Source of the DNA: Endomicrobiia bacterium
Lineage (GTDB): Bacteria > Elusimicrobiota > Endomicrobiia > DTEH01
NCBI GenBank assembly: GCA_025059805.1
Contig: JANXDG010000065.1
Location: forward strand, 3,234-67,233
DNA length: 64,000 nucleotides
Reading direction: 5' to 3'
Of the stretch, positions 1-64,000 are shown in pieces (the first letter of the stretch is position 1; each line of letters begins with the position of its first letter). The position numbers and the translations under genes are program-made. The notes under the pieces were generated by a model. That model was given only the letters and a program-made list of their open reading frames with translations. It was not told where the DNA came from and ran no database searches.

Positions 1-381
1 ACTACCTAGATAAATATTGTTGTCTTTACCTATTAAATTTTTTAATGTCTGTGTTGCTCTTTCTGACAATTCAACTCCGTAAACTTCATAACCAAGTTGT
101 TTTAAACATTTAAGTAACATACCACTGCCAAAACCTACTTCTAATACTTTAATGTCTTTATTACCCAATCTGTGGATTAAAAATTTTATTATTTTGTAAT
201 AAATATTCAGTTTAGCTTTATCAACTATCTGTTGTCGTTCAAAATTAGCATCATAATAGGATTGAATATCTCCGCGAGATTTTTTTATCTTACTAACATA
301 AAATCCACATTTTTTACAAACAAGTAGGTGTTTATATTCTTTTATTGCAAAAGAAGAACAAGCTAAACATTTTTCTTGCAT
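1..381 (-). CDS. class I SAM-dependent methyltransferase with N-terminal Cys4 zinc ribbon (C-terminal part lies outside the window)
   Basis: Not in the supplied ORF track. Hand translation of the minus strand from ATG at 381-379 gives MQEKCLACSSFAIKEYKHLLVCKKCGFYVSKIKKSRGD...NKDIKVLEVGFGSGMLLKCLKQLGYEVYGVELSE. This shows a CxxC...CxxC ribbon followed by SAM-binding motif I (ExGxGxG). The start overlaps the stop of the upstream gene by 19 nt. Confidence 0.7.
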   Translation of the reverse strand, partial: MQEKCLACSSFAIKEYKHLLVCKKCGFYVSKIKKSRGDIQSYYDANFERQQIVDKAKLNIYYKIIKFLIHRLGNKDIKVLEVGFGSGMLLKCLKQLGYEVYGVELSERATQTLKNLIGKDNNIYLGS

Positions 382-3323
382 ACTCTATTTGAAATAATTT
401 TAGATATTATTTCAAAAACTTCTATAGGAGAAATATCTTTTAAACATTTTAAATCTTTACAATTATACCTATAACAAGGTCTCTTACAATTAACACTTTC
501 CTTTCTTAATATATAAAGATTTTCTTTTTCCACATAAGGGGTGTATTTTACAACATCACCAGGTCCAAACAAACATATTACTTTACTTCCTAAAGCAGCG
601 GCAAGATGCATAAGACCAGTATCATTGCTTACTACTACATCCATTTTTCTTAAAACAGCAGCAACTTTGTTAAAGTTATCTAAATCTTCATTAGTCACAA
701 CTATAGAAGGTAATCCTGAGGAAATCGTCCGGACTAATTTTTTCTCTTGATTGTTACCAAAAATAAAAATCACTGTATCTTTGTAGCTCTTAACTATGAC
801 CTCTGCTAACTGTCTCCAGTATTCCAACGGCCACCGGCGAGATGGTCTAAATGCTCCAGGGCAAAATCCTACCAAGAAAATATGTTTTTTATTGCTTGTT
901 TTTTCTTTTATATAGTTATCTGCCCAATCTTTAAATTCGTTATTTAAAGGGTAAAAAATATAATCAGGTACACCTCTTATACCTAATATTGTTAGTAGTT
1001 TATAAGTAATTTCCACTTCTGTCAATCCTCTATATCTATCCTCTTCAAAGAAAAAATTAAAAATCTTTTTTGCAAATTTTTTACCATAACCTATAAATGT
1101 GTCTGAATTTATAAATTTTTTAATCAACAAAATTTTAAACATCCCTAACAAACTATCAACTGTTCTAAGATTAATAACTGCATCAAATTTTGTCCTTTTT
1201 AAATCTTTTAACACTTTAATAATCTCAATCATGTTTGATAAATTAAACATTTTGTATTTTATGGGTAAAGTATAAATTTTATAAATATAAGAGAAGTTTT
1301 TTGCAATTTCTTTTGAACGTGGAATTGTAAGCAAAGTTACTTCTATAGCATGATATTTATTATGAAGTGCTTTTAATATAGGAGACATCATAACTATATC
1401 CCCAAGTCCACCTAAGTTTATCAATAGAACTTTTAATTTGGAAGTTATTTCTATTGATTTGTTATTCTGGCCAGAGGCTAAAATAGCAAATTTTTCGTTC
1501 CACATTTCCCATACAAGAATAGCAAACAATAAATCGGAAAAATCTCTTTTTTTACTTTTATGTTGGTTTAAAATTTCTTGCAAGTATTTGTAGTTTATTA
1601 AACCTTCTCTTTTTATCCTGTGAGGGCTTAAATAATCACCGATTAACTCCTGTAGTTCTTCTGTCACCCATTTACTAAGTGGTATCTGGAAACCTTGCTT
1701 TTTCTGTTTAGTAATAACTGGAGGTAATCCTTCAATCTCTAAAATTTTCCTTAAATAATATTTTAAAGTAAAGTTTTTAATTTTTTTTCTTAAAGATATT
1801 CTGTTTAAAAACTCTACCAAACGGACATCCAAAAAAGGAACTCTTAATTCTAAAGAGTTTGCCATTGAAGCACGATCCGAAATAAAAAGTAAGTTATCTT
1901 TTAGATATGTAGATAGATCAAAATAAAATACATCTTCATAATTTCTAATCTGTGGAAAGATTTCTAAATTTATGTCTCTGATTTCCTTATCTATAAAAAT
2001 TTGTTTTCTTTCATAAAAGTCTACACTTGAATTCCACAGGATATATTTTTCTTTAAGATTTGAACTAACATAAAAAAATCTTTTTATCCAGTTAACAACA
2101 TCTCTTTTTTGATGTGTTAACTTCAGGTTGTAGACGAGGCTAAAAAATATTTTTTGCAAGAACAAAGGAATTTTTATGTACTTTTGTGCTAAATATGCAC
2201 CAATATATCTAGGATATCCTCCAAACAGTTCATCACCTCCTATTCCGGAAAGAGCAACCGTTATACTCTTTCTTGCTGATTTAGATATTAAATATGTAGG
2301 TATAATTGACGAGTCACCAAAAGGCTCACCTGATTTTTCTAATATATCAAATATAATCTTCTCAATTTCTGGAGTCAAAATCTCTAAAGTATGTTGTGTA
2401 TCAAAATGTTTTGAAACAATTTCAGCTTTGTTTATTTCGTTAAAGCTACTGTATTCTTTTGTAAACCCAACAGTAAAAGTTTTAATTTTTCCAGTATTGA
2501 TTTTACTAACAGATGATAATATCAATGAAGAATCTAATCCGCCAGAAAGAAAAATTCCTAAAGGAACATCAGAAATCAACTGTTCCTTTATTGAAGAGTA
2601 AAACAGCTCTTTAATTTTTTCTAATATAAAATCTTCTTTTAAATCTTCAAATTCATAAGTTTTTTGTAATTTCCAGTATTTATTAATATAGAAATTACCA
2701 TCATGCCATACCAACAAACTGGCAGCAGGTAATTTTTTAATTTGTTTAATTATAGTAAATGGTTCAGGAATATAAAGAAAAGTAAAAAAATAGGATAAAG
2801 CATTTTTATTCACTTCAAAACACATGTTTGGCAAAAGATATAATGGCGATATTTCTGAACTAAAAAACAAACTATTGTTTACTACCAAATAATGTAATGG
2901 TTTTATACCGAAATGGTCTCTTGCTAAAATAAGTGTTTTATTTTTTTTATCCCATAAAGCAAAAGCAAACATACCACGAAGATACTTGACAAATTCTAAA
3001 CCAAAATCTTCATATAGATGAACTATCACCTCTACATCTGTATTAGTTTTAAAAATATGTCCTTTTGTTTGTAATTTATTTTTCAACTCAACAAAATTAT
3101 ATATTTCACCATTACATACTACAACTATATTTCTATCCTCGTTAAATATCGGTTGACTACCTGTAATTAAATCAATAACCTTCAGTCTTCTTATCCCAAA
3201 AGACACAAAACTATTTTCAATATAAAAGCCTTCTTCATCAGGACCACGATGGAACATTTTATTTAACATTTCTCTCAACAAAACATCATTTCTATAGTTT
3301 GTAAAACCGCATATCCCACACAT
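363..3323 (-). CDS. fusion protein: glutamine-dependent asparagine synthase-like amidotransferase (AsnB family) + C-terminal GT9 (heptosyltransferase-like) glycosyltransferase
   Basis: 986-aa ORF. The N-terminus MCGICG carries the catalytic Cys2 of class-II glutamine amidotransferases. The PP-loop LSGGLDSS lies near aa 259-266. The C-terminal third starts LKVLLINLGGLGDIVMMSPILKAL and ends with NDTGLMHLAAALG, both typical of GT9 enzymes. Confidence 0.8.
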   Translation of the reverse strand: MCGICGFTNYRNDVLLREMLNKMFHRGPDEEGFYIENSFVSFGIRRLKVIDLITGSQPIFNEDRNIVVVCNGEIYNFVELKNKLQTKGHIFKTNTDVEVIVHLYEDFGLEFVKYLRGMFAFALWDKKNKTLILARDHFGIKPLHYLVVNNSLFFSSEISPLYLLPNMCFEVNKNALSYFFTFLYIPEPFTIIKQIKKLPAASLLVWHDGNFYINKYWKLQKTYEFEDLKEDFILEKIKELFYSSIKEQLISDVPLGIFLSGGLDSSLILSSVSKINTGKIKTFTVGFTKEYSSFNEINKAEIVSKHFDTQHTLEILTPEIEKIIFDILEKSGEPFGDSSIIPTYLISKSARKSITVALSGIGGDELFGGYPRYIGAYLAQKYIKIPLFLQKIFFSLVYNLKLTHQKRDVVNWIKRFFYVSSNLKEKYILWNSSVDFYERKQIFIDKEIRDINLEIFPQIRNYEDVFYFDLSTYLKDNLLFISDRASMANSLELRVPFLDVRLVEFLNRISLRKKIKNFTLKYYLRKILEIEGLPPVITKQKKQGFQIPLSKWVTEELQELIGDYLSPHRIKREGLINYKYLQEILNQHKSKKRDFSDLLFAILVWEMWNEKFAILASGQNNKSIEITSKLKVLLINLGGLGDIVMMSPILKALHNKYHAIEVTLLTIPRSKEIAKNFSYIYKIYTLPIKYKMFNLSNMIEIIKVLKDLKRTKFDAVINLRTVDSLLGMFKILLIKKFINSDTFIGYGKKFAKKIFNFFFEEDRYRGLTEVEITYKLLTILGIRGVPDYIFYPLNNEFKDWADNYIKEKTSNKKHIFLVGFCPGAFRPSRRWPLEYWRQLAEVIVKSYKDTVIFIFGNNQEKKLVRTISSGLPSIVVTNEDLDNFNKVAAVLRKMDVVVSNDTGLMHLAAALGSKVICLFGPGDVVKYTPYVEKENLYILRKESVNCKRPCYRYNCKDLKCLKDISPIEVFEIISKIISNRVCKKNV
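366..1439 (-). other. GT9 glycosyltransferase domain region of the fusion protein (aa ~629-986)
   Basis: INLGGLGDIVM and NDTGLMHLAAALG motifs. Boundary approximate. Confidence 0.65.
1488..3323 (-). other. AsnB-like amidotransferase/synthetase domain region of the fusion protein (aa ~1-612)
   Basis: MCGICG N-terminal nucleophile, SGGLDSS PP-loop and GGDELFGGY. Boundary approximate. Confidence 0.7.
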
Positions 3324-3334
3324 ATGTTTCTCTT

Positions 3335-4432
3335 TTAACTCATTAAAGCTAAATCAAATATTTTTAATATACTTTTTACCATATTTTCTTTATTAAATTC
3401 TTTCGCATGTTTAATACCAGAAGTAAAAAGCGAATTCTTTAAACTATCGGAACATAAAACTTTAAGTATTTTATCTTTGATATCTTCTATATTATACGGG
3501 TCAAAATACACTGCTGCTTCCTTAAGTATTTCTGGAATACTAGATACATTAGAGGCTACTACAGGGCAACCACAAGCTAATGCTTCCACAGGTGGTAATC
3601 CAAATCCTTCATATAAAGATGGAAATACAAACAATTCAGCTCCGCTATACAATGCAGGAAGGTCATCGTCATCAACAAACTCAATAATGTGTAACCAATC
3701 CGGGATAGAAAAAAAATACTTCAAAATATCTTTCTTTTGTACTCCTGCAAGAACAAGAGTATATTGAGATTTAATTTCTCCAGGTAGCATATCATATGCT
3801 AATATAAGACGGTTAAGATTCTTATGAGGATTTGAATTACCAACATAAAGCATATATTTAGTGTTTATATTATATTTTCTTTTTATTTGTATTATTTTAT
3901 TTTCTGGTTGAGAAGTAAATTTTTCATCCACTGCAAGATATATTACTTTAATTTTTTCTTCATCTATGTCAGTAAGTTTAATAATATCCTTTTTGGCCGT
4001 ATTAGAACAAGTAATGATAGTTTTTACTTTTTTAGAAGTAAATTTGATAAAATTCTTAATATAAAAATTGTTTTTAAATTTATTTTTGTAAGGTTCTACC
4101 ATAAGATATATAACATCAAACACTGTAGTAATAACAGGAATATCTAACAGGATAGGGAATTTATAATATGGTGAAAAAAATAAGTCAATTTTATATCTTT
4201 TTGCCGCAGATAAAAGTTGTACTTGGTCAAAAAAAAATTTAGATTTTTCATAAAGAAAAATTTTTGTTAAATTGTCACTATAAAGATGCAATTCACAATT
4301 TTGATTTAAAAATATGAAAAACTCATAAGTATTTTTTAACTCAACTGCTTTAGATAAAAAAGCAAGTAAAAACCTTCCAATCCCTGTAAGCTTATTTTTT
4401 TCTAATTCCCGTCCATCTATACCCACTTTCAT
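3335..4432 (-). CDS. glycosyltransferase family 4 (GT-B, retaining type)
   Basis: 365 aa. C-terminal FPSLYEGFGLPPVEALACGCPVVAS (E-x7-E region). Confidence 0.8.
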   Translation of the reverse strand: MKVGIDGRELEKNKLTGIGRFLLAFLSKAVELKNTYEFFIFLNQNCELHLYSDNLTKIFLYEKSKFFFDQVQLLSAAKRYKIDLFFSPYYKFPILLDIPVITTVFDVIYLMVEPYKNKFKNNFYIKNFIKFTSKKVKTIITCSNTAKKDIIKLTDIDEEKIKVIYLAVDEKFTSQPENKIIQIKRKYNINTKYMLYVGNSNPHKNLNRLILAYDMLPGEIKSQYTLVLAGVQKKDILKYFFSIPDWLHIIEFVDDDDLPALYSGAELFVFPSLYEGFGLPPVEALACGCPVVASNVSSIPEILKEAAVYFDPYNIEDIKDKILKVLCSDSLKNSLFTSGIKHAKEFNKENMVKSILKIFDLALMS

Positions 4433-4435
4433 AAT

Positions 4436-5521
4436 TTATAAGATATCTATCACAACAACTTCAGATGAGGATAAAAACCTCATCGGTGGACCCCAAACCC
4501 CTGCACCTGAAGTAACATATAGTGTTGATTTATTTTTCTTAAATAGACCATATAGGTATTTATAAAAAATTCGTGTAAAAATATGAAATGGGAAAACCTG
4601 TCCATTATGGGTATGACCACTTAACATCATAATATCAAAATTACTGGAAAGTTCATCAAAAAATAATGGTTGGTGTGAAACAACAATATTAAGTTTTCCT
4701 GTTTTGTAGTTATTATTAATTATACTTACAATTTCTTCTTTGTGTAAGTCTTCTGTTCTGATATCGCCTAAGCCTATAATGTTAACATTTTCAATCTCAA
4801 CTGTACTGTTCTGTAAAACTATAAAACCAAGCTGTTTAAAAATTCCTTTTGCTTTCTCAAGGCCAAAATAATAATCATGATTACCTAATATTGCTATCTT
4901 TGTACAATATATCCTTTTAATTGCTTCTTCTAATTTAACATCATATACAAAACCAGGATCAAACATATCGCCACCAAAGATAAGTATGCCGGGACCTATA
5001 TTTTTTATTTTATTAAATAACTCTATTGCTATTTTATTCTTGTATTTGAAATCGAGATGTAAATCAGAAAGATAAACAATCCTGAAACTATTATTACCAT
5101 CTAAATCAATAGTAATATGTTTTATTTTTGGCATTTTTATTCCATGATAAGTTGCCAAAGTTGAAGATATTAAACTTACCAATAAAACTACTAAACCAAT
5201 ATATTTATTGTTTCTTCTGATGAATAAGAAAGAAATAAAATCACCAATTACACAATATGAAACAAAAATTACAACAACACCCATCCAATAAAAACCAAAG
5301 AAATAAATCGGTTTTAAAACTGTGTCCGACTTGATAATTGCCCTTAAAATTAAACTTAAAAATGAAACCGAAAATAGTAAAACAAATATAAACTTAACTA
5401 AATTTTTATAATTGTTTAATGTTAAATGCCTATCTAAAAAATTAACAATGTATAAATGTGACAAAAAATATCCCAAAATGAGCAAGAGGAATATTACAAG
5501 AATAATTACAACTTTTGCCAT
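4436..5521 (-). CDS. membrane-anchored calcineurin-like metallophosphoesterase
   Basis: About 4-5 N-terminal hydrophobic helices, then the motifs YLSDLHLD, GGDMFD, GNHDYY and SGHTHNGQ. Confidence 0.8.
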   Translation of the reverse strand: MAKVVIILVIFLLLILGYFLSHLYIVNFLDRHLTLNNYKNLVKFIFVLLFSVSFLSLILRAIIKSDTVLKPIYFFGFYWMGVVVIFVSYCVIGDFISFLFIRRNNKYIGLVVLLVSLISSTLATYHGIKMPKIKHITIDLDGNNSFRIVYLSDLHLDFKYKNKIAIELFNKIKNIGPGILIFGGDMFDPGFVYDVKLEEAIKRIYCTKIAILGNHDYYFGLEKAKGIFKQLGFIVLQNSTVEIENVNIIGLGDIRTEDLHKEEIVSIINNNYKTGKLNIVVSHQPLFFDELSSNFDIMMLSGHTHNGQVFPFHIFTRIFYKYLYGLFKKNKSTLYVTSGAGVWGPPMRFLSSSEVVVIDIL

Positions 5522-5533
5522 ATTTTATAATTT

Positions 5534-6514
5534 CTATTGTAATTTTATTCCATACCGTTCAAGATCTGATTTCAACATCATTCTAACAAGTTCTTCAAAC
5601 TTCACTTTTGGATACCAACCAAGTTTTTTTCGTGCTTTACTGTAATCACCACACAATTCAAAAACTTCAGCTGGACGATAATGTTGAGGATCTATAACTA
5701 CATAATCTTCCCAATTAAGTCCTACATAACTGAACGCCAATTCAGCAAATTCTTTAACTGAATGTGTTTCTCCTGTAGCAATTACATAGTCATCGGGCTC
5801 ATCCTGCTGAAGCATAAGCCACATAGCCTCCACATAATCACCTGCAAAACCCCAGTCACGTTTTGCTTCAAGATTACCTAATCTTAATTCTTTTGCCAAA
5901 CCTGCTTTTATTTTTGCTACAGTATCTGTAATTTTACGTGTCACAAATTCAAACCCACGTCTTGGTGATTCATGATTAAAAAGTATTCCGTTACAACAAA
6001 ACATATTGTAGGCTTCACGGTAGTTCATTGTCATATAAAAACCAGCAACTTTTGAAACACCATATGGCGATCTTGGATGGAACGGCGTATTCTCATTTTG
6101 TGGTGTCTCTTTTGCTAAACCAAACATCTCGGATGAACCTGCAAAATAAAATTTACATTTTGGTGCTTTTTCTTTTAAAGCTGATAACACAAACATTGTA
6201 CCGTTTATGTTAGCGTTTATTGTTGAAAACTCATCTTCAAATGAATAAGATACAAAACTTTGTGCAGCAAGATGGTAACATTCATCAGGTTGTACCTTCT
6301 CAACTATGCTGAATATACTTGCGTAACTTTCAAGTGAACCACAATGTAAAATAAGTTTATCCTTTATATGTTTTATTCTCCATAATCTATGTTCTGGATC
6401 TTCTAAAGCCACTCTTCTTACAATACCATGAACTTCATATCCTTTAGTTAGAAGAAACTCTGCAAGGTATGAACCATCTTGTCCAGTAATACCTGTAATT
6501 AATGCTTTTTTCAT
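5534..6514 (-). CDS. gmd: GDP-mannose 4,6-dehydratase
   Basis: MKKALITGITGQDGSYLAEFLLTKGYEVHGIVRR N-terminus, SSEMFG, YGVSK (Y-x3-K) and NHESPRRG. The signature is colinear with Gmd. Confidence 0.92.
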   Translation of the reverse strand: MKKALITGITGQDGSYLAEFLLTKGYEVHGIVRRVALEDPEHRLWRIKHIKDKLILHCGSLESYASIFSIVEKVQPDECYHLAAQSFVSYSFEDEFSTINANINGTMFVLSALKEKAPKCKFYFAGSSEMFGLAKETPQNENTPFHPRSPYGVSKVAGFYMTMNYREAYNMFCCNGILFNHESPRRGFEFVTRKITDTVAKIKAGLAKELRLGNLEAKRDWGFAGDYVEAMWLMLQQDEPDDYVIATGETHSVKEFAELAFSYVGLNWEDYVVIDPQHYRPAEVFELCGDYSKARKKLGWYPKVKFEELVRMMLKSDLERYGIKLQ

Positions 6515-7281
6515 TTTTTCCTCCTCATTTCCTTTAGTTCAATATATTTTAAATAACTAAAAATTACTGTTAACGCACTTGATAAACTTATAAAAAATCC
6601 ACGCCAGCCATCTATGTATCCTTTTAAAACAAAAAACTTTAGAATAAAAAAGTACAATGGTCTTATTATAAGTTCTTTGAAAGTATTAATGAAGTTTATT
6701 TTGATCCTTTTTTTCATATATTCATTTGCATACTGTGTTGTATATCTTTTAAACTTGTCAATCCAATCGTCTATCTTCTCATATGAGTAGTGTAAAAGTG
6801 GATTTCTCAAATAACCAACCTTATTTGTCAAGATTATCCCGTTAGTATGTATTTCATTCTGAAAATTTATTTTGCCCTTTTTAAATAACCTTGGAATATA
6901 TGAAGGATACCACCCACAGGTTTTTATCCAACGACCACTAAAAAATGTTTTTACAGGTACCATGTATACTTCTGATTCACTCCTCTGAATCACATCCTTT
7001 ATCTCTTCTTTTAGGTTATCATCCACAACTTCATCTGCTTCTATAAGAAGAATCCACTCATTTGATGTTTTTGAAATACCAAACTCCCTGTCTGGATTAC
7101 ATATTAGCTTTGGTTCAGTAATGTATATTTTCGTAGTATATTCTTTTACAATTTCTACTGTTTTATCTTCTGATGATTGATCAACAACTACAATCTCATC
7201 ACACCATTTTATACTTTCAAGACATCGTCTTATTTTCTTCTCTTCATTTCTAACAATCAAAACAGTAGATATTTTATTCAT
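6511..7281 (-). CDS. glycosyltransferase family 2
   Basis: STVLIVRNEEKKIRRCLESI, VVVDQSSEDKT and IEADE (DxD-like). Hydrophobic C-terminal tail. Confidence 0.75.
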   Translation of the reverse strand: MNKISTVLIVRNEEKKIRRCLESIKWCDEIVVVDQSSEDKTVEIVKEYTTKIYITEPKLICNPDREFGISKTSNEWILLIEADEVVDDNLKEEIKDVIQRSESEVYMVPVKTFFSGRWIKTCGWYPSYIPRLFKKGKINFQNEIHTNGIILTNKVGYLRNPLLHYSYEKIDDWIDKFKRYTTQYANEYMKKRIKINFINTFKELIIRPLYFFILKFFVLKGYIDGWRGFFISLSSALTVIFSYLKYIELKEMRRKK

Positions 7282-8312
7282 AAACTTCTATATAATTCTA
7301 TTATTTTAGTCACATAGTTCTTCACACAGAAAATTTCAGATTTTAATTTTGCATTTTTTGAAATTCTTAATCTCAGGTCATCATCATAAAGAACTAATTT
7401 TAACGCGTTGATTAAATCAAAAGGATTTGGTTCAACAAGAATTCCATCTACCATATGCTGGATAATTTCTCTTGGCCCTCCAAGATTTGTAGCTATAATT
7501 GTTTTTCCTAAAACCATACCTTCTATAATAGTTCTACCAAACGGTTCTGGCTCTACAGAAGGATTTACAATAACATCACAGATGTTCATATAGTCATAAA
7601 CATTTTCTATGTAACCACAGAATCTTACATTATCTTTTATACCTAACTCTAATGCTAACTTTTTGAGATTTTTTTCTTCTTTTCCTGTACCACAAATAAG
7701 AAGATAAATATTTTTATCTTGTAATTTAGAGAAAGCATTAAATAAAATCTCGTGTCCTTTCCATTTTTCTAAACGAGAGAATACCCCTATTACTTTTGCA
7801 CCTTCATTAATATCTAAATTTCTTTTCAACTTGTCACTATCAATATTAAATCGTATATTTTCAATATCCACAGGATTGTAGAGTTTCACAATTTTATTCT
7901 TTGTGTACTTAAACTTAGTCATAACTGCATCTGAAGTAACTATGATTTTGTTAACTAATAACGAAATTAATTTTTCTTTAAACGGTGAAGTTTCAACTAC
8001 TCTATTATGCCAGATAATTTTCTTACCAAATATTTTCCCTGCTAACGCACTGATAAAAGTGTATTTAGTACAAGCAGAATTGATATGTAGTAAGTCGGGA
8101 TTATAGTCTGATATGATAAATATAAGTTTTGGTATCGTTGCAACTACGACAGGAATTTTGTTTTTTTCAAGTATACTCTTAAAAATTCCATCACGACTTA
8201 AAACTACAAGAAACTTAAACTTTTCAACATCAAGATTTTTTAATAACGTCAACAAACTAACCTGACCTCCACCAGGTGGGTCTAACGGTTCATCAATGTA
8301 AAGAATTTTCAT
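7278..8312 (-). CDS. glycosyltransferase family 4
   Basis: NPSVEPEPFGRTIIEGMVLGKTIIATNLGGPREI (E-x7-E region), GT-B architecture. Confidence 0.8.
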   Translation of the reverse strand: MKILYIDEPLDPPGGGQVSLLTLLKNLDVEKFKFLVVLSRDGIFKSILEKNKIPVVVATIPKLIFIISDYNPDLLHINSACTKYTFISALAGKIFGKKIIWHNRVVETSPFKEKLISLLVNKIIVTSDAVMTKFKYTKNKIVKLYNPVDIENIRFNIDSDKLKRNLDINEGAKVIGVFSRLEKWKGHEILFNAFSKLQDKNIYLLICGTGKEEKNLKKLALELGIKDNVRFCGYIENVYDYMNICDVIVNPSVEPEPFGRTIIEGMVLGKTIIATNLGGPREIIQHMVDGILVEPNPFDLINALKLVLYDDDLRLRISKNAKLKSEIFCVKNYVTKIIELYRSL

Positions 8313-8313
8313 C

Positions 8314-9318
8314 CTATGTCCTATAGATTAGATACAAAAATATTCTAACTAATCGTCCTAAATCAAAAGCAACATCAGCTATGAGTTTTATAAAAGGAAA
8401 ACACAAAAATGTAAGCATCCGGTACGGTATAGAAAAATTGTAAATGTGAAAATACTTCCACATAAATTTGTGTTTCATTAACTGTGTGAAATACCATAAT
8501 ATTAGAAAAATAAATATTAATGGTTTAAAAAACAAACTTATTAAAAAAACTGTAAATAATTTTAAGATAAATGAAGTTTTTATTACATACTCAAAATGGA
8601 CAGATGAGACAAATACCAAATCTATATCTGCCATTCCACGGCGAATATACCATTTTACTACTTTAAACAAGTTTTTATGTGTATCATGCCATACAATAGC
8701 ATCGGGGATATATACAAACTTATTTTTGCCATACTTCTTCGTAATCCTTAAACAAATATCTGTATCTTCGCTACCAAATTTATTTGCCAAGTTAAACATT
8801 CCTACATCTAAAATTATGTCTTTTCTAAAAATAGTATTGCATGTAGCAACTTGTGACAACTCAATCATTTTGCCTCTTGAATAATTATGCAGTCTAAAAC
8901 CACCACCAGGATGACCTAATACACCTATTGAAAAACTTATAAAATTACTGTTCCCATTTTTTGGAAATACAGCACCCATAGCACCAAAATATTTATCTTT
9001 GTTTTTTTCAAACTCTTCAGTTAATGTTTTGAACCAATTTTCTGTAATTTCAATATCATCATCAATAAATATTATATAGTCAGTTAAAGAATTAACTACT
9101 CCTATGTTTCGCTGATGTGAGAATCCTTTTTCTTTTAATGGAACTTTAATATATTTTATTTTTTCCTGTTGTATTCCTAATGAACCTTCATCATCGGTTG
9201 CATCTACTATTATGACCTCAGCAGAATCAAAAACTTTATATTTTTTAAGGGTTTCTATACATCTTTTAACTTTCTTTTTGCCATTAGAGGTTATTATAAC
9301 TATTGAATATTTGCTCAT
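8314..9318 (-). CDS. glycosyltransferase family 2 with C-terminal membrane helices
   Basis: SIVIITSNGKKKVKRCIETL, IIVDATDDEG and FIDDDIE. I trimmed the start to ATG 9318 (MSKYSIV); the longer track ORF (to 9366) would overlap the upstream gene by 83 nt. Confidence 0.7.
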   Translation of the reverse strand: MSKYSIVIITSNGKKKVKRCIETLKKYKVFDSAEVIIVDATDDEGSLGIQQEKIKYIKVPLKEKGFSHQRNIGVVNSLTDYIIFIDDDIEITENWFKTLTEEFEKNKDKYFGAMGAVFPKNGNSNFISFSIGVLGHPGGGFRLHNYSRGKMIELSQVATCNTIFRKDIILDVGMFNLANKFGSEDTDICLRITKKYGKNKFVYIPDAIVWHDTHKNLFKVVKWYIRRGMADIDLVFVSSVHFEYVIKTSFILKLFTVFLISLFFKPLIFIFLILWYFTQLMKHKFMWKYFHIYNFSIPYRMLTFLCFPFIKLIADVAFDLGRLVRIFLYLIYRT

Positions 9319-10453
9319 AACATTCAAGCCACAAACTTTCAATTTTGGAAATAGAAAAATTCTCAATTACAAACATCCTTGCATTATTAGAAAGATAATT
9401 ATTTAGATTTTTGTTATTTAAAAGAAGCAAAACTTTGTTAACAAATTCTTCAGGTGTATCCGCAATAAGTAAATGTTCACCATTTTTAACGTTGAGTCCT
9501 TCACAACTGTGTGACGTAGCAACTATGGGTTTACCACAAGACATAGCTTCCAAAATCTTATTTCTTAAGCCAGACCCCATCCTCAATGGGGATACAAAAA
9601 TTTCTGCTTTGTTTAGATATTCTTTCACATCACTAACTTTTCCTGTTACAATTATGTCTTTAGAATTATTTATTTCAACTATTTCCTTTGTAGGATTCTT
9701 ACCAACAATATAAAACTTAACTTCCGGTTTCATTTTCTTTATAGTAGGGAGTATTTCTTTACAAAAAAACTTAACTGCATCAATGTTAGGATAAAAATTC
9801 ATTATACCTGTAAAAATAAGCGTATTTTTCTCATATTGTTCTGATGGTACAAAATAATTCGTATCTATCCAATTAGGTATAAGAAATATACTTTTATCTT
9901 TTAGATATTTTTTATAAAACTCAACTTGTTGTTGTGTAATTGCAATTAAAAAATTTGCTTTTTTTAGAATATACATTTCACATATTAAATGGCGCAAGTA
10001 TTTTAATAACTCAAAAATTTTTTTGACAAAATTTTTTTCAAAAAGAAATTTTTGGTAGGCGATACTTGAATCTATCCCCCAACTATCAAGTACAGTTGGT
10101 ATTTTCTTATTACCCACATAGTAGAACATCATAAGTTTTTCAACATGAAGAAAATCATATCTTTCTTTTTCAATAATCTTACTAATTTCCTTTTTTGTTA
10201 ACTTATCGCCAGCATAGACAAACAATTTTTGCAATAATTTATTTACTTTAGGTAAAGGGAAAAGAAATACATTATCACATAATGTCATTAAAAACTCTTT
10301 TGCACCAGCAACATCGTCTTCTTCAGTATAAAAACTACAGATATCTATTTTATATTTTTTGTATAATGACTTTATAGTTTGATAAGTTCTGATTCTTGAA
10401 CCATCATCAGGAGGATAAGGTAAAATTGGGGTTAACACTAAAACTTTTTTCAT
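9284..10453 (-). CDS. glycosyltransferase family 4
   Basis: MKKVLVLTPILPYPPDDGSRIR N-terminus and SPLRMGSGLRNKILEAMSCGKPIVATS. Confidence 0.8.
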   Translation of the reverse strand: MKKVLVLTPILPYPPDDGSRIRTYQTIKSLYKKYKIDICSFYTEEDDVAGAKEFLMTLCDNVFLFPLPKVNKLLQKLFVYAGDKLTKKEISKIIEKERYDFLHVEKLMMFYYVGNKKIPTVLDSWGIDSSIAYQKFLFEKNFVKKIFELLKYLRHLICEMYILKKANFLIAITQQQVEFYKKYLKDKSIFLIPNWIDTNYFVPSEQYEKNTLIFTGIMNFYPNIDAVKFFCKEILPTIKKMKPEVKFYIVGKNPTKEIVEINNSKDIIVTGKVSDVKEYLNKAEIFVSPLRMGSGLRNKILEAMSCGKPIVATSHSCEGLNVKNGEHLLIADTPEEFVNKVLLLLNNKNLNNYLSNNARMFVIENFSISKIESLWLECYEQIFNSYNNL

Positions 10454-10455
10454 TT

Positions 10456-11382
10456 TTAATATTTTAAAACAATATTTCTTAAAAAACCTAAAAATTGGTA
10501 AAAGTATCTAATGATCATAAGTTTAGCATAAAATGTATGTTTTTTCCTTCTCAACACTGTATTTTTTATTAATGATAAAGTATAAAAAATAATATTTTTA
10601 AAATAAGTTAACAATAAAAATTCCCATGTTGTATTTTTATTCACTTTCTCATATTTACTCCAATAATAGTATCCCTTCGCTGTCTTATAGAAGTATTTCT
10701 TAGTAATTTTTTCTCTATTAACATAATGAAATACGAAAGCGTCAGGATTATACAAAATATGGAAACCTAATTTTCTTATTCTGTCTTGTAATTCAATTTC
10801 CTCACCACCTAACATTTTTTTGGGTCTTCTTCCTAAATTTGGATCAAACCCTTTAAGTGACATTAAAACACTCTTTCTTACAGAAAAGTTGCAACCTACT
10901 ACATATCTATCTTCCGATAAAATCATCTTTTGGTCACCATAATCTAAACTACCAAAACCAAGCATTAGAGGTCCAGAAAACCATTCTGGCAGTTCCATAT
11001 TTTCTGGTAATTTTACGTAGACTTTACCCCCAACACAGCCAATTATATCTTCAGTATAGCTTTCATAATGACACCTGAGCCACTCTTTAGACACCACTAC
11101 ATCATCGTCTACATATGCTACAATTTCTCCTTCAGCTTCTTTGTATCCTCTATTTCTTGCGTTGGACAAACCAGGAGATACTTCACATATATATCTCATA
11201 TTTGTATCAGGATTTTCTTTAATGATATCTAAAACGACTTCCTTAGTGTTATCAGTAGAACCATTATCTACAACTATTATCTCGTAATCTCTTTTTGGAA
11301 AGGTTTGATCTATCAAAGAATAAAGACAGTTTTTCAACATATTAGCTCTATTATATGTACATATTATAACTGAAATTTTCAT
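10456..11382 (-). CDS. glycosyltransferase family 2
   Basis: ISVIICTYNRANMLKNCLYSLIDQT, IIVVDNGSTDNT and AYVDDDV. Confidence 0.85.
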   Translation of the reverse strand: MKISVIICTYNRANMLKNCLYSLIDQTFPKRDYEIIVVDNGSTDNTKEVVLDIIKENPDTNMRYICEVSPGLSNARNRGYKEAEGEIVAYVDDDVVVSKEWLRCHYESYTEDIIGCVGGKVYVKLPENMELPEWFSGPLMLGFGSLDYGDQKMILSEDRYVVGCNFSVRKSVLMSLKGFDPNLGRRPKKMLGGEEIELQDRIRKLGFHILYNPDAFVFHYVNREKITKKYFYKTAKGYYYWSKYEKVNKNTTWEFLLLTYFKNIIFYTLSLIKNTVLRRKKHTFYAKLMIIRYFYQFLGFLRNIVLKY

Positions 11383-11387
11383 AAAAA

Positions 11388-12845
11388 TTACTTTTTATCT
11401 TTCATTTTAATAAGATAAAACATCCATACTTTCCACTCTGAAATAAATATAAGGAGATAAAAAATCATATAAAATATAAAAACAAGTATAATGTATGGAA
11501 TACTAATCAAAATTTTGTACAGTTTGACAAAGTTTATAAAATAACATCCTATAACACTTACAATTAAATACTTTAAAACCGACACAAACGGAAATTTTAA
11601 TCCAAATCTATAAATTAGATAACCCGTCCCCAAAAAGCATCCTATAACCTGTGAAATAGTATTTCCGAATGACGCTCCTATACTATGAAATTTTGGGATT
11701 AGTAATATATTTAGTAAAATATTTATGAAGGCTACAAAAAAATTTATTTTTACTATGATATCAGGACGTTCTACAGCATGAACATAAGAAGAACCAACGC
11801 TTGCTATCCCACCGATAAGTGCTGAAAAAGAAATTATTCTTAAAACTATACTAGCTTTTATATACTTACTGCCATATAAAACTTCTATTATGCTGTCTGA
11901 ATAGAAAATCAAAAAGATATATGTTGGTATCAACAACAGCGAAAATAATTTTACAAAATTGAAATATGTCTCTCTCAACCTCACATCTTCATTCCTTCCA
12001 TAGAGTGAAGACATAAAAGGTATCAAAACTCTTCCAAAAGGGCTACCTATAATTTTTGACGGTAGATAGGCTAAAGAAAAACCAATAGAGTACAAGGCAA
12101 TTTCTTCAACAGGAGAATATAGTTTTAGAAAAAATACCTCTGAATTTTGCCATATTATAAAGTCTAAGAACAATATGACAGAAACAAATTTATAATACTC
12201 TATTATATTTTTTATTTCTGTTTTTTCTAAATTTTTATCTTCACATACATCAGTTTCGGGCATAAGTAAATTTTTCCACCTGTATTCACCAAATAAATTA
12301 ATAACGATTGATATAATTAAAGTAACTAAGTAAATAGTTATCATCAAGTTTATATTCGGAAATTTGCTTAAAATAAAAAAAACCAAGAAAAGCTGTATCG
12401 CTTGGCTCAAAGTTGAAGATAGCATTAGGACTTTAAAATTTTGAAGGCCTGAAATTATACTTGATAATATGTTATTAAATATGTACATCCCCAAACCAAT
12501 AATTACAACACTTATACCTATTGGCAACTTATTATTAACTAAAACAAAAATAACTAAACTACCGACAATAAATGAGATAACTGTGTACTTTAAAAAATAT
12601 CTTATTAGCCGTATAATCTTATCTTTCTCTTGAGGATAAAATTGAGAAATATATTTAGTTAAAGTCAGAGGTAAACCTAACAAAATAACAGTTGAAGAAA
12701 AAGTTATTAACCATAAGAAAAAACTATAATGTCCCATATTAGCTGGTTTTAAACTTCGTGCTACAGTAATTTGGATAAGAAAGGATAAAAAAAATGAAAT
12801 GATTGTTTGAAAAGTACTATAACCTATATTTTCAATTATCTTCAT
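11388..12845 (-). CDS. wzx: polysaccharide/O-unit flippase (Wzx-like, MOP superfamily)
   Basis: 485 aa, about 12-14 hydrophobic segments throughout, embedded in the glycosyltransferase cluster. No catalytic motif. Called from topology and context. Confidence 0.65.
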   Translation of the reverse strand: MKIIENIGYSTFQTIISFFLSFLIQITVARSLKPANMGHYSFFLWLITFSSTVILLGLPLTLTKYISQFYPQEKDKIIRLIRYFLKYTVISFIVGSLVIFVLVNNKLPIGISVVIIGLGMYIFNNILSSIISGLQNFKVLMLSSTLSQAIQLFLVFFILSKFPNINLMITIYLVTLIISIVINLFGEYRWKNLLMPETDVCEDKNLEKTEIKNIIEYYKFVSVILFLDFIIWQNSEVFFLKLYSPVEEIALYSIGFSLAYLPSKIIGSPFGRVLIPFMSSLYGRNEDVRLRETYFNFVKLFSLLLIPTYIFLIFYSDSIIEVLYGSKYIKASIVLRIISFSALIGGIASVGSSYVHAVERPDIIVKINFFVAFINILLNILLIPKFHSIGASFGNTISQVIGCFLGTGYLIYRFGLKFPFVSVLKYLIVSVIGCYFINFVKLYKILISIPYIILVFIFYMIFYLLIFISEWKVWMFYLIKMKDKK

Positions 12846-14862
12846 TTTTTATTCCACAACATATCGCCATAAAACCAAAATATTTCATGAAAGGAAAAGT
12901 TTCTTCTATGAAATCCAATATTTTGAAAAAACTTATTATGTAAGGTCTTATAAAATCAAACTTGAAGTGATGAAACAAAAAACTTATTATGTGATCATCA
13001 CAAATATTTCTTGCAATATTTCCTACTTCACATTTTTTTACCAATAACCCAGCATTAATAAATTCTTTCTTTAATTGCTTAAGTGAATACGATCTTTCAG
13101 GAACATTACCAATCTTGTCCCAATAGAATCCATATTTTTTTCTTATGTATCTTCTTATAAAAATTGAATGTAAACTATATTTATATGGTACTAAGCAAAT
13201 TACTTTACCACCTAGAACAGTGTTATTCTTCATAATTTTAATTATTTCAACAGAGTTATAAAAATGTTCTATCACTCCACAATTAAAAACTATGTCAAAT
13301 TTTTCTATGAAATTAGTTTTAAAAAGATCCTGTTGAGTTATAACTGTGTTATCTTCCACATTAAAATATTTTGCTAAATTATATGCTTTTCGTATTTCCT
13401 CTTTATCTATATCAACCAATGTAACTTTAGCACCAAGCATAGCTAATAACATAGAAATTATAGGTGTGGAACCAAGATCCAAAATTTTTTTTCCATTTAA
13501 ATCTTCATCTATAATCCTTAATAGCTGTTTTGCAGTTAAGAGATAGAAGTGATAAAGAGCTGGCTGTTGAAGAAGTTTTTGCAACACAAACATTTTCCAA
13601 TTCCATGGAATTTTATATCTTCCAAGGTAATTTGGTAAAGCATAATGAAATTGTAACGATTTTTTCTGATACTGATTTTTAACATGTAAATAAAACTCTG
13701 CTAAATCTTTACTTACTTTTTCAACAGAATATTCTTGTTTTAATTTCTCGTAGGCATTTAAGACAAATTCTTTTTTATTCTCATTATTAGTTAAAATTTC
13801 TATCAAATTTTTTGCCCATATATTTTCATCATAGGGATCAACTAATATTCCTATTTTACCATTTTCTAATATCTCTCTAAATACTGGAATATCAGAACAA
13901 ACTAATGGTGACCGTGATAAAATACCTTCTAAAACCACAAGAGGTAAAACCTCATATAAAGAAGGGACTACACATACATCAACCGTTTTTCTAAATTCAT
14001 TGACCTTTTCTGGTGGTAGCGGACCTAAAAATTTTATGTATTGAGAAACATTTAGTTCGTTTATAAGTGGCAAAATTTTTTTATAATAATGTTTAGTTTT
14101 CCCTCCTACAAATATAAACTCAACATTTTTCACCTTTTCCACTATCTTAGGAATTGCACGAATGATTACATCTGGATTTTTACGTTTTTCTATTCTTCCA
14201 ACAAACAAAACTTTTTTAGTATGAACATCTTTTTTATCTTTCTCTTTGTTTATTTCAGTAGAACCAACCTTAATACAATTTGGAATTACAGCATCTATTT
14301 TAACACCAAACTTAGAATTTACTTCTTGCATATGAGTATAGGTAGGACTAACAACTGCAGTAGCAAATTTTATAGTAGCAAGCTCTAAAATAGTTTCTAA
14401 ATATTGTTTTATTTTCTGAATTATGTTAACTTCATCATACTTAGAGCAAAAATATGTACCACCATTTAATTTACACACAACTGGAATTTTCAAAAAAAGT
14501 TCACAAAAGAGACCTTCGTTGAACCATTCCGCTGTTTCTATAATGTCTATTTTAAAAATCTTATTTAGTCTTTTAACCACTAAATAATTCGTTAATGCGC
14601 ACATCAGTCTTAAATATATCGTCTCCATACCGAGAATAAAAAAAATTCTTCCCAAACCTTTTATCTGTAATTGTTTTGCATAATAAATTATCAAATTATC
14701 GTTTTTCCTCTCTATCCAACTTTTTTTTCTTGGTAAAGAAGTAACAACAAAAACTTTATGACCTAATCTGGAAAGTTCTTCTGAAATATTATGAATATAT
14801 GTTCCTATACCGCCATATCCTATACTTCTATCGTACTCTCTGCATAAGAATACTATGTTCAT
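12832..14862 (-). CDS. fusion protein: GT4 glycosyltransferase + C-terminal class I SAM-dependent methyltransferase
   Basis: 676 aa. The N-terminal ~395 aa are GT4-like (NIVFLCREYDRSIGYGGIGTY; VPSLYEVLPLVVLEG). From about aa 455, KILDLGSTPIISMLLAMLGAKVTLVDID is SAM motif I and DIVFNCGVIEHF is motif II/III. Confidence 0.75.
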   Translation of the reverse strand: MNIVFLCREYDRSIGYGGIGTYIHNISEELSRLGHKVFVVTSLPRKKSWIERKNDNLIIYYAKQLQIKGLGRIFFILGMETIYLRLMCALTNYLVVKRLNKIFKIDIIETAEWFNEGLFCELFLKIPVVCKLNGGTYFCSKYDEVNIIQKIKQYLETILELATIKFATAVVSPTYTHMQEVNSKFGVKIDAVIPNCIKVGSTEINKEKDKKDVHTKKVLFVGRIEKRKNPDVIIRAIPKIVEKVKNVEFIFVGGKTKHYYKKILPLINELNVSQYIKFLGPLPPEKVNEFRKTVDVCVVPSLYEVLPLVVLEGILSRSPLVCSDIPVFREILENGKIGILVDPYDENIWAKNLIEILTNNENKKEFVLNAYEKLKQEYSVEKVSKDLAEFYLHVKNQYQKKSLQFHYALPNYLGRYKIPWNWKMFVLQKLLQQPALYHFYLLTAKQLLRIIDEDLNGKKILDLGSTPIISMLLAMLGAKVTLVDIDKEEIRKAYNLAKYFNVEDNTVITQQDLFKTNFIEKFDIVFNCGVIEHFYNSVEIIKIMKNNTVLGGKVICLVPYKYSLHSIFIRRYIRKKYGFYWDKIGNVPERSYSLKQLKKEFINAGLLVKKCEVGNIARNICDDHIISFLFHHFKFDFIRPYIISFFKILDFIEETFPFMKYFGFMAICCGIKNEDN

Positions 14863-15677
14863 AGTTTACACAATTTAGATTTTAATGCTCTCATTCTTTC
14901 TATCACAAACTTAAGTTGTTCTTTTATTATCCAGCTGTTAGTAAGATCAAAGTATCTCTTAATGAATTTAAAATGTTTTATCCAGAACCTTAAATTATTA
15001 TATAATGTAGAAATTTCGTACACTATAGGATGCAAGTCCCAGTGTCCACCTTTACCAATATCTTCACGTGGTAAATTAAACGCTAAATAACTTTCTATAA
15101 GGCCAATTTTATATCCTGACTTAATTGCACGAAGATAAAAATCGGTTTCTTCCCTGTAAGAATTTAATATGTATTCTGTGTCAAACATCAGTTGTTGATA
15201 AATATTCTTTCTACCTAGTTGTATTGCTTTAAGTTTAAAAAGTTCAGATACGGTCTTTGGTATAATTATTTTATATTCATCAGCAACGTATTTTTTATAA
15301 TCCTCATTTTTATGTAAATATTTAACAGCACACCCGATGATATCCAACTTTTCTTTCTCTATAAAGTTAAAAAGTATATCTATAGTTTTTGGGGTTAGAA
15401 CAACATCATCTTCACCGAAGAATATATAATGTGACATTTTATGTGTATTTATTATTCCGGTATTTCTTGCATATGTCGGTCCTAATTTCTTATAATGTTT
15501 TATATACTTTATTTTTGGATAAACAAAATATATCTTTTCTACCTCTTCCTTTGTGTTATCATTACTTCCATCATCAACTATAATTATCTCATATACAAGA
15601 TCGTGAAAATAAGTAGGTAAAACCTTTGATAAAATATGCCCCCTGTTGTATGTCGGAATTATAACAGAAACATTCAT
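14859..15677 (-). CDS. glycosyltransferase family 2
   Basis: VSVIIPTYNRGHILSKVL, IIVDDGSNDNT and FFGEDDV. Confidence 0.85.
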   Translation of the reverse strand: MNVSVIIPTYNRGHILSKVLPTYFHDLVYEIIIVDDGSNDNTKEEVEKIYFVYPKIKYIKHYKKLGPTYARNTGIINTHKMSHYIFFGEDDVVLTPKTIDILFNFIEKEKLDIIGCAVKYLHKNEDYKKYVADEYKIIIPKTVSELFKLKAIQLGRKNIYQQLMFDTEYILNSYREETDFYLRAIKSGYKIGLIESYLAFNLPREDIGKGGHWDLHPIVYEISTLYNNLRFWIKHFKFIKRYFDLTNSWIIKEQLKFVIERMRALKSKLCKL

Positions 15678-17056
15678 TTATTCATTATTATTTTAGCTAT
15701 GCTAGTTAATCCGCATAGAAACCAAAATGGTTCCATTATACGGATGATAATAAAAGTATTTGCACCGATTGATTGAACAAGTAAAGCAATAAGCGAAGAT
15801 ATAACACATAAAGAGAGTGATTTATATAGATTGTCTATAGTTGTCTTAAACAAATCAAATGATAATTTAAACACTGCAAGTACCATCCATATAAATACTG
15901 TCAATCCTAAAAGTCCAACTTCGCCTATAATTAAAGGTATTTGTGTATCCACAAGACCTACTCCTGTAACACCGTGTCCAAAAATAGGTTTTTTTGGTAA
16001 AAATTCTTCAAACGCTTTTCTCCAGGACTTCACTCGTGCTAAAGCTGATAATTCTTTTACTTTAAACCCCAAAATTACAGCTTCTTCTTCAGAATAAACA
16101 GGTCCTGCAAAAGTTTCTTTTATTCTTTCAACCACGGTATTTGTTGCTTCCGGAAAAACCACCGGAGATAAAGCAAACAGAAGTAAAATCCCTCCTAAAA
16201 GTAAACCTTTCTTTTTCTCTGTTAATAAAATAATCGTAATTACCATAGGAACAAATGCAAAATAACTTGATCTTGATTTAGTGAAAGCAAACGGTATTAA
16301 AGTAAAAATTATCAAAAATAAATATAGAAAGTTTGTAGTTGGTAGTTCAGAGTAACATAGTAAACAAAACAATAAAGATAAAACTATTAGAAGGTAGCCA
16401 CCATAAGTGTTTGCTTCACCTGAACCCACTGGTACACCAGGTGTAACTTCAGCACCTGGTGCATCAAATGGTGCGTAAAGTCGTTCAACTTTACCTATCA
16501 AAGAATATCCATGTAAGTTTACTATTATCGATGTAATTATAAACAAAATTATATATGTTTTTATCTGTTGTCTTGTTTCAACGATTTGTGTTACAAGAAA
16601 ATAAATAATGAAGTATTCTGAATATTTCAGTAAATAAAAGATCGCTTTTCTAAAAACAACATTTCCAGAGAGAATACCGAGAAATGTTGAGATTATAGAT
16701 ATTACAGTATAAAGTAACATAGGTAAAAGTATCAAAGTAATTTTTATTTCTATACTCTTAGTAAAAATAGACCTTGCAAACCAACCAAAAAAAACTGCAA
16801 AAATTAATAAATCGTCAATACGTACAACTACATCTCTTCCTGGAACTTCAGCGAGTTTTATCTCAGGTGAGAGAAGCATTGAAAATACAAGAAATGCAAG
16901 ACCAACCTGTGGCGAAAAAAAAGAAACTAACAGTATAGTAAAAGCAAGAAGTATACCTATAAGCAGTATTGAAGGTCTAATCACTACCATCCTAGATAAG
17001 ATAAAAGCAGAGATAAGTAGAATCAATAGAATTGTCAAATATTGTATTTTTGACAT
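15674..17056 (-). CDS. O-antigen polymerase/ligase family membrane protein (Wzy/WaaL-like)
   Basis: 460 aa with more than 10 hydrophobic helices and one larger loop, positioned between the Wzc-like and GT genes. Called from topology and context only. Confidence 0.6.
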   Translation of the reverse strand: MSKIQYLTILLILLISAFILSRMVVIRPSILLIGILLAFTILLVSFFSPQVGLAFLVFSMLLSPEIKLAEVPGRDVVVRIDDLLIFAVFFGWFARSIFTKSIEIKITLILLPMLLYTVISIISTFLGILSGNVVFRKAIFYLLKYSEYFIIYFLVTQIVETRQQIKTYIILFIITSIIVNLHGYSLIGKVERLYAPFDAPGAEVTPGVPVGSGEANTYGGYLLIVLSLLFCLLCYSELPTTNFLYLFLIIFTLIPFAFTKSRSSYFAFVPMVITIILLTEKKKGLLLGGILLLFALSPVVFPEATNTVVERIKETFAGPVYSEEEAVILGFKVKELSALARVKSWRKAFEEFLPKKPIFGHGVTGVGLVDTQIPLIIGEVGLLGLTVFIWMVLAVFKLSFDLFKTTIDNLYKSLSLCVISSLIALLVQSIGANTFIIIRIMEPFWFLCGLTSIAKIIMNK

Positions 17057-18933
17057 TATTTTTCTTTTGAGTAGTATTTATACGCGTAGTAATACCCGTA
17101 TCTTGGCTCCATTTCTTCCGCACGGATATCATTAAGTACCACACCCACAACATTCGCCTTTATACTTGAAAGCATATCTTTTGCACGTTTTAACGCACCT
17201 CGTGCAATTCTACCAACACGATATACCAAAACAACATACGTTGCATATTTTGATAAAATCAACGCGTCCGCAAAAAGTAAAACAGGTGGAGTATCAAGAA
17301 CTACGAGTTCATATTTTTCTTTTAGTTCAAATAAAGCTTCAACTGTATTTGAAGATGATAAAACGTCAACAGGATTTGGTGGTATATTACCACAACTTAA
17401 AAACGTAAAATTTTCAAGTCCTGGAGTAGCAACAATACGTTCTACATCAAGCCCACCTAACAAAAAATCAGTGGTAGTATGTAAGACTTCATCTAAACTT
17501 TTTCTTCCAGAAACGTAATCCACAAAGCCCGGTACTCTGTTTATGCCAAACCATCTATGTACCGAAGGTCGTCTCAAATCTAATTCTACAAACAAAGTTT
17601 TAACTCCAGCGATAGCTGCTGCTAATGCAAAGTTTACTGAGGTTAATGTCTTCCCTTCAGCGATGCCAGAAGAGGTAAAAAGTACAATACCACGTGTTTC
17701 TACATGTTCTTGTGTAAATTTTATATTTGTCCTTAGTGTATGGTATGATTCCACATACGGCGATTTTACAGAATGATAAATTACAAGTTTATTTTTAATG
17801 TCTTCTATGTTACTCTTGACTACCGGAATCAATACAAACTTCCTTTTTTGTATTTTTTCTTCAATATGTGGTATCACACCTATAACTCGTAGTTCTAGGA
17901 AAGTTTCCACTTCTTCTATCGTAGCTATGGACGTGTCCAAATGTTCAACTATAAATGCAAAAATCAAACCCAGAATAACACCTATAAATGTTCCCAATGT
18001 AAGATTACTTATGTAATTAGGTCTTATAGGTCGTGAAGGTACCGTAGCAGGTGTAACAATAAACGCTGTTTGAACACGGTCAGCTTCTGAGATTTGTGCT
18101 TCTTTGTATCGTTTCGCAAGTAATGTATACAGTTCTTCGTTAAGTTTAACTTCACGTGTTAACCTTGCATATTCAAGTTCTTCCTTAGGTAATTTTGTCA
18201 ATTGTTCTTCAATAAATTTTATCTTCTGATTTAAAGATATAACATCAGGATGTTTCTCAGTATAAGTTTTAAGTAACTCAGCTTTTTTTGTTTGTAAAGA
18301 TAAAAGTTCAACTGCAAGCTGTCCACCAACACCTGTAGTTTTTGTCTTTTCAGTAAATTCCCTTAACTTTTCTTCAGATTCTTTCAATGCTTTCTCTGCA
18401 TCAACAAGCTGTTTTTCTATAAACTCTCTTAATTCTCGGGCACGTTTCGTCCTATCCTCTATACCTTTTTCAATATATACCTCCGCAGTAGCGTTCGCAA
18501 GTTTTGCAGTTTCTTCTTTATTTGAAGAAGTAGCTATTATTCGTACAAGGTTAGAATCAGCAATTCGTTCAGCACGGATCTTACCTTGTATTGAAGAAAC
18601 AATATTCTGTTTTGTAATTTCGTCAGTAAACTCAGAAACAAGTCCGATTTTTTCTGCAGTACGTTCAGCTATTACTGCAGAGTTTATAATTTTAACTTCT
18701 GTATTGACAGCGTTTAACATATCCCAACCAAGCATTTCTGTAGCCACGCCAGGAATTATTAACGAAGGCTCGATCTTCACTACTGCTGTTGCTTGGTAAA
18801 TAGGAGTTTGCAAGTTAGTATAAATCCATGTAAACAAGATAACACTCACTACGGAAGAAAAAATAACAAATTTTCTTCGCTTAATAATTCGCCAATAGTC
18901 GTATAAATTAAGTTCATATTTTATCGTTGGCAT
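17056..18933 (-). CDS. wzc: polysaccharide co-polymerase / BY-type tyrosine autokinase (Wzc-like; Wzz domain fused to kinase domain)
   Basis: Wzz-like N-terminus with TM helix and long coiled-coil. Kinase Walker A TSSGIAEGKT, Walker A' FVELDLRRP and Walker B VVLDTPP. C-terminal Tyr cluster RYGYYYAYKYYSKEK. I place the start at ATG 18933 (MPTIKYE), preceded by GGAGG 8 nt upstream. Confidence 0.88.
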   Translation of the reverse strand: MPTIKYELNLYDYWRIIKRRKFVIFSSVVSVILFTWIYTNLQTPIYQATAVVKIEPSLIIPGVATEMLGWDMLNAVNTEVKIINSAVIAERTAEKIGLVSEFTDEITKQNIVSSIQGKIRAERIADSNLVRIIATSSNKEETAKLANATAEVYIEKGIEDRTKRARELREFIEKQLVDAEKALKESEEKLREFTEKTKTTGVGGQLAVELLSLQTKKAELLKTYTEKHPDVISLNQKIKFIEEQLTKLPKEELEYARLTREVKLNEELYTLLAKRYKEAQISEADRVQTAFIVTPATVPSRPIRPNYISNLTLGTFIGVILGLIFAFIVEHLDTSIATIEEVETFLELRVIGVIPHIEEKIQKRKFVLIPVVKSNIEDIKNKLVIYHSVKSPYVESYHTLRTNIKFTQEHVETRGIVLFTSSGIAEGKTLTSVNFALAAAIAGVKTLFVELDLRRPSVHRWFGINRVPGFVDYVSGRKSLDEVLHTTTDFLLGGLDVERIVATPGLENFTFLSCGNIPPNPVDVLSSSNTVEALFELKEKYELVVLDTPPVLLFADALILSKYATYVVLVYRVGRIARGALKRAKDMLSSIKANVVGVVLNDIRAEEMEPRYGYYYAYKYYSKEK

Positions 18934-18953
18934 AAATTTACCTCCAAAAAATA

Positions 18954-20027
18954 TCAATATGTTCTTTGAATCAACTTTTTTAGCTCTTCAGGATCAGAAG
19001 AAACTGATAGTGCTTCGTCTAAAGTTATTAATCTTTTCGAATAAAGTTCCGCAAGAGATTGATTCATCGTCTGCATACCAAATTTTGCTCCTGTCTGCAT
19101 TAAAGTAAATATTTGTTCGGGTTTACCTTCACGAATTAAGTTTCTCACTGCTGATGTAGCAACCAAAACTTCACATGCTAAAACCCTGCCTTTGCCGGAA
19201 GCATGTAATAACAATTGTTGAGATAATACCGCCTGTAACACAAAAGAAAGTTGGACCCGTACCTGTTGTTGTTGATATGGCGGGAATACGTCTATTATTC
19301 TGTTTACTGACGATACTGCATCTGGTGTATGCAGGGTTGCAAAAACTAAATGGCCCGTCTCAGCTATAGTTAGTGCTGCGGATATAGTTTCAAGATCACG
19401 CATTTCACCTATAAGGATGATATCAGGATCTTCTCTTAAAACATACTTTAACGCTGTTGCAAAACTTTCGGTATCTGTACCTACCTCACGTTGGTTAATT
19501 ATACAATTTTTGTGATGAAATAAATATTCAATAGGATCTTCAATTGTTATAATATGTGCGTTTCTATGCTCGTTTATAAAATTTATCATTGAAGCTAAAG
19601 TAGTAGTTTTACCAGAACCGGTAGGTCCCGTAACAAGTACAAGACCACGAGGTAAGTCTACAAGCTGGTTTACAATCTTTGGTAATCTTAATTCTTCAAA
19701 AGTTGGGGGTTGTGTTGGTATTGCACGTAACGCTGCAGCAACAGTACCTCGTTGACGAAAAACGTTCATCCTTATTCTACCTATATCTTTCACTCCAAAG
19801 GATATGTCTAATTCGTTCAAAGTCTCAAATTTCTCTTTTTGTTTATCAGTCAGTACGGAGTAAATAAGACGTTGACAAATTTCAGATGTAAGCTTTCCAT
19901 ATTGTGTAGGTACCAATACACCATCAACACGTAACACCGGTGGTAGCCCAGTTGTTAAATGTAAATCTGAAGCCTTTTGTTCCTTCATTAAAAATAATAA
20001 ATTTTCCATTGTAAGTGTCTGATCCAT
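18954..20027 (-). CDS. pilT: type IV pilus retraction ATPase PilT family
   Basis: 357 aa. ASDLHLTTGLPPVLRVDGVL, Walker A GPTGSGKTTT and IILIGEMRD; size typical of PilT. GGGGG-type SD 7 nt upstream of the ATG. Confidence 0.88.
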   Translation of the reverse strand: MDQTLTMENLLFLMKEQKASDLHLTTGLPPVLRVDGVLVPTQYGKLTSEICQRLIYSVLTDKQKEKFETLNELDISFGVKDIGRIRMNVFRQRGTVAAALRAIPTQPPTFEELRLPKIVNQLVDLPRGLVLVTGPTGSGKTTTLASMINFINEHRNAHIITIEDPIEYLFHHKNCIINQREVGTDTESFATALKYVLREDPDIILIGEMRDLETISAALTIAETGHLVFATLHTPDAVSSVNRIIDVFPPYQQQQVRVQLSFVLQAVLSQQLLLHASGKGRVLACEVLVATSAVRNLIREGKPEQIFTLMQTGAKFGMQTMNQSLAELYSKRLITLDEALSVSSDPEELKKLIQRTY

Positions 20028-20054
20028 AATTTTACCCCCATATTATATATTGTC

Positions 20055-21767
20055 TTATTCTGTAGCTGCTTCAATTGTTACACGTAATACTTCTTCAACA
20101 GTTGTGATACCTGCAAGCATTTTTCTTAACGCAGATTTTCTTAACGTCTGCATCCCATTCTTAATAGCAGCCTTACGGATTTCTATGTCAGACGCATTCC
20201 TTAGTATTAATTCACGGATTTCATCTGTAACTTCCATAACTTCGTAAATACCTATTCGACCTTTATATCCGCCATTACATTTACTACATCCGGCACCTTT
20301 ATATAGTGTAACAATTTTTTGTCCTTGTACCATCTCATCAGTTACCCCTAATGGATACAATTTTTCCACAGGTACTTGATATGCTTGTTTACAATTAGTA
20401 CAAATCCGACGTACTAATCTTTGTGCTTCCACAAGTGTTAATGTGGATGAAATTAAAAACGGATCTATACCCATATTATGTAATCTTGTTACAGCTGAAG
20501 GTGCATCATTAGTGTGTAATGTAGAAAATACAAGTTGTCCTGTAAGAGCGGCTTGCACTGCTATCTTTGCAGTTTCTGTATCACGAATTTCGCCTACTAA
20601 TATTATATCAGGTGCTTGACGAAGAAACGCCCTTAGTCCCGTGGCAAACGTAAGTCCAACTTCTGGGTTAACATTTACTTGTGTTATCCCCTGTAGTATA
20701 TATTCTACCGGATCCTCTATTGTCATAATGTTTACTTCAGGGCGGTTCAAAGTTGCCAGTGCAGAATATAATGTTGTTGATTTACCTGAACCTGTAGGAC
20801 CGGTTATCAAAATTAAACCGTATGGTAACCTTATTGTTTTAAGAAAGAGTTGTAACACTTCCGGTTCAAAACCAAGTTTTTCTAAGTCAAGACATAACGC
20901 TGAAGAATCAAGAATACGAAGAACTGCTTTCTCCCCATATACTACAGGTAAAATGGATACTCGGAAATCAATTTCTCTATTGTCAATTAACATTTTAATT
21001 CTGCCGTCCTGTGGTTTTCTTGTTTCCGTAACATCCAGTTTTGACATAATTTTTATTCTTGCAATTATCGCATTATAAACATCGTGTGGGAAAAACGTTT
21101 CTTCTCGTGCTACACCGTCAATCCTATATCTTAATCTACATTTTTTTTCAAACGGTTCAAGATGAATATCAGACGCCTTTTTCCGTACCGCTGTAATTAT
21201 AATATTATTTGCTAATTTTACTATTGGTTCTTCTTCAGCAAGTTTTGCAGTATCCACAGCGCCTGAAATATGTTCCACTTCAATATTTGCTTGTACTTTT
21301 TCTAATTCACTTATTGTTTTATCAATTTCAGTCGTTTCTTCTTTCAACAAAAACTTATTTACCATTTGTTTAATATCATTAGGTGTAGCTATCACAGGTT
21401 TTATATTAAACCCTGTTGAAAGTTTTAAGTCGTCAAGCACAAATATATTAAATGGATCAGGTATAGCTACAACCAAAGTATTACTTTTTTTATCAAAACT
21501 TACAGGGAAAACATTATGTTTTTCAATAAAAGTGCGTGGTAAAAGATTTATCACACTTTCTTCTATCTCGTATTCAGACAAATATACAAATTCAAACCCT
21601 TTCTGCCGTGCTAAGAAAGAAAGAAGGACTTCTTCAGTAATATACCCTAGATTAACTAAAATACTACCTAGCTTTTCTCCGGTTTGTTTCTGTAATGTCA
21701 ATGCTTCTTCTAACTGTTTAGGTGTAATAATTTTTGCAGCAATAAGCATATCACCTAACCTTTGCAT
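20055..21767 (-). CDS. pilB: GspE/PilB/MshE-family secretion ATPase, paralogue 2
   Basis: 570 aa. N-terminal GSPII_E_N/MshEN region, Walker A GPTGSGKSTT, Cys4 site CTNC...CSKC and VGEIRD. Confidence 0.88.
   Translation of the reverse strand: MQRLGDMLIAAKIITPKQLEEALTLQKQTGEKLGSILVNLGYITEEVLLSFLARQKGFEFVYLSEYEIEESVINLLPRTFIEKHNVFPVSFDKKSNTLVVAIPDPFNIFVLDDLKLSTGFNIKPVIATPNDIKQMVNKFLLKEETTEIDKTISELEKVQANIEVEHISGAVDTAKLAEEEPIVKLANNIIITAVRKKASDIHLEPFEKKCRLRYRIDGVAREETFFPHDVYNAIIARIKIMSKLDVTETRKPQDGRIKMLIDNREIDFRVSILPVVYGEKAVLRILDSSALCLDLEKLGFEPEVLQLFLKTIRLPYGLILITGPTGSGKSTTLYSALATLNRPEVNIMTIEDPVEYILQGITQVNVNPEVGLTFATGLRAFLRQAPDIILVGEIRDTETAKIAVQAALTGQLVFSTLHTNDAPSAVTRLHNMGIDPFLISSTLTLVEAQRLVRRICTNCKQAYQVPVEKLYPLGVTDEMVQGQKIVTLYKGAGCSKCNGGYKGRIGIYEVMEVTDEIRELILRNASDIEIRKAAIKNGMQTLRKSALRKMLAGITTVEEVLRVTIEAATE
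21603..21761 (-). other. MshEN-type tandem 24-residue c-di-GMP-binding motifs in PilB paralogue 2 (aa 3-55)
   Basis: RLGDMLIAAKIITPKQLEEALTLQ - KQTGE - KLGSILVNLGYITEEVLLSFLARQ. Confidence 0.6.
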
Positions 21768-21782
21768 ATTTAATCCTTATAG

Positions 21783-23516
21783 CTAGTCAACTTCATCCGC
21801 AAATGTATTTCTTATAACTTCTTCTACAGTGGTTATACCTGATAACAACTTTTTAAGTGCTGACTCTCTTAATGTAGCCATCCCATTTTTTCTCGCCGTT
21901 TGTTTTATTTCAAAATGTGTAGCTTTTTTAAGTATAAGTTCCTTTATTTCATCATTACACTCAAGAACTTCATATACTCCAACTCTACCTTTATATCCAC
22001 CTTGACACTTGCTACAACCTGTACCTTTGTATATTACAACCTCCTTCGCATCTTTAAGCATCTCTTGTGTTACACCAATGGACATCAATTGTTCAACAGG
22101 AACTCTGTACTGTTTCCGACAATTACTACAAACTTTTCTTACAAGTTTCTGTGAAATTACAAGTGTCAATGTTGAAGATATCAAGAAAGGTTCCACACCC
22201 ATATTTATCAACCTTGTAATAGCAGATGCAGCATCGTTCGTATGTAGTGTTGCAAAAACTAAATGTCCAGTAAGTGCTGCATTTATTCCTATCTCTATAG
22301 TTTCGCGGTCACGTATCTCGCCAACCATAATAACATCCGGGTCTTGACGTAAAAACGCACGAAGTGCCGCTGCAAAGGTTAATCCTACTTTTTCGTTGAC
22401 ATTGACTTGATTAATACCGTATATAACGGCTTCTACTGGATCTTCTACTGTCATAATATTTACATCAGGTGTGTTTAATACGTTTAATGCAGAATATAAG
22501 GTCGTAGTTTTACCTGAACCTGTTGGTCCTGTTACAAGAATCATACCATACGGTTGTTTTATTGCTTTCTCAAACAGTTGTAATTGTACATCATCAAAAC
22601 CTAGTTCTGACAGAGGCAAAATTAACGCTTGCGCATCAAGTATTCTTATGGCAACTTTTTCACCATGTGTCGTTGGTACGGATGAAACACGAAGATTTAT
22701 TGGTCTACCGTTATAGGTTATTCTTATCCTTCCATCCTGTGGTTTCCTTCGTTCAGTTATGTCCAATTTTGACATAATTTTTATCCTTGCAACAATTGAC
22801 GGCAGTAATTTCTTGGGTAAAGGTTTTTGATCATGGAAAATACCATCAATTTTATACCGAACCCTTACATTTTTTTCCTGCGGTTCAATTAACAAGTCGG
22901 ACGCTTTCTGAACTAACGCTTGTTCAATTATATAATTTACAGCTTTAACCACTGGCGCAGCATCTGCCTGTACATCAAGTTCTGTTATCTCTTGTTCCTC
23001 TACGACCTTTGCATCACCTGTTTCAAATTCTTGTTCTGCTTTTTTCTCTATATCTTCCAGCGATTCTTTTTTCTCGTAATATCTGTTAATCGCATCCAAA
23101 ATTTCATTTTTTTTAGCTACAACAGTTCGTATATTAAATCCTGTTGCAAGTTTAAGTGTATCTATGGCGTTTATATCTAAAGGGTCAGACATAGCTATTG
23201 TGATAGTCTTTGTATGCGTATCAAATTCTATAGGTATCAAGTGATAGGTCTTGACAAGCCTTTCGGGCAAGAGCGTTATTATCTCATTAGGAATTTCGCC
23301 ATATTCAGCAAGCGAGATATATGGTATATTAAACTGTTTAGCTAAAACTGCAAATAATATTTCTTCACTTACATATCCAAGATTTAAAAGAATTTCGCCT
23401 AATTTCTGACCTGTCTTTTTTTGTTGTTCAAGCGCTTGATTTAGTTGTTCTTCGTTAATGATCTGTAATCTAACAAGTAATTCACCTAATTTCCTATGTG
23501 GAGAAATAACTTCCAT
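21783..23516 (-). CDS. pilB: GspE/PilB/MshE-family secretion ATPase, paralogue 1
   Basis: 577 aa. Same architecture as paralogue 2 (GPTGSGKTTT; CSNC...CSKC). The ATPase domains of the two paralogues are visibly highly similar. Confidence 0.88.
   Translation of the reverse strand: MEVISPHRKLGELLVRLQIINEEQLNQALEQQKKTGQKLGEILLNLGYVSEEILFAVLAKQFNIPYISLAEYGEIPNEIITLLPERLVKTYHLIPIEFDTHTKTITIAMSDPLDINAIDTLKLATGFNIRTVVAKKNEILDAINRYYEKKESLEDIEKKAEQEFETGDAKVVEEQEITELDVQADAAPVVKAVNYIIEQALVQKASDLLIEPQEKNVRVRYKIDGIFHDQKPLPKKLLPSIVARIKIMSKLDITERRKPQDGRIRITYNGRPINLRVSSVPTTHGEKVAIRILDAQALILPLSELGFDDVQLQLFEKAIKQPYGMILVTGPTGSGKTTTLYSALNVLNTPDVNIMTVEDPVEAVIYGINQVNVNEKVGLTFAAALRAFLRQDPDVIMVGEIRDRETIEIGINAALTGHLVFATLHTNDAASAITRLINMGVEPFLISSTLTLVISQKLVRKVCSNCRKQYRVPVEQLMSIGVTQEMLKDAKEVVIYKGTGCSKCQGGYKGRVGVYEVLECNDEIKELILKKATHFEIKQTARKNGMATLRESALKKLLSGITTVEEVIRNTFADEVD
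23334..23492 (-). other. MshEN-type tandem 24-residue c-di-GMP-binding motifs in PilB paralogue 1 (aa 9-61)
   Basis: KLGELLVRLQIINEEQLNQALEQQ - KKTGQ - KLGEILLNLGYVSEEILFAVLAKQ, compared with the published consensus RLGxxLLxxGLIxxxxLxxxLxxQ-x5-repeat. Confidence 0.6.
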
Positions 23517-23517
23517 T

Positions 23518-24009
23518 TTACTGTTTAAACTTTCTTCTTATAGTCGAAACAATCTCTGATGGAACAAAGTCTGAGATATCACCACCAAAGTTAGCAATTT
23601 CTTTAACTAAACTTGATGATAGATAAGTCCATCTAACATCTGGCATAAGATAAATTGTCTCCATACGGTCAAACATCTTACGGTTTGTCAATACCATTTG
23701 GAATTCATACTCAAAATCGCTTACTGCCCTTAATCCTCTTAAGACTATATTCAATTTATTTTTCTTCAAATAGTCAACCAATAACCCTTTGTAAACATCA
23801 ACTGATACATTTTTAAATTTTCTTTTTTTAAAAATATTGTTCAACATTTCCACTCGTTCTTCAACTGTAAAAGTATAACTTTTTTGAATATTTACCATTA
23901 TTAAAATTATTACTTTGTCAAAGATTCTGCTCGCACGTTCTATTAAATCTATGTGACCATTTGTTGGAGGATCAAAACTTCCGGGATATACCACTATTTT
24001 TTGTTTCAT
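23518..24009 (-). CDS. coaD: phosphopantetheine adenylyltransferase
   Basis: 163 aa. VYPGSFDPPTNGHIDLIERA (HxGH nucleotidyltransferase motif) and the conserved SSSLVKE near the C-terminus. Confidence 0.92.
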   Translation of the reverse strand: MKQKIVVYPGSFDPPTNGHIDLIERASRIFDKVIILIMVNIQKSYTFTVEERVEMLNNIFKKRKFKNVSVDVYKGLLVDYLKKNKLNIVLRGLRAVSDFEYEFQMVLTNRKMFDRMETIYLMPDVRWTYLSSSLVKEIANFGGDISDFVPSEIVSTIRRKFKQ

Positions 24010-24062
24010 AATAGAAATCCTATATAAAATCTTTCCCTATTTTTCAATGAAATAGATAAACC

Positions 24063-25553
24063 TCATTGTAGTAACTTAACATATTTATTTGCTAATTTTA
24101 ACGCTTCTTCTCTGTTAGATATTTTACCTAAAATCTGTGCTTCACGTATAAAGTTTAATATTTTACCCACAAGTGGTCCTTCAGGAATACCAAATGTATT
24201 CATAACATCATAACCAGTAATTAATCTTGGCAAAGAACTTTTTTTCAAATACTCAAAATATTTCTCTAAAATCTTATTTTCAAATTTAACAAATTTATTT
24301 ATACTTCCATAGTTTGAGAGATAAGACTTTCTTATGCTAAAAGGGATACTTTCATACGAAAGCCTATCAGCAATTGAAAATATTAACAGAGAAAATAGAT
24401 CAGTCTGCAACTCGTTAAACAATCTTAAGTATGCACGTTCTGTGAGTGTATTACGACTATTGTATAGACTGCCAAGTCTCATATGATTTTTAATAACTAA
24501 TACAATACTTCTTATTTCATCATTACTTAATCTAAGTTCTTTTAATACTTTTTCTGCTATTTCTGCCGAGATCATTTCGTGCCGGAAAAATCGTATCCTA
24601 CCTTTTTCTTTCTTTACAACAAAAGGTTTACCTATATCGTGTAGTAACGCAATATATTTCAAAACATATTGTTTATTTTGCAATTTTGGATTAATTTCTG
24701 AATAATATTGTGGGAAAAATTTTTTGAGTTTATTAACCACATCTTCTACACTTTTATATGTAAGTTTAGTATGTTGCCATAATCCTTCTTTATGATAATA
24801 AAATTTTCTAAACTGTGTATTTTTACCCTTCTTTTTGATAATTTCTATCTCAGGAATTACTGTTTCAAGTATACCAGTTGTGTCCAACCATTCAAGAATT
24901 TTATAAGAGTAGGAAAAATTAAATATTTTTTTAAGTTCCTCATTAATTCTTTCTTTTGCGACATAATTTAGTAAATGCTTATTTCTAACACATGTTTTAA
25001 CAAGTTCTTCTTCTGGCTTAAAACCGTAACACATAAACCTTGCAACACGTAAAATCCTTATCGGATCATCAATAACAGAATTTTCTCGTGTTTCTTTTAG
25101 AACATTATTTTTGATATCTTTCAAGCCGCTACTCGTAAGATCAATTAATCGTTTCAACATAAATTTTTCATTCCCAGTAGTGATATACCTAATAAAATCT
25201 GCCATTTTTAAACAAAGTGTATTTATTGTAAAATCACGACGAAAAATATCTTGCTTTAGATCTTTATAAGACGAGATATCTAAAGTTATAATAAACCCAT
25301 CATTAAATGTCAGGACAGTTCTATAAATCCTGTTTATCTTATCAAGCACAACAAAAGGTAAACTATGTTTTTTCAACAAACTTTTTAATTCTTTTACAGA
25401 TAAATTTTTGATAATTATATCCACATCTAAACCGTTATCCATCTGGCGTTTAATAATTCTGTCACGAATTATACCGCCAACAACATATACTTCTTCAAAT
25501 GTATTATTAAGATCTCTAAGTAGATCCAACAGTTGCTTATTCAAAAATTTCAT
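24063..25553 (-). CDS. cca: CCA-adding enzyme / poly(A) polymerase family nucleotidyltransferase with HD domain
   Basis: VYVVGGIIRDRI, DVDII (DxD), RDFTINTL and LLHDIGKP (HD). Start placed at ATG 25553 (MKFLNKQ); the longer ORF overlaps the upstream gene by 53 nt. Confidence 0.8.
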   Translation of the reverse strand: MKFLNKQLLDLLRDLNNTFEEVYVVGGIIRDRIIKRQMDNGLDVDIIIKNLSVKELKSLLKKHSLPFVVLDKINRIYRTVLTFNDGFIITLDISSYKDLKQDIFRRDFTINTLCLKMADFIRYITTGNEKFMLKRLIDLTSSGLKDIKNNVLKETRENSVIDDPIRILRVARFMCYGFKPEEELVKTCVRNKHLLNYVAKERINEELKKIFNFSYSYKILEWLDTTGILETVIPEIEIIKKKGKNTQFRKFYYHKEGLWQHTKLTYKSVEDVVNKLKKFFPQYYSEINPKLQNKQYVLKYIALLHDIGKPFVVKKEKGRIRFFRHEMISAEIAEKVLKELRLSNDEIRSIVLVIKNHMRLGSLYNSRNTLTERAYLRLFNELQTDLFSLLIFSIADRLSYESIPFSIRKSYLSNYGSINKFVKFENKILEKYFEYLKKSSLPRLITGYDVMNTFGIPEGPLVGKILNFIREAQILGKISNREEALKLANKYVKLLQ

Positions 25554-26283
25554 ACTCACCATCTTCATGAAGGTATAAAATTTTGTCACAGAAATATTCT
25601 GCTAAATCTCTATCGTGTGTGATAAAAATATATGTCAAATTAAACTTTTCCTTTATTTCATAAAAAAAGTTTAGCATTTGTGCTTGCAGTGATATATCCA
25701 ATGCAGATAATGGTTCATCTAAAATCAGAATTTTTGGATACAAACATAATACAGTAATCGTAGCAACTCTTTGTCTTTGTCCTCCAGATAATTGATACGG
25801 ATACATTTTCAATATCTCTGTTGATAATTTACTTAACTTTAATAGTTCCTCTATTGAGTCTCTAAAAATATTTTCATCATATGGTTTATTTTGAAGATAA
25901 AAATATTGCTTAAAACGTTCTTTAAGTAAAAATCCTATCGTAAGTTTTGGATTTAGCATTGAGTACGGGTTTTGAAAAAGAAGTTGTACTTTACTTGCAA
26001 ATTCTTTTCTTGAATATTCTTTTATATCTCTATTATCAACTATCACCTCACCACTATCAAAATCTTCAATTCTACATATAATTTTTGCAAGTGTTGACTT
26101 ACCCACACCTGACGGACCTAATATACCCAAATTTGTCCCAGCAGATAACTCAAATGACAAGTTTCTAATTATAGTTTTCCTTTGTAACCCAACTTGAAAA
26201 ACGCCTGATTTCACAAAATAAGTTTTAGTTAATGAACTTACAACAAGTACCTTCTCTGACACATTTTGAAAATTATTTTTCAT
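25537..26283 (-). CDS. oligopeptide/dipeptide-type ABC transporter ATP-binding protein (OppF/DppF-like)
   Basis: Walker A GPSGVGKST, signature LSGGQRQR and Walker B ILILDEP. Confidence 0.85.
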   Translation of the reverse strand: MKNNFQNVSEKVLVVSSLTKTYFVKSGVFQVGLQRKTIIRNLSFELSAGTNLGILGPSGVGKSTLAKIICRIEDFDSGEVIVDNRDIKEYSRKEFASKVQLLFQNPYSMLNPKLTIGFLLKERFKQYFYLQNKPYDENIFRDSIEELLKLSKLSTEILKMYPYQLSGGQRQRVATITVLCLYPKILILDEPLSALDISLQAQMLNFFYEIKEKFNLTYIFITHDRDLAEYFCDKILYLHEDGEYEIFE

Positions 26284-27301
26284 AAAGAAAACATTTTACA
26301 TACTGTCCATTAACAAAATTTATATGCGGTTTAGTTTCGCAACGGCTAAATTTTTTCTCACAACGGTTAACAAAAATACATTTTCCAAAAACAAAATTAT
26401 AGTCAAACAAATCCGGTAATTCTGACGGTATCGTTGGTAACCTCTTACCTTTTTTGCTTTTGTCAGGATAACAAGATAACAACATCTGAGTATACGGATG
26501 AAGTGGATTATAAAATATCTGTTTTGCAAGGCCATATTCCACAATTTCTCCTGCATATAATACATAGACGAAATCAACATATTGTCTTATCAGATTTATA
26601 TCATGAGTTATCAAAATTAAAGACGAGCCTTCTTTTGTTACAAGTTCTGTTAACAAATTTAATATTTCATCGCGCAAAGATGCATCAAGAGCCGTGGTAG
26701 GTTCATCAGCAATTATTATTTCAGGATTGTTCGCTAAGGCAACGGAAATACAAACACGTTGTAACTGTCCCCCAGAAAGTTGATACGGATATTTTTTATA
26801 GATGATTTCTGGTTCTGGAAGTTTTACTTTTTTAAAAAGATCTAAAGTTTTATCATACAATTCTTTTTTGGTTAAATCTGGACTATGAATTTTAATTACC
26901 TCCTCAACTTGTTCTCCAACACAAACTACAGGATTCAACGCATTAAATGGATCTTGAAATATCATACTTATATGGTACCCGCGAATATGTTGTATGTTAA
27001 GTATCTTTTCTGTTTCTACTGTTGACAATATGTTATAACTACCATTACAACAATTTTTAGCAGAATAGAAAATTATATTACCAGAATATTTAGTGATTCG
27101 TTCATCATTCAACAACAAAATAGAATTTGCCAACGTTGTCTTACCTGAGCCGGACTCGCCTACTATTGCTATTTTTTTAGCATTATAAAGATCTATATTT
27201 ATATCGCGTAGAATAAAATAAAACATATTTCTAATTTTAGAGTAAAAACTTACATTAAGTGATTCTATTTTTAGCAACAACTTTTCAGTATCGTTTTTCA
27301 T
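26273..27301 (-). CDS. oligopeptide/dipeptide-type ABC transporter ATP-binding protein (OppD/DppD-like)
   Basis: GESGSGKTT, LSGGQLQRV and IIIADEPTTALD. C-terminal oligopeptide-type extension (HPYT). Confidence 0.85.
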   Translation of the reverse strand: MKNDTEKLLLKIESLNVSFYSKIRNMFYFILRDINIDLYNAKKIAIVGESGSGKTTLANSILLLNDERITKYSGNIIFYSAKNCCNGSYNILSTVETEKILNIQHIRGYHISMIFQDPFNALNPVVCVGEQVEEVIKIHSPDLTKKELYDKTLDLFKKVKLPEPEIIYKKYPYQLSGGQLQRVCISVALANNPEIIIADEPTTALDASLRDEILNLLTELVTKEGSSLILITHDINLIRQYVDFVYVLYAGEIVEYGLAKQIFYNPLHPYTQMLLSCYPDKSKKGKRLPTIPSELPDLFDYNFVFGKCIFVNRCEKKFSRCETKPHINFVNGQYVKCFLYEK

Positions 27302-28116
27302 TTATTCTCTTTCGGACTAAAATGAATCCTCAATCCTTCTCCAAGAAGATTAAATGCAACGACTGTAAAAAATATTGCAGCACCGGGAAATAATGACAGC
27401 CACCAAGCTATGTGTATATAATCTTTCCCTGCAGTTAAAATATTCCCCCAGGAAGGTTCCGGCGGTTGTACTCCTAAACCTAAAAATGACAATCCTGATT
27501 CTGTAAGAATTGCAGAACCTACACCTAAACTAAATGTTACCACTACAGGGACCAATACATTAGGTAAAATGTGAACAAAAAGAATCTTACCAGATGAAAA
27601 CCCTGCAAGTTTTGCTGACAAAATATATTCAGCCGTTTTAATTTTTAAAACTTCAGCACGAACATACCTTGTTAATGACGGCCATGAAGTTAAACCTATC
27701 ACTACCATAATGTTATAAATACTTGGTTTTAAAAACGCTATTACTAAAAGTATTAAAAAAAATGTAGGAAAACACAAAATTATGTCAACTATACGCATTA
27801 TCAAGGTGTCAACCCAGCCACCATAATAGCCACTTATTAAACCAAGTATTGTACCTATAACTGTCGCTATACCTACTGAGATTAAACCAACCAACAATGA
27901 TACTCGTGTTGCATAAACCATCCTTGAAAAAACATCTCGGCCAAGTTCATCAGTACCAAATAAATGTTTAAACGAAGGTGGTTGTAATCTTTGCAACAAA
28001 TTTTGTTCGTATGGGTTATACGGAGCAATGTAATCAGCTAAGGTTGCAAAAATACATAAAAATATAAGCATACTACAGCCTAAAATTAACGAGTTATTCA
28101 ACTTTTTTATATTCAT
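27298..28116 (-). CDS. ABC transporter permease (OppC/DppC-like)
   Basis: LFGTDELGRDVFSR plus six hydrophobic helices. Start trimmed to ATG 28116 (MNIKKLN), just downstream of the OppB-like stop. Confidence 0.85.
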   Translation of the reverse strand: MNIKKLNNSLILGCSMLIFLCIFATLADYIAPYNPYEQNLLQRLQPPSFKHLFGTDELGRDVFSRMVYATRVSLLVGLISVGIATVIGTILGLISGYYGGWVDTLIMRIVDIILCFPTFFLILLVIAFLKPSIYNIMVVIGLTSWPSLTRYVRAEVLKIKTAEYILSAKLAGFSSGKILFVHILPNVLVPVVVTFSLGVGSAILTESGLSFLGLGVQPPEPSWGNILTAGKDYIHIAWWLSLFPGAAIFFTVVAFNLLGEGLRIHFSPKENK

Positions 28117-28126
28117 AATTTTATTT

Positions 28127-29095
28127 TTATTTATATCGCACTCTAGGGTCAACGTAAGTATATAAAATGTCTGCAACAAAATTGCCCAACAAGGTAAGAA
28201 TGGCAGTAATTACACTTATACCCATAATTAATGGATAATCTCTTGACATTATCGCTTCGTAACCTAACCGTCCCATCCCAGGATACGCAAAGATTGTTTC
28301 GAAAATAAAACTCCCACCTATAATATCAGGCAAAGATAAACCTAGTATTGTCACCACAGGGATAAGTACATTTCTGAACGCGTGAAAAAAAACTATCCTA
28401 TTTTTTGTACATCCTTTACTTAATGCAAACTTTATATATTCAAAATTAAGTTGTTCAATCATACTTCCACGAATATATCTTGTAAGTCCTGCCAACCCAC
28501 CAAACGCAGAAATTATAACTGGCAATATCAAATGTTTTATAATATCTATAATCTGCTGATGTAGTGGTAAATAATCAAAGTTAATACTTCTTAGTCCAGA
28601 AATTGGTAAAATCCTAAGTTTAATTCCGAACAAGAGCATACACAACAATGCCAACCAATATTTTGGCAATGAATAACCCAAAAATACAATAAACGAAATA
28701 AATTTGTCCAAAAATTTATTTTGATACATAGCACATAAAATTCCAAGTAAACACCCGCCGAAAAATATTAGCCCTAACGACAAAATATTAAGCAACAATG
28801 TTGCAGGTAGCCTCTGTAATATTTTTTGTATTACTGGTTTTTCATCCTTAAACGATCTTCCAAAGTCAAATGTTACAAACCGTTTGAACCACTCAAGGTA
28901 TCTTATATGCAAAGGTTTATCTAAACCATAAAGTTTTATAAGCTTCTGTTTAGCCTCGTAAGAAATTTTTGACGAAAACTCCAACATATCCTGTGGTTTC
29001 CCAGGAGAAATGTTAATAACTAAAAATGTGACAAAACTTATACCAATGAATGTTATAAGCAATATCAATATTTTTCTTAATAAAAACTTAGCCAT
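28127..29095 (-). CDS. ABC transporter permease (OppB/DppB-like)
   Basis: MAKFLLRKILILLITFIGISFVTFLVI N-terminus, binding-protein-dependent permease fold, C-terminal YTYVDPRVR. Confidence 0.85.
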   Translation of the reverse strand: MAKFLLRKILILLITFIGISFVTFLVINISPGKPQDMLEFSSKISYEAKQKLIKLYGLDKPLHIRYLEWFKRFVTFDFGRSFKDEKPVIQKILQRLPATLLLNILSLGLIFFGGCLLGILCAMYQNKFLDKFISFIVFLGYSLPKYWLALLCMLLFGIKLRILPISGLRSINFDYLPLHQQIIDIIKHLILPVIISAFGGLAGLTRYIRGSMIEQLNFEYIKFALSKGCTKNRIVFFHAFRNVLIPVVTILGLSLPDIIGGSFIFETIFAYPGMGRLGYEAIMSRDYPLIMGISVITAILTLLGNFVADILYTYVDPRVRYK

Positions 29096-29217
29096 ACGAT
29101 TAGTTGTCCGAATTTAAATGTTATTTATATTATTAGTTTAAGTAAAATTTTATAAAACTTTAACATTTTTTTCTATATATTGAAATGAAACAAAAAATCT
29201 ATTAAAGTATAATAATT

Positions 29218-30342
29218 ATGAAAATTGCAAATTTCTTTTTTGTATTTATCATATTCATTTTTACCTCAAGTTGTGCCCAACAGTTAAAAAATCAAACCAC
29301 TACACAAAATATATTTGTTGGTAAACCAGAATTTGTACGTGGGATACATCTGTCGGCATGGGCTGCAGGTACAGAAAGTTTTAAAAAACGTTTTGCACCA
29401 TATTGGGGAAGAGAAAAACTTAACACTGTTGTTATTGCAGTGAAAGAATATGAAGGACAGGTTTATATTCCTGTTGAAGAAATTAAAAAAAAGTATAACA
29501 CACCTATAATACCTATACCAAAATTAGAAGAATATCTAAAAGAACTAAAATCAAAAGGTGTATATCCTATAGCACGTGTTGTTGTTTTCAAAGATAATTT
29601 TTTAGCAAAGAATTATCCACATCTTGCAGTAAAAACTCCTGAAGGTGGCGTATGGAAGGATTATAAAGGGAACTCGTGGACTGACCCTTATAACAAAGAA
29701 GTATGGGAGTATAATATTGAAGTAGCTAAGTCTGCGATACAAGTCGGATTTGAAGAAATACAATTTGATTATATTCGGTTCCCATCAGATGGTAACACAA
29801 AACTTTGTAGATATTCACAAACTCATACTTCAATGACAACCACTGCTGCGTTAGTAGGATTTTTAAAACTTGCAAAAGAAAAACTAAATCCTGTACCTAT
29901 ATCAATAGATGTTTTTGGTTTAACACCTTCTGTTAACCATGATATGGGAATAGGACAAAGATTTTTGCAAATGGCAGAAGTTGTTGACTATGTTTCTCCG
30001 ATGATGTATCCATCACATTATAGAAAAGGTGAATATGGCCTCCCTGACCCAAACAAAGAACCATACAAAACTGTATTTAGAACTGTTTCAGATGCAAAAA
30101 AACTTTTAGGTGAAAAAGTTTATAAATTAAGACCTTACTTACAAGATTTTTCGTTAGGATACAAATATGGACCACAAGAAGTTAAAGCGCAAATCAAAGC
30201 TTGTTATGACAATGGCGTGTTTGAATGGCTTCTGTGGGATCCCAAATGTAAGTATACTCTAGAAGCAATTGAAGAGATGACAAAATTTACACCTGCAAGT
30301 TATAAACAACATTTCTCCACTCTAACTAATACTAACTACTAA
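29218..30342 (+). CDS. DUF4015-type putative glycoside hydrolase (TIM barrel), probable lipoprotein
   Basis: Signal peptide ending FTSSC (lipobox-like). VRGIHLSAW, IARVVVFKD, FEEIQFDYIRFP and MMYPSHY recall the DUF4015 / GH-like family. Confidence 0.6.
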   Translation: MKIANFFFVFIIFIFTSSCAQQLKNQTTTQNIFVGKPEFVRGIHLSAWAAGTESFKKRFAPYWGREKLNTVVIAVKEYEGQVYIPVEEIKKKYNTPIIPIPKLEEYLKELKSKGVYPIARVVVFKDNFLAKNYPHLAVKTPEGGVWKDYKGNSWTDPYNKEVWEYNIEVAKSAIQVGFEEIQFDYIRFPSDGNTKLCRYSQTHTSMTTTAALVGFLKLAKEKLNPVPISIDVFGLTPSVNHDMGIGQRFLQMAEVVDYVSPMMYPSHYRKGEYGLPDPNKEPYKTVFRTVSDAKKLLGEKVYKLRPYLQDFSLGYKYGPQEVKAQIKACYDNGVFEWLLWDPKCKYTLEAIEEMTKFTPASYKQHFSTLTNTNY

Positions 30343-30553
30343 TTTCTAGCTAATCTATTATAATTTTATTTCTTTAATATCAGAATATAAACAAATACAA
30401 AACGCAAACCAATGTAGTAATTTCCTATCTTAATATTATGAACTCTTATCTTGAACTCGTTATCAAAATATTAAATTAACTCTTATATTGTAATTTTTAG
30501 TTTTTATTTATAATAAATTCTTTTTTCTTGATTTATACACTATCTATACATAA

Positions 30554-30582
30554 GTGTGGGACACAGTTTTTGTGCCCCACAC
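30554..30582. terminator. GC-rich hairpin between convergent genes (bidirectional terminator candidate)
   Basis: GTGTGGG-a-CAC agttttt GTG-c-CCCACAC. It is the only GC-rich stem in the 262-nt convergent gap, and T/A runs flank it on both strands. Confidence 0.55.
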
Positions 30583-30604
30583 AAAGTTTCTTACAAAAAT
30601 TGTT

Positions 30605-31138
30605 TTACTTAAAATAATATTTTATAGATAATCCGCCTAAACTAAGTCCACCAGTAGGACAAATCGTAGTAGAAGTTTGTGATACAGATACACCAGCAAC
30701 GGTTATCTTATCTGTTGTTGAAACAAAAGCAATTCCTACCATTGCACCTAAACTCACATTTGGTACCGCTTTAACAAAATATTCAAAATCTAACAAAACT
30801 CCAAGACCAAAAGCTGAAATATTCCTATCCTGCTGATTATATGCATTAGAACGTGAAGTTATTTCTAAACCAACACCTGCACTTATATTTAAACTACCTA
30901 CCGATTTCAAAACTTTTAATCCTTTAGCAGAAAGTGCTATCCCAGTATCAGTTGGTGCACCACCAGATACTGACGTCATAGAAAAATTAGCACCAACTTC
31001 TAATGCCATCTCTGGTTGCAACCAATAACGAACTACTGGGTGCCCTGCTTCCCATCCTAATGCTAAACTACCTTTATCAACTGCATAACATACTGCTGCT
31101 AATGATATACATATCAAAAGTATACTTATCTTTTTCAT
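30605..31138 (-). CDS. small outer-membrane beta-barrel protein
   Basis: Start at ATG 31138 (MKKISILLICISLAAVCYA signal peptide), preceded by AAAGGAG 9 nt upstream. The mature part shows alternating hydrophobic/Gly-rich beta-strand patterning (GVGLEIT, GLGVLLDFEYF, LGAMVGIAFV). Confidence 0.7.
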   Translation of the reverse strand: MKKISILLICISLAAVCYAVDKGSLALGWEAGHPVVRYWLQPEMALEVGANFSMTSVSGGAPTDTGIALSAKGLKVLKSVGSLNISAGVGLEITSRSNAYNQQDRNISAFGLGVLLDFEYFVKAVPNVSLGAMVGIAFVSTTDKITVAGVSVSQTSTTICPTGGLSLGGLSIKYYFK

Positions 31139-31198
31139 TGTATAAACTCCTTTCATAAAACTTTTTATAGTATACCTCTTCCACTTCAGAAAACTAAC

Positions 31199-31231
31199 GC
31201 ATCAAAAAATTACTCACCTCCTTTCTGATGC
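31199..31231 (-). promoter_or_regulatory. hairpin displaying a 13-nt perfect Shine-Dalgarno-like sequence in its loop, within the OMP leader
   Basis: The minus strand reads GCATCA-gaaaggaggtgagtaatttttt-TGATGC. AGAAAGGAGGTGA (31214-31226) is an exact complement of the canonical 16S 3' tail. Only a 2-codon ORF (ATG CGT TAG) follows. Confidence 0.3.
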
Positions 31232-31592
31232 ACAAATTTTAGTCCTCCGAGTGTTTAATCTTGCCAGGTACAGTGTTTAAAAATGCAGTTTATAACAATA
31301 CAAATGATTTCTTTTAGTACAAGAATGGATAATTGTTATAATTTCAAACTATAAGGTTAAAATTATTGTAATACCAGATCGCTGACGAGATTTATTAAAA
31401 CATAATTTCAGGTATTCCTAATTTAAGACGAGATACAAAATCATAAAATTAAATCAATTTATCCTTAAATTAAGTTTACCTAAAATTAGATGTGACTTTA
31501 TTTTAATAAACCCTCGGCAGTATATATGAGAAATTAAAGAACAATTATGTTATTATAGTAATTTATTTTTGTTTATAATATCAAAAGTAAAT

Positions 31593-32168
31593 TTAAAAAG
31601 TCAAGTGTTTAAGAAAAATTTTAACTATAGGTTTATATTCGGGACCTTCAGGTTTAAGGATGCTTTGAAAAAATGTTATACTGTTGACCTTACTGCTGCC
31701 AAAATGTTGATTCTTATATTTTTCAACATAATTAACTATTTCGCTAAGACGCCTTACCTGTTTTATCCTTGCAATGGTAAGATGTGCAACAAACTCTTTC
31801 TGTTCTTTGGCAAAACCTTTATTTGAAAGTTCATTATCAATAAAGTTTGCAAGTTCGCTAATTTTTTGAGCACCATCTTTTATCCCCAACCATAGAACAC
31901 GAGGAAAGTCTATCTTAGGAAATACGCCTATGCCTTCAATAATAATTTTGAATTCTTTTATATTTTTTACTACACTGTCCAGAACGGATTTCACGACCTC
32001 AACTTGTTTTTCGTTAATCTCGCCTAAAAACTTTAGTGTGATATGCAAGTTTTCTTTTTTTACCCAGGAGATTTTGTTGCTATCTATCTCGCGATAGGTC
32101 TTAAAAATAAAATCGCCTATAGTATCTAAAATATTTTTCTCAAGCTCTACTGCTATAAATGTTCTCAT
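31593..32168 (-). CDS. thpR: RNA 2',3'-cyclic phosphodiesterase (2H family, ThpR/LigT)
   Basis: 191 aa with the two H-x-T/S-x motifs HITLKF and HLTIAR at the expected spacing. Confidence 0.85.
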   Translation of the reverse strand: MRTFIAVELEKNILDTIGDFIFKTYREIDSNKISWVKKENLHITLKFLGEINEKQVEVVKSVLDSVVKNIKEFKIIIEGIGVFPKIDFPRVLWLGIKDGAQKISELANFIDNELSNKGFAKEQKEFVAHLTIARIKQVRRLSEIVNYVEKYKNQHFGSSKVNSITFFQSILKPEGPEYKPIVKIFLKHLTF

Positions 32169-32172
32169 TTCA

Positions 32173-32374
32173 GTGGATGCGTAAATGTGATAATGTGTAT
32201 ATGCGTAGATGCGTGAATGTGTAGATGTGATTATGTTTTACTTTAACACTCCTTATCTCTACACACTAAAACGTTCACACATTAACGCATCTACACATCC
32301 TCGTATCCACACATCAACATATCCTCACATTTTCACATCCACGCATCTACGCATTCACACATACACGCATCATC
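32173..32374. repeat. inverted arrays of a degenerate 8-bp repeat (8 units GTRNATGY, 34-nt spacer, 13 units RCATNNAC)
   Basis: Read directly from the sequence. Phase is kept without indels in both arms. The structure fills the cinA-thpR intergenic gap. Confidence 0.9.
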
Positions 32375-33650
32375 ATTTCCTACCACCCAAACGTAGCCTT
32401 AGCATATCAAGCGCAGTGTTTACAGCTTGTTCTTTAACTTCTAGTCTTGTACCAAGAAATCTGAAACATTTTGTTTCAAACTCTTTACCATCAAAAATAC
32501 AAATCCAAACAGTACCTACAGGTTTTTCCTTACTACCACCTGCGGGTCCAGCTATGCCTGAAATTGAAATACAATAATCAGCACCTGTTAAATTTTTAAC
32601 TCCGAGGCACATCTCTTTCACTGTTTGTTCTGATACTGCACCGTAAGTATCTAAAGTTTCCTTTTTAACACCTAAAAGTTTTGCTTTAAGAGTATTAGAA
32701 TATGCGACCACACCACCTAAAAAATAAAATGAGCTTCCTGGGATATTAGTGATTCTGTTCGCTAAAAGTCCGCCTGTGCAAGATTCTGCAACTGCTAATG
32801 TTTTTCTCTGTTTGCCCAACATCATACCAACAACATATTCTATAACTTGTCTTCCTTCAGCAAAAATTGTATTTTCGTATCCTGAATTTTTGAAACAATC
32901 GTAAATCTCTTTCTTTATCAAAGTAAGTTCTTCATCAACTTTAAGTTCATCATCGCCTGAAACTGTTATGTGAATATCAACGATGTTTAAATGTGACAAT
33001 ATAGAAAACTCTACATCTGAAGTATATTTACTTTCAATATCAACTACTGGTTTTATTATTTCTTGCACTTTAGATTCAGGCACATTACATATATGTAAAA
33101 CAGCTTCTTTTGTAACTTTTATCTGGAACCTCTGAAGTTGTGGAAAAACATATTCGTCAAACATTGGCTGTAATTCTCGTGGTGGTCCTGGTAAGATAAA
33201 TATTATTTTTTGTGATTTATCTTTTTTTACAACGATTTTTTGTCCTGGTGCATGACCAATTTTGTTAGGTAAAACTTCAGCACCTTCTATTACATAAGCT
33301 TGACGTTCTGCAAAAGGTGGCATTTCTTGATTTTTGTTTATAAAATATCTCACGATATTTTCATACACTTCGCGAACAAAAACTTGTTTTTTATTTAAAA
33401 TTTTAGCAATTGTTTCTACGGTAACATCGTCTAAGGTTGGCCCGATACCGCCAGTAAGTAAAACAATATCTGAAGTTTCAAAGTGAAAATTGAACACTGT
33501 ATTAAGAACAGTTGGATCGTCAACTGTAATAGAACAGAAATCAACTTTTAAACCAAGTGTTGAAATTTTTTTTGTAATATAAAAAAGGTTGGTATTAGGT
33601 TTTTCTTTTAATAATTCTGTACCTGTTGTAATGACTGAAACTTTTACCAT
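32373..33650 (-). CDS. cinA: CinA family protein (MoCF-type domain + nicotinamide-nucleotide amidohydrolase PncC domain)
   Basis: VITTGTELL and LTGGIGPTLDDVT in the N-domain. AVAESCTGGLLA and ISGIAGPAGG in the C-domain. Confidence 0.88.
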   Translation of the reverse strand: MVKVSVITTGTELLKEKPNTNLFYITKKISTLGLKVDFCSITVDDPTVLNTVFNFHFETSDIVLLTGGIGPTLDDVTVETIAKILNKKQVFVREVYENIVRYFINKNQEMPPFAERQAYVIEGAEVLPNKIGHAPGQKIVVKKDKSQKIIFILPGPPRELQPMFDEYVFPQLQRFQIKVTKEAVLHICNVPESKVQEIIKPVVDIESKYTSDVEFSILSHLNIVDIHITVSGDDELKVDEELTLIKKEIYDCFKNSGYENTIFAEGRQVIEYVVGMMLGKQRKTLAVAESCTGGLLANRITNIPGSSFYFLGGVVAYSNTLKAKLLGVKKETLDTYGAVSEQTVKEMCLGVKNLTGADYCISISGIAGPAGGSKEKPVGTVWICIFDGKEFETKCFRFLGTRLEVKEQAVNTALDMLRLRLGGRK

Positions 33651-33658
33651 TTGAATTA

Positions 33659-33952
33659 CTAATGTACAAACTTTGGAAGTTCCAACCTTGGTTCTGCTTT
33701 TATCTCACCAAATTTTTCTTCATATTTTCTTATATTATCCTGTAACGCGGTAAGAAATCGTTTTATATGTTGTGGTGATGTAATAACCCTTGCACGAACT
33801 TTTGCCTTAGGCATTTGTGGTTGAATAAATATAAAATCTAAAACAAACTCGTCCGGTGAATGACTTATTATCGCTAAGTTTGAGTAAACACCTTGCGCGG
33901 TGATATCATCAATCTCTATCTGAATTTCCTGAGGTTTTTTCTCCTGCTCCAT
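33659..33952 (-). CDS. DUF3467 domain protein
   Basis: 97 aa. GVYSNLAIISHSPDEFVLDF...PKAKVRARVITSPQHIKRFLTALQDNIRKYE resembles the DUF3467 family as I recall it. Confidence 0.55.
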   Translation of the reverse strand: MEQEKKPQEIQIEIDDITAQGVYSNLAIISHSPDEFVLDFIFIQPQMPKAKVRARVITSPQHIKRFLTALQDNIRKYEEKFGEIKAEPRLELPKFVH

Positions 33953-33986
33953 GTTTATTATCCTCCTTCTGCTATAACAGAAATAA

Positions 33987-34874
33987 TTAGTGAGAAAATA
34001 AATATACTAAGAGCGCCTTTTGTACATATAACCTATTTTCTGCTTGTTTTATAACAATAGAATTTTTTCCATCCAAGACATCGTCAGTGATTTCCATCCC
34101 GCGGTTAGCTGGTAAACAATGCATAACTATACAGTCAGGCTTTGCTAAATTTAAAAGTTTAGAATTAACCTGGTATGGTTTAAAAATTTTTATTCTTTTT
34201 TTCTGTTCTTTTTCTTGACCCATTGATATCCATACGTCTGTATATATTACATCTGCACCTTTAACTGCAGTTATTTCATCAGTTATTATAACATTCTTGT
34301 TGTTAACTTGCAGAGATTTAGGTTGATATTTTTTTGGAATAATAAAAGTTGAATTCATACCAAGGATGTCAGATATATAAATTAGTGACATACATACATT
34401 GTTTGCGTCACCAATATACACAAATTTTATCTTCGCGAGATCGTCCAACGAAATTTTTTTATATTGAAGTATAGTGTAAATATCAGATATAACTTGACAT
34501 GGATGTTCTTTATCACTTAACGCGTTAATAATTGGTATTTTAAGATATTTCGCAAATTCTAAAATTGTATCATGTTTGTTCACACGAAGTATTAGTCCAT
34601 CTAAGTAACAATTAAGCATATTAGCAGTATCTTTGATTGTTTCTCCACGGGAAATCTGAAGTTGTTTATCACTTAGTTCAATAGGTACACCGCCAAGTTG
34701 GTAAATCCCAACTTCAAAAGATATACGAGTCCTCGTTGACGGTTTCTCAAAAATTAAACCTATGTACCTGTTTGCTAACTGTAGAATTAGTTTAGTTTCA
34801 GTATATTTTGGTACTAAGCTGTATATCTCTTTTATTTGTTCTCTTGTTAAATCCCGCACACTTATCAGATTCAT
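33987..34874 (-). CDS. argF: ornithine carbamoyltransferase
   Basis: FEKPSTRTRISFE, HPCQ, DVWISMG and MHCLPANRG. SMG and HCLP distinguish OTCase from ATCase. Confidence 0.85.
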   Translation of the reverse strand: MNLISVRDLTREQIKEIYSLVPKYTETKLILQLANRYIGLIFEKPSTRTRISFEVGIYQLGGVPIELSDKQLQISRGETIKDTANMLNCYLDGLILRVNKHDTILEFAKYLKIPIINALSDKEHPCQVISDIYTILQYKKISLDDLAKIKFVYIGDANNVCMSLIYISDILGMNSTFIIPKKYQPKSLQVNNKNVIITDEITAVKGADVIYTDVWISMGQEKEQKKRIKIFKPYQVNSKLLNLAKPDCIVMHCLPANRGMEITDDVLDGKNSIVIKQAENRLYVQKALLVYLFSH

Positions 34875-34887
34875 AATTTTTAACCTT

Positions 34888-35757
34888 TCAAAAATATTTT
34901 TCTAATTTATCTTTGAGCATACCTGCAATTTTTTTATAAGCAGGTAAATTTAGTTCAGAGAAAGATTTACTTAATAATTTCAGTGTTTTTCCTGTAGGAA
35001 AAATTACTTTAATAATACCCTCGGTCCACAATTTCTCATTATCTAATATTTTTCGCCAGTACCTCAGTTCTAACTCCTTTATCTCTTCAAAACTTTCTTC
35101 TGGATTCTTGTCAAAATTAACTTCTGGTAACTCTGGTAAACTATCCTTCCAATTCTTCAGCCATTTTAACATCTTATCCCAAAATTCGGGTATTCCTAAA
35201 AAAGAAAATAATTCCTTACCATAAAACAAATAAATATTTATTCCATAAAATTCTTTCAACTTATTTATCTCGCTTTCATAATAATTCTTATTTTTTGCTA
35301 ACTCAGGATCTATAAAGTAAAAGATTGCTATGAGATTTTTACCATAGACTTTATACAAATAATCTATTTTTTGTTCAAAATTTTCTATCTGTCCACGCTT
35401 TTTAGAAGAGTCATGGTCATCTCTTAACTTTTGTTCTATCAAATAGAATAAACTATTCTTTTTAAAACACTGGTCAAACTTAAGTGTCATTTTTTTGTCT
35501 TTAGCCCTAATACTTTTTTCTAATATAACATAATCTAACCTTTTAATAATAAGTTCTAATATTTCCTCTATAGCATCCCCAAACTTGATCTCATTTGCTT
35601 GCAAAATGTGCTGTAAAATTTTCCCTAAGGGTTTCGTAGGTCTAAACAGTCCTATAAACCTTTCAGGATTTTCAGCAAGTGTTTCCAGCAAATCTACCTT
35701 CTGTTGTAATATGACATGCTTATTTAATATTTTTATAAATTCTTGATAAGATATCAT
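34888..35757 (-). CDS. putative type II restriction endonuclease (partner of the adjacent methyltransferase)
   Basis: 289 aa, family not recognised. Candidate PD-(D/E)xK core in LKFDQCFKKNSLFYLIEQKL (D-x13-E-Q-K). Its ATG overlaps the methyltransferase stop (ATGA). Confidence 0.5.
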   Translation of the reverse strand: MISYQEFIKILNKHVILQQKVDLLETLAENPERFIGLFRPTKPLGKILQHILQANEIKFGDAIEEILELIIKRLDYVILEKSIRAKDKKMTLKFDQCFKKNSLFYLIEQKLRDDHDSSKKRGQIENFEQKIDYLYKVYGKNLIAIFYFIDPELAKNKNYYESEINKLKEFYGINIYLFYGKELFSFLGIPEFWDKMLKWLKNWKDSLPELPEVNFDKNPEESFEEIKELELRYWRKILDNEKLWTEGIIKVIFPTGKTLKLLSKSFSELNLPAYKKIAGMLKDKLEKYF

Positions 35758-36710
35758 ATATTCAAAAAGTTTAGTTGTTTTTCTTCCTTTTTAGTTATCA
35801 AATTGTCAAAGTTTAATTTTTTCTCAAAACGTCTTAGGGTACATTTTACATATTCAAAATTTTTTTCTATCATAGTAAAATTTCTACCAAGAAAATAAGC
35901 TACATACCCTGTTGTACCAACACCTGCCATCGGGTCTAAAATAAGGTCGTTTTCTTTAGTAGAAGTAAGTATTACTCTTCTCAACAGTTCTATAGGTTTC
36001 TGTGTAGAATGACATTTCTTGCCATGTTCGTCTTTAAGTCTTTCTTTACCACTGCAAATAGGTAACACCCAAACATTTGTTCCCGTACTTCCGAAACCAA
36101 AGATTTTTGCATAGTTTCTGTTAAATGTATACTTCTTAACATTCTTATCTTTCACTGCCCAAATAAGTGTTTCAGTAGCATTCGTAAATCTTACTCCTAA
36201 CCAGTTTGGCATAGGATTTGTCTTCAACCAGATAACATCGTTTAGTATCCAATAACCTAAATCTTGTAAAATTTTACCTATCCTAAAAATACTATGGTAT
36301 GTGGAAATTATCCATAAAGTAGCGTTTGGTTTCATTACACGTTTAGTTTCAAAAAGTAATCTTTTAATAAAGTTGTCGTATTCTTCAAACGAAGAAAATT
36401 TATCCCATTGATCGTTCACACCATCAACTTTTGTTTTAACTTTCCACCTTCTTAATTCTTTACCTGACAGTTGTAAAAAATAAGGCGGATCTATGAACAC
36501 CATATCAAATGTTTCATCTTTAATTCTTTTTAATATTTCAAAAGCATCACCATATATTATACTATTTTTTATCTCATTTACAGAAAATTCTTTATTAAGC
36601 TGGAATGAATCAATCAAATATATCTTCCTTGCCATCGTACCAACTTCTGTTGGTACTACATAATTTGCAGCATTTTCTTTTACTTTACTTCTATTTCTCA
36701 ATTTTTTCAT
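35754..36710 (-). CDS. beta-class N6-adenine DNA methyltransferase, CcrM/M.HinfI-like (probable GANTC specificity)
   Basis: FIDPPY, then WDKFSSFEEYDNF, STYHSIFRIG, QDLGYWILNDVIWLKTNPMPN, ETLIWA, KYTFN, HSTQKP and LDPMAGVGTTG. This is colinear with CcrM/M.HinfI as I remember them. Confidence 0.8.
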   Translation of the reverse strand: MKKLRNRSKVKENAANYVVPTEVGTMARKIYLIDSFQLNKEFSVNEIKNSIIYGDAFEILKRIKDETFDMVFIDPPYFLQLSGKELRRWKVKTKVDGVNDQWDKFSSFEEYDNFIKRLLFETKRVMKPNATLWIISTYHSIFRIGKILQDLGYWILNDVIWLKTNPMPNWLGVRFTNATETLIWAVKDKNVKKYTFNRNYAKIFGFGSTGTNVWVLPICSGKERLKDEHGKKCHSTQKPIELLRRVILTSTKENDLILDPMAGVGTTGYVAYFLGRNFTMIEKNFEYVKCTLRRFEKKLNFDNLITKKEEKQLNFLNI

Positions 36711-36715
36711 AGTTG

Positions 36716-37633
36716 TTAAGTTTTAACTATTACACCTTGGTTGACAAAAAACAAAATTTCAACTTTACAGTTAACAAACTTTCTTAATCTCATCCAAATT
36801 TTTTCTTTAAAATCCTCCTCTAACTGTGTTTTTTTGTAAAGCGCAATAATTGCAGAACCTGAGCCGCTTAACATACAACATAATGCTTTGTTTTCTAAAC
36901 AAGTATTGAATACATTATCAATCCATGGCATAAGTTTTTTTCTATATGGCTGGTGTAAAAAATCTACTGTTGCAAATTTTAAAAACTCATATTTTTTAGA
37001 AACAATGACAGCTACTAATAACGATACGTTTGAAACATTTTTTACTGCATCTACAAAACTTACTTTTTCAGGAAGTACTTTCCTTGCTTTCTCCGTAGCA
37101 ATTTTTTCTTCAGGAATTATTATTAAAACAGCTAAATCTTTTGGTGGATTAAGTTTAACAAACTTCACTTCACCATCAACTAAAGTTGTTACACACAAGC
37201 CGCCAAACATACAAGGAACTACATTGTCAGGATGTCCTTCAAGTTCAGCTGCTATGTTAATAAGTTCATATTCAGACAACGGCTCGCCACATAAAATATT
37301 GCCTGCAACTACACCCGCAACATATGCTGTAGCTGACGAGCCAAGTCCGCGTTGTAACGGAATGTTGTTTTTGATGCTGATTTCTAATGAAGGTATTGTA
37401 GTTCCAACTTTTTGAAAAATTTTTTTCATTGCATGATAAAAATGGTTTTTTTCATCTTTAGGAATATAATCAGCATCTATCCCTTCAACAAAAACATTGA
37501 TTTTTTTACCCACTGTTGGTAAAACTTTTACTTCAAACTCGTTATACAAAGATAAAGCTGCACCTAAACAGTCAAACCCTGGACCTAAATTTGCAGTTGT
37601 TGCTGGCACTTTTATTTTTATTCTATGCTTCAT
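36716..37633 (-). CDS. thrB: homoserine kinase
   Basis: VPATTANLGPGFD and GLGSSA (GHMP kinase motifs). Start trimmed to ATG 37633 (MKHRIKI); the longer ORF overlaps thiC. Confidence 0.88.
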   Translation of the reverse strand: MKHRIKIKVPATTANLGPGFDCLGAALSLYNEFEVKVLPTVGKKINVFVEGIDADYIPKDEKNHFYHAMKKIFQKVGTTIPSLEISIKNNIPLQRGLGSSATAYVAGVVAGNILCGEPLSEYELINIAAELEGHPDNVVPCMFGGLCVTTLVDGEVKFVKLNPPKDLAVLIIIPEEKIATEKARKVLPEKVSFVDAVKNVSNVSLLVAVIVSKKYEFLKFATVDFLHQPYRKKLMPWIDNVFNTCLENKALCCMLSGSGSAIIALYKKTQLEEDFKEKIWMRLRKFVNCKVEILFFVNQGVIVKT

Positions 37634-37647
37634 AAGAAAACACAAAT

Positions 37648-38934
37648 TTAAATTCCTATTTTTGTAGATTCTCGCATTGCACAGTAAGGACCACACATTG
37701 AACATACTTTTTTTGTTTTGCTTTCTATTTTTTTATGTTCCAGTTGAAACTTTATAGGATCAATAGCATACTTTTGTTGCAAACGCCAGTTAAGTGCCTT
37801 CCTTGATTTTGACATCGCAAGATCTATATCAACAACATTGTATTTTTTTCTTTTCACGATATCAGCAGCATGTGCTGCGATACGTGCTGCTATCACACCT
37901 TCGTAGACATCCTGTGGTGTAGGTAACCTTAAATGTTCAGCAGGTGTAACATAGCATATCAGGTCAGCACCAGCCATCGCTGCTATCGCTGCACCTATAG
38001 CTGAATTTATATGGTCGTATCCCGCTGCTATGTCTGTTACTAACGGTCCTAAGAGATAAAACGGTTTACCACCAGTAAGTTTTTTTTCTAATTTTACATG
38101 TGCTTCAATAGTATCCATTGGCATATGGCCAGGACCTTCAATCATTACTTGTACACCTTCTTTGTTTGCAATTTTTGAAAGTTCAGCTAAAGTTTTAAGT
38201 TCTGCAATTTGTGCCTTATCATTGGCGTCAGCTAGAGCTCCTGGTCTTAATCCATCACCTAAACTTAATGTAAGATTGTACTTTTTTGCAATTTTAAGTA
38301 GTTCATCAAAATCCTCATATAATGGATTTTCTTTATTGTTTTTAATTATCCATTCAGCTAAAAATGCGCCACCTCGACTTACAATACCGCATACACGTCT
38401 ATTTTTTCTTAGTATCTCCAGATTTTTTTTGGTAACACCACAATGAACGGTTATAAAATCAATCCCATCCTCTGCATGTTTTTCAATAACTTCAAAAATT
38501 TGCTCTTTTGTGATATCTTTTACTTTTCTACCTTTTTTCAATGTTTCACAAACAACCTGGTAGATCGGTACAGTCCCAACTGGCACAGGCGAATTTTCTA
38601 AGATCTTTTTCCTAATAAAATCTATATCCCCTCCGGTAGAAAGGTCCATCACAGTATCAGTTTTAGCACTAACTGCAGCATTGAGTTTTTTAAGTTCTAA
38701 CTTAATATCTACAAGATCTGGCGAGGTACCGATGTTAGCATTAACTTTTGTTCTTAAATTCCTACCTACAGCAGAAGGTTTGACCTTTGACTTTATATTC
38801 CACAATACTACAGTCCTACCTTTAATTATGTCATCAATCAAACTGGTTAATTCAACTTTTTCTTCCGTTGATATTTTTTTAACCAAGCTTAAAAAAGTAC
38901 TATCTTTGGCTTTTAAAGCATCTATTATGGTCAT
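37648..38934 (-). CDS. thiC: phosphomethylpyrimidine synthase (short form)
   Basis: 428 aa. GTVPIYQ, IEGPGHMPM and C-terminal CSMCGPYCAM (CX2CX4C radical-SAM-type cluster site of ThiC). Confidence 0.9.
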   Translation of the reverse strand: MTIIDALKAKDSTFLSLVKKISTEEKVELTSLIDDIIKGRTVVLWNIKSKVKPSAVGRNLRTKVNANIGTSPDLVDIKLELKKLNAAVSAKTDTVMDLSTGGDIDFIRKKILENSPVPVGTVPIYQVVCETLKKGRKVKDITKEQIFEVIEKHAEDGIDFITVHCGVTKKNLEILRKNRRVCGIVSRGGAFLAEWIIKNNKENPLYEDFDELLKIAKKYNLTLSLGDGLRPGALADANDKAQIAELKTLAELSKIANKEGVQVMIEGPGHMPMDTIEAHVKLEKKLTGGKPFYLLGPLVTDIAAGYDHINSAIGAAIAAMAGADLICYVTPAEHLRLPTPQDVYEGVIAARIAAHAADIVKRKKYNVVDIDLAMSKSRKALNWRLQQKYAIDPIKFQLEHKKIESKTKKVCSMCGPYCAMRESTKIGI

Positions 38935-39039
38935 TTTAGTATTCTATACTGATGGTTATATTTAAAATATTGATATAATAAAATTAATACAATAATTCAA
39001 CCGAAGCGGATAATCTCTTTTTCTAATAGCAGAATAGAA

Positions 39040-39783
39040 TTAATTCAAACTACTAAGTGTTCGTCTGAAAAGTAATGCTATTTCTTTATTTGTTGTTTTG
39101 TTTATACTATAATATGGTATTGGAGAGAAAATTTTTATGAACACGTCATTCTCAGGTTGTACTTTGCCAAATTCTTTCCAAACTCTACCAATTTTTAAGA
39201 AATCTGTTTTCACACATACAGGCAGTATGTCTAGTTGAAATTTTTTTGCAAGTTTAACCCCAAGTGAACTAAATTTGTCTACATCAATATAATAACTTCG
39301 TGTAGCTTGTGGAAAAATAATTATTGAGACTCCATTTTTTATCAATTTCTCCGCCTGTGTTTTTACTATGTCATAGTCTTTTTTAGGATCTTTTCTGCTT
39401 ACAACAATAGGATTTAAAAACCTTAATATCCTTCCAAAAAATGGATAGAATATCAGACTTTTTTTGGCAATAAAACTTATACTAAAAAATCTACCAAATA
39501 TATATCCGAAGATAAACGTTTCTAAGCTGCTCATGTGGTTGGATATGATAACAACTGGACGATTAATTGTGGCTAATATTTGCTCACCTTCTATATAAAC
39601 TTTTGTACCAAATTTTCTTACAAGGTCTACAATTTTTTTTGAATATTCAACATATATTTGCCAATTAAACTGATGAAATATTATTTTAAAATAAGCACTT
39701 AAAAAAATTTTTATCAAGATTAAATAAAAATATAGTGATACAAAAATGTGAAAAGAAACCTTTTTAGTAGAGTGGCTAGTCAT
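39040..39783 (-). CDS. lysophospholipid acyltransferase family protein (PlsC-like) with N-terminal membrane helix
   Basis: NHMSSLE (H-x4-D/E block) and FPQATRS (FPEGTR-like block). Confidence 0.7.
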   Translation of the reverse strand: MTSHSTKKVSFHIFVSLYFYLILIKIFLSAYFKIIFHQFNWQIYVEYSKKIVDLVRKFGTKVYIEGEQILATINRPVVIISNHMSSLETFIFGYIFGRFFSISFIAKKSLIFYPFFGRILRFLNPIVVSRKDPKKDYDIVKTQAEKLIKNGVSIIIFPQATRSYYIDVDKFSSLGVKLAKKFQLDILPVCVKTDFLKIGRVWKEFGKVQPENDVFIKIFSPIPYYSINKTTNKEIALLFRRTLSSLN

Positions 39784-40402
39784 ATAGAGATTTAATTTTT
39801 TTTATGACGATTGGATCAAGTTGTGATATTGCAGAAATCACAGCAACAGCATCAGCACCATTTCTTTTAATATCGTCAACATTATTTTGGTTAATACCTC
39901 CTATGGCGACTACCGGGACTTTGTTTTTATATGCTAAAAGTTTTACCCTATGTAACGTCTCAACGCCAACAGGTTCATATTCTGGCTTTGACAAAGTTTC
40001 AAATATAGGACCAATTGAAATATAATCAACTGGCAGTTTCAACGCTTTTTTTGCTTGTTCATAAGAATGTGTTGAAAACCCTATTATAAAATTTTTAAGT
40101 CCACAGGATTTGGCAATTTTGCGAGCAACAAGTGGTGAGATATCATCTTGGCCAAGATGTACACCGTCGGCATTTATACTAATTGCTATGTCTATTCTAT
40201 CGTCTATTATAAATAGTATATCCTTATTTTTCAGGATATCTTTTATTTTTTTAGCTAAATCATAAAAAAATCTGTCTGATTTCTGTTTTATCCTTAATTG
40301 TATTAGATTAGGACGAAACTTTACAAGTTTTTTTACAAAATCTGTGTATTCAAGTATGCTATTTAATTCGGGTAAAATACAGTATAATCCTTTTATTCTC
40401 AC
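39776..40402 (-). CDS. thiE: thiamine-phosphate synthase
   Basis: GVHLGQDD, GFSTH, GPIFETLSK and VVAIGGI. GTG start overlapping the upstream stop (GTGA). Confidence 0.88.
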   Translation of the reverse strand: MRIKGLYCILPELNSILEYTDFVKKLVKFRPNLIQLRIKQKSDRFFYDLAKKIKDILKNKDILFIIDDRIDIAISINADGVHLGQDDISPLVARKIAKSCGLKNFIIGFSTHSYEQAKKALKLPVDYISIGPIFETLSKPEYEPVGVETLHRVKLLAYKNKVPVVAIGGINQNNVDDIKRNGADAVAVISAISQLDPIVIKKIKSLYD

Positions 40403-40800
40403 TTCAAAAATTTTTTTACAACTTCTTTTTCAATTTCGTATACTTTATACCTCAAGTTTTTAACTTCCGCTACCTTCTTTACACATTGTAACTTTGCAAT
40501 TTCTTCTAATACTCTTAATGATTCAGTTACACGATGAAAGTTTGATACTACAATTTCATTAATATTTTTATATTTTTTCTCTTTAGCAGTTCTACCCGGG
40601 TCAGAGTCACTGCTACGTCCAAATATCATTGTAGGATAAAATTCTATAAAAATCCTTACTATCTTGTGTCTAATTTGACGAAGTTGTTTGTAAATTTTAT
40701 CTTCATTAAAAACAAAACGCAATGTATCTTCTATCACTCGTAATCCTTCTGTTATTCTGTTTAGATTAGCATCTAATATTCTTAGAATTTCTTTTTTCAA
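40399..40800 (-). CDS. ThiE-associated small protein (ThiD2-like domain that is often fused to the N-terminus of ThiE)
   Basis: 133 aa. [22 protein letters not shown] and [17 protein letters not shown] are the repeated helical motifs I associate with that domain. TTG start overlapping the hldC stop (TTGA). Confidence 0.45.
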
Positions 40801-41249
40801 AGTTTTTGTATTTTCCTAATAAGATTAGTTGTTGACCTTCCTTTAACAAGTTTTACTCTTACCACTTTTGGTACTATACCCCAACCAACAATTTCTTTCT
40901 TTTTATAATCACCACCTTTAACAACAATATGTGGTTTCAGTTCTGTAATTAGCTTATACGGTGTTAACTCATTAAAAAAAACGACATAATCAACAAATCT
41001 TATACTATTAAGTAATTCTGCACGGTCTAGTTCTGAGTTAACAGGACGACTTTTACCTTTAAGTTTTTTTACTGAAGCATCGGTATTTAAACCAACAACT
41101 AAAACGTCTCCTAAACTTCTCGCCTTTTTTAACAGTTTAATATGGCCTTTATGAATTATATCAAAACATCCGTTAGTAAACACAATTATCTTGTTTTGTT
41201 TCTTTAGTCTCTCTACTATTTTTTTCAGTTTAGCAAGTGAAATAATCAT
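40797..41249 (-). CDS. hldC: D-glycero-beta-D-manno-heptose 1-phosphate adenylyltransferase (RfaE domain II only)
   Basis: [35 protein letters not shown] and VVKGGDY. Colinear with E. coli HldE domain II. Confidence 0.85.
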
Positions 41250-41251
41250 AA

Positions 41252-41827
41252 CTAACTACATAAATGTTTTTCAACAAGCTCACAGATTATATGTATGATA
41301 GTTATATGCAACTCCTGTATTCTGGGAGTTTCATCAGAAGGAACACGTATACAATAGTCAACCACTTCTTTTAGTTTACCACCAGTTTTACCTGTAAGTC
41401 CTATTCTTACACAACCTATTTTTTCTGCTACCTCCATAGCTTTTATCACATTTATTGCGTTACCACTTGTAGATATACCAAATACTACATCACCTTTCTT
41501 TGCACATGCCTCTAATTGTCTACTAAATGTAATGTCATATGAGTAATCATTACTTAATGCTGTAAGTATTGAGGTGTTCGTAGTTAACACTACAGCATCT
41601 AACGCTTTCCTTTCTTTTTTAAATCTACCGACTAACTCTGCTGCCATATGTTGTGCATCAGCTGCTGAACCACCATTGCCAAAAATTATAACTTTGTTCC
41701 CTTTTTTATACGCCTTGATTATTTTTTTTACTATTTCTTCTAAAAGTTTCAGCTGTTCAGTATCGCCTAGGTACTTTTGTTTAGCCAGTATACTTTCTTG
41801 AAGCGCATTTATTATTGCATCTTTCAT
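41252..41827 (-). CDS. gmhA: phosphoheptose isomerase (SIS domain)
   Basis: [16 protein letters not shown] and ISTSGN. Start placed at ATG 41827 (MKDAIIN), 8 nt after GGAG; the track start at 41860 is a TTG. Confidence 0.88.
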
Positions 41828-41963
41828 ATATTCACTCCAGTTAAATTTTTTAGAATACAAATTTATTATAAAGTTACATATAAAAATTTATCATTTTTTG
41901 CAATGATAAGTTAAATATTGAAATATTAAGCTGTAATTTATATGTTAATAGCCCACCAAAAAT

Positions 41964-43271
41964 ATGAGAATGTATGATATAATTATAAAAAAACGTAACA
42001 ACCAACCGTTAACTAACGAAGAAATAAAATTTATCGTCTCAGGTTATGTCAACGGTATCATACCAGACTATCAAATGTCAGCATTACTTATGGCTATATA
42101 TTTTAACGGTATGACTGATGATGAACTTGCACAATTTACATTAAGCATGACACAATCAGGTAAAATTTTTGATCTCTCACACATTAGCAAACCTAAGGTT
42201 GACAAACATTCAACTGGTGGTGTAGGAGATGGTGTATCATTATCGTTAGCACCGTTAGTTGCAAGTTGCGATGTAGCAGTGCCTATGATTTCAGGCCGTG
42301 GCCTTGGACATACCGGAGGTACCTTAGATAAGCTAGAATCAATTCCAGGCTTTACTGTAAATCTTAGTGATAAAGAATTTTTTGAACAACTTGACAATAT
42401 TGGTGTAGTTATAGCAGGACAAACTGATGATTTAGTCCCTGCAGATAAAAAAATATATGCTTTACGAGATACAACTGCTACTGTTGATTCTATACCGTTA
42501 ATTGCGGCTTCTATAATGAGCAAGAAGCTTGCTGAAGGTACTGATGCATTATTGTTAGATGTGAAAACTGGCAACGGTGCGTTTATGGAGAACTATAACG
42601 ATGCTGTATCTCTTGCAAAAACTATGGTCAAAATAGGGAAAGACTGTGGTAAAAAAATGTTAGCACTTATAACTGATATGAACCAACCCCTTGGTGAATA
42701 TATTGGTAATGCACTTGAAGTTTATCAAGCAATAAAGATACTAAAAAATGAAGGACCTAAAGACATAACAGAACTTGTAATATACGAATCTGCAAAAATG
42801 TTAATCCTTGCTGGTGTTGAAAAAAATTTTGATACCGCAAAAAATAGAATAATATCAAACCTTACATCAGGTAAAGGTTTAGAAAAGTTTAAAAAATTAA
42901 TTGAAGTACAAAAAGGTAATCCTAAAATTGTTGATAATCCTGAACTCTTACCACAGGCTCAATATTGTGAACCGGTTACTTCAACAATTTCTGGTTTTGT
43001 TTCACATATTGACACCAAAGCAATAGGTTTCGCTTGCTGTATACTTGGTGCTGGCCGCGAGAAAATTACTGACAGAATTGACCATTCGGTAGGTTTGCGT
43101 ATAGTAAAAAAACTTGGTGATTATGTTCATACAGGTGAACCGATTGTCTACATATATTATAACGATAAGACTAAATTTGAAAAAGCAAAAAATTTAATTT
43201 TATCCTCCTTTAGCATAACTGAACAAAAATTAGGAAAACAAATTAATTTAGTATATGAAGAGATATCATAA
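41964..43271 (+). CDS. pdp: pyrimidine-nucleoside (thymidine) phosphorylase
   Basis: MRMYDIIIKKRNNQPLT N-terminus, HSTGGVGD and SGRGLGHTGGTLDKLE. Confidence 0.9.
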   Translation: MRMYDIIIKKRNNQPLTNEEIKFIVSGYVNGIIPDYQMSALLMAIYFNGMTDDELAQFTLSMTQSGKIFDLSHISKPKVDKHSTGGVGDGVSLSLAPLVASCDVAVPMISGRGLGHTGGTLDKLESIPGFTVNLSDKEFFEQLDNIGVVIAGQTDDLVPADKKIYALRDTTATVDSIPLIAASIMSKKLAEGTDALLLDVKTGNGAFMENYNDAVSLAKTMVKIGKDCGKKMLALITDMNQPLGEYIGNALEVYQAIKILKNEGPKDITELVIYESAKMLILAGVEKNFDTAKNRIISNLTSGKGLEKFKKLIEVQKGNPKIVDNPELLPQAQYCEPVTSTISGFVSHIDTKAIGFACCILGAGREKITDRIDHSVGLRIVKKLGDYVHTGEPIVYIYYNDKTKFEKAKNLILSSFSITEQKLGKQINLVYEEIS

Positions 43272-43277
43272 AATTCT

Positions 43278-45530
43278 ATGAGCCCGAAGATACCTTATAG
43301 ATGGAAATTGCGAGACAGCCCTTCTAATGTAGACATACAGCAGCTGGCACAAATATTTAAGTTCCCGACCACATTAATAAAAATACTTGTCAATCGCGGA
43401 TACGATACCGAAGAGAAAATAAAACGGTTTATAACTAACGACATAATTTACATTCAAAATCCATTTCTTTTCCCAGATATGGCAAATGCGGTAGAGATTA
43501 TCAAAAGACATATAGAGGGAAAAAACAACATCCTTATCTGGGGCGACAGAGATGTTGATGGTATTACATCGGTGTGCCTCTTGGTAAAAACTTTGAAAAT
43601 CTTAGGAGCTAATGTTGAATGGTATATACCACAAAGTGAAGGTTATGGTTTACATCTTGATGTTCTTAAGAAGTATATTGATAAGGTAAAACTAGTTATT
43701 ACGGTAGATTGTGGTATTACTGCTTATGAAGAAGTTAAATATCTAAAAGATAATGAAATTGATGTTGTTATTACAGACCATCACGAACCTGATATTCTTA
43801 CTAAAGATAAATTTGTTGAATTGAATGTTCCTGTAATTAACCCATATTTACCTGAATATACTGGATTTAAAGACCTTGCAGGTGTTGGTGTAGCATTTAA
43901 GCTTGTCACAGCACTTGTTATGTCGTATATCAAAAATTACTATAACAAAGATTTTGTAGTGTTAGACATTGAGACTACGGGACTTTCATGCTATGCTGAT
44001 GAAATCTGTGAAATTGCAGCTGTTAAAATTAGAAATTTTTTACCACAAGAAACTTTCCACACACTTGTTAAACCACACAATACAATACCTCAAGAAGTTG
44101 TCCGTATACATGGTATTACAAACGAGATGGTTAAAGATGCACCAACGATAGATAACATAATACCTCAGTTATTTGAATTTATAAAAGGAACAACACTGGT
44201 TGTTCACAATGCTGATTTTGACCTATCGTTTATCAATTTACAACTTAAAAAATTAGGATATCCAACGATAGATATATCTCAAGTAATTGATACTTTAAAA
44301 CTATCTCGTGAGTATTATCCTGTTGGTTCACATTCGCTTTCAGCACTTTCGGAAGATTTTATTTTTAAAAACCAACCGAGTCATCGTGCTATGGATGATG
44401 TTTTAGCAACAATTGAACTTTTTTATTATCTCTACTTTATATCTAACCCAAGATTAAGATTATTTATTGAAAACTGCCTACCGTATGTATGTTTAGGTAC
44501 AATTTCTGACCTTGTACCATTAATAGAGGATAATAGAATTATTGTCAAAAAAGGTATAGAAAATATGGTTTCTTCTAAAGAAGTGTGTTTTAAGATCATT
44601 ATTGATTATTTAAAACAAATGATAAATTCTTCAAACTTTACAAGCGAAGATATATCATGGTATATTATTCCTTTGCTTAACTCTGCTGGAAGAATGCAGG
44701 AAGTTTCGTTAGCAATAAACTTTTTGCTTGCTGAAGATAAAACTGAAGCTGAGGATTACTTTAGAAAACTTATTGAAATTAATAACAGAAGAAAAGCATT
44801 ACAAAATACTAATCTTTCAGTATTTTACAGTCTTGTTGAACAACAATGTAATTTGAAAGAAGATATCATTTTATTAGTTGTTGCTGAAAATGTTGAACAT
44901 GGTGTAACTGGTGTCATAGCAAACAATATGTTGCGCGAGTTTAACCGTCCTGTTATTCTTTTAATAACTGACAATGGTACTGCTACTGGTACCGCAAGAT
45001 CACCTAAAGGAACAAATATTTATGAATTATTAAAAAAGTGTGAACATTTATTTGAGAAATTTGGAGGGCATGAAAACGCCTGCGGACTTACGATAAATAA
45101 GGATAAAATTCCGGAATTTAGAAAACAACTTAAGGTTGTGGAAAAAGAACTAGTTATAACACCTCCTGTTCTTGAAATTGATACAGAGATAATTCCGGAA
45201 GAAATTAATTTTGAACTTTACAGATCTTTTGATTTATTAGAACCATGTGGTTATGAAAACCCATATCCAATTTTTTTGATTAAAAACCTTAAGATTGTAG
45301 ACTGGAAATATATAGGTAGGGAAAATTCAGCTGCCACAATTACTTTTGCGCCTTTAAGAAACGAACAAAAAACTGTTATTAATTCTATCTGTTGGGATAT
45401 GGATCAAGCTGATTTAACTAATATCTTGAAAAACTTTATGGTTTTTAATATTGTTGGTGAGATTGAACTGGATCCACAAAAAAAGAATGAACTAAGAGTT
45501 GTTCTACTTGACTTACAACCGGTTACTTAA
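43278..45530 (+). CDS. recJ: single-stranded-DNA-specific exonuclease RecJ with an inserted DnaQ-like DEDDh exonuclease domain
   Basis: DHH motifs GDRDVDGITS, VDCG, ITDHHEP and LAGVGVAFKL...LGTISDLVPL. DHHA1 motif GGHENACG. An insert at aa ~225-388 carries Exo I-III motifs. Confidence 0.85.
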   Translation: MSPKIPYRWKLRDSPSNVDIQQLAQIFKFPTTLIKILVNRGYDTEEKIKRFITNDIIYIQNPFLFPDMANAVEIIKRHIEGKNNILIWGDRDVDGITSVCLLVKTLKILGANVEWYIPQSEGYGLHLDVLKKYIDKVKLVITVDCGITAYEEVKYLKDNEIDVVITDHHEPDILTKDKFVELNVPVINPYLPEYTGFKDLAGVGVAFKLVTALVMSYIKNYYNKDFVVLDIETTGLSCYADEICEIAAVKIRNFLPQETFHTLVKPHNTIPQEVVRIHGITNEMVKDAPTIDNIIPQLFEFIKGTTLVVHNADFDLSFINLQLKKLGYPTIDISQVIDTLKLSREYYPVGSHSLSALSEDFIFKNQPSHRAMDDVLATIELFYYLYFISNPRLRLFIENCLPYVCLGTISDLVPLIEDNRIIVKKGIENMVSSKEVCFKIIIDYLKQMINSSNFTSEDISWYIIPLLNSAGRMQEVSLAINFLLAEDKTEAEDYFRKLIEINNRRKALQNTNLSVFYSLVEQQCNLKEDIILLVVAENVEHGVTGVIANNMLREFNRPVILLITDNGTATGTARSPKGTNIYELLKKCEHLFEKFGGHENACGLTINKDKIPEFRKQLKVVEKELVITPPVLEIDTEIIPEEINFELYRSFDLLEPCGYENPYPIFLIKNLKIVDWKYIGRENSAATITFAPLRNEQKTVINSICWDMDQADLTNILKNFMVFNIVGEIELDPQKKNELRVVLLDLQPVT
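43950..44441 (+). other. DEDDh (DnaQ/epsilon-like) 3'-5' exonuclease domain inserted in the RecJ DHH domain
   Basis: ExoI FVVLDIETTGLS, ExoII VVHNADFDLSFI and ExoIII SHRAMDDVLAT (H-x4-D). Confidence 0.75.
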
Positions 45531-45566
45531 TAAGGGAAAATATTATTAAAATAAAGGAAAGTAAAA

Positions 45567-46865
45567 ATGAATAAAACATACAAAGATTTCATAAATAAGC
45601 AATTAGAAACAAATACTGGATTACAACAAATTTATAATTTATTACCTAAACTTAAAGGTAAAAAGATTGTTACATTTTGCCACGATGATCCTGACGGCGT
45701 AACTTCAGGAATCATTTTTAAACGTTTAACAGATAAACTAGAAATTAATAATCATCTATTTTTCCCATACACCTTTCAATTATCACGAGAAGAAGTTGAG
45801 AACATCAAGGATATATATACGCCAAAAGCATTGTTTATCATTGATAAAGGTACTATCGAAACTTACAATAGTTTTATAGATCTAATTGAACATGTTGTTG
45901 TAATAGATCATCATCCTAAGATAGGAAATCAATTTGATAAAATTATAGTTTACAACCCTGCGATACCAAAGTATGTCCGTACTTCAGGTAGTTTTTTAGT
46001 ACACATACTTGCAAGTTTGTTTGATGCAACAACTCCATATGACGATTTTATTTGTCTTGTTGGAATGAAATGTGACTGGGCGGTAGACCCATTATATGAT
46101 GATATACCTGAATTTTCACAAATTTTTTTTAATGAACGAGTAAGAGAACAATATAATTGGCTTTTGCAGAAAAGGATAAACTTAAGACCAACAATGTTTG
46201 ATATAAAGAATCCTAATCAAACATGTCTGCTTAACCAAATTTCTGAACTTTTCTTTGGGGTTACCGGTGGCGGTTTCCAATACTTTTATAATTCTTACGA
46301 TGAAAGACTGAAATACATTGACCAGCCAAAATTATGTTTTGAAACTTTTATTCAAGAATTTCCACTACCAAAAATTAATACAGTAGATGAATTTATTGAT
46401 CTGTTAAATAATAAGGAAGTTGTACATATTATCTATAAATATTTTTTAAATGACTGGGATAAAACTGAAAATTTATTTGATACTAACACAATGTTAGTGA
46501 AGTATTACAAAGGTATAAAAATATTCTTTTTCTTTGGCAAAGACGTAAAACTTATGCCTATGGTAGGTTCAAAAAAATTATATCAGCTATCTGACAATTC
46601 GGAATCTGTAATTATTATGTTTAACTCAGAACCTAACAACAGTATACATGTATCTCTTCGTGGTAATACTAATAAGATTCACCTCGGACATCTAGCATCA
46701 TCGCTTGCTGAACAGTTAAATTCACAATTAAATGACAAAACAAAAATTTCAGGTGGTGGTCATCCGTTCGCTGCAGAATGCAAAATTAAAGATGCTGCAG
46801 CGGATTTAATGTCAGTATTAAAATATACAATCCATTTTTTAGAACAACAGTTAAATACAGAATAA
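45567..46865 (+). CDS. DHH/DHHA1 family phosphoesterase (NrnA/RecJ-like)
   Basis: FCHDDPDGVTSG, VVIDHHP and GGGHPFAAE. Confidence 0.75.
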   Translation: MNKTYKDFINKQLETNTGLQQIYNLLPKLKGKKIVTFCHDDPDGVTSGIIFKRLTDKLEINNHLFFPYTFQLSREEVENIKDIYTPKALFIIDKGTIETYNSFIDLIEHVVVIDHHPKIGNQFDKIIVYNPAIPKYVRTSGSFLVHILASLFDATTPYDDFICLVGMKCDWAVDPLYDDIPEFSQIFFNERVREQYNWLLQKRINLRPTMFDIKNPNQTCLLNQISELFFGVTGGGFQYFYNSYDERLKYIDQPKLCFETFIQEFPLPKINTVDEFIDLLNNKEVVHIIYKYFLNDWDKTENLFDTNTMLVKYYKGIKIFFFFGKDVKLMPMVGSKKLYQLSDNSESVIIMFNSEPNNSIHVSLRGNTNKIHLGHLASSLAEQLNSQLNDKTKISGGGHPFAAECKIKDAAADLMSVLKYTIHFLEQQLNTE

Positions 46866-46868
46866 TCT

Positions 46869-47255
46869 ATGTCTGAAAATAAATTAATTAAAGAAATTAT
46901 TTCAAAAAAAATTTTTGCTGTCATAGGTTCGTTTAGGAACGAACAAAAAGTTGCATATAAAATCTTCAGAAAACTTACTGCTAAAGGTTACAAAGTATAC
47001 CCTATAAATCCTACAATGAAGGAAATAGATGGAGTGATGTGTTATCCATCTCTGTCGGAACTGCCTGAGAAACCTGAAGTTGTTAATATAGTAACTCCGC
47101 CACAGGTTTCTTTAGAAATTGTCAAACAATGTAAAGAGATAGGAATACAATATATCTGGCTACAGCCTGGAGCAGAAAATGAAGAAGTTATAGATTATTG
47201 TAGAAAAAACAATTTAAAAGTTGTATATGGCAGTTGTATTATGCTAAATACTTAA
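46869..47255 (+). CDS. CoA-binding domain protein (YccU/YneT-like)
   Basis: 128 aa. IAVIGSFRNEQKVAYKIFRKLTAKGYKVYPINP and IWLQPGAE. Confidence 0.75.
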   Translation: MSENKLIKEIISKKIFAVIGSFRNEQKVAYKIFRKLTAKGYKVYPINPTMKEIDGVMCYPSLSELPEKPEVVNIVTPPQVSLEIVKQCKEIGIQYIWLQPGAENEEVIDYCRKNNLKVVYGSCIMLNT

Positions 47256-47277
47256 CTGTTTGTAAGAGGAGATAAAA

Positions 47278-47610
47278 ATGCAAAAACAATATTCCACAGT
47301 TGATGTTTTTCTTAAATCTCTAATATATAAATTTAAAACTTATCAAAATTTGATAAATATCACAATAAAACATTTACTTGGTAAAACATTTTATAGAAAA
47401 GATAAAGATTATTACGGATACATTGGAGAGTCTAAACAGTTATATTGTAAACATAGTAAAATTTCAAGGTTGTCTTCAACAAAATTTTATTGTTCAGACT
47501 GTGGTAAGATTCTGCATTTTGTACCAGAAGAGATTACTATAATCTCAGAACTTATAGGGATATTCTTAGTAGCCTCTATAGTTTATCTTCTCACCAAAAA
47601 GAAAAATTAG
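47278..47610 (+). CDS. hypothetical small protein with a Cys-pair (zinc-ribbon-like) region and C-terminal membrane helix
   Basis: 110 aa. C-x17-CxxC region (YCKHSKISRLSSTKFYCSDCGK). C-terminal LIGIFLVASIVYLL. GGAG-type SD upstream (AAGAGGAGA). Confidence 0.4.
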   Translation: MQKQYSTVDVFLKSLIYKFKTYQNLINITIKHLLGKTFYRKDKDYYGYIGESKQLYCKHSKISRLSSTKFYCSDCGKILHFVPEEITIISELIGIFLVASIVYLLTKKKN

Positions 47611-47625
47611 TTAATATTTCCAATT

Positions 47626-48669
47626 CTAAAGTTTATACATCTGTTCAATGAGTTCATCAACACAATCTTCAATACTAACTTTTTTCAGAATTTTACCTTT
47701 TACAAATAAGACGCCTGAATTTTTACCTAACGCAATACCAACATCTGCTGAACTTGCTTCACCAGGACCGTTAACTTCACAACCCATTATTGCTACTTTT
47801 AGATTTTTATATTCTAACTTCTTCCTTCTCAGTTCTTCTTGAAACTTCGTAATTATGGATAATAAATCAACTTTGCATCTGCCACAGGTTGGACAAGAAA
47901 TTAAATCTACACCATAACGTGCAAGTCCTAACGATTGCAATATTGTATATCCAACTTTAACTTCGTCAACTGGAGAAGAAGATAAAGATACTCTTATTGT
48001 GTCACCGATACCGTTCCACAACAATATACCTATGCCCAAAGCTGACTTTATACTACCTTCAAGCAAAGGTCCAGCCTCTGTTATACCTAAATGTAAAGGA
48101 TATTTGTATCTTTTAGCTAATGTTTGATAAATCTCAACAGTAGAACTAACATCTGCAGTTTTTGCTGATATCACAAGTTTTTTAAATCTGTATTTTTCAA
48201 ATATATCAACAAACTTTTCTGCCTGTGCGATTATTAGTGATTTTATATTTTTAACTCGTCTTTTATACGAACCTGCGTTAAGCCCGATACGTACTGCAAC
48301 ATCGTAATCCTTAGCTGCCTTTATAATCTCTACTACTCTATCTAAAGAACCAATATTTGCAGGATTTATTCTTACTTTGTCAATACCATTTTTAATACAT
48401 TGTATCGCAAGTTTATAATTAAAATGTACATCTGCAACCAACGGTATTTTAACCTTAGATTTTATTACCTTTATTGCATCAGCCGATGCACTATCAGGTA
48501 CTGCTAAACGTACAAGTTTACCACCAACTTGTTCAATCTGCTTTATTTGCTGAACCGTATCTTCAATATTTGTAGTCAAAGTTTTAGTCATCGTTTGAAC
48601 AACTATAGGATTACCACCTCCGATAATTAAGTTACCAACTTTGACTGGTATTGTACGAATCCTTTTCAT
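47626..48669 (-). CDS. ispG: 4-hydroxy-3-methylbut-2-en-1-yl diphosphate synthase
   Basis: PIVVQTMT, RINPGN-like RINPANIG, CPTCGRC and MGCEVNGPGE. Confidence 0.92.
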   Translation of the reverse strand: MKRIRTIPVKVGNLIIGGGNPIVVQTMTKTLTTNIEDTVQQIKQIEQVGGKLVRLAVPDSASADAIKVIKSKVKIPLVADVHFNYKLAIQCIKNGIDKVRINPANIGSLDRVVEIIKAAKDYDVAVRIGLNAGSYKRRVKNIKSLIIAQAEKFVDIFEKYRFKKLVISAKTADVSSTVEIYQTLAKRYKYPLHLGITEAGPLLEGSIKSALGIGILLWNGIGDTIRVSLSSSPVDEVKVGYTILQSLGLARYGVDLISCPTCGRCKVDLLSIITKFQEELRRKKLEYKNLKVAIMGCEVNGPGEASSADVGIALGKNSGVLFVKGKILKKVSIEDCVDELIEQMYKL

Positions 48670-48680
48670 TTTTATGTAAA

Positions 48681-49592
48681 TTAGAAAGTAATTAATCGTT
48701 TTATCTCGTTATATCGTCTGATGATATCAGAGTAACTAATGTTATAAATTTTGTTAATACTAAAATCTTCTACGCAGAATGATGCAGTCGCAGTGCCATA
48801 TATGACCGCTTGACGTAATAATTTCTCAGAAAATTTTTTTCCATTACTTAAGCTTAATGTTAAATATCCCATTACACCGCCGGCAAAACTATCTCCTGCA
48901 CCAGTTGGATCATAAACATTCTCCAGTGGATACGCAGGAGTTGAAAAAATTTTGTCACCATAGAAACAAATAGCTCCGTACTCACCACGTTTCACAACTA
49001 CGATTTTTGTACCTAATTTTTTTACATATTTCGCTGCTTTCAGTATATTATATTCTTCAGCAAGTTTTCTTATCTCAGACTCATTAATAAATAGTATGTC
49101 CACTACTTTAAGAATTTTCTTTAACTCTTTGCGTTTATTTTCTATCCAACAGTCTATCGTATCACATGCAACTAAAACAGGATTGTTAATCTGCGTATAC
49201 ACATTATACTGTAGCTCAGGATTTATATTACCTAAGAAAACAAATTTAATATTTTTTAATTCAGGAGATAAAGTTGGATTAAATCTTGCAAATACATTAA
49301 CTTCTGTTTTAACCGTATGTGCAACATTAAGATCATACTCATAATATCCTTGCCAGAAAAAAGTTTTGCCTTCGGTTACTTGTATATATGAAGTATCAAT
49401 ATTATGTTTTTGTAACATTTTTATATATTCCCTTTTAAAATTTTTACCCACAACACCTACGACTATTGGTTTGACAAAATAACTCGCTGCTATTGACGCG
49501 TAAACCGCAGAACCACCTATTGCTTTTTTTACTCTACCGAACGGTGTTTTTATACTATCAAATGCTATTGAACCTATGATAAGTAAACTCAT
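48681..49592 (-). CDS. PfkB-family carbohydrate/nucleoside kinase
   Basis: DPTGAGDSFAGG near the C-terminus and an N-terminal GGSAxN-like motif. Confidence 0.75.
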   Translation of the reverse strand: MSLLIIGSIAFDSIKTPFGRVKKAIGGSAVYASIAASYFVKPIVVGVVGKNFKREYIKMLQKHNIDTSYIQVTEGKTFFWQGYYEYDLNVAHTVKTEVNVFARFNPTLSPELKNIKFVFLGNINPELQYNVYTQINNPVLVACDTIDCWIENKRKELKKILKVVDILFINESEIRKLAEEYNILKAAKYVKKLGTKIVVVKRGEYGAICFYGDKIFSTPAYPLENVYDPTGAGDSFAGGVMGYLTLSLSNGKKFSEKLLRQAVIYGTATASFCVEDFSINKIYNISYSDIIRRYNEIKRLITF

Positions 49593-50485
49593 TTTTTCCC
49601 TTCTTCAAAGTATTTTTTTAACAATAATCTCAATTTTTTATACGTAGCTTTATTAATAAATTCTTTTTTAGTGACTATCGCATACTTTAGTGCATCCTTA
49701 CAGATACAATTACGGTTATTTATATCAATTTTTGATATAATTAAACTCAACAATTTCTTACAATTTTGTGTATTTGCTTTCATATTTTCCAAAACTTCAT
49801 CTATAGTAACTTCCTTATCCTCTTTCCATACATCATAATCGGTAACAAGAGCTATCGTGACATAACACATTTCAGCTTCACGAGCAAGTTTCGCTTCTGG
49901 TAATGCAGTCATACCTATTATATCAAAACCAAGTTGACGATAAACCTTAGATTCTGCCTTAGTAGAAAATTGTGGCCCTTCAATACAAACATATGTTCCC
50001 CCATAATGTACTTTGACTCCTAACTCTTTACAGCAATCATAAACTAATCTTCGTAGATTTTCACAATATGGCTGTGAAAACGATATATGGCATGCAATAC
50101 CATTACCAAAAAAAGTTTGTCTCCTAAATTTTGTTCTGTCATAAATTTGGTCAGGTAAAACGAAATCTCGTGGATGTATTTCTTCCCTGAGTGAACCACA
50201 TGCTGAAATACTTATTAAAAACTCTACTCCAAGAAGTTTCATTGCATAAATGTTAGCATGAACATTTATTTCCGTAGGTAAAATTGTATGACCTTTACCG
50301 TGACGAGGTAAAAATGCAACTTTTTTACCTTGAAGTTTACCAACTATTATTTTGTCAGAAGGTTTGCCAAACGGAGTTTGTATTTCGTGAGCAGAAATGT
50401 CACTTAATCCTTCTATGTTGTAGACACCACTACCGCCGATTATGCCTATCTTTACATCTGTTGGCAATTTTTGTTTTGCTACCAT
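49589..50485 (-). CDS. mtnP: S-methyl-5'-thioadenosine phosphorylase
   Basis: IGIIGGSG, FLPRHG, GPQFSTKAES and MTALPEAKLAREAE. Start placed at ATG 50485, 10 nt after GGAGG; the track start at 50506 is a TTG. Confidence 0.85.
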   Translation of the reverse strand: MVAKQKLPTDVKIGIIGGSGVYNIEGLSDISAHEIQTPFGKPSDKIIVGKLQGKKVAFLPRHGKGHTILPTEINVHANIYAMKLLGVEFLISISACGSLREEIHPRDFVLPDQIYDRTKFRRQTFFGNGIACHISFSQPYCENLRRLVYDCCKELGVKVHYGGTYVCIEGPQFSTKAESKVYRQLGFDIIGMTALPEAKLAREAEMCYVTIALVTDYDVWKEDKEVTIDEVLENMKANTQNCKKLLSLIISKIDINNRNCICKDALKYAIVTKKEFINKATYKKLRLLLKKYFEEGKK

Positions 50486-50522
50486 TTCAAACCTACCTCC
50501 ATACAAGTAAGATAAAAATTAA

Positions 50523-51839
50523 TTATGCTTTCATAACATTACAAAATTTCTTACCTAAATAATTCTGAACTGCATTTCGTGTATCCACTATCAATTTTGC
50601 ATTTTTTACTATCATATCGTAATCATAACTTGAATGGTCAGTAACTATTACAATACAATCATATTTTCTGATTTTATTTGGTGACAAATTTACAGATTTT
50701 TTAACAATTTTAAACTTTCTCATTGATGGCGTTTTGGGAATATAGGGATCGTTGTAGTCAACTCTTGCACCATGTTTTTCAAGTAATTCTATAATTTTAA
50801 ACGAAGGTGATTCACGAGGATCACCAATATCTTTCTTGTATGACAATCCAAGTACTAAAATTTTTGCACCGTTTAACGGTTTTTTTTGTTTGTTTAAAAC
50901 TTCAATTATTTTTTCCACAACATATTCTGGCATTCGTATGTTTATTTGTCCAGCAAGTTCTATAAACTTTGTAGTGAAATCATACTTTTTCGCTATATAA
51001 GAAAGATAAAATGGATCCACAGGGATACAATGTCCACCCCAGCCTGGACCAGGATAAAATGGCATAAATCCAAACGGTTTCGTCTTTGAAGCATTTATTA
51101 CTTCCCAAATGTCTATCCCCATACGGTCAAAAAGCATCTTAAGCTCATTTACCAAAGCAATATTTACAGCACGAAATGTATTTTCTAACATTTTCGTAGC
51201 TTCAGCAACTTCCGCTGAAGAAACTAATATAGCTTTCTTAACAACTTGAGAGTAAAACATATGCGCTATTTTTCCTGAAATTTTGTCAACACCGCCTACT
51301 ATTTTAGGTATTGTTTCCGTCGTGTAATCTTTTCTTCCAGGATCTTCACGTTCAGGCGAAAATGCTAAGAAAAAATCTTTACCGCATTTAAATCCTGTTT
51401 TTTCTAAAATAGGTTTTACAACATTACGTGTAGTTGTAGGATAAGTTGTTGACTCTAAAACAACTAACTGAAATTTTCGTAAATATTTAGCAATTGTTTC
51501 ACAGGTAGATATTACATAACTTAAATCTGGTTCATTACTTTCGGTTGTAGGTGTTGGAACACAAATAATTATAATATCACACTCTTTAAGTTTAGCAAAA
51601 TTACTTGTTGGAGTGAAACTAGTGACATTTTTAATTTCTTCATCTGGGATGTGAGAAATATAACTTTTTCCTTCAAGAAGAAGTTTTATTTTACTTTTAT
51701 CAATATCAAAACCATAAGTTTGAAATCCTTTTTTGGTAACCAAAATTGCTAAAGGTAACCCTACATAACCTAGTCCTATTATTCCAACAACAGCTTTTTT
51801 ATTAACAATTTTTTCTTCTATCATTCCTTGTGATACCAC
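50523..51839 (-). CDS. nucleotide-sugar 6-dehydrogenase (UDP-glucose/GDP-mannose dehydrogenase family, WecC/TviB/WbpA-like)
   Basis: VGIIGLGYVGLP (NAD site) and GWGGHCIPVDP (catalytic Cys). Confidence 0.85.
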   Translation of the reverse strand: MVSQGMIEEKIVNKKAVVGIIGLGYVGLPLAILVTKKGFQTYGFDIDKSKIKLLLEGKSYISHIPDEEIKNVTSFTPTSNFAKLKECDIIIICVPTPTTESNEPDLSYVISTCETIAKYLRKFQLVVLESTTYPTTTRNVVKPILEKTGFKCGKDFFLAFSPEREDPGRKDYTTETIPKIVGGVDKISGKIAHMFYSQVVKKAILVSSAEVAEATKMLENTFRAVNIALVNELKMLFDRMGIDIWEVINASKTKPFGFMPFYPGPGWGGHCIPVDPFYLSYIAKKYDFTTKFIELAGQINIRMPEYVVEKIIEVLNKQKKPLNGAKILVLGLSYKKDIGDPRESPSFKIIELLEKHGARVDYNDPYIPKTPSMRKFKIVKKSVNLSPNKIRKYDCIVIVTDHSSYDYDMIVKNAKLIVDTRNAVQNYLGKKFCNVMKA

Positions 51840-51861
51840 TTTTCTTAAACATTAAAAAGAA

Positions 51862-52314
51862 TTAAAGTTCTTTCATCATCAAAAACGCATCTTCATCGTT
51901 GTAAAACTTTGACTTTGTTAAAACTATGTTGAACCCAAATTTCTTATAAAATTTTATAGCGCTACTGTTATTAACTCCTACTTCAAGAGTAACTGTAGTA
52001 ATACCTCCGCTTCTTAACTTGTGAAGTAAAAAATCTAACAACGCACTCCCAACTCCTAAATTTTGATAAGATTTCTTCACAGAAAGATTATGTATATGCG
52101 CAGTTTCACCAGAGATCCAGCAAATGATATATCCTATAACTTCATTTTCAATTTTCGCAATATAAAATTTGCTTAGTTCGTTAGGAAGTTGTAAATTAAA
52201 TATAAAAAAGTGTCTGCTCCAGGGAAACTTAAAATTTTCTATTTCTATGTTATAAATCTCGTCAATATCAGTAAGTTGAACTTCTGTTATTTCTAAGTTT
52301 TTAATTACTAACAT
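51862..52314 (-). CDS. rimI: GNAT N-acetyltransferase, RimI-like
   Basis: HNLSVKKSYQNLGVGSALL (acetyl-CoA Q/RxxGxG/A motif). Start trimmed to ATG 52314; the longer ORF overlaps pdxA by about 100 nt. Confidence 0.7.
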   Translation of the reverse strand: MLVIKNLEITEVQLTDIDEIYNIEIENFKFPWSRHFFIFNLQLPNELSKFYIAKIENEVIGYIICWISGETAHIHNLSVKKSYQNLGVGSALLDFLLHKLRSGGITTVTLEVGVNNSSAIKFYKKFGFNIVLTKSKFYNDEDAFLMMKEL

Positions 52315-53344
52315 TGTTAACGAATTCACTAAGTTTTTGAATGCATAATTTTGTTGCAGAAACATCAGCTTTATCTTTAAGATAAATATCAGAAGCTGTC
52401 CCATGTCCCGGAGATACTCTTATGAAAGGCAAACCTACTGTTACATTAACAAGGTTATACATACAAAGGAGTTTCAAAGGTATCATTGCCTGATCATGAT
52501 ACGTTGTTACTACAAGTACTTCTTTACTTCGTCTTGCATAATAGAAAGCATCTGATGCTTGAATAGGGAATACAACTTCTTTTTTTGTAAGTCTCCTTAT
52601 CAACGCAACACTTTTAGATAGCACAGTTCTTTCTTCATATCCGACATATCCTTGTTCGCCACTATGTGGATTAATATTACAGAAAAGAATTTTTTTTATT
52701 TTAACATTTTCATATTTATCTACAAAGTTAACCACATTGGTCACCTGCTTTGATATTTCTTTAACGTTCAAATTACCACTAACACTACATAGCGGGATAT
52801 GCCGTGTCAACATTAACACACGGTATAAATTTTCTTCCTTATCTATTCCTTCCATTAACATAGCAATATTTTGTTTTTTCACATTAAACTTTTCAGCAAA
52901 ATATTCCGTATGTCCTAAAAATTTAGAGTTAAATTTCATAATATTACACTTAGAAACCGGCATCGTAAGAACAACTACTGGTTTTTGTAATTCAATAAAT
53001 TTTTTAATTATACCTGTTAATTTTTCCAAAGTATGTAACGCAATTAATCCAGAAAAACTGTCAGTATAGTTTATCTTTCCTTTTTTTGGCGAAACATCAA
53101 TAAAAAGAAAAGTATTTTCAGGTAATGTTACTGATTCAAATTGTGTAACAGTCTTTTCGTTTACAACTAAAGGTTGGATTTTTATTTTATATTTAGATGC
53201 TAAAAGTTTTAACCAGGATTGGTTCCCAATATAGATAGGAATAAATTTTTTTTGTTCTTTAACAACCTTTATTGTCTTTAGTATAAGTTCATAGCTAACA
53301 CCTAACGGTTCTCCACAACTTACTAATAACCGATATTTCATCAC
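52301..53344 (-). CDS. pdxA: 4-hydroxythreonine-4-phosphate dehydrogenase
   Basis: GHTEYFA, NPHSGEQG and VSPGHGTA. The conserved surA-pdxA gene order supports the call. Confidence 0.88.
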   Translation of the reverse strand: MMKYRLLVSCGEPLGVSYELILKTIKVVKEQKKFIPIYIGNQSWLKLLASKYKIKIQPLVVNEKTVTQFESVTLPENTFLFIDVSPKKGKINYTDSFSGLIALHTLEKLTGIIKKFIELQKPVVVLTMPVSKCNIMKFNSKFLGHTEYFAEKFNVKKQNIAMLMEGIDKEENLYRVLMLTRHIPLCSVSGNLNVKEISKQVTNVVNFVDKYENVKIKKILFCNINPHSGEQGYVGYEERTVLSKSVALIRRLTKKEVVFPIQASDAFYYARRSKEVLVVTTYHDQAMIPLKLLCMYNLVNVTVGLPFIRVSPGHGTASDIYLKDKADVSATKLCIQKLSEFVNNVSN

Positions 53345-53348
53345 ATAA

Positions 53349-54401
53349 TTATTTTATTTTTTCAAGATACTGTATCTTTGCTTTCTTTTTAAGTTCTTCA
53401 ACTAACTCTTCATATGCCTTCTCTGCATTTTTTCGTGCAACATATTGTAAAAGATCTTCTTTTATTAGATCAAAATCAGGTTTTCGTTTAGGTTTTTTTT
53501 CTACAACACGTATTATATGATATCCGTACTCTGTCTCAACTATATCACTTGTCTGTCCTTCTTTTAGTGAAAATGCAACCTTCTCAAACTCTTTCACTGT
53601 ATCCCCACGAGCAATAAATCCCAAGTCACCACCTCTATCTTTGCTACCAGGATCTTCTGAAAATTTCTGTGCTAGTGTTACAAAATCTTCTCCATCATCT
53701 AATTTCTTTTTTATTTCTAAAATTTTCTTTCTTGCTTCTTCTTTTTGCTTTTCTGTATAGTTTCGCTCTACTCTTATGAGAATATGCCTTACTCTTACCT
53801 GTTCATCAAAATAACGTTCTACAAGACGTGAAAGTAATCTTAGTTCCTCTTGTTCCTCAGGTGACAAGGTTTTAATATCTTCTTTCTTATCAATAATTCT
53901 TACGATTCTGTCAAACACTTCTTTTGCTTCTTTTTCAGTTGGTTGTTTCACATTTTTTCTTATAATCTCATCAACTAATTTTAAAACCATAAGCTGTTCC
54001 TCAATACGTTTCTGAAACTGTTTTTCAGTAAGATTTTCTTTTTTTAATTCTTGCATAAACGCTTGATCTGTTGGGAAACGAGATTTTACAGTTTTTATAC
54101 CCTCTTCAAGTTCTCTTTTTGTAACCTTTATCCCACGTTTTCTAGCTTCTTGTAATAACAATTTGTCAGCAATAAGTTGATCCAAGACACGTTGTTTCAA
54201 CTGCGTTATTTCTTCATCTGTCAGTGCCCTGTCAGCAAGTTGTTTATATTGTTCCAAAGCACTATTATAAAGTTTATCAAATTCTGATTTCATAATATTC
54301 TCATCGTTTATCTTCACTATAACTTTGTCAACAACCGCGCTATCTAAAAAGCTAAAAGTTAAACAAAATGTTGAAAGGAATAACCATATTTTTTTGTTCA
54401 T
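53349..54401 (-). CDS. periplasmic peptidyl-prolyl isomerase/chaperone (SurA/PrsA family, one parvulin domain)
   Basis: Signal peptide. Parvulin motifs VRVRHILI, GGDLGFIARGD and EYGYHIIRV. Lies upstream of pdxA, as surA does in Proteobacteria. Confidence 0.8.
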   Translation of the reverse strand: MNKKIWLFLSTFCLTFSFLDSAVVDKVIVKINDENIMKSEFDKLYNSALEQYKQLADRALTDEEITQLKQRVLDQLIADKLLLQEARKRGIKVTKRELEEGIKTVKSRFPTDQAFMQELKKENLTEKQFQKRIEEQLMVLKLVDEIIRKNVKQPTEKEAKEVFDRIVRIIDKKEDIKTLSPEEQEELRLLSRLVERYFDEQVRVRHILIRVERNYTEKQKEEARKKILEIKKKLDDGEDFVTLAQKFSEDPGSKDRGGDLGFIARGDTVKEFEKVAFSLKEGQTSDIVETEYGYHIIRVVEKKPKRKPDFDLIKEDLLQYVARKNAEKAYEELVEELKKKAKIQYLEKIK

Positions 54402-54456
54402 TATTTTCGTTCTCCTTTGCTTTGTTTTTATCTATTTAAACCTATATTATAAGTCA

Positions 54457-55185
54457 TTACGAGGAAACACAGTTTACAAAAATATCTTCAAGAGTTTCTT
54501 TTTGCCATTCAACATTTTCTACTACACGTGCAATTTTACCCTTATGAATAATAGCGACACGGTCACACACTTTCTCAAGTTCAGATATCAGATGTGAAGA
54601 AAAAAATATCGTTTTACCTTGAGATTTTAATTTAACAATGAAATCTCTTATTTCTTTTATACCAAGTGGATCAAGACCACTAGTTGGTTCATCAAAAATT
54701 AGTATTGAAGGATTGTGTAAGATTGCCTGTGCTATCCCTAATCTCTGTAACATCCCTTTTGAGTACTCGCCTACTTTACGATGCATACTGTCTTGTAAAC
54801 CTACAAAACTTATCACTTCAATTATTCTATCAACAGTCACGCCTCCAGAAAGGTCTCCATAAAACTTTAGCAACTCATAAGCAGAAAATTTTTTATTAAA
54901 ACTTACTAATTCAGGTAAATATCCAATATGTTTGTTCAACTTCCAATCCGGAAGTTTAAAATTATTAAAATAAATCTCTCCACTGTCAGGATGTAACAGT
55001 CCTAAAATTAACTTTATTGTGGTTGTTTTACCAGAACCATTTAGTCCAAGTAAACCAAAAATTTCATTTTCATAAATTTCAAGATTTAATTCTTGCACAC
55101 CTACAACTTTCTTAACACCAAAAAATTTATGTTTTTTGTAAACCTTTGTTAGACCTTTTATTTTAATTACAGCTGTGTTGTTCAT
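54457..55185 (-). CDS. ABC transporter ATP-binding protein (ABC-2/exporter type)
   Basis: GLNGSGKTT, YSKGMLQRLGIA and ILIFDEPTSGLD. Confidence 0.85.
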   Translation of the reverse strand: MNNTAVIKIKGLTKVYKKHKFFGVKKVVGVQELNLEIYENEIFGLLGLNGSGKTTTIKLILGLLHPDSGEIYFNNFKLPDWKLNKHIGYLPELVSFNKKFSAYELLKFYGDLSGGVTVDRIIEVISFVGLQDSMHRKVGEYSKGMLQRLGIAQAILHNPSILIFDEPTSGLDPLGIKEIRDFIVKLKSQGKTIFFSSHLISELEKVCDRVAIIHKGKIARVVENVEWQKETLEDIFVNCVSS

Positions 55186-56774
55186 AATTTAACAAATTTT
55201 ACTGCTTTAATTCCTTCTATCTTTTCAATTTGAGAAATAATTTGTGGATTCACTTCACCATCAACATTTATAAATGTCATAGCGTCAGCACCTGCTTGCT
55301 TTCTTGCAACAAACATCCTAGCTATATTTATATTATTGTTCCCTAATAACGTTCCTACTTTACCTATGATCCCTGGACGGTCAATATTCGTCACCACTAT
55401 AATATTACCTTCGGGTTCAATATCTGTCTCTAAACCGTTAACTTCTATTATTCGATAGTTGTTTTCAGATATCACAACACCAGATATGTTATAGACCTGT
55501 TGATCTGTAGTAATCTGTATATTTATGTACTCTTTAAACTCTTTCCCCTCTCTTATTTTTGATTCTTTTATTGTAACACCACGCTCTTTTGCTATGAGCT
55601 GTGCATTAACATAGTTTAGTTGAATATCTACCATTTCCGACATAAGTTCTTTAATAAAAGCAGAGGTTAGAATATATGTATTCAATTGCTGAAAAATTTC
55701 TCCTATATATTGAATATAAATTTCTTTGATTCCAGAAGTTATAATCTGTCCTTGAAATCTACCTAATTTTTCTAACAATTCAATATATGGCTTAAGTTTT
55801 AAGTAAGTATCGTGGTCAACTGACGGTAAATTAACTGCATTCCTTATTACATTATTTATAAAAAAGTCAATTAACATCTGTGAAACTTCCTGTGCAATTT
55901 TGACCTGTGCTTCTTCAGTTGAAGCTCCTAAATGTGGTGTCACAACAACATTATCCAACTGTAATAACGCTAATGAAGATTCTGGCGGTTCTTTTTCAAA
56001 AACATCCAATGCTGCTGACGAAACCTTACCTGATTTCAACGCTTCGTATAAATCTGTTTCATTAACAATACCACCCCTAGCACAATTTACTATTTTTACA
56101 CCATCCTTCATTTTTGATATTGTATTTCTATCAATAAGATTTTTTGTTGTTTCCGTCTTAGGAACATGTAAACTGATTATATCCGCCTCGCTTATCACTT
56201 CGTCAAAACTTTTAAGTTCTACACCTAACTGATACGCATAATCTTCTGAAACATATGGATCATATGCAATTATTTTCATATCAAAATACTTCATTCGTTT
56301 AGCAACTTCAGAACCAATTTTACCTAATCCAATAAGTCCTAAAGTCTTACCTTGTAATTCACTACCTACAAATTTTTCTCGTTCCCATCTACCAGATTTT
56401 AACGAATGATGTGCCTGCGGAATATTTCTCATCATCGCAAGAATTAATCCTATTGTATGTTCACAAGCTGAGATCGTATTACCACCTGGTACATTCATCA
56501 CTACTATCCCTTTTTTGTTTGCTGCTTGTATATCAACATTATCAACACCTGTCCCAGCACGACATATCACCTTCAATCTGTCAGCAGCCTCTATAACTTC
56601 CTTCGTCACTTTAACTTCTGAACGGATTAGTAATCCATCATACGCTTTTACTAAACTAACAAGTTCCTCTTGTGAAGGTTTCGGCTTTATATCAACTTGA
56701 ATATCCGAGTGGTTTAATAAAGTTTCTAACCCTTCTGTATTTTTATAAGTCATTAAAATCTTGTATTTTTTCAT
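55182..56774 (-). CDS. serA: D-3-phosphoglycerate dehydrogenase with C-terminal ACT domain
   Basis: GLIGLGKIGSEVA, CARGGIVNE and PHLGAST. The C-terminal IVVTNIDRPGIIGKVGTLLG is ACT-like. Start at ATG 56774, downstream of a GAGGGTGG SD. Confidence 0.88.
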   Translation of the reverse strand: MKKYKILMTYKNTEGLETLLNHSDIQVDIKPKPSQEELVSLVKAYDGLLIRSEVKVTKEVIEAADRLKVICRAGTGVDNVDIQAANKKGIVVMNVPGGNTISACEHTIGLILAMMRNIPQAHHSLKSGRWEREKFVGSELQGKTLGLIGLGKIGSEVAKRMKYFDMKIIAYDPYVSEDYAYQLGVELKSFDEVISEADIISLHVPKTETTKNLIDRNTISKMKDGVKIVNCARGGIVNETDLYEALKSGKVSSAALDVFEKEPPESSLALLQLDNVVVTPHLGASTEEAQVKIAQEVSQMLIDFFINNVIRNAVNLPSVDHDTYLKLKPYIELLEKLGRFQGQIITSGIKEIYIQYIGEIFQQLNTYILTSAFIKELMSEMVDIQLNYVNAQLIAKERGVTIKESKIREGKEFKEYINIQITTDQQVYNISGVVISENNYRIIEVNGLETDIEPEGNIIVVTNIDRPGIIGKVGTLLGNNNINIARMFVARKQAGADAMTFINVDGEVNPQIISQIEKIEGIKAVKFVKL

Positions 56775-56793
56775 ACCACCCTCTTGTTTAAAC

Positions 56794-57930
56794 TTAAATA
56801 AGGTTGTTTTCAAAAGCTTTAACTCCAACACCAAGTTCTACTGTATAACCAAGTTTATTGAAGACCATTTCCAAACCTGATATACACACTATCAAGTCAA
56901 ACTTATCAATGTAACCCATATGAGCTATACGTACAATTTTACCTTTTAACTTTCCTTGTCCACCTGCAATTGAAATACCAAACTCTTCTCTTAATGTTCT
57001 TACTACTTTTTGACCATCCATTCCTTCCGGCATTGAAATAGGAGTTACTATATTACTTATATGACTTTCATCACAGAAAATTTTCAACCCCATAGATTTT
57101 ACTGCAGCTCTTGTTGCAACTGCTAATTTTTCTGTTTGTTGCCAAATTACTTCTAAAGTTTTCTCTTTTATAATCTCAATTGCCTTATGCAAAGCTACTA
57201 CTAAACTCACAGCTGGTGTAAAAGGTGTTTCTTTGTTATCAATTGACTTCCTCATCTTTTTAAAATCTAGGTAAAATTTAGGAAGTGTTGATTTTTCCAC
57301 ATACTCCCAAGCTTTAGGACTTACCGTTGCGAACGATAAACCAGGTGGGCACATTAAACCTTTTTGTGAACCAGTAACTGCTACATCAACATACCATTTA
57401 TCAGTTAAAAATTTTTGTCCTACAAGGCCACTTATTGTATCAACAACAAGCACTGCTTGCGTTTCTTTAACAATTTTACCTATGGTTTCAATATCATTTA
57501 CTATACCTGTGGATGTCTCTGTATGTGTTGTAAACACTGCTTTTATATTTTTGTTTTGTTTTAATATATTTGCAATATCTTCTGGATTTATAGATTGACC
57601 CCATTCAGAAGTAACTTTATGAACTTTAACTCCATATACATTACATATGTTTTCCCAGCGGTCACCAAAATTACCACAAGATGCAACAATAACTTCATCA
57701 CCTGCACTTAACAGATTAACCACTGCTGCTTCCATGGCAGCTGTACCAGAACCCGTAACCATTAAAACATCATTCGCTGTTTGAAACACATATTTCATCC
57801 CTTCTATAACTTCAACAAAAATTTTACCGAATTCTGTAGTTCTATGATGAAGTATAGGTCTTGCTTCTGCTTGAGAAACTTCAGGCGGTACAGGTGTAGG
57901 TCCAGGTGTTAATAAAAAATACTTTTTCAC
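56794..57930 (-). CDS. class V aminotransferase (phosphoserine / serine-pyruvate aminotransferase type)
   Basis: LLTPGPTPVP and TGSQKGLMCPPG (PLP-Lys). Start placed at GTG 57930, preceded by GAAAGGAGA about 10 nt upstream. Adjacency to serA suggests a SerC role. Confidence 0.8.
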   Translation of the reverse strand: MKKYFLLTPGPTPVPPEVSQAEARPILHHRTTEFGKIFVEVIEGMKYVFQTANDVLMVTGSGTAAMEAAVVNLLSAGDEVIVASCGNFGDRWENICNVYGVKVHKVTSEWGQSINPEDIANILKQNKNIKAVFTTHTETSTGIVNDIETIGKIVKETQAVLVVDTISGLVGQKFLTDKWYVDVAVTGSQKGLMCPPGLSFATVSPKAWEYVEKSTLPKFYLDFKKMRKSIDNKETPFTPAVSLVVALHKAIEIIKEKTLEVIWQQTEKLAVATRAAVKSMGLKIFCDESHISNIVTPISMPEGMDGQKVVRTLREEFGISIAGGQGKLKGKIVRIAHMGYIDKFDLIVCISGLEMVFNKLGYTVELGVGVKAFENNLI

Positions 57931-58043
57931 TTCAATTTCTCTCCTTTCTATAAAAATGAACAAAAATTTTTGTTATTTTACAAAAAACAAGTAGTTATAT
58001 CAACAGGTAGGCTAAAGGTATGTACACAGAGCTTTAGTTATCT

Positions 58044-58577
58044 CTAAATTGCCTTTGTTGATACAAAAAACTTGTTACCACCAACATGGTGAATAGTCTT
58101 TGCTTTATCAGTTAGTAAATATTTATCATAAAATGATTCCTCTACTTCACAATGAACAACTCTTCCTATGAAAAGTATAACACCGTCGTATTCTTTGGAA
58201 TCAACAACTTTGGATTCAATAAAACCAATAGATTCATCAATATGTACAACTTTAACTTTTATACCGTCTACAGCTGTTAATTTTACGAGATTAAATTTAT
58301 CAATTTCTCTACCAGATGTCTTTCCTGTCTGTTTGATCGCATCTAGTAGTTTGATACTAGGGACATTAATTACAAACTCTCTGTATTTATTTATTAACTC
58401 TGCTGTATAATGTGAACTCGCAATACAAACTACTACAAGTGGTGGATCGTCATTAAGCGGTGTAATCCAAGCAATTGGCGCTATATTTTTGATCTTATCA
58501 TTTCCAGAAGTGATTAAACAACAAGGTCCATGATTTATTAAATGATAAAATTTCTCCAAAGGAAGTTTAATTTTCAT
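58044..58577 (-). CDS. flavin reductase-like FMN-binding split-barrel protein
   Basis: 177 aa. HLINHGPCCLITS, and a size and pattern typical of the Flavin_Reduct domain. Confidence 0.65.
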   Translation of the reverse strand: MKIKLPLEKFYHLINHGPCCLITSGNDKIKNIAPIAWITPLNDDPPLVVVCIASSHYTAELINKYREFVINVPSIKLLDAIKQTGKTSGREIDKFNLVKLTAVDGIKVKVVHIDESIGFIESKVVDSKEYDGVILFIGRVVHCEVEESFYDKYLLTDKAKTIHHVGGNKFFVSTKAI

Positions 58578-58621
58578 ATAAAGTATTAATACAACAAATG
58601 GTTTAATTTTTCAACTTTTTC

Positions 58622-60493
58622 TTAGATAGAAGGATTGTGGTCAACATAAACTTTTTGTAATTTTAACTCGCTTATAGATTTTAAGACATCAACTACTTTT
58701 TTAATATTTGTGTTGAAATCACTTAAAATTTTCACAGTGATTACTACTTCTTTACCTTTTTTGATATCCTGATTTTTTTCAAATGAAGGAAAAACAAAGA
58801 TGTTATTTATATCTTTTAAGTTTTTTTCTATGTTTTCTACGAACTTATCAGTTTGCTCAAAAGAATTAGATATGATGCCAATTTTAACAATGTGTGTAAA
58901 CGGAGGATATTTTAATTCTTTTCTTAGATCTAACTCTTTTCTAACGAAAGTATTATACTTTGATAATAAAACTTTATTATATTTTTCAGAACGAATTATC
59001 TCAAGGTATATAACCGATGAATCTGTATTAGAGGTTAATAAAATTTCAAAAAGTTTTATCAGTTTATAAACATATTCATAACTTAAAAAGCTAGGTCTGT
59101 AAAGCAGACTATCTAAGTATGCAAAATATACACTTGCAACATTTGAAAAATTTATTCTATAAATGTAGTTTATAATTGCTGTTGTCGTCAGTAAAATATC
59201 TATCTTTTCCTTATTAAAATTTTCAATTATATTCCTAATCCTGTTTTCTTTTGTTTCAGCATCAAAGTATTCTATCGTTACATTTTTAAAAGAAGATAAC
59301 AATAGTTGCTTAAGTTTTTCTCCACCTATATTGTATTCTTCAGATCGGTCGCTGCCACATTCAGGACATACAAAACCACTTTTTGTCTTTTTATATATAA
59401 CTAATTTTTTACATATAAGACAAAAACAGTATCTTGCACTTTCCTTGTAAGGATAAATAATGATAGTTTGTTTAAATTTGTATAAATTTCTTGTAACTAC
59501 TTCTTTTAACTGTCTTTTTACAAATTCTATTTTTGTTTTCCCTTTTTGCAATTTATCATCACCTAATACAATCTTAGATTTACATTTATACATACGTCCT
59601 ACAGAAGGAGTAAATGAACAATAAATAAGTTTAAACTGATAATTTTTAGATCTTGCTTCTAACACTGAAATTGAGTTATACATTGGCACTTCAGGATTTT
59701 TATATCCTAAGGAATCCGGTTCATCTATTATTACAATGTTGACATTATCTAATGGAAGAAATGCTGCTATTTTAGTGCCAAGGACAATTTTAATCTGACC
59801 AGTTCTAAACATATACCAAATCTTATATCGCTGTTTTATATCTACCTCACCTGTATATAAAAATAAGTTACTAAATAAAAATATTAACTTTTGTTCATCA
59901 TAAGAATGTTTAATAAACTCAATAAAGTCATTAATGTAATAGTTATTTGGGAAAAGCATCAAAGTCTGTTGATTACTTATCAGTGCATAAAATAATACGT
60001 TTACATAAAACGAAAATTTTTCATTAATCGTATTAGGTATAAACAACACAGTGCGTGTTCGTCCTGTAATTATATCAACAAATTTTTTATTTAATTCTGT
60101 TATAAATTTTTTTTGTTTATCTACTATAACACTTTGCCAAAATGAAACCTTATGTTCTATAGGGAAAAACTCGTTTAAAAATAGTCCTGTAGACACAAAA
60201 TGTTGATATGCTTGTTCTTTAGCTGTGGATATCTGTTCATATGTAAAAAACGGAAACTCTTCAACAAAACTTTTGACAGGCTTTATTTTTATATTATTGT
60301 TGTTAGCCTTGTCATCAAAAACTTCAATAATTACTCCTACTTTATCCTTTTGCCTGCCAAAATCTGCTATAACTCTGTAACCAACAAAATTTTCTTGTTT
60401 CTTAGTAATTTCTTCTGGTATAAAATAAGTATACTCCTCGTGAACAGGAATAGGAAATGCAATATTACAATATAATCTTTTATACATAGTCAA
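58622..60493 (-). CDS. priA: primosomal protein N' (PriA) homologue lacking canonical helicase ATPase motifs
   Basis: The N-terminal 3'-DNA-binding region is YTYFIPEEI...GYRVIADFGRQKDKVGVIIEV. KIVLGTKIAAFLPLDNVNIVIIDEPDS is colinear with PriA IVIGTRSA..LIIVDEEHD. Zinc ribbon CLICKK...CPECG. Start is either TTG 60493 or ATG 60487. Confidence 0.7.
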   Translation of the reverse strand: MTMYKRLYCNIAFPIPVHEEYTYFIPEEITKKQENFVGYRVIADFGRQKDKVGVIIEVFDDKANNNNIKIKPVKSFVEEFPFFTYEQISTAKEQAYQHFVSTGLFLNEFFPIEHKVSFWQSVIVDKQKKFITELNKKFVDIITGRTRTVLFIPNTINEKFSFYVNVLFYALISNQQTLMLFPNNYYINDFIEFIKHSYDEQKLIFLFSNLFLYTGEVDIKQRYKIWYMFRTGQIKIVLGTKIAAFLPLDNVNIVIIDEPDSLGYKNPEVPMYNSISVLEARSKNYQFKLIYCSFTPSVGRMYKCKSKIVLGDDKLQKGKTKIEFVKRQLKEVVTRNLYKFKQTIIIYPYKESARYCFCLICKKLVIYKKTKSGFVCPECGSDRSEEYNIGGEKLKQLLLSSFKNVTIEYFDAETKENRIRNIIENFNKEKIDILLTTTAIINYIYRINFSNVASVYFAYLDSLLYRPSFLSYEYVYKLIKLFEILLTSNTDSSVIYLEIIRSEKYNKVLLSKYNTFVRKELDLRKELKYPPFTHIVKIGIISNSFEQTDKFVENIEKNLKDINNIFVFPSFEKNQDIKKGKEVVITVKILSDFNTNIKKVVDVLKSISELKLQKVYVDHNPSI

Positions 60494-60498
60494 AAATG

Positions 60499-61260
60499 CT
60501 AACTAATCCCTAAAATCTTCATTATCAATTTCATATCTTTCCATACATAAGCCTTTAGGGAAGGATTCCTTAATAGCGCTGCAGGATGATAAGTTGGAAC
60601 AATTTTTATATCTGGTATCTCATCGTAGTTTAGTATCTTACCACGTAATTCAGTAATGGGAAGATCATTTTTAGTTAATACACGTGCTGAAGTTGAACCT
60701 AAACAACATATAACTTTCGGTCGGATAATTTCAATTTGCTTTTTAAGATATGGCAAACATGTATTGATCTCTTCATCATTTGGTGGTCTATCATTATTTC
60801 GCAAATTAGGATCTGGTATGCGTAAAGGATGACATTTGACTATGTTAGTTATATAAACCCTTTCCCTGCTGAGTTTCATTGCATTGATAATACGAGTCAG
60901 TAATTCTCCAGCACGTCCAACAAAAGGCCTGCCTTGTTTATCTTCATCAAATCCTGGTCCTTCTCCAATAAATATAAGTTCTGCGTCCACATTCCCCTCA
61001 CCAAAAACTACATTAACTCTCGTCTTATATAAATTACATTTTTTACAAGAAATTACTTCCTTCTTTATTTTATCTAACAATTGTTCTTTGGATTTTACAG
61101 ATTTTCCAGTCTTATAATTCTTGTTATTATTATAATGATTTTTATCAAAATTTACTAAACTAAGATCTTTTCTTATCCGCAACGGTTTTTCAAAATAAAA
61201 CCCATCAGTACCATAAATTTTCTGTAATAACAACAGCGATTTAATCCTCTCCAAATTCAT
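60499..61260 (-). CDS. udg: uracil-DNA glycosylase, family 4
   Basis: CKKCNL, GEGPGFDEDKQGRPFVG and TYHPAALLR. Start at ATG 61260 overlaps the coaB stop (ATGA). N-terminal extension of about 70 aa. Confidence 0.85.
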   Translation of the reverse strand: MNLERIKSLLLLQKIYGTDGFYFEKPLRIRKDLSLVNFDKNHYNNNKNYKTGKSVKSKEQLLDKIKKEVISCKKCNLYKTRVNVVFGEGNVDAELIFIGEGPGFDEDKQGRPFVGRAGELLTRIINAMKLSRERVYITNIVKCHPLRIPDPNLRNNDRPPNDEEINTCLPYLKKQIEIIRPKVICCLGSTSARVLTKNDLPITELRGKILNYDEIPDIKIVPTYHPAALLRNPSLKAYVWKDMKLIMKILGIS

Positions 61261-61910
61261 ACACATACTTTTTGTTTAGATAGTTGTTCAATTCTCTTAT
61301 ACAAAATTTTAGCAAAGTTATATTTTTTGATTTTTTTTATTTTTTCTATTTTACCAAGACGGTATACCAAAACCGGTTTAATATAATCACTTCCCAAAGT
61401 TTCAATGGTATTAAGTACAATCATATCTAAATTTTTTTTCAAAAGTTTCGCCCTAGCATAGTTTAGTGCATTTTTTCTATCAGTCTCAAGTGCAAACCCT
61501 ATAACAATTTGTTTGTCATTTTTTTGTTTACCAAAAAATTCTAAAATATCAATTGTAGGGACAAGTTCTAAGACAAGCCTGCTTTTTTTCTTAATTTTTT
61601 GTGGACTAACTTTTTTAGGTTTAAAATCACAAACTGCAGCTGTTGATATAAAAACGTCTGTGGTATAAAAAAATTTCTTTACTGCTTTAAACATTTCTTC
61701 TGCAGTTTCAACATTAAAACAGGTTACACCTTGAGGTTTTTTTATAGAAACCGGACCACTGACAAGTATTACTTTCCATCCATTATTTGAAAACATACTT
61801 GCAATAGCGTAACCTAACTTCCCTGAAGAAGCGTTTGTTATAAATCTAACAGGATCAATATATTCTATGGTAGGTCCAGCAGTGATAAGAACAGTTTTTT
61901 GTCTATGCAT
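61257..61910 (-). CDS. coaB: phosphopantothenate--cysteine ligase (stand-alone CoaB)
   Basis: VLITAGPTIEYIDPVRFITNASSGKLG and AAVCDF. Confidence 0.88.
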   Translation of the reverse strand: MHRQKTVLITAGPTIEYIDPVRFITNASSGKLGYAIASMFSNNGWKVILVSGPVSIKKPQGVTCFNVETAEEMFKAVKKFFYTTDVFISTAAVCDFKPKKVSPQKIKKKSRLVLELVPTIDILEFFGKQKNDKQIVIGFALETDRKNALNYARAKLLKKNLDMIVLNTIETLGSDYIKPVLVYRLGKIEKIKKIKKYNFAKILYKRIEQLSKQKVCV

Positions 61911-61914
61911 TTTA

Positions 61915-62463
61915 TCATTGGGTTAGTAGTTTTTCAATGAAGCGAACTATTTTTTCAATTTCGGGTAACCGTCCAACACCTTCTTTATTACATAATAGTT
62001 CGCCTTTTTCTGGTTCTAATACATGATAGCCAATATCTTTCAACGTTTTAATATTTTTCTGTGTTATTGGATGCAACCACATATTCGTATTCATTGATGG
62101 ACATAGTAAAACCTTCGTTTTTTTTAAATCAGCAGCATATATTGTACATGTAAGTAAATCTTCTGTTTTCCCACAAGCAAGTTTTGAAATTGTATTACAA
62201 CTACACGGTGCCACAACTATCAGATCTGCCCAGTCAGATAACGCAACATGTGTCGGTGAAAATTCCTGATTAGAAAACATATCAATATATACCTTTTCTT
62301 CTGTTAATTCTTGAAACAACAATGGAGAGATGAGTTCAGTCGCATTCCTTGTCATAATACATTTAACACTATAGTTTTTTTTTCTTAACTGACGGATCAA
62401 TTCACAGATTTTATAAATACTTATACCTGCTGTAATCCCTATAAGAATATTTTTTCTCATCAC
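61915..62463 (-). CDS. coaC: phosphopantothenoylcysteine decarboxylase flavoprotein (stand-alone CoaC)
   Basis: ILIGITAGISIYK, VAPCSCNTISKLACG and PSMNTNMW. Confidence 0.88.
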   Translation of the reverse strand: MMRKNILIGITAGISIYKICELIRQLRKKNYSVKCIMTRNATELISPLLFQELTEEKVYIDMFSNQEFSPTHVALSDWADLIVVAPCSCNTISKLACGKTEDLLTCTIYAADLKKTKVLLCPSMNTNMWLHPITQKNIKTLKDIGYHVLEPEKGELLCNKEGVGRLPEIEKIVRFIEKLLTQ

Positions 62464-62789
62464 TTTTTACTTTTTTTCTCTGTTTTTTTACTTTCTTCTG
62501 TGGACATCTGTAGTAATGCCGAACTTTCAAGTATAGCTAACTTTTTTCTCTTTTCTAACGGTGGCAGTTTTTTAATGTCTTCTATTGAAACTTTACCTGT
62601 AAGAACATCATATATTGCAATGTTTACTCTTTCACTATCAAGCAGATCTTTATATTCTTCTTTATATTTAAGTTCAGCAGCCCAACGTGCAATGTATGGT
62701 ACAATTTTATATTTATCATATTTTGATGTAAGTATAATTTTATGAAGCTCTCTATTTATTTTTTCAATTTCTTCTTTAAGTTTTGTCAT
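62460..62789 (-). CDS. hypothetical protein, possibly a divergent RNA polymerase omega subunit
   Basis: 109 aa. SKYDKYKIVPYIARWAAEL loosely parallels the omega motif NRYxLVxxAAKRARQL. Its position directly upstream of coaC/coaB matches the common rpoZ-coaBC synteny. Confidence 0.3.
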   Translation of the reverse strand: MTKLKEEIEKINRELHKIILTSKYDKYKIVPYIARWAAELKYKEEYKDLLDSERVNIAIYDVLTGKVSIEDIKKLPPLEKRKKLAILESSALLQMSTEESKKTEKKSKK

Positions 62790-62819
62790 TTTTATCTCAC
62801 CTCCATCGGTGTTAAATCT

Positions 62820-63638
62820 TTATCTGTTAACTATCTTAAATATTTCAACACAGTCTTTTAATATACTTTTTAAACTGTCAAGTTTTAACATACTCTCACT
62901 GTCAGATAGCGCACAAGATGGTTCAGAATGTACTTCCATAAATAATCCATTAGCACCTGCTGCTATTGCTGCTTTTGCTAAAATTGGAACAAAATTTCTA
63001 TCACCGCCAGATTTATCACCTTTGCTACTAGGTAGTTGTACACTATGTGTTGCATCAAAAAGTATCGGATATCCAAAGTTATGCACAATCGGGAACACTC
63101 TAAAATCTACGACTAAGTTGTTATAACCAAAGGTAGTTCCTCTTTCAGTAATAATCACTTGCTTATTACCTGTATAAATCACTTTTTCAATAATATGTTT
63201 TACATCCCATGGAGCAACAAACTGTCCTTTTTTAATATTTATTGGTTTAGAAGTTTTTGCTGCTTCAATAATTAAATCTGTTTGTCTACATAGAAACGCG
63301 GGGATTTGAATTATATCAACAACTTCAGCAACATAAGGTATTTCTGTTCTACAATGAACATCTGTAAGTATTGGCACACCTATTTTTTGTTTTACTTTTT
63401 TAAGTATTTCTAATCCTTTCTTTAATCCAGGACCACGATAACTATAAATAGAAGTTCTGTTGGACTTATCATAAGATGTTTTAAATATGTAGCTGATTTT
63501 TAATTCTTCAGTTATCTTTTTTATTTTTTCTGCAATTGTTAAAACAGTCTTTTCTTTTTCAATAACACAAGGACCTGCTACAACCACAAATGTTCTTTTA
63601 TCACCTATTTTTATATCGCCAACTTTTACAATTTGCAT
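62820..63638 (-). CDS. kdsA: 3-deoxy-8-phosphooctulonate (Kdo-8-P) synthase
   Basis: VVAGPCVIE, FKTSYDKSNRTS, QIPAFLCRQTDL and DATHSVQLP. Confidence 0.92.
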   Translation of the reverse strand: MQIVKVGDIKIGDKRTFVVVAGPCVIEKEKTVLTIAEKIKKITEELKISYIFKTSYDKSNRTSIYSYRGPGLKKGLEILKKVKQKIGVPILTDVHCRTEIPYVAEVVDIIQIPAFLCRQTDLIIEAAKTSKPINIKKGQFVAPWDVKHIIEKVIYTGNKQVIITERGTTFGYNNLVVDFRVFPIVHNFGYPILFDATHSVQLPSSKGDKSGGDRNFVPILAKAAIAAGANGLFMEVHSEPSCALSDSESMLKLDSLKSILKDCVEIFKIVNR

Positions 63639-63640
63639 AT

Positions 63641-64000
63641 TTATTTAGCAGAAAATATTTTTCTTACCCTGTCCAAATCTTCTTTAGTATCAACAGAAAT
63701 TGGTGTTTCTTTAACTAATACTGTTTTTATTCTATATCCATGCTCAAGTATTCTTAGCTGTTCTAACTTTTCTATTTTCTCAAGGTTACCCTGTGGTAAA
63801 TTTAAAAATTTAAATAAAAAATTACGTCGGAATCCGTATATACCAATATGTCTATAAAATGTGTATTTTTCTATCAAGTCTTTATTTTTTACTACAAAAT
63901 TTTGCTGATTAAATTCAAAACCATCACGAATAAATGGTATAACTGAACGAGTAAAATACAATGCAAAACCTTTCCTATCTATTACAACTTTGACAAAGTT
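63641..64000 (-). CDS. kdsB: 3-deoxy-manno-octulosonate cytidylyltransferase (C-terminal part; 5' end outside the window)
   Basis: The frame stays open upstream of the track start (a TTG at 63961). Hand translation gives ..NFVKVVIDRKGFALYFTRSVIPF.. then LEKIEKLEQLRILEHGYRIK, typical of KdsB. Confidence 0.85.
   Translation of the reverse strand, partial: NFVKVVIDRKGFALYFTRSVIPFIRDGFEFNQQNFVVKNKDLIEKYTFYRHIGIYGFRRNFLFKFLNLPQGNLEKIEKLEQLRILEHGYRIKTVLVKETPISVDTKEDLDRVRKIFSAK

Follow-up and report, generated by a model that had tools for sequence, protein, structure and literature searches.

Convergent octamer arrays at the cinA-thpR junction of an Endomicrobiia bacterium and their possible place among foldback repeats

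Two opposed octamer arrays between cinA and thpR

The window (the whole 64-kb stretch of DNA analysed here) carries, within an operon-like gene string and away from any promoter position, a cinA gene followed by a thpR/ligT-type gene, and the 204-nt gap between the cinA stop and the thpR ATG holds two oppositely oriented arrays of a degenerate octamer:

32373..33650, minus strand: cinA, the upstream gene (425 aa; Pfam MoCF_biosynth and CinA)
32373..32379, minus strand: left copy of the 7-bp direct repeat GAAATGA, a candidate target-site duplication, including the cinA stop TGA (32373-32375)
32271..32374, minus strand: cinA-proximal arm, 13 in-phase GTRNATGY octamers on the transcribed strand
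32237..32270, minus strand: non-repeat centre, 34 nt between the arms
32173..32236, minus strand: thpR-proximal arm, 8 in-phase RCATNNAC octamers on the transcribed strand
32172..32372, no strand assigned: whole foldback block, 201 bp, candidate insertion
32165..32171, minus strand: right copy of the direct repeat GAAATGA, including the thpR start ATG (32166-32168)
31593..32168, minus strand: thpR/ligT-type 2'-5' RNA ligase / cyclic phosphodiesterase gene, the downstream gene (191 aa; Pfam LigT_PEase and 2_5_RNA_ligase2)

The 8 + 13 units of the original prediction, with their coordinates, the 34-nt spacer and the 204-nt gap, were all reproduced. The block ends in terminal inverted repeats (TGATGCGT... 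and ...ACGCATCCACT), and the AAGGAG of the centre (32249-32254) lies in a loop held shut by a 6-bp inner stem, GTTTTA/TAAAAC (32235-32240 with 32267-32272). On the transcribed strand, the cinA-proximal arm is G/U-rich and contains 12 ATG, 8 GTG and 9 stop triplets, and the thpR-proximal arm is C/A-rich, with 3 G in 64 nt and zero ATG, GTG or TTG. Alternating purine-pyrimidine runs, candidates for Z-DNA, are present in the block. The arrays lie outside the reading frames, except for the cinA stop. The ThpR N-terminus, MRTFIA, is kept in relatives; an exact-protein look-up returned no record for ThpR and a match for CinA.

Tandem Repeats Finder gave a period of 8 in both arms, with no indels. 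In the arms, self-match at lag 8 reaches 0.68 and 0.66 as compared with a window mean of 0.29 (sd 0.07), the arms being the two highest lag-8 peaks in the 64 kb, and the lag-8 check against shuffles of the region, which had been suggested earlier, yielded z = 10.8. Likewise, 17 of the 18 matches to a two-unit pattern in the window fall within the block (4.2 expected). Within the unit, G1, A5, T6 and G7 are near-invariant and positions 3, 4 and 8 are free, and substitutions are spread very unevenly across the eight positions (p = 3e-5). The near-invariance of these four positions points to possible sequence-specific recognition, beyond a purely structural role.

Such recognition might be provided by a multimeric protein of the ribbon-helix-helix type (as MetJ, ParG or omega) that coats the two arrays of 8-bp sites, which would then serve as an operator, a centromere-like site or a roadblock. 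MetJ metboxes have an 8-bp period, as do the ParG tetramer-plus-spacer boxes at parH, and MetJ/ParG arrays further share with the block a conserved core with free positions (four to five positions per unit are near-invariant here), a length of ~100 bp, and direct and inverted blocks, matching the opposite orientation of the two arrays. parH itself is an array of degenerate boxes of ~100 bp (PMC3130281), and Geobacter metallireducens has paired sites of four tandem octanucleotides (GTTGCTYN; TWGTTGAY) on opposite strands, which were proposed as regulator binding sites (PMC2700814). The Geobacter sites also consist of octanucleotide tandem runs in opposite-strand pairs and are multicopy and of unknown function, with 2-4 units per side and variable spacing; the likeness noted here is one of layout. 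However, the MetJ/ParG motifs (AGACGTCT or ACTC) differ from the G...ATG core seen here, and MetJ/ParG arrays are located at promoters or beside partition genes, whereas the window array is inside an operon with no linked binding-protein gene. Moreover, it is not kept at orthologous junctions, the order OTCase, DUF3467, cinA, thpR being the same in the window and relatives with or without an array, its unit numbers drift, and elements built in the same way turn up in the tail operons of phages and in other, unrelated phyla, all of which render a protein-site array a rather doubtful explanation.

Among other candidates, a replication origin, terminus or fork trap was rejected, as GC skew has a single sign across the region with no switch at the element. 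Likenesses to the DnaA box (TGTGGAT), Pumilio-like UGUR motifs, type IIS restriction sites (GGATG/GCATC) and anti-SD mimicry were considered and dropped as unsupported.

Hairpin potential and the start of thpR

A hand count had placed the complementarity of the arms at about 39-47 of 64 positions, in good agreement with the computed in-phase registers (47, 41, 44, 44, 49 and 39 of 64), and the best local block, 32197-32220 against 32335-32358, was recovered exactly at 21 of 24. An inverted-repeat search found 64-nt arms with 77% complementarity. The predicted RNA folding energy is -78.7 kcal/mol (z = -5.9), the predicted z for DNA folding is -5.5, and the stem base is predicted to lie between the cinA stop and a point 8 nt before the thpR AUG, which is itself predicted to be open. 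Permuting the order of units within the arms left both pairing (49 observed vs. 48.2 of 64, P = 0.40) and folding energy (-78.7 observed vs. -80.6 permuted) essentially as good, and because permuted arms pair and fold equally well, the modelled hairpin is generic rather than register-specific. That the block is a slippery, imperfect foldback and not a terminator, as originally proposed, was borne out: no intrinsic terminator was detected in 31400-33000, no T-run follows the 3' arm, and promoter-like sites around the block are not above chance.

The block was also proposed to form a structured RNA that gates thpR translation or cinA-thpR mRNA processing; a dedicated RNA of this kind could be a thermometer, or a substrate for RNase III or for ThpR. 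This is consistent with the strength of the predicted hairpin and with its base being placed between the cinA stop and an open thpR AUG; most genes here start without a Shine-Dalgarno (SD) sequence, so that structure near the start should matter, and the STRR hairpins of cyanobacteria were proposed to affect transcript stability or translational coupling, roles that are unproven (PMC2670836). The absence of an SD sequence before thpR, to which attention had been drawn, is in itself unremarkable, since an SD-like motif is found in only 11 of 56 window genes. However, the block is missing in most relatives that have the cinA-thpR pair, its unit-permuted arms fold equally well, and two of the four substitutions between two strains (see below) break predicted G-C pairs with no compensating change. 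Further, Rfam yielded no match, returning at a permissive E-value only sub-threshold hits to microRNA models (25 bits vs. a gathering threshold of 85), and the same type of element precedes unrelated genes. Taken together, a dedicated thpR or cinA-thpR RNA switch is very improbable, and the block is unlikely to be a regulator dedicated to thpR. Effects on expression, such as RNase III-type processing, protection of mRNA 3' ends or weaker translational coupling, would instead be side effects of a generic hairpin.

Insertion and unit turnover among relatives

An independent assembly of the same species (JAOAEX010000042.1 of GCA_026416555.1, here L219) is 99.42% identical to the window over 3098 nt, and carries the block with identical unit numbers and four substitutions. 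The block is therefore not an assembly artefact. Inverted repeats are typical of snap-back chimeras and other assembly or amplification artefacts, but given this second assembly with its four point differences, arms that are not mirror copies, and two intact flanking genes, the probability of such an origin is negligible.

In contrast to L219, most of the orthologous cinA-thpR junctions compared lack the block. In the sister Endomicrobia L002-L005, cinA and thpR are 0-13 nt apart, overlapping as ATGA in L003 and L004 and otherwise separated by 5-13 nt. In the window, an exact direct repeat of 7 bp, GAAATGA, stands on either side of the block, and the bases next to its two copies differ; for a fixed pair of positions, such a repeat would arise by chance with a probability of ~2e-4. 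The repeat recreates both the cinA stop and the thpR start, and removal of the block and one repeat copy leaves ...GGTAGGAAATGAGAACATTT, with the ATGA stop/start overlap of L003 and L004. On these comparisons, the 201-bp block is best read as a lineage-specific insertion between cinA and thpR. Long cinA-thpR spacers occur in several lineages (L001/L369, L220, L221 and L370), with octamer-unit remnants in L220, L221 and L370. These spacers raise the possibility that the insertion is of old date and not a recent event. At G1, A5, T6 and G7, the junction octamer that was duplicated, GGAAATGA, agrees with the array unit, and because it itself resembles a unit, a local origin by junction duplication is still to be reckoned with, as discussed below.

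Comparison of copy numbers, which had been suggested earlier, revealed gain and loss of units at sister loci and none between the window and L219. L220 and L221 differ by whole units at the cinA-thpR junction, and at a second locus, between hdac and pgi, L199 and L365 have 9 and 11 units, respectively, shuffled around a conserved core; their PGI proteins are 97% identical. The arrays run into the 3' ends of the upstream genes in L220, L221 and L199, and at the hdac-pgi locus they can alter the C-terminus of the upstream protein. Such variation is in line with the slippage part of the earlier suggestion of a slippage-prone contingency element, and a phase-variation locus in which changes in unit number switch cinA or thpR expression might show both this variation among relatives and such C-terminal changes. 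The switching part fared poorly, however: unit numbers are identical in two strains 0.58% apart, degenerate units suppress slippage, the window arrays are outside the frames apart from the stop codon, and an 8-nt change in an untranslated hairpin would have no obvious on/off effect. It is highly improbable that the block is a contingency locus.

Kindred elements and known repeat families

The same unit family, with the same polarity, recurs in Endomicrobia at the hdac-pgi junction of L199 (assigned to Endomicrobia by protein search) and L365, and after a DUF763 gene in L366, and L199 and L366 allow a filled site to be compared with an empty one. Similar foldbacks fill gene-to-gene spacers on unrelated contigs of 30-65% G+C (L109, L129, L204, L094, L186 and L143), and foldbacks of this type precede genes as unrelated as pgi, Sua5-like, purH-like and phage tail genes. 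The genes flanking family elements are co-directional. At family loci, lags 7 and 9 gave no signal, and tblastx found no genes shared between AT-rich family loci and the Endomicrobia loci. Copy number is low, with one element in the 64-kb window and single copies in ~130 kb of other Endomicrobia DNA.

In phage tail operons the elements occur in several homologous copies, three within 4.9 kb of L079 and two within 10 kb of L035, and these phage copies share arm or core sequence. The third element of L079 (E3) is a 130-nt foldback at a junction where the related phage L372 has only a 13-nt spacer. On its two sides stand CATGAGAAGCA and CATGAAAACAA, each a copy of the region around the start codon, and the left copy merges into the first array units. 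The flanking duplication is thus exact over 7 bp in the window and imperfect over ~5-11 bp at L079 E3, is reduced to ATGA at L204, and was not recognisable at L199 or L366.

A metagenome scan returned at least 120 loci, and counts from it are not to be taken as frequencies. The first octamer-pattern scans of viral contigs were informative only for L035, L079, L094 and L084, most matches being perfect octamer microsatellites (GTAAATGT, ACATACAC and others) that are unrelated to the element, and a BLAST search of 50,697 phage records gave no match to the block. Four repeats of a control pattern, RACTNNCA, picked up 27 arrays, none of them both heterogeneous and paired; RTACNNAC x4 matches period-4 repeats and made a poor control. 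The kinship of the window element with elements in other phyla is suggested by their architecture and by a unit motif that was partly imposed by the search pattern. About 10 of 10 independent isolated array pairs are convergent and none is divergent, as expected for the ends of one element type.

Alternative to a dispersed element, the junction octamer might have been duplicated by slippage and the opposed arm produced by template switching, in a purely local expansion of simple sequence with neither mobility nor function. In keeping with this model, GGAAATGA fits the unit at G1, A5, T6 and G7, the left start-region copy at L079 E3 blends into the first units, whole units vary between relatives, arrays overlap upstream gene ends in three genomes, and long-unit repeats that vary in length are known (PMC4692102). 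However, in the window the left junction copy is offset by 2 nt from the phase of the array, and the unit family recurs with unchanged polarity at unrelated junctions and in unrelated genomes, whereas independent births should yield both polarities and different units, and phage copies have arm or core sequence in common. In addition, neutral decay predicts even substitutions, contrary to the uneven ones observed (p = 3e-5). We regard local expansion as unlikely.

Instead, we put about even confidence in the hypothesis that the block belongs to a dispersed and fast-evolving family of STRR-like or foldback-type repeats, which lodge at junctions between genes and are transcribed along with them as slippery hairpins. 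The element would have a short centre with an array of the degenerate octamer G-T-N-R-A-T-G-Y on either side, the two arrays being convergent. Its insertion at a former ATGA stop/start overlap would have duplicated the 7 bp GAAATGA, so that cinA retained its stop and thpR its start, and its arrays change through gain and loss of whole 8-nt units. Spread to further junctions may have occurred by transposition or by microhomology-guided copying between junctions. The element would ride passively in the cinA-thpR transcript, where the G/U-rich 5' arm and the C/A-rich 3' arm could zip in many registers into a long imperfect hairpin, whose base would keep the cinA stop near the thpR start. With convergent polarity, spurious AUG/GUG and stop triplets would fall beside the upstream stop and a G-poor stretch free of start codons would precede the downstream start, in either insertion orientation; polarity and start-codon asymmetry might therefore make the element tolerable in a tightly packed operon. 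For the window element, a generic hairpin passenger is favoured.

To our knowledge, hairpins of short repeated units have been recognised between co-transcribed genes of cyanobacteria and Xanthomonas for decades, with their origin and function unexplained. Arrays of the heptamers GGGAATC (Xanthomonas) and GGGGAYT (Nostoc) have been described, among them 70-75 pairs per genome in convergent orientation (Rehm et al., 2015, PMC4692102). Like the window block, the Xanthomonas arrays consist of degenerate short units in tandem, usually occupy intergenic positions between co-oriented genes, near the upstream stop, and often form convergent two-array pairs that could fold into a stem-loop; they are transcribed, have no known function, and vary in length and sequence between close relatives with the pair type kept (PMC4692102). 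Cyanobacterial STRR sequences similarly build hairpins from tandem short units between co-transcribed genes inside operons, for example between hupS and hupL (PMC2670836). The original statement that the block belongs to no described repeat family was therefore too strong, and of its overall interpretation, foldback and slippage stood, and a dedicated thpR switch, an undescribed family and contingency did not. By analogy, these two are the closest known cases, and the block may be called their eight-base cousin: its period is 8 rather than 7. The Xanthomonas unit is G-rich and quadruplex-forming and occurs in hundreds of copies per genome, whereas the window unit has a G...ATG core without G-runs and a single copy per 64 kb, and neither flanking duplication nor junction-filling, both seen here, was reported for the Xanthomonas arrays (PMC4692102). 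STRR are heptamers of other sequences from filamentous cyanobacteria only, and were compared by layout.

REP/BIME, Correia, ERIC and BOX repeats are also small, non-coding inverted repeats transcribed between co-transcribed genes, and REP/BIME-type repeats can stabilise or process mRNA (PMC3733652). However, they have a defined consensus of 20-150 nt rather than arrays of 8-nt units, and REPs come with RAYT transposases and hundreds of copies as compared with one copy in the window; a REP/BIME (a 20-40 nt imperfect palindrome with a conserved tetranucleotide head) was rejected for a 201-bp element of 8-nt units.

The present case adds an 8-nt version in another, uncultured phylum and in phages, clean comparisons of filled and empty sites, a flanking duplication that preserves stop and start codons, and strict convergent polarity with position-specific conservation within the unit. 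Together, these features turn the question of why such repeats exist into alternatives that can be tested, namely slippage, an array bound by protein, or a mobile element that seeks out junctions. They also carry a warning for annotation, in that a striking, strongly folding spacer before a gene need not regulate that gene.

Some foldback transposons and MITEs, such as Drosophila FB, have inverted ends made of short tandem or subterminal repeats. They share with the present elements inverted tandem-unit arms of variable length, ends of fixed polarity, a centre with little or no unique sequence, a direct duplication at the flanks and several copies in some genomes. In contrast to them, the present elements have a duplication of inconstant length and a low copy number, and no transposase was recognised, in passing, among the window's listed ORFs; the described foldback examples are eukaryotic. 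A bolder hypothesis, to which we assign rather low confidence, is that octamer foldbacks are an unrecognised class of prokaryotic and phage selfish elements for gene junctions. By landing where a stop and a start codon overlap and duplicating both codons, they would let both genes survive; their inverted ends would be sequence-specific arrays of an 8-bp site (G...ATG) for a putative recombinase or binding protein, and they would fold away in the mRNA, with termination and re-initiation staying side by side. Phage copies might further bring their own ribosome-binding site. The view that the phage elements merely abut an ancestral ribosome-binding site was revised, as the element at L079 E3 brings in a new site and leaves the earlier one beside the left copy.

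Anatomy and setting of the octamer arrays

The spacer between cinA and thpR, both on the minus strand, and its borders have the following features:

CinA-family and LigT/ThpR-family genes (Pfam families), flanking the block
32173-32236, units given on the plus strand: thpR-proximal arm, 8 head-to-tail octamers of GTRNATGY type, without indel
34 nt between the arms: non-repeat centre
32271-32374, units given on the plus strand: cinA-proximal arm, 13 reverse-complement octamers, RCATNNAC, without indel
32373-32379 and 32165-32171: two copies of the 7-bp direct repeat GAAATGA (gene strand) in the window sequence

The original prediction of 8 + 13 in-phase octamers around a 34-nt spacer held in coordinates, unit types and absence of indels. 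Tandem Repeats Finder returned a period of 8 for both arms, and their lag-8 self-identities (0.68 and 0.66, vs. 0.29 ± 0.07 window-wide) were the top two lag-8 peaks of the entire 64 kb, with z = 10.8 against shuffles of the cinA-thpR region itself. A two-unit pattern matched 18 times in the window (4.2 expected), 17 of them within the block. Since another publicly available assembly of this species (L219, GCA_026416555.1; 99.42% identity over 3098 nt) carries the same block with equal unit numbers in both arms, an assembly artefact is ruled out.

The host belongs to the Endomicrobia (phylum Elusimicrobiota) and is uncultured; its genome is so compact (median same-strand spacer in the window, 4 nt) that a 204-nt spacer is conspicuous. 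Upstream of thpR a Shine-Dalgarno motif is missing, as predicted, but this is ordinary for the genome, because only 11 of 56 window genes (ORFs ≥ 150 aa) have an SD-like motif; translation here seems to start mostly without Shine-Dalgarno pairing, relying on tight gene packing. No switch in GC skew coincides with the block, which rules out a location at a replication origin or terminus. Around the block no promoter-like or terminator-like signals rose above chance, in line with the expectation that it is not a clean terminator, and an Rfam search of the block matched no family. Elsewhere in the window, three plus-strand genes (41964-46865) break a near-uniform string of minus-strand genes, and GC skew changes sign locally at 42-48 kb. 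The largest same-strand gap, a 436-nt spacer (31157-31592) 3' of thpR, contains a 16-nt tandem repeat (31449-31486) and a good promoter-like site (31604-31575, minus strand).

Insertion at the cinA-thpR junction

In two sister genomes (L003, L004) cinA and thpR are joined by an ATGA stop/start overlap, and in two others (L002, L005) they are separated by 5-13 nt. The 201-bp block (32172-32372) is bordered by the exact GAAATGA repeat, whose left copy is the source of the cinA stop codon and whose right copy is the source of the thpR start codon, while the bases outside the two copies are not alike. In-silico excision of the block and one repeat copy yields ...GGTAGGAAATGAGAACATTT, i.e., the ATGA overlap of L003 and L004; given the local base composition, a 7-mer would match at two fixed positions with a chance probability of ~2e-4. 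The block is an insertion specific to this lineage, and a duplication flanks it.

Long spacers recur at this junction. In L001/L369 the spacer is ~130 nt and array-free; L220 and L221 each have a G/T-type array of octamers that extends into the end of cinA, with a length difference of one unit between them; and in L370 a heptamer array is accompanied by two and a half C/A-type octamers just 5' of the thpR ATG. Hence, either the junction has been hit repeatedly or one old insertion has changed fast. The L370 spacer (2778-2927), with heptamers AGTAGCG AGTAGTG AGTAGTC AGTAGCG and octamers GCATTTAC ACATTAAC abutting the ATG, combines 7-nt and 8-nt arrays at a single junction.

The arrays change by whole units. 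Such changes between relatives agree with the slippage proposed originally, but a contingency locus fits the comparative data poorly and is very improbable. The main rival to the explanation that we favor below is a purely local origin of the arrays by slippage, for which the duplicated junction octamer GGAAATGA is already unit-like; we regard it as possible, though rather unlikely.

Pairing potential and constraint within the unit

Pairing between the arms is possible in several registers, with 39-49 of 64 positions complementary (about 39-47 by the earlier hand count); the earlier local block of 21 of 24 positions was confirmed exactly, and the RNA of the transcribed minus strand folds strongly (−78.7 kcal/mol, z = −5.9). 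As a control, unit order was shuffled inside each arm, preserving composition and periodicity. Neither the best in-phase complementarity (49 observed vs. 48.2 ± 1.7, P = 0.40) nor the folding energy (−78.7 vs. −80.6 ± 4.4) changed, and this permutation test revealed no unit-by-unit correspondence between the arms. Because unit permutation changes nothing, the pairing potential merely follows from two opposed arrays of one degenerate unit: folding is register-free, and the hairpin is generic rather than a tuned structure. Within the block, four positions separate the window from L219, each by a G/A change within the 13-unit arm; two of these changes convert predicted G-C pairs to A-C mismatches and move the predicted fold to another register. 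Substitution density was somewhat higher in the block than in the flanks (4 in 201 nt vs. 14 in 2897 nt, P = 0.03), which fits weak or absent constraint on most positions. A structured RNA gating thpR, as proposed originally, matches the comparative data poorly; such a thpR-specific switch is improbable, and the block turns out not to be a dedicated thpR regulator.

The units retain a G...ATG core. Counted over all 21 units, positions 1-8 deviate from the consensus 0, 6, 12, 10, 0, 1, 2, and 8 times (chi-square for unevenness, p = 3e-5), so that G1, A5, T6, and G7 are near-invariant and positions 3, 4, and 8 are free, and a like pattern occurs at five independent loci (L199, L365, L366, L129, L204). 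Neutral decay of a tandem array, or a pairing requirement alone, would not give this pattern. Positional conservation of this kind would suit a protein-binding array; the ribbon-helix-helix protein MetJ binds arrays of 8-bp period, and another member of this class binds such an array at parH (PMC3130281). However, the block comes without a linked gene, promoter context or conservation, and we consider this explanation unlikely.

The arms also differ in start codons. On the mRNA, the cinA-proximal arm contains 12 AUG, 8 GUG and 9 stop triplets, whereas the thpR-proximal arm is devoid of AUG, GUG and UUG and has just 3 G among its 64 nt. This order, G/U-rich then C/A-rich, is the same on either strand, since the block is a foldback.

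Relatives of the block and a possible origin

Public viral and metagenome contigs were scanned with unit-derived patterns that fixed six of eight positions in at least four units, so that motif likeness across phyla is partly imposed by the search. Among the matches listed, the bulk were unrelated perfect microsatellites, but a consistent minority consisted of two degenerate octamer arrays, first G/T-type and then C/A-type, on either side of a short center, together occupying the entire spacer between two co-directional genes. This anatomy recurs in unrelated bacteria (L109/L121, L129, L204, L094, L186, L143). Array polarity is fixed: about 10 of 10 independent isolated pairs in prokaryote-like contigs were convergent and none divergent (two-sided binomial P = 0.002). 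In viral contigs, 3-4 of 50 arrays (a small sample) were both heterogeneous and paired, compared with 0 of 27 for a control octamer pattern of matched composition.

Within the Endomicrobia, L199 has a foldback that separates pgi from a deacetylase gene. L365 encodes a PGI with 97% identity to that of L199 and conserves the ~75-nt center and the flanks; its 5' arm has 11 units vs. 9 in L199, and its 3' arm shows reshuffled units. The relatives L366 and L367 lack an octamer array before pgi, where they have 15 nt and a 222-nt spacer of unrelated sequence, respectively. Within the conserved center of this foldback (L199 12416-12666, L365 373-634) are a run of heptamers, AACTATT AACTATC AACTATT AACTATT, and, as a small hairpin, CCGCAGATTGCGG. 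Because the final residues and stop of the upstream deacetylase are encoded by the first octamers, its C-terminus changes with the units (WMSG* vs. WMSE*). L366 has a small foldback just 3' of another gene's stop, with units GTGAATGT, GTGGATAC, and GTATATGC identical to window units. This foldback (5210-5310) lies exactly at the left edge of ~3.3 kb (5198-8525) that is extra relative to the syntenic L367, between a DUF763 gene and the deacetylase gene, and contains just small ORFs with zero Pfam matches, some secreted- or TPR-like in appearance.

Homologous copies recur within each of two G+C-rich phage contigs. In L079, three lie within 4.9 kb between tail genes, one of these genes being lambda-J-like; L035 has two within 10 kb, with a common core. 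In L372, a phage related to L079 (83% protein identity), a junction filled in L079 has a 13-nt spacer. The flanks of the 130-nt L079 foldback, CATGAGAAGCA and CATGAAAACAA, each represent a copy of the start-codon region CATGAAAACCA of L372; the old ribosome-binding site remains with the left one, and a new site lies at the element's 3' end. The next L372 junction has a different foldback with other units (3115-3275, between tail genes; CACAGAGRG and its complement, and ACACGGATTC / ACACGGATGA / ACACGGATTG), at a position where L079 has an octamer foldback.

The architecture is of an already known kind, whereas the original reading had recognized no described repeat family in it. Xanthomonas genomes have degenerate GGGAATC heptamer arrays, chiefly intergenic between co-oriented genes and near the upstream stop, which are transcribed, differ in length among close relatives, and form 70-75 convergent, stem-loop-capable pairs per genome; repeats with 6-9 nt units are rarely reported (Rehm et al., PMC4692102). 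In cyanobacteria, STRR heptamers give rise to hairpins in the spacers of co-transcribed genes, e.g., hupS-hupL, with transcript stabilization or translational coupling as proposed roles (PMC2670836), and Geobacter has multicopy octanucleotide runs paired on opposite strands (PMC2700814). The block thus turns out to be a real, unusual-looking, eight-base variant of a known but unexplained bacterial repeat kind. New, judged by the searchable literature, are the 8-nt unit, the phylum, an insertion that fills the junction and duplicates stop and start codons, and the phage copies.

We favor, at roughly an even chance, a selfish or neutral foldback repeat that settled at gene junctions. It would arrive by transposition or microhomology-guided copying, and might persist because the duplication restores both stop and start codon and because convergent polarity holds spurious starts off the downstream start in either orientation. 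Co-transcribed, it would form a long imperfect hairpin with the cinA stop and thpR start at the base of one stem; effects on processing, stability or coupling, if any, would be by-products. The parts that deserve follow-up are the strict polarity, the phage copies, and an insertion pattern that targets junctions and preserves codons.

Other arrays were encountered in the search. In L068 (4790-5080), a small gene has opposed groups of GCGTGGAA octamers and their complement TTCCACGC around its upstream region, and its product resembles a helix-turn-helix DNA-binding protein at the N-terminus; the arrangement has the look of an operator or iteron array and is of another kind than the junction foldbacks. 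L186, a 2.2-kb metagenome contig, has very long near-perfect octamer arrays adjoining a purH-like gene (408-544 and 1143-1475; GTTGATRC, and CCYTTCAA in ~35 copies), with a 21-nt motif (GCGCTGGCGCGCGTTGAATTG...) recurring between them. L136 contains a ~790-bp tract (4278-5067) of strong 7-nt periodicity, and three GTGAATGC/GTAGATGC-type octamer arrays, each adjoining a conserved "ttttcacgtttcac" motif.
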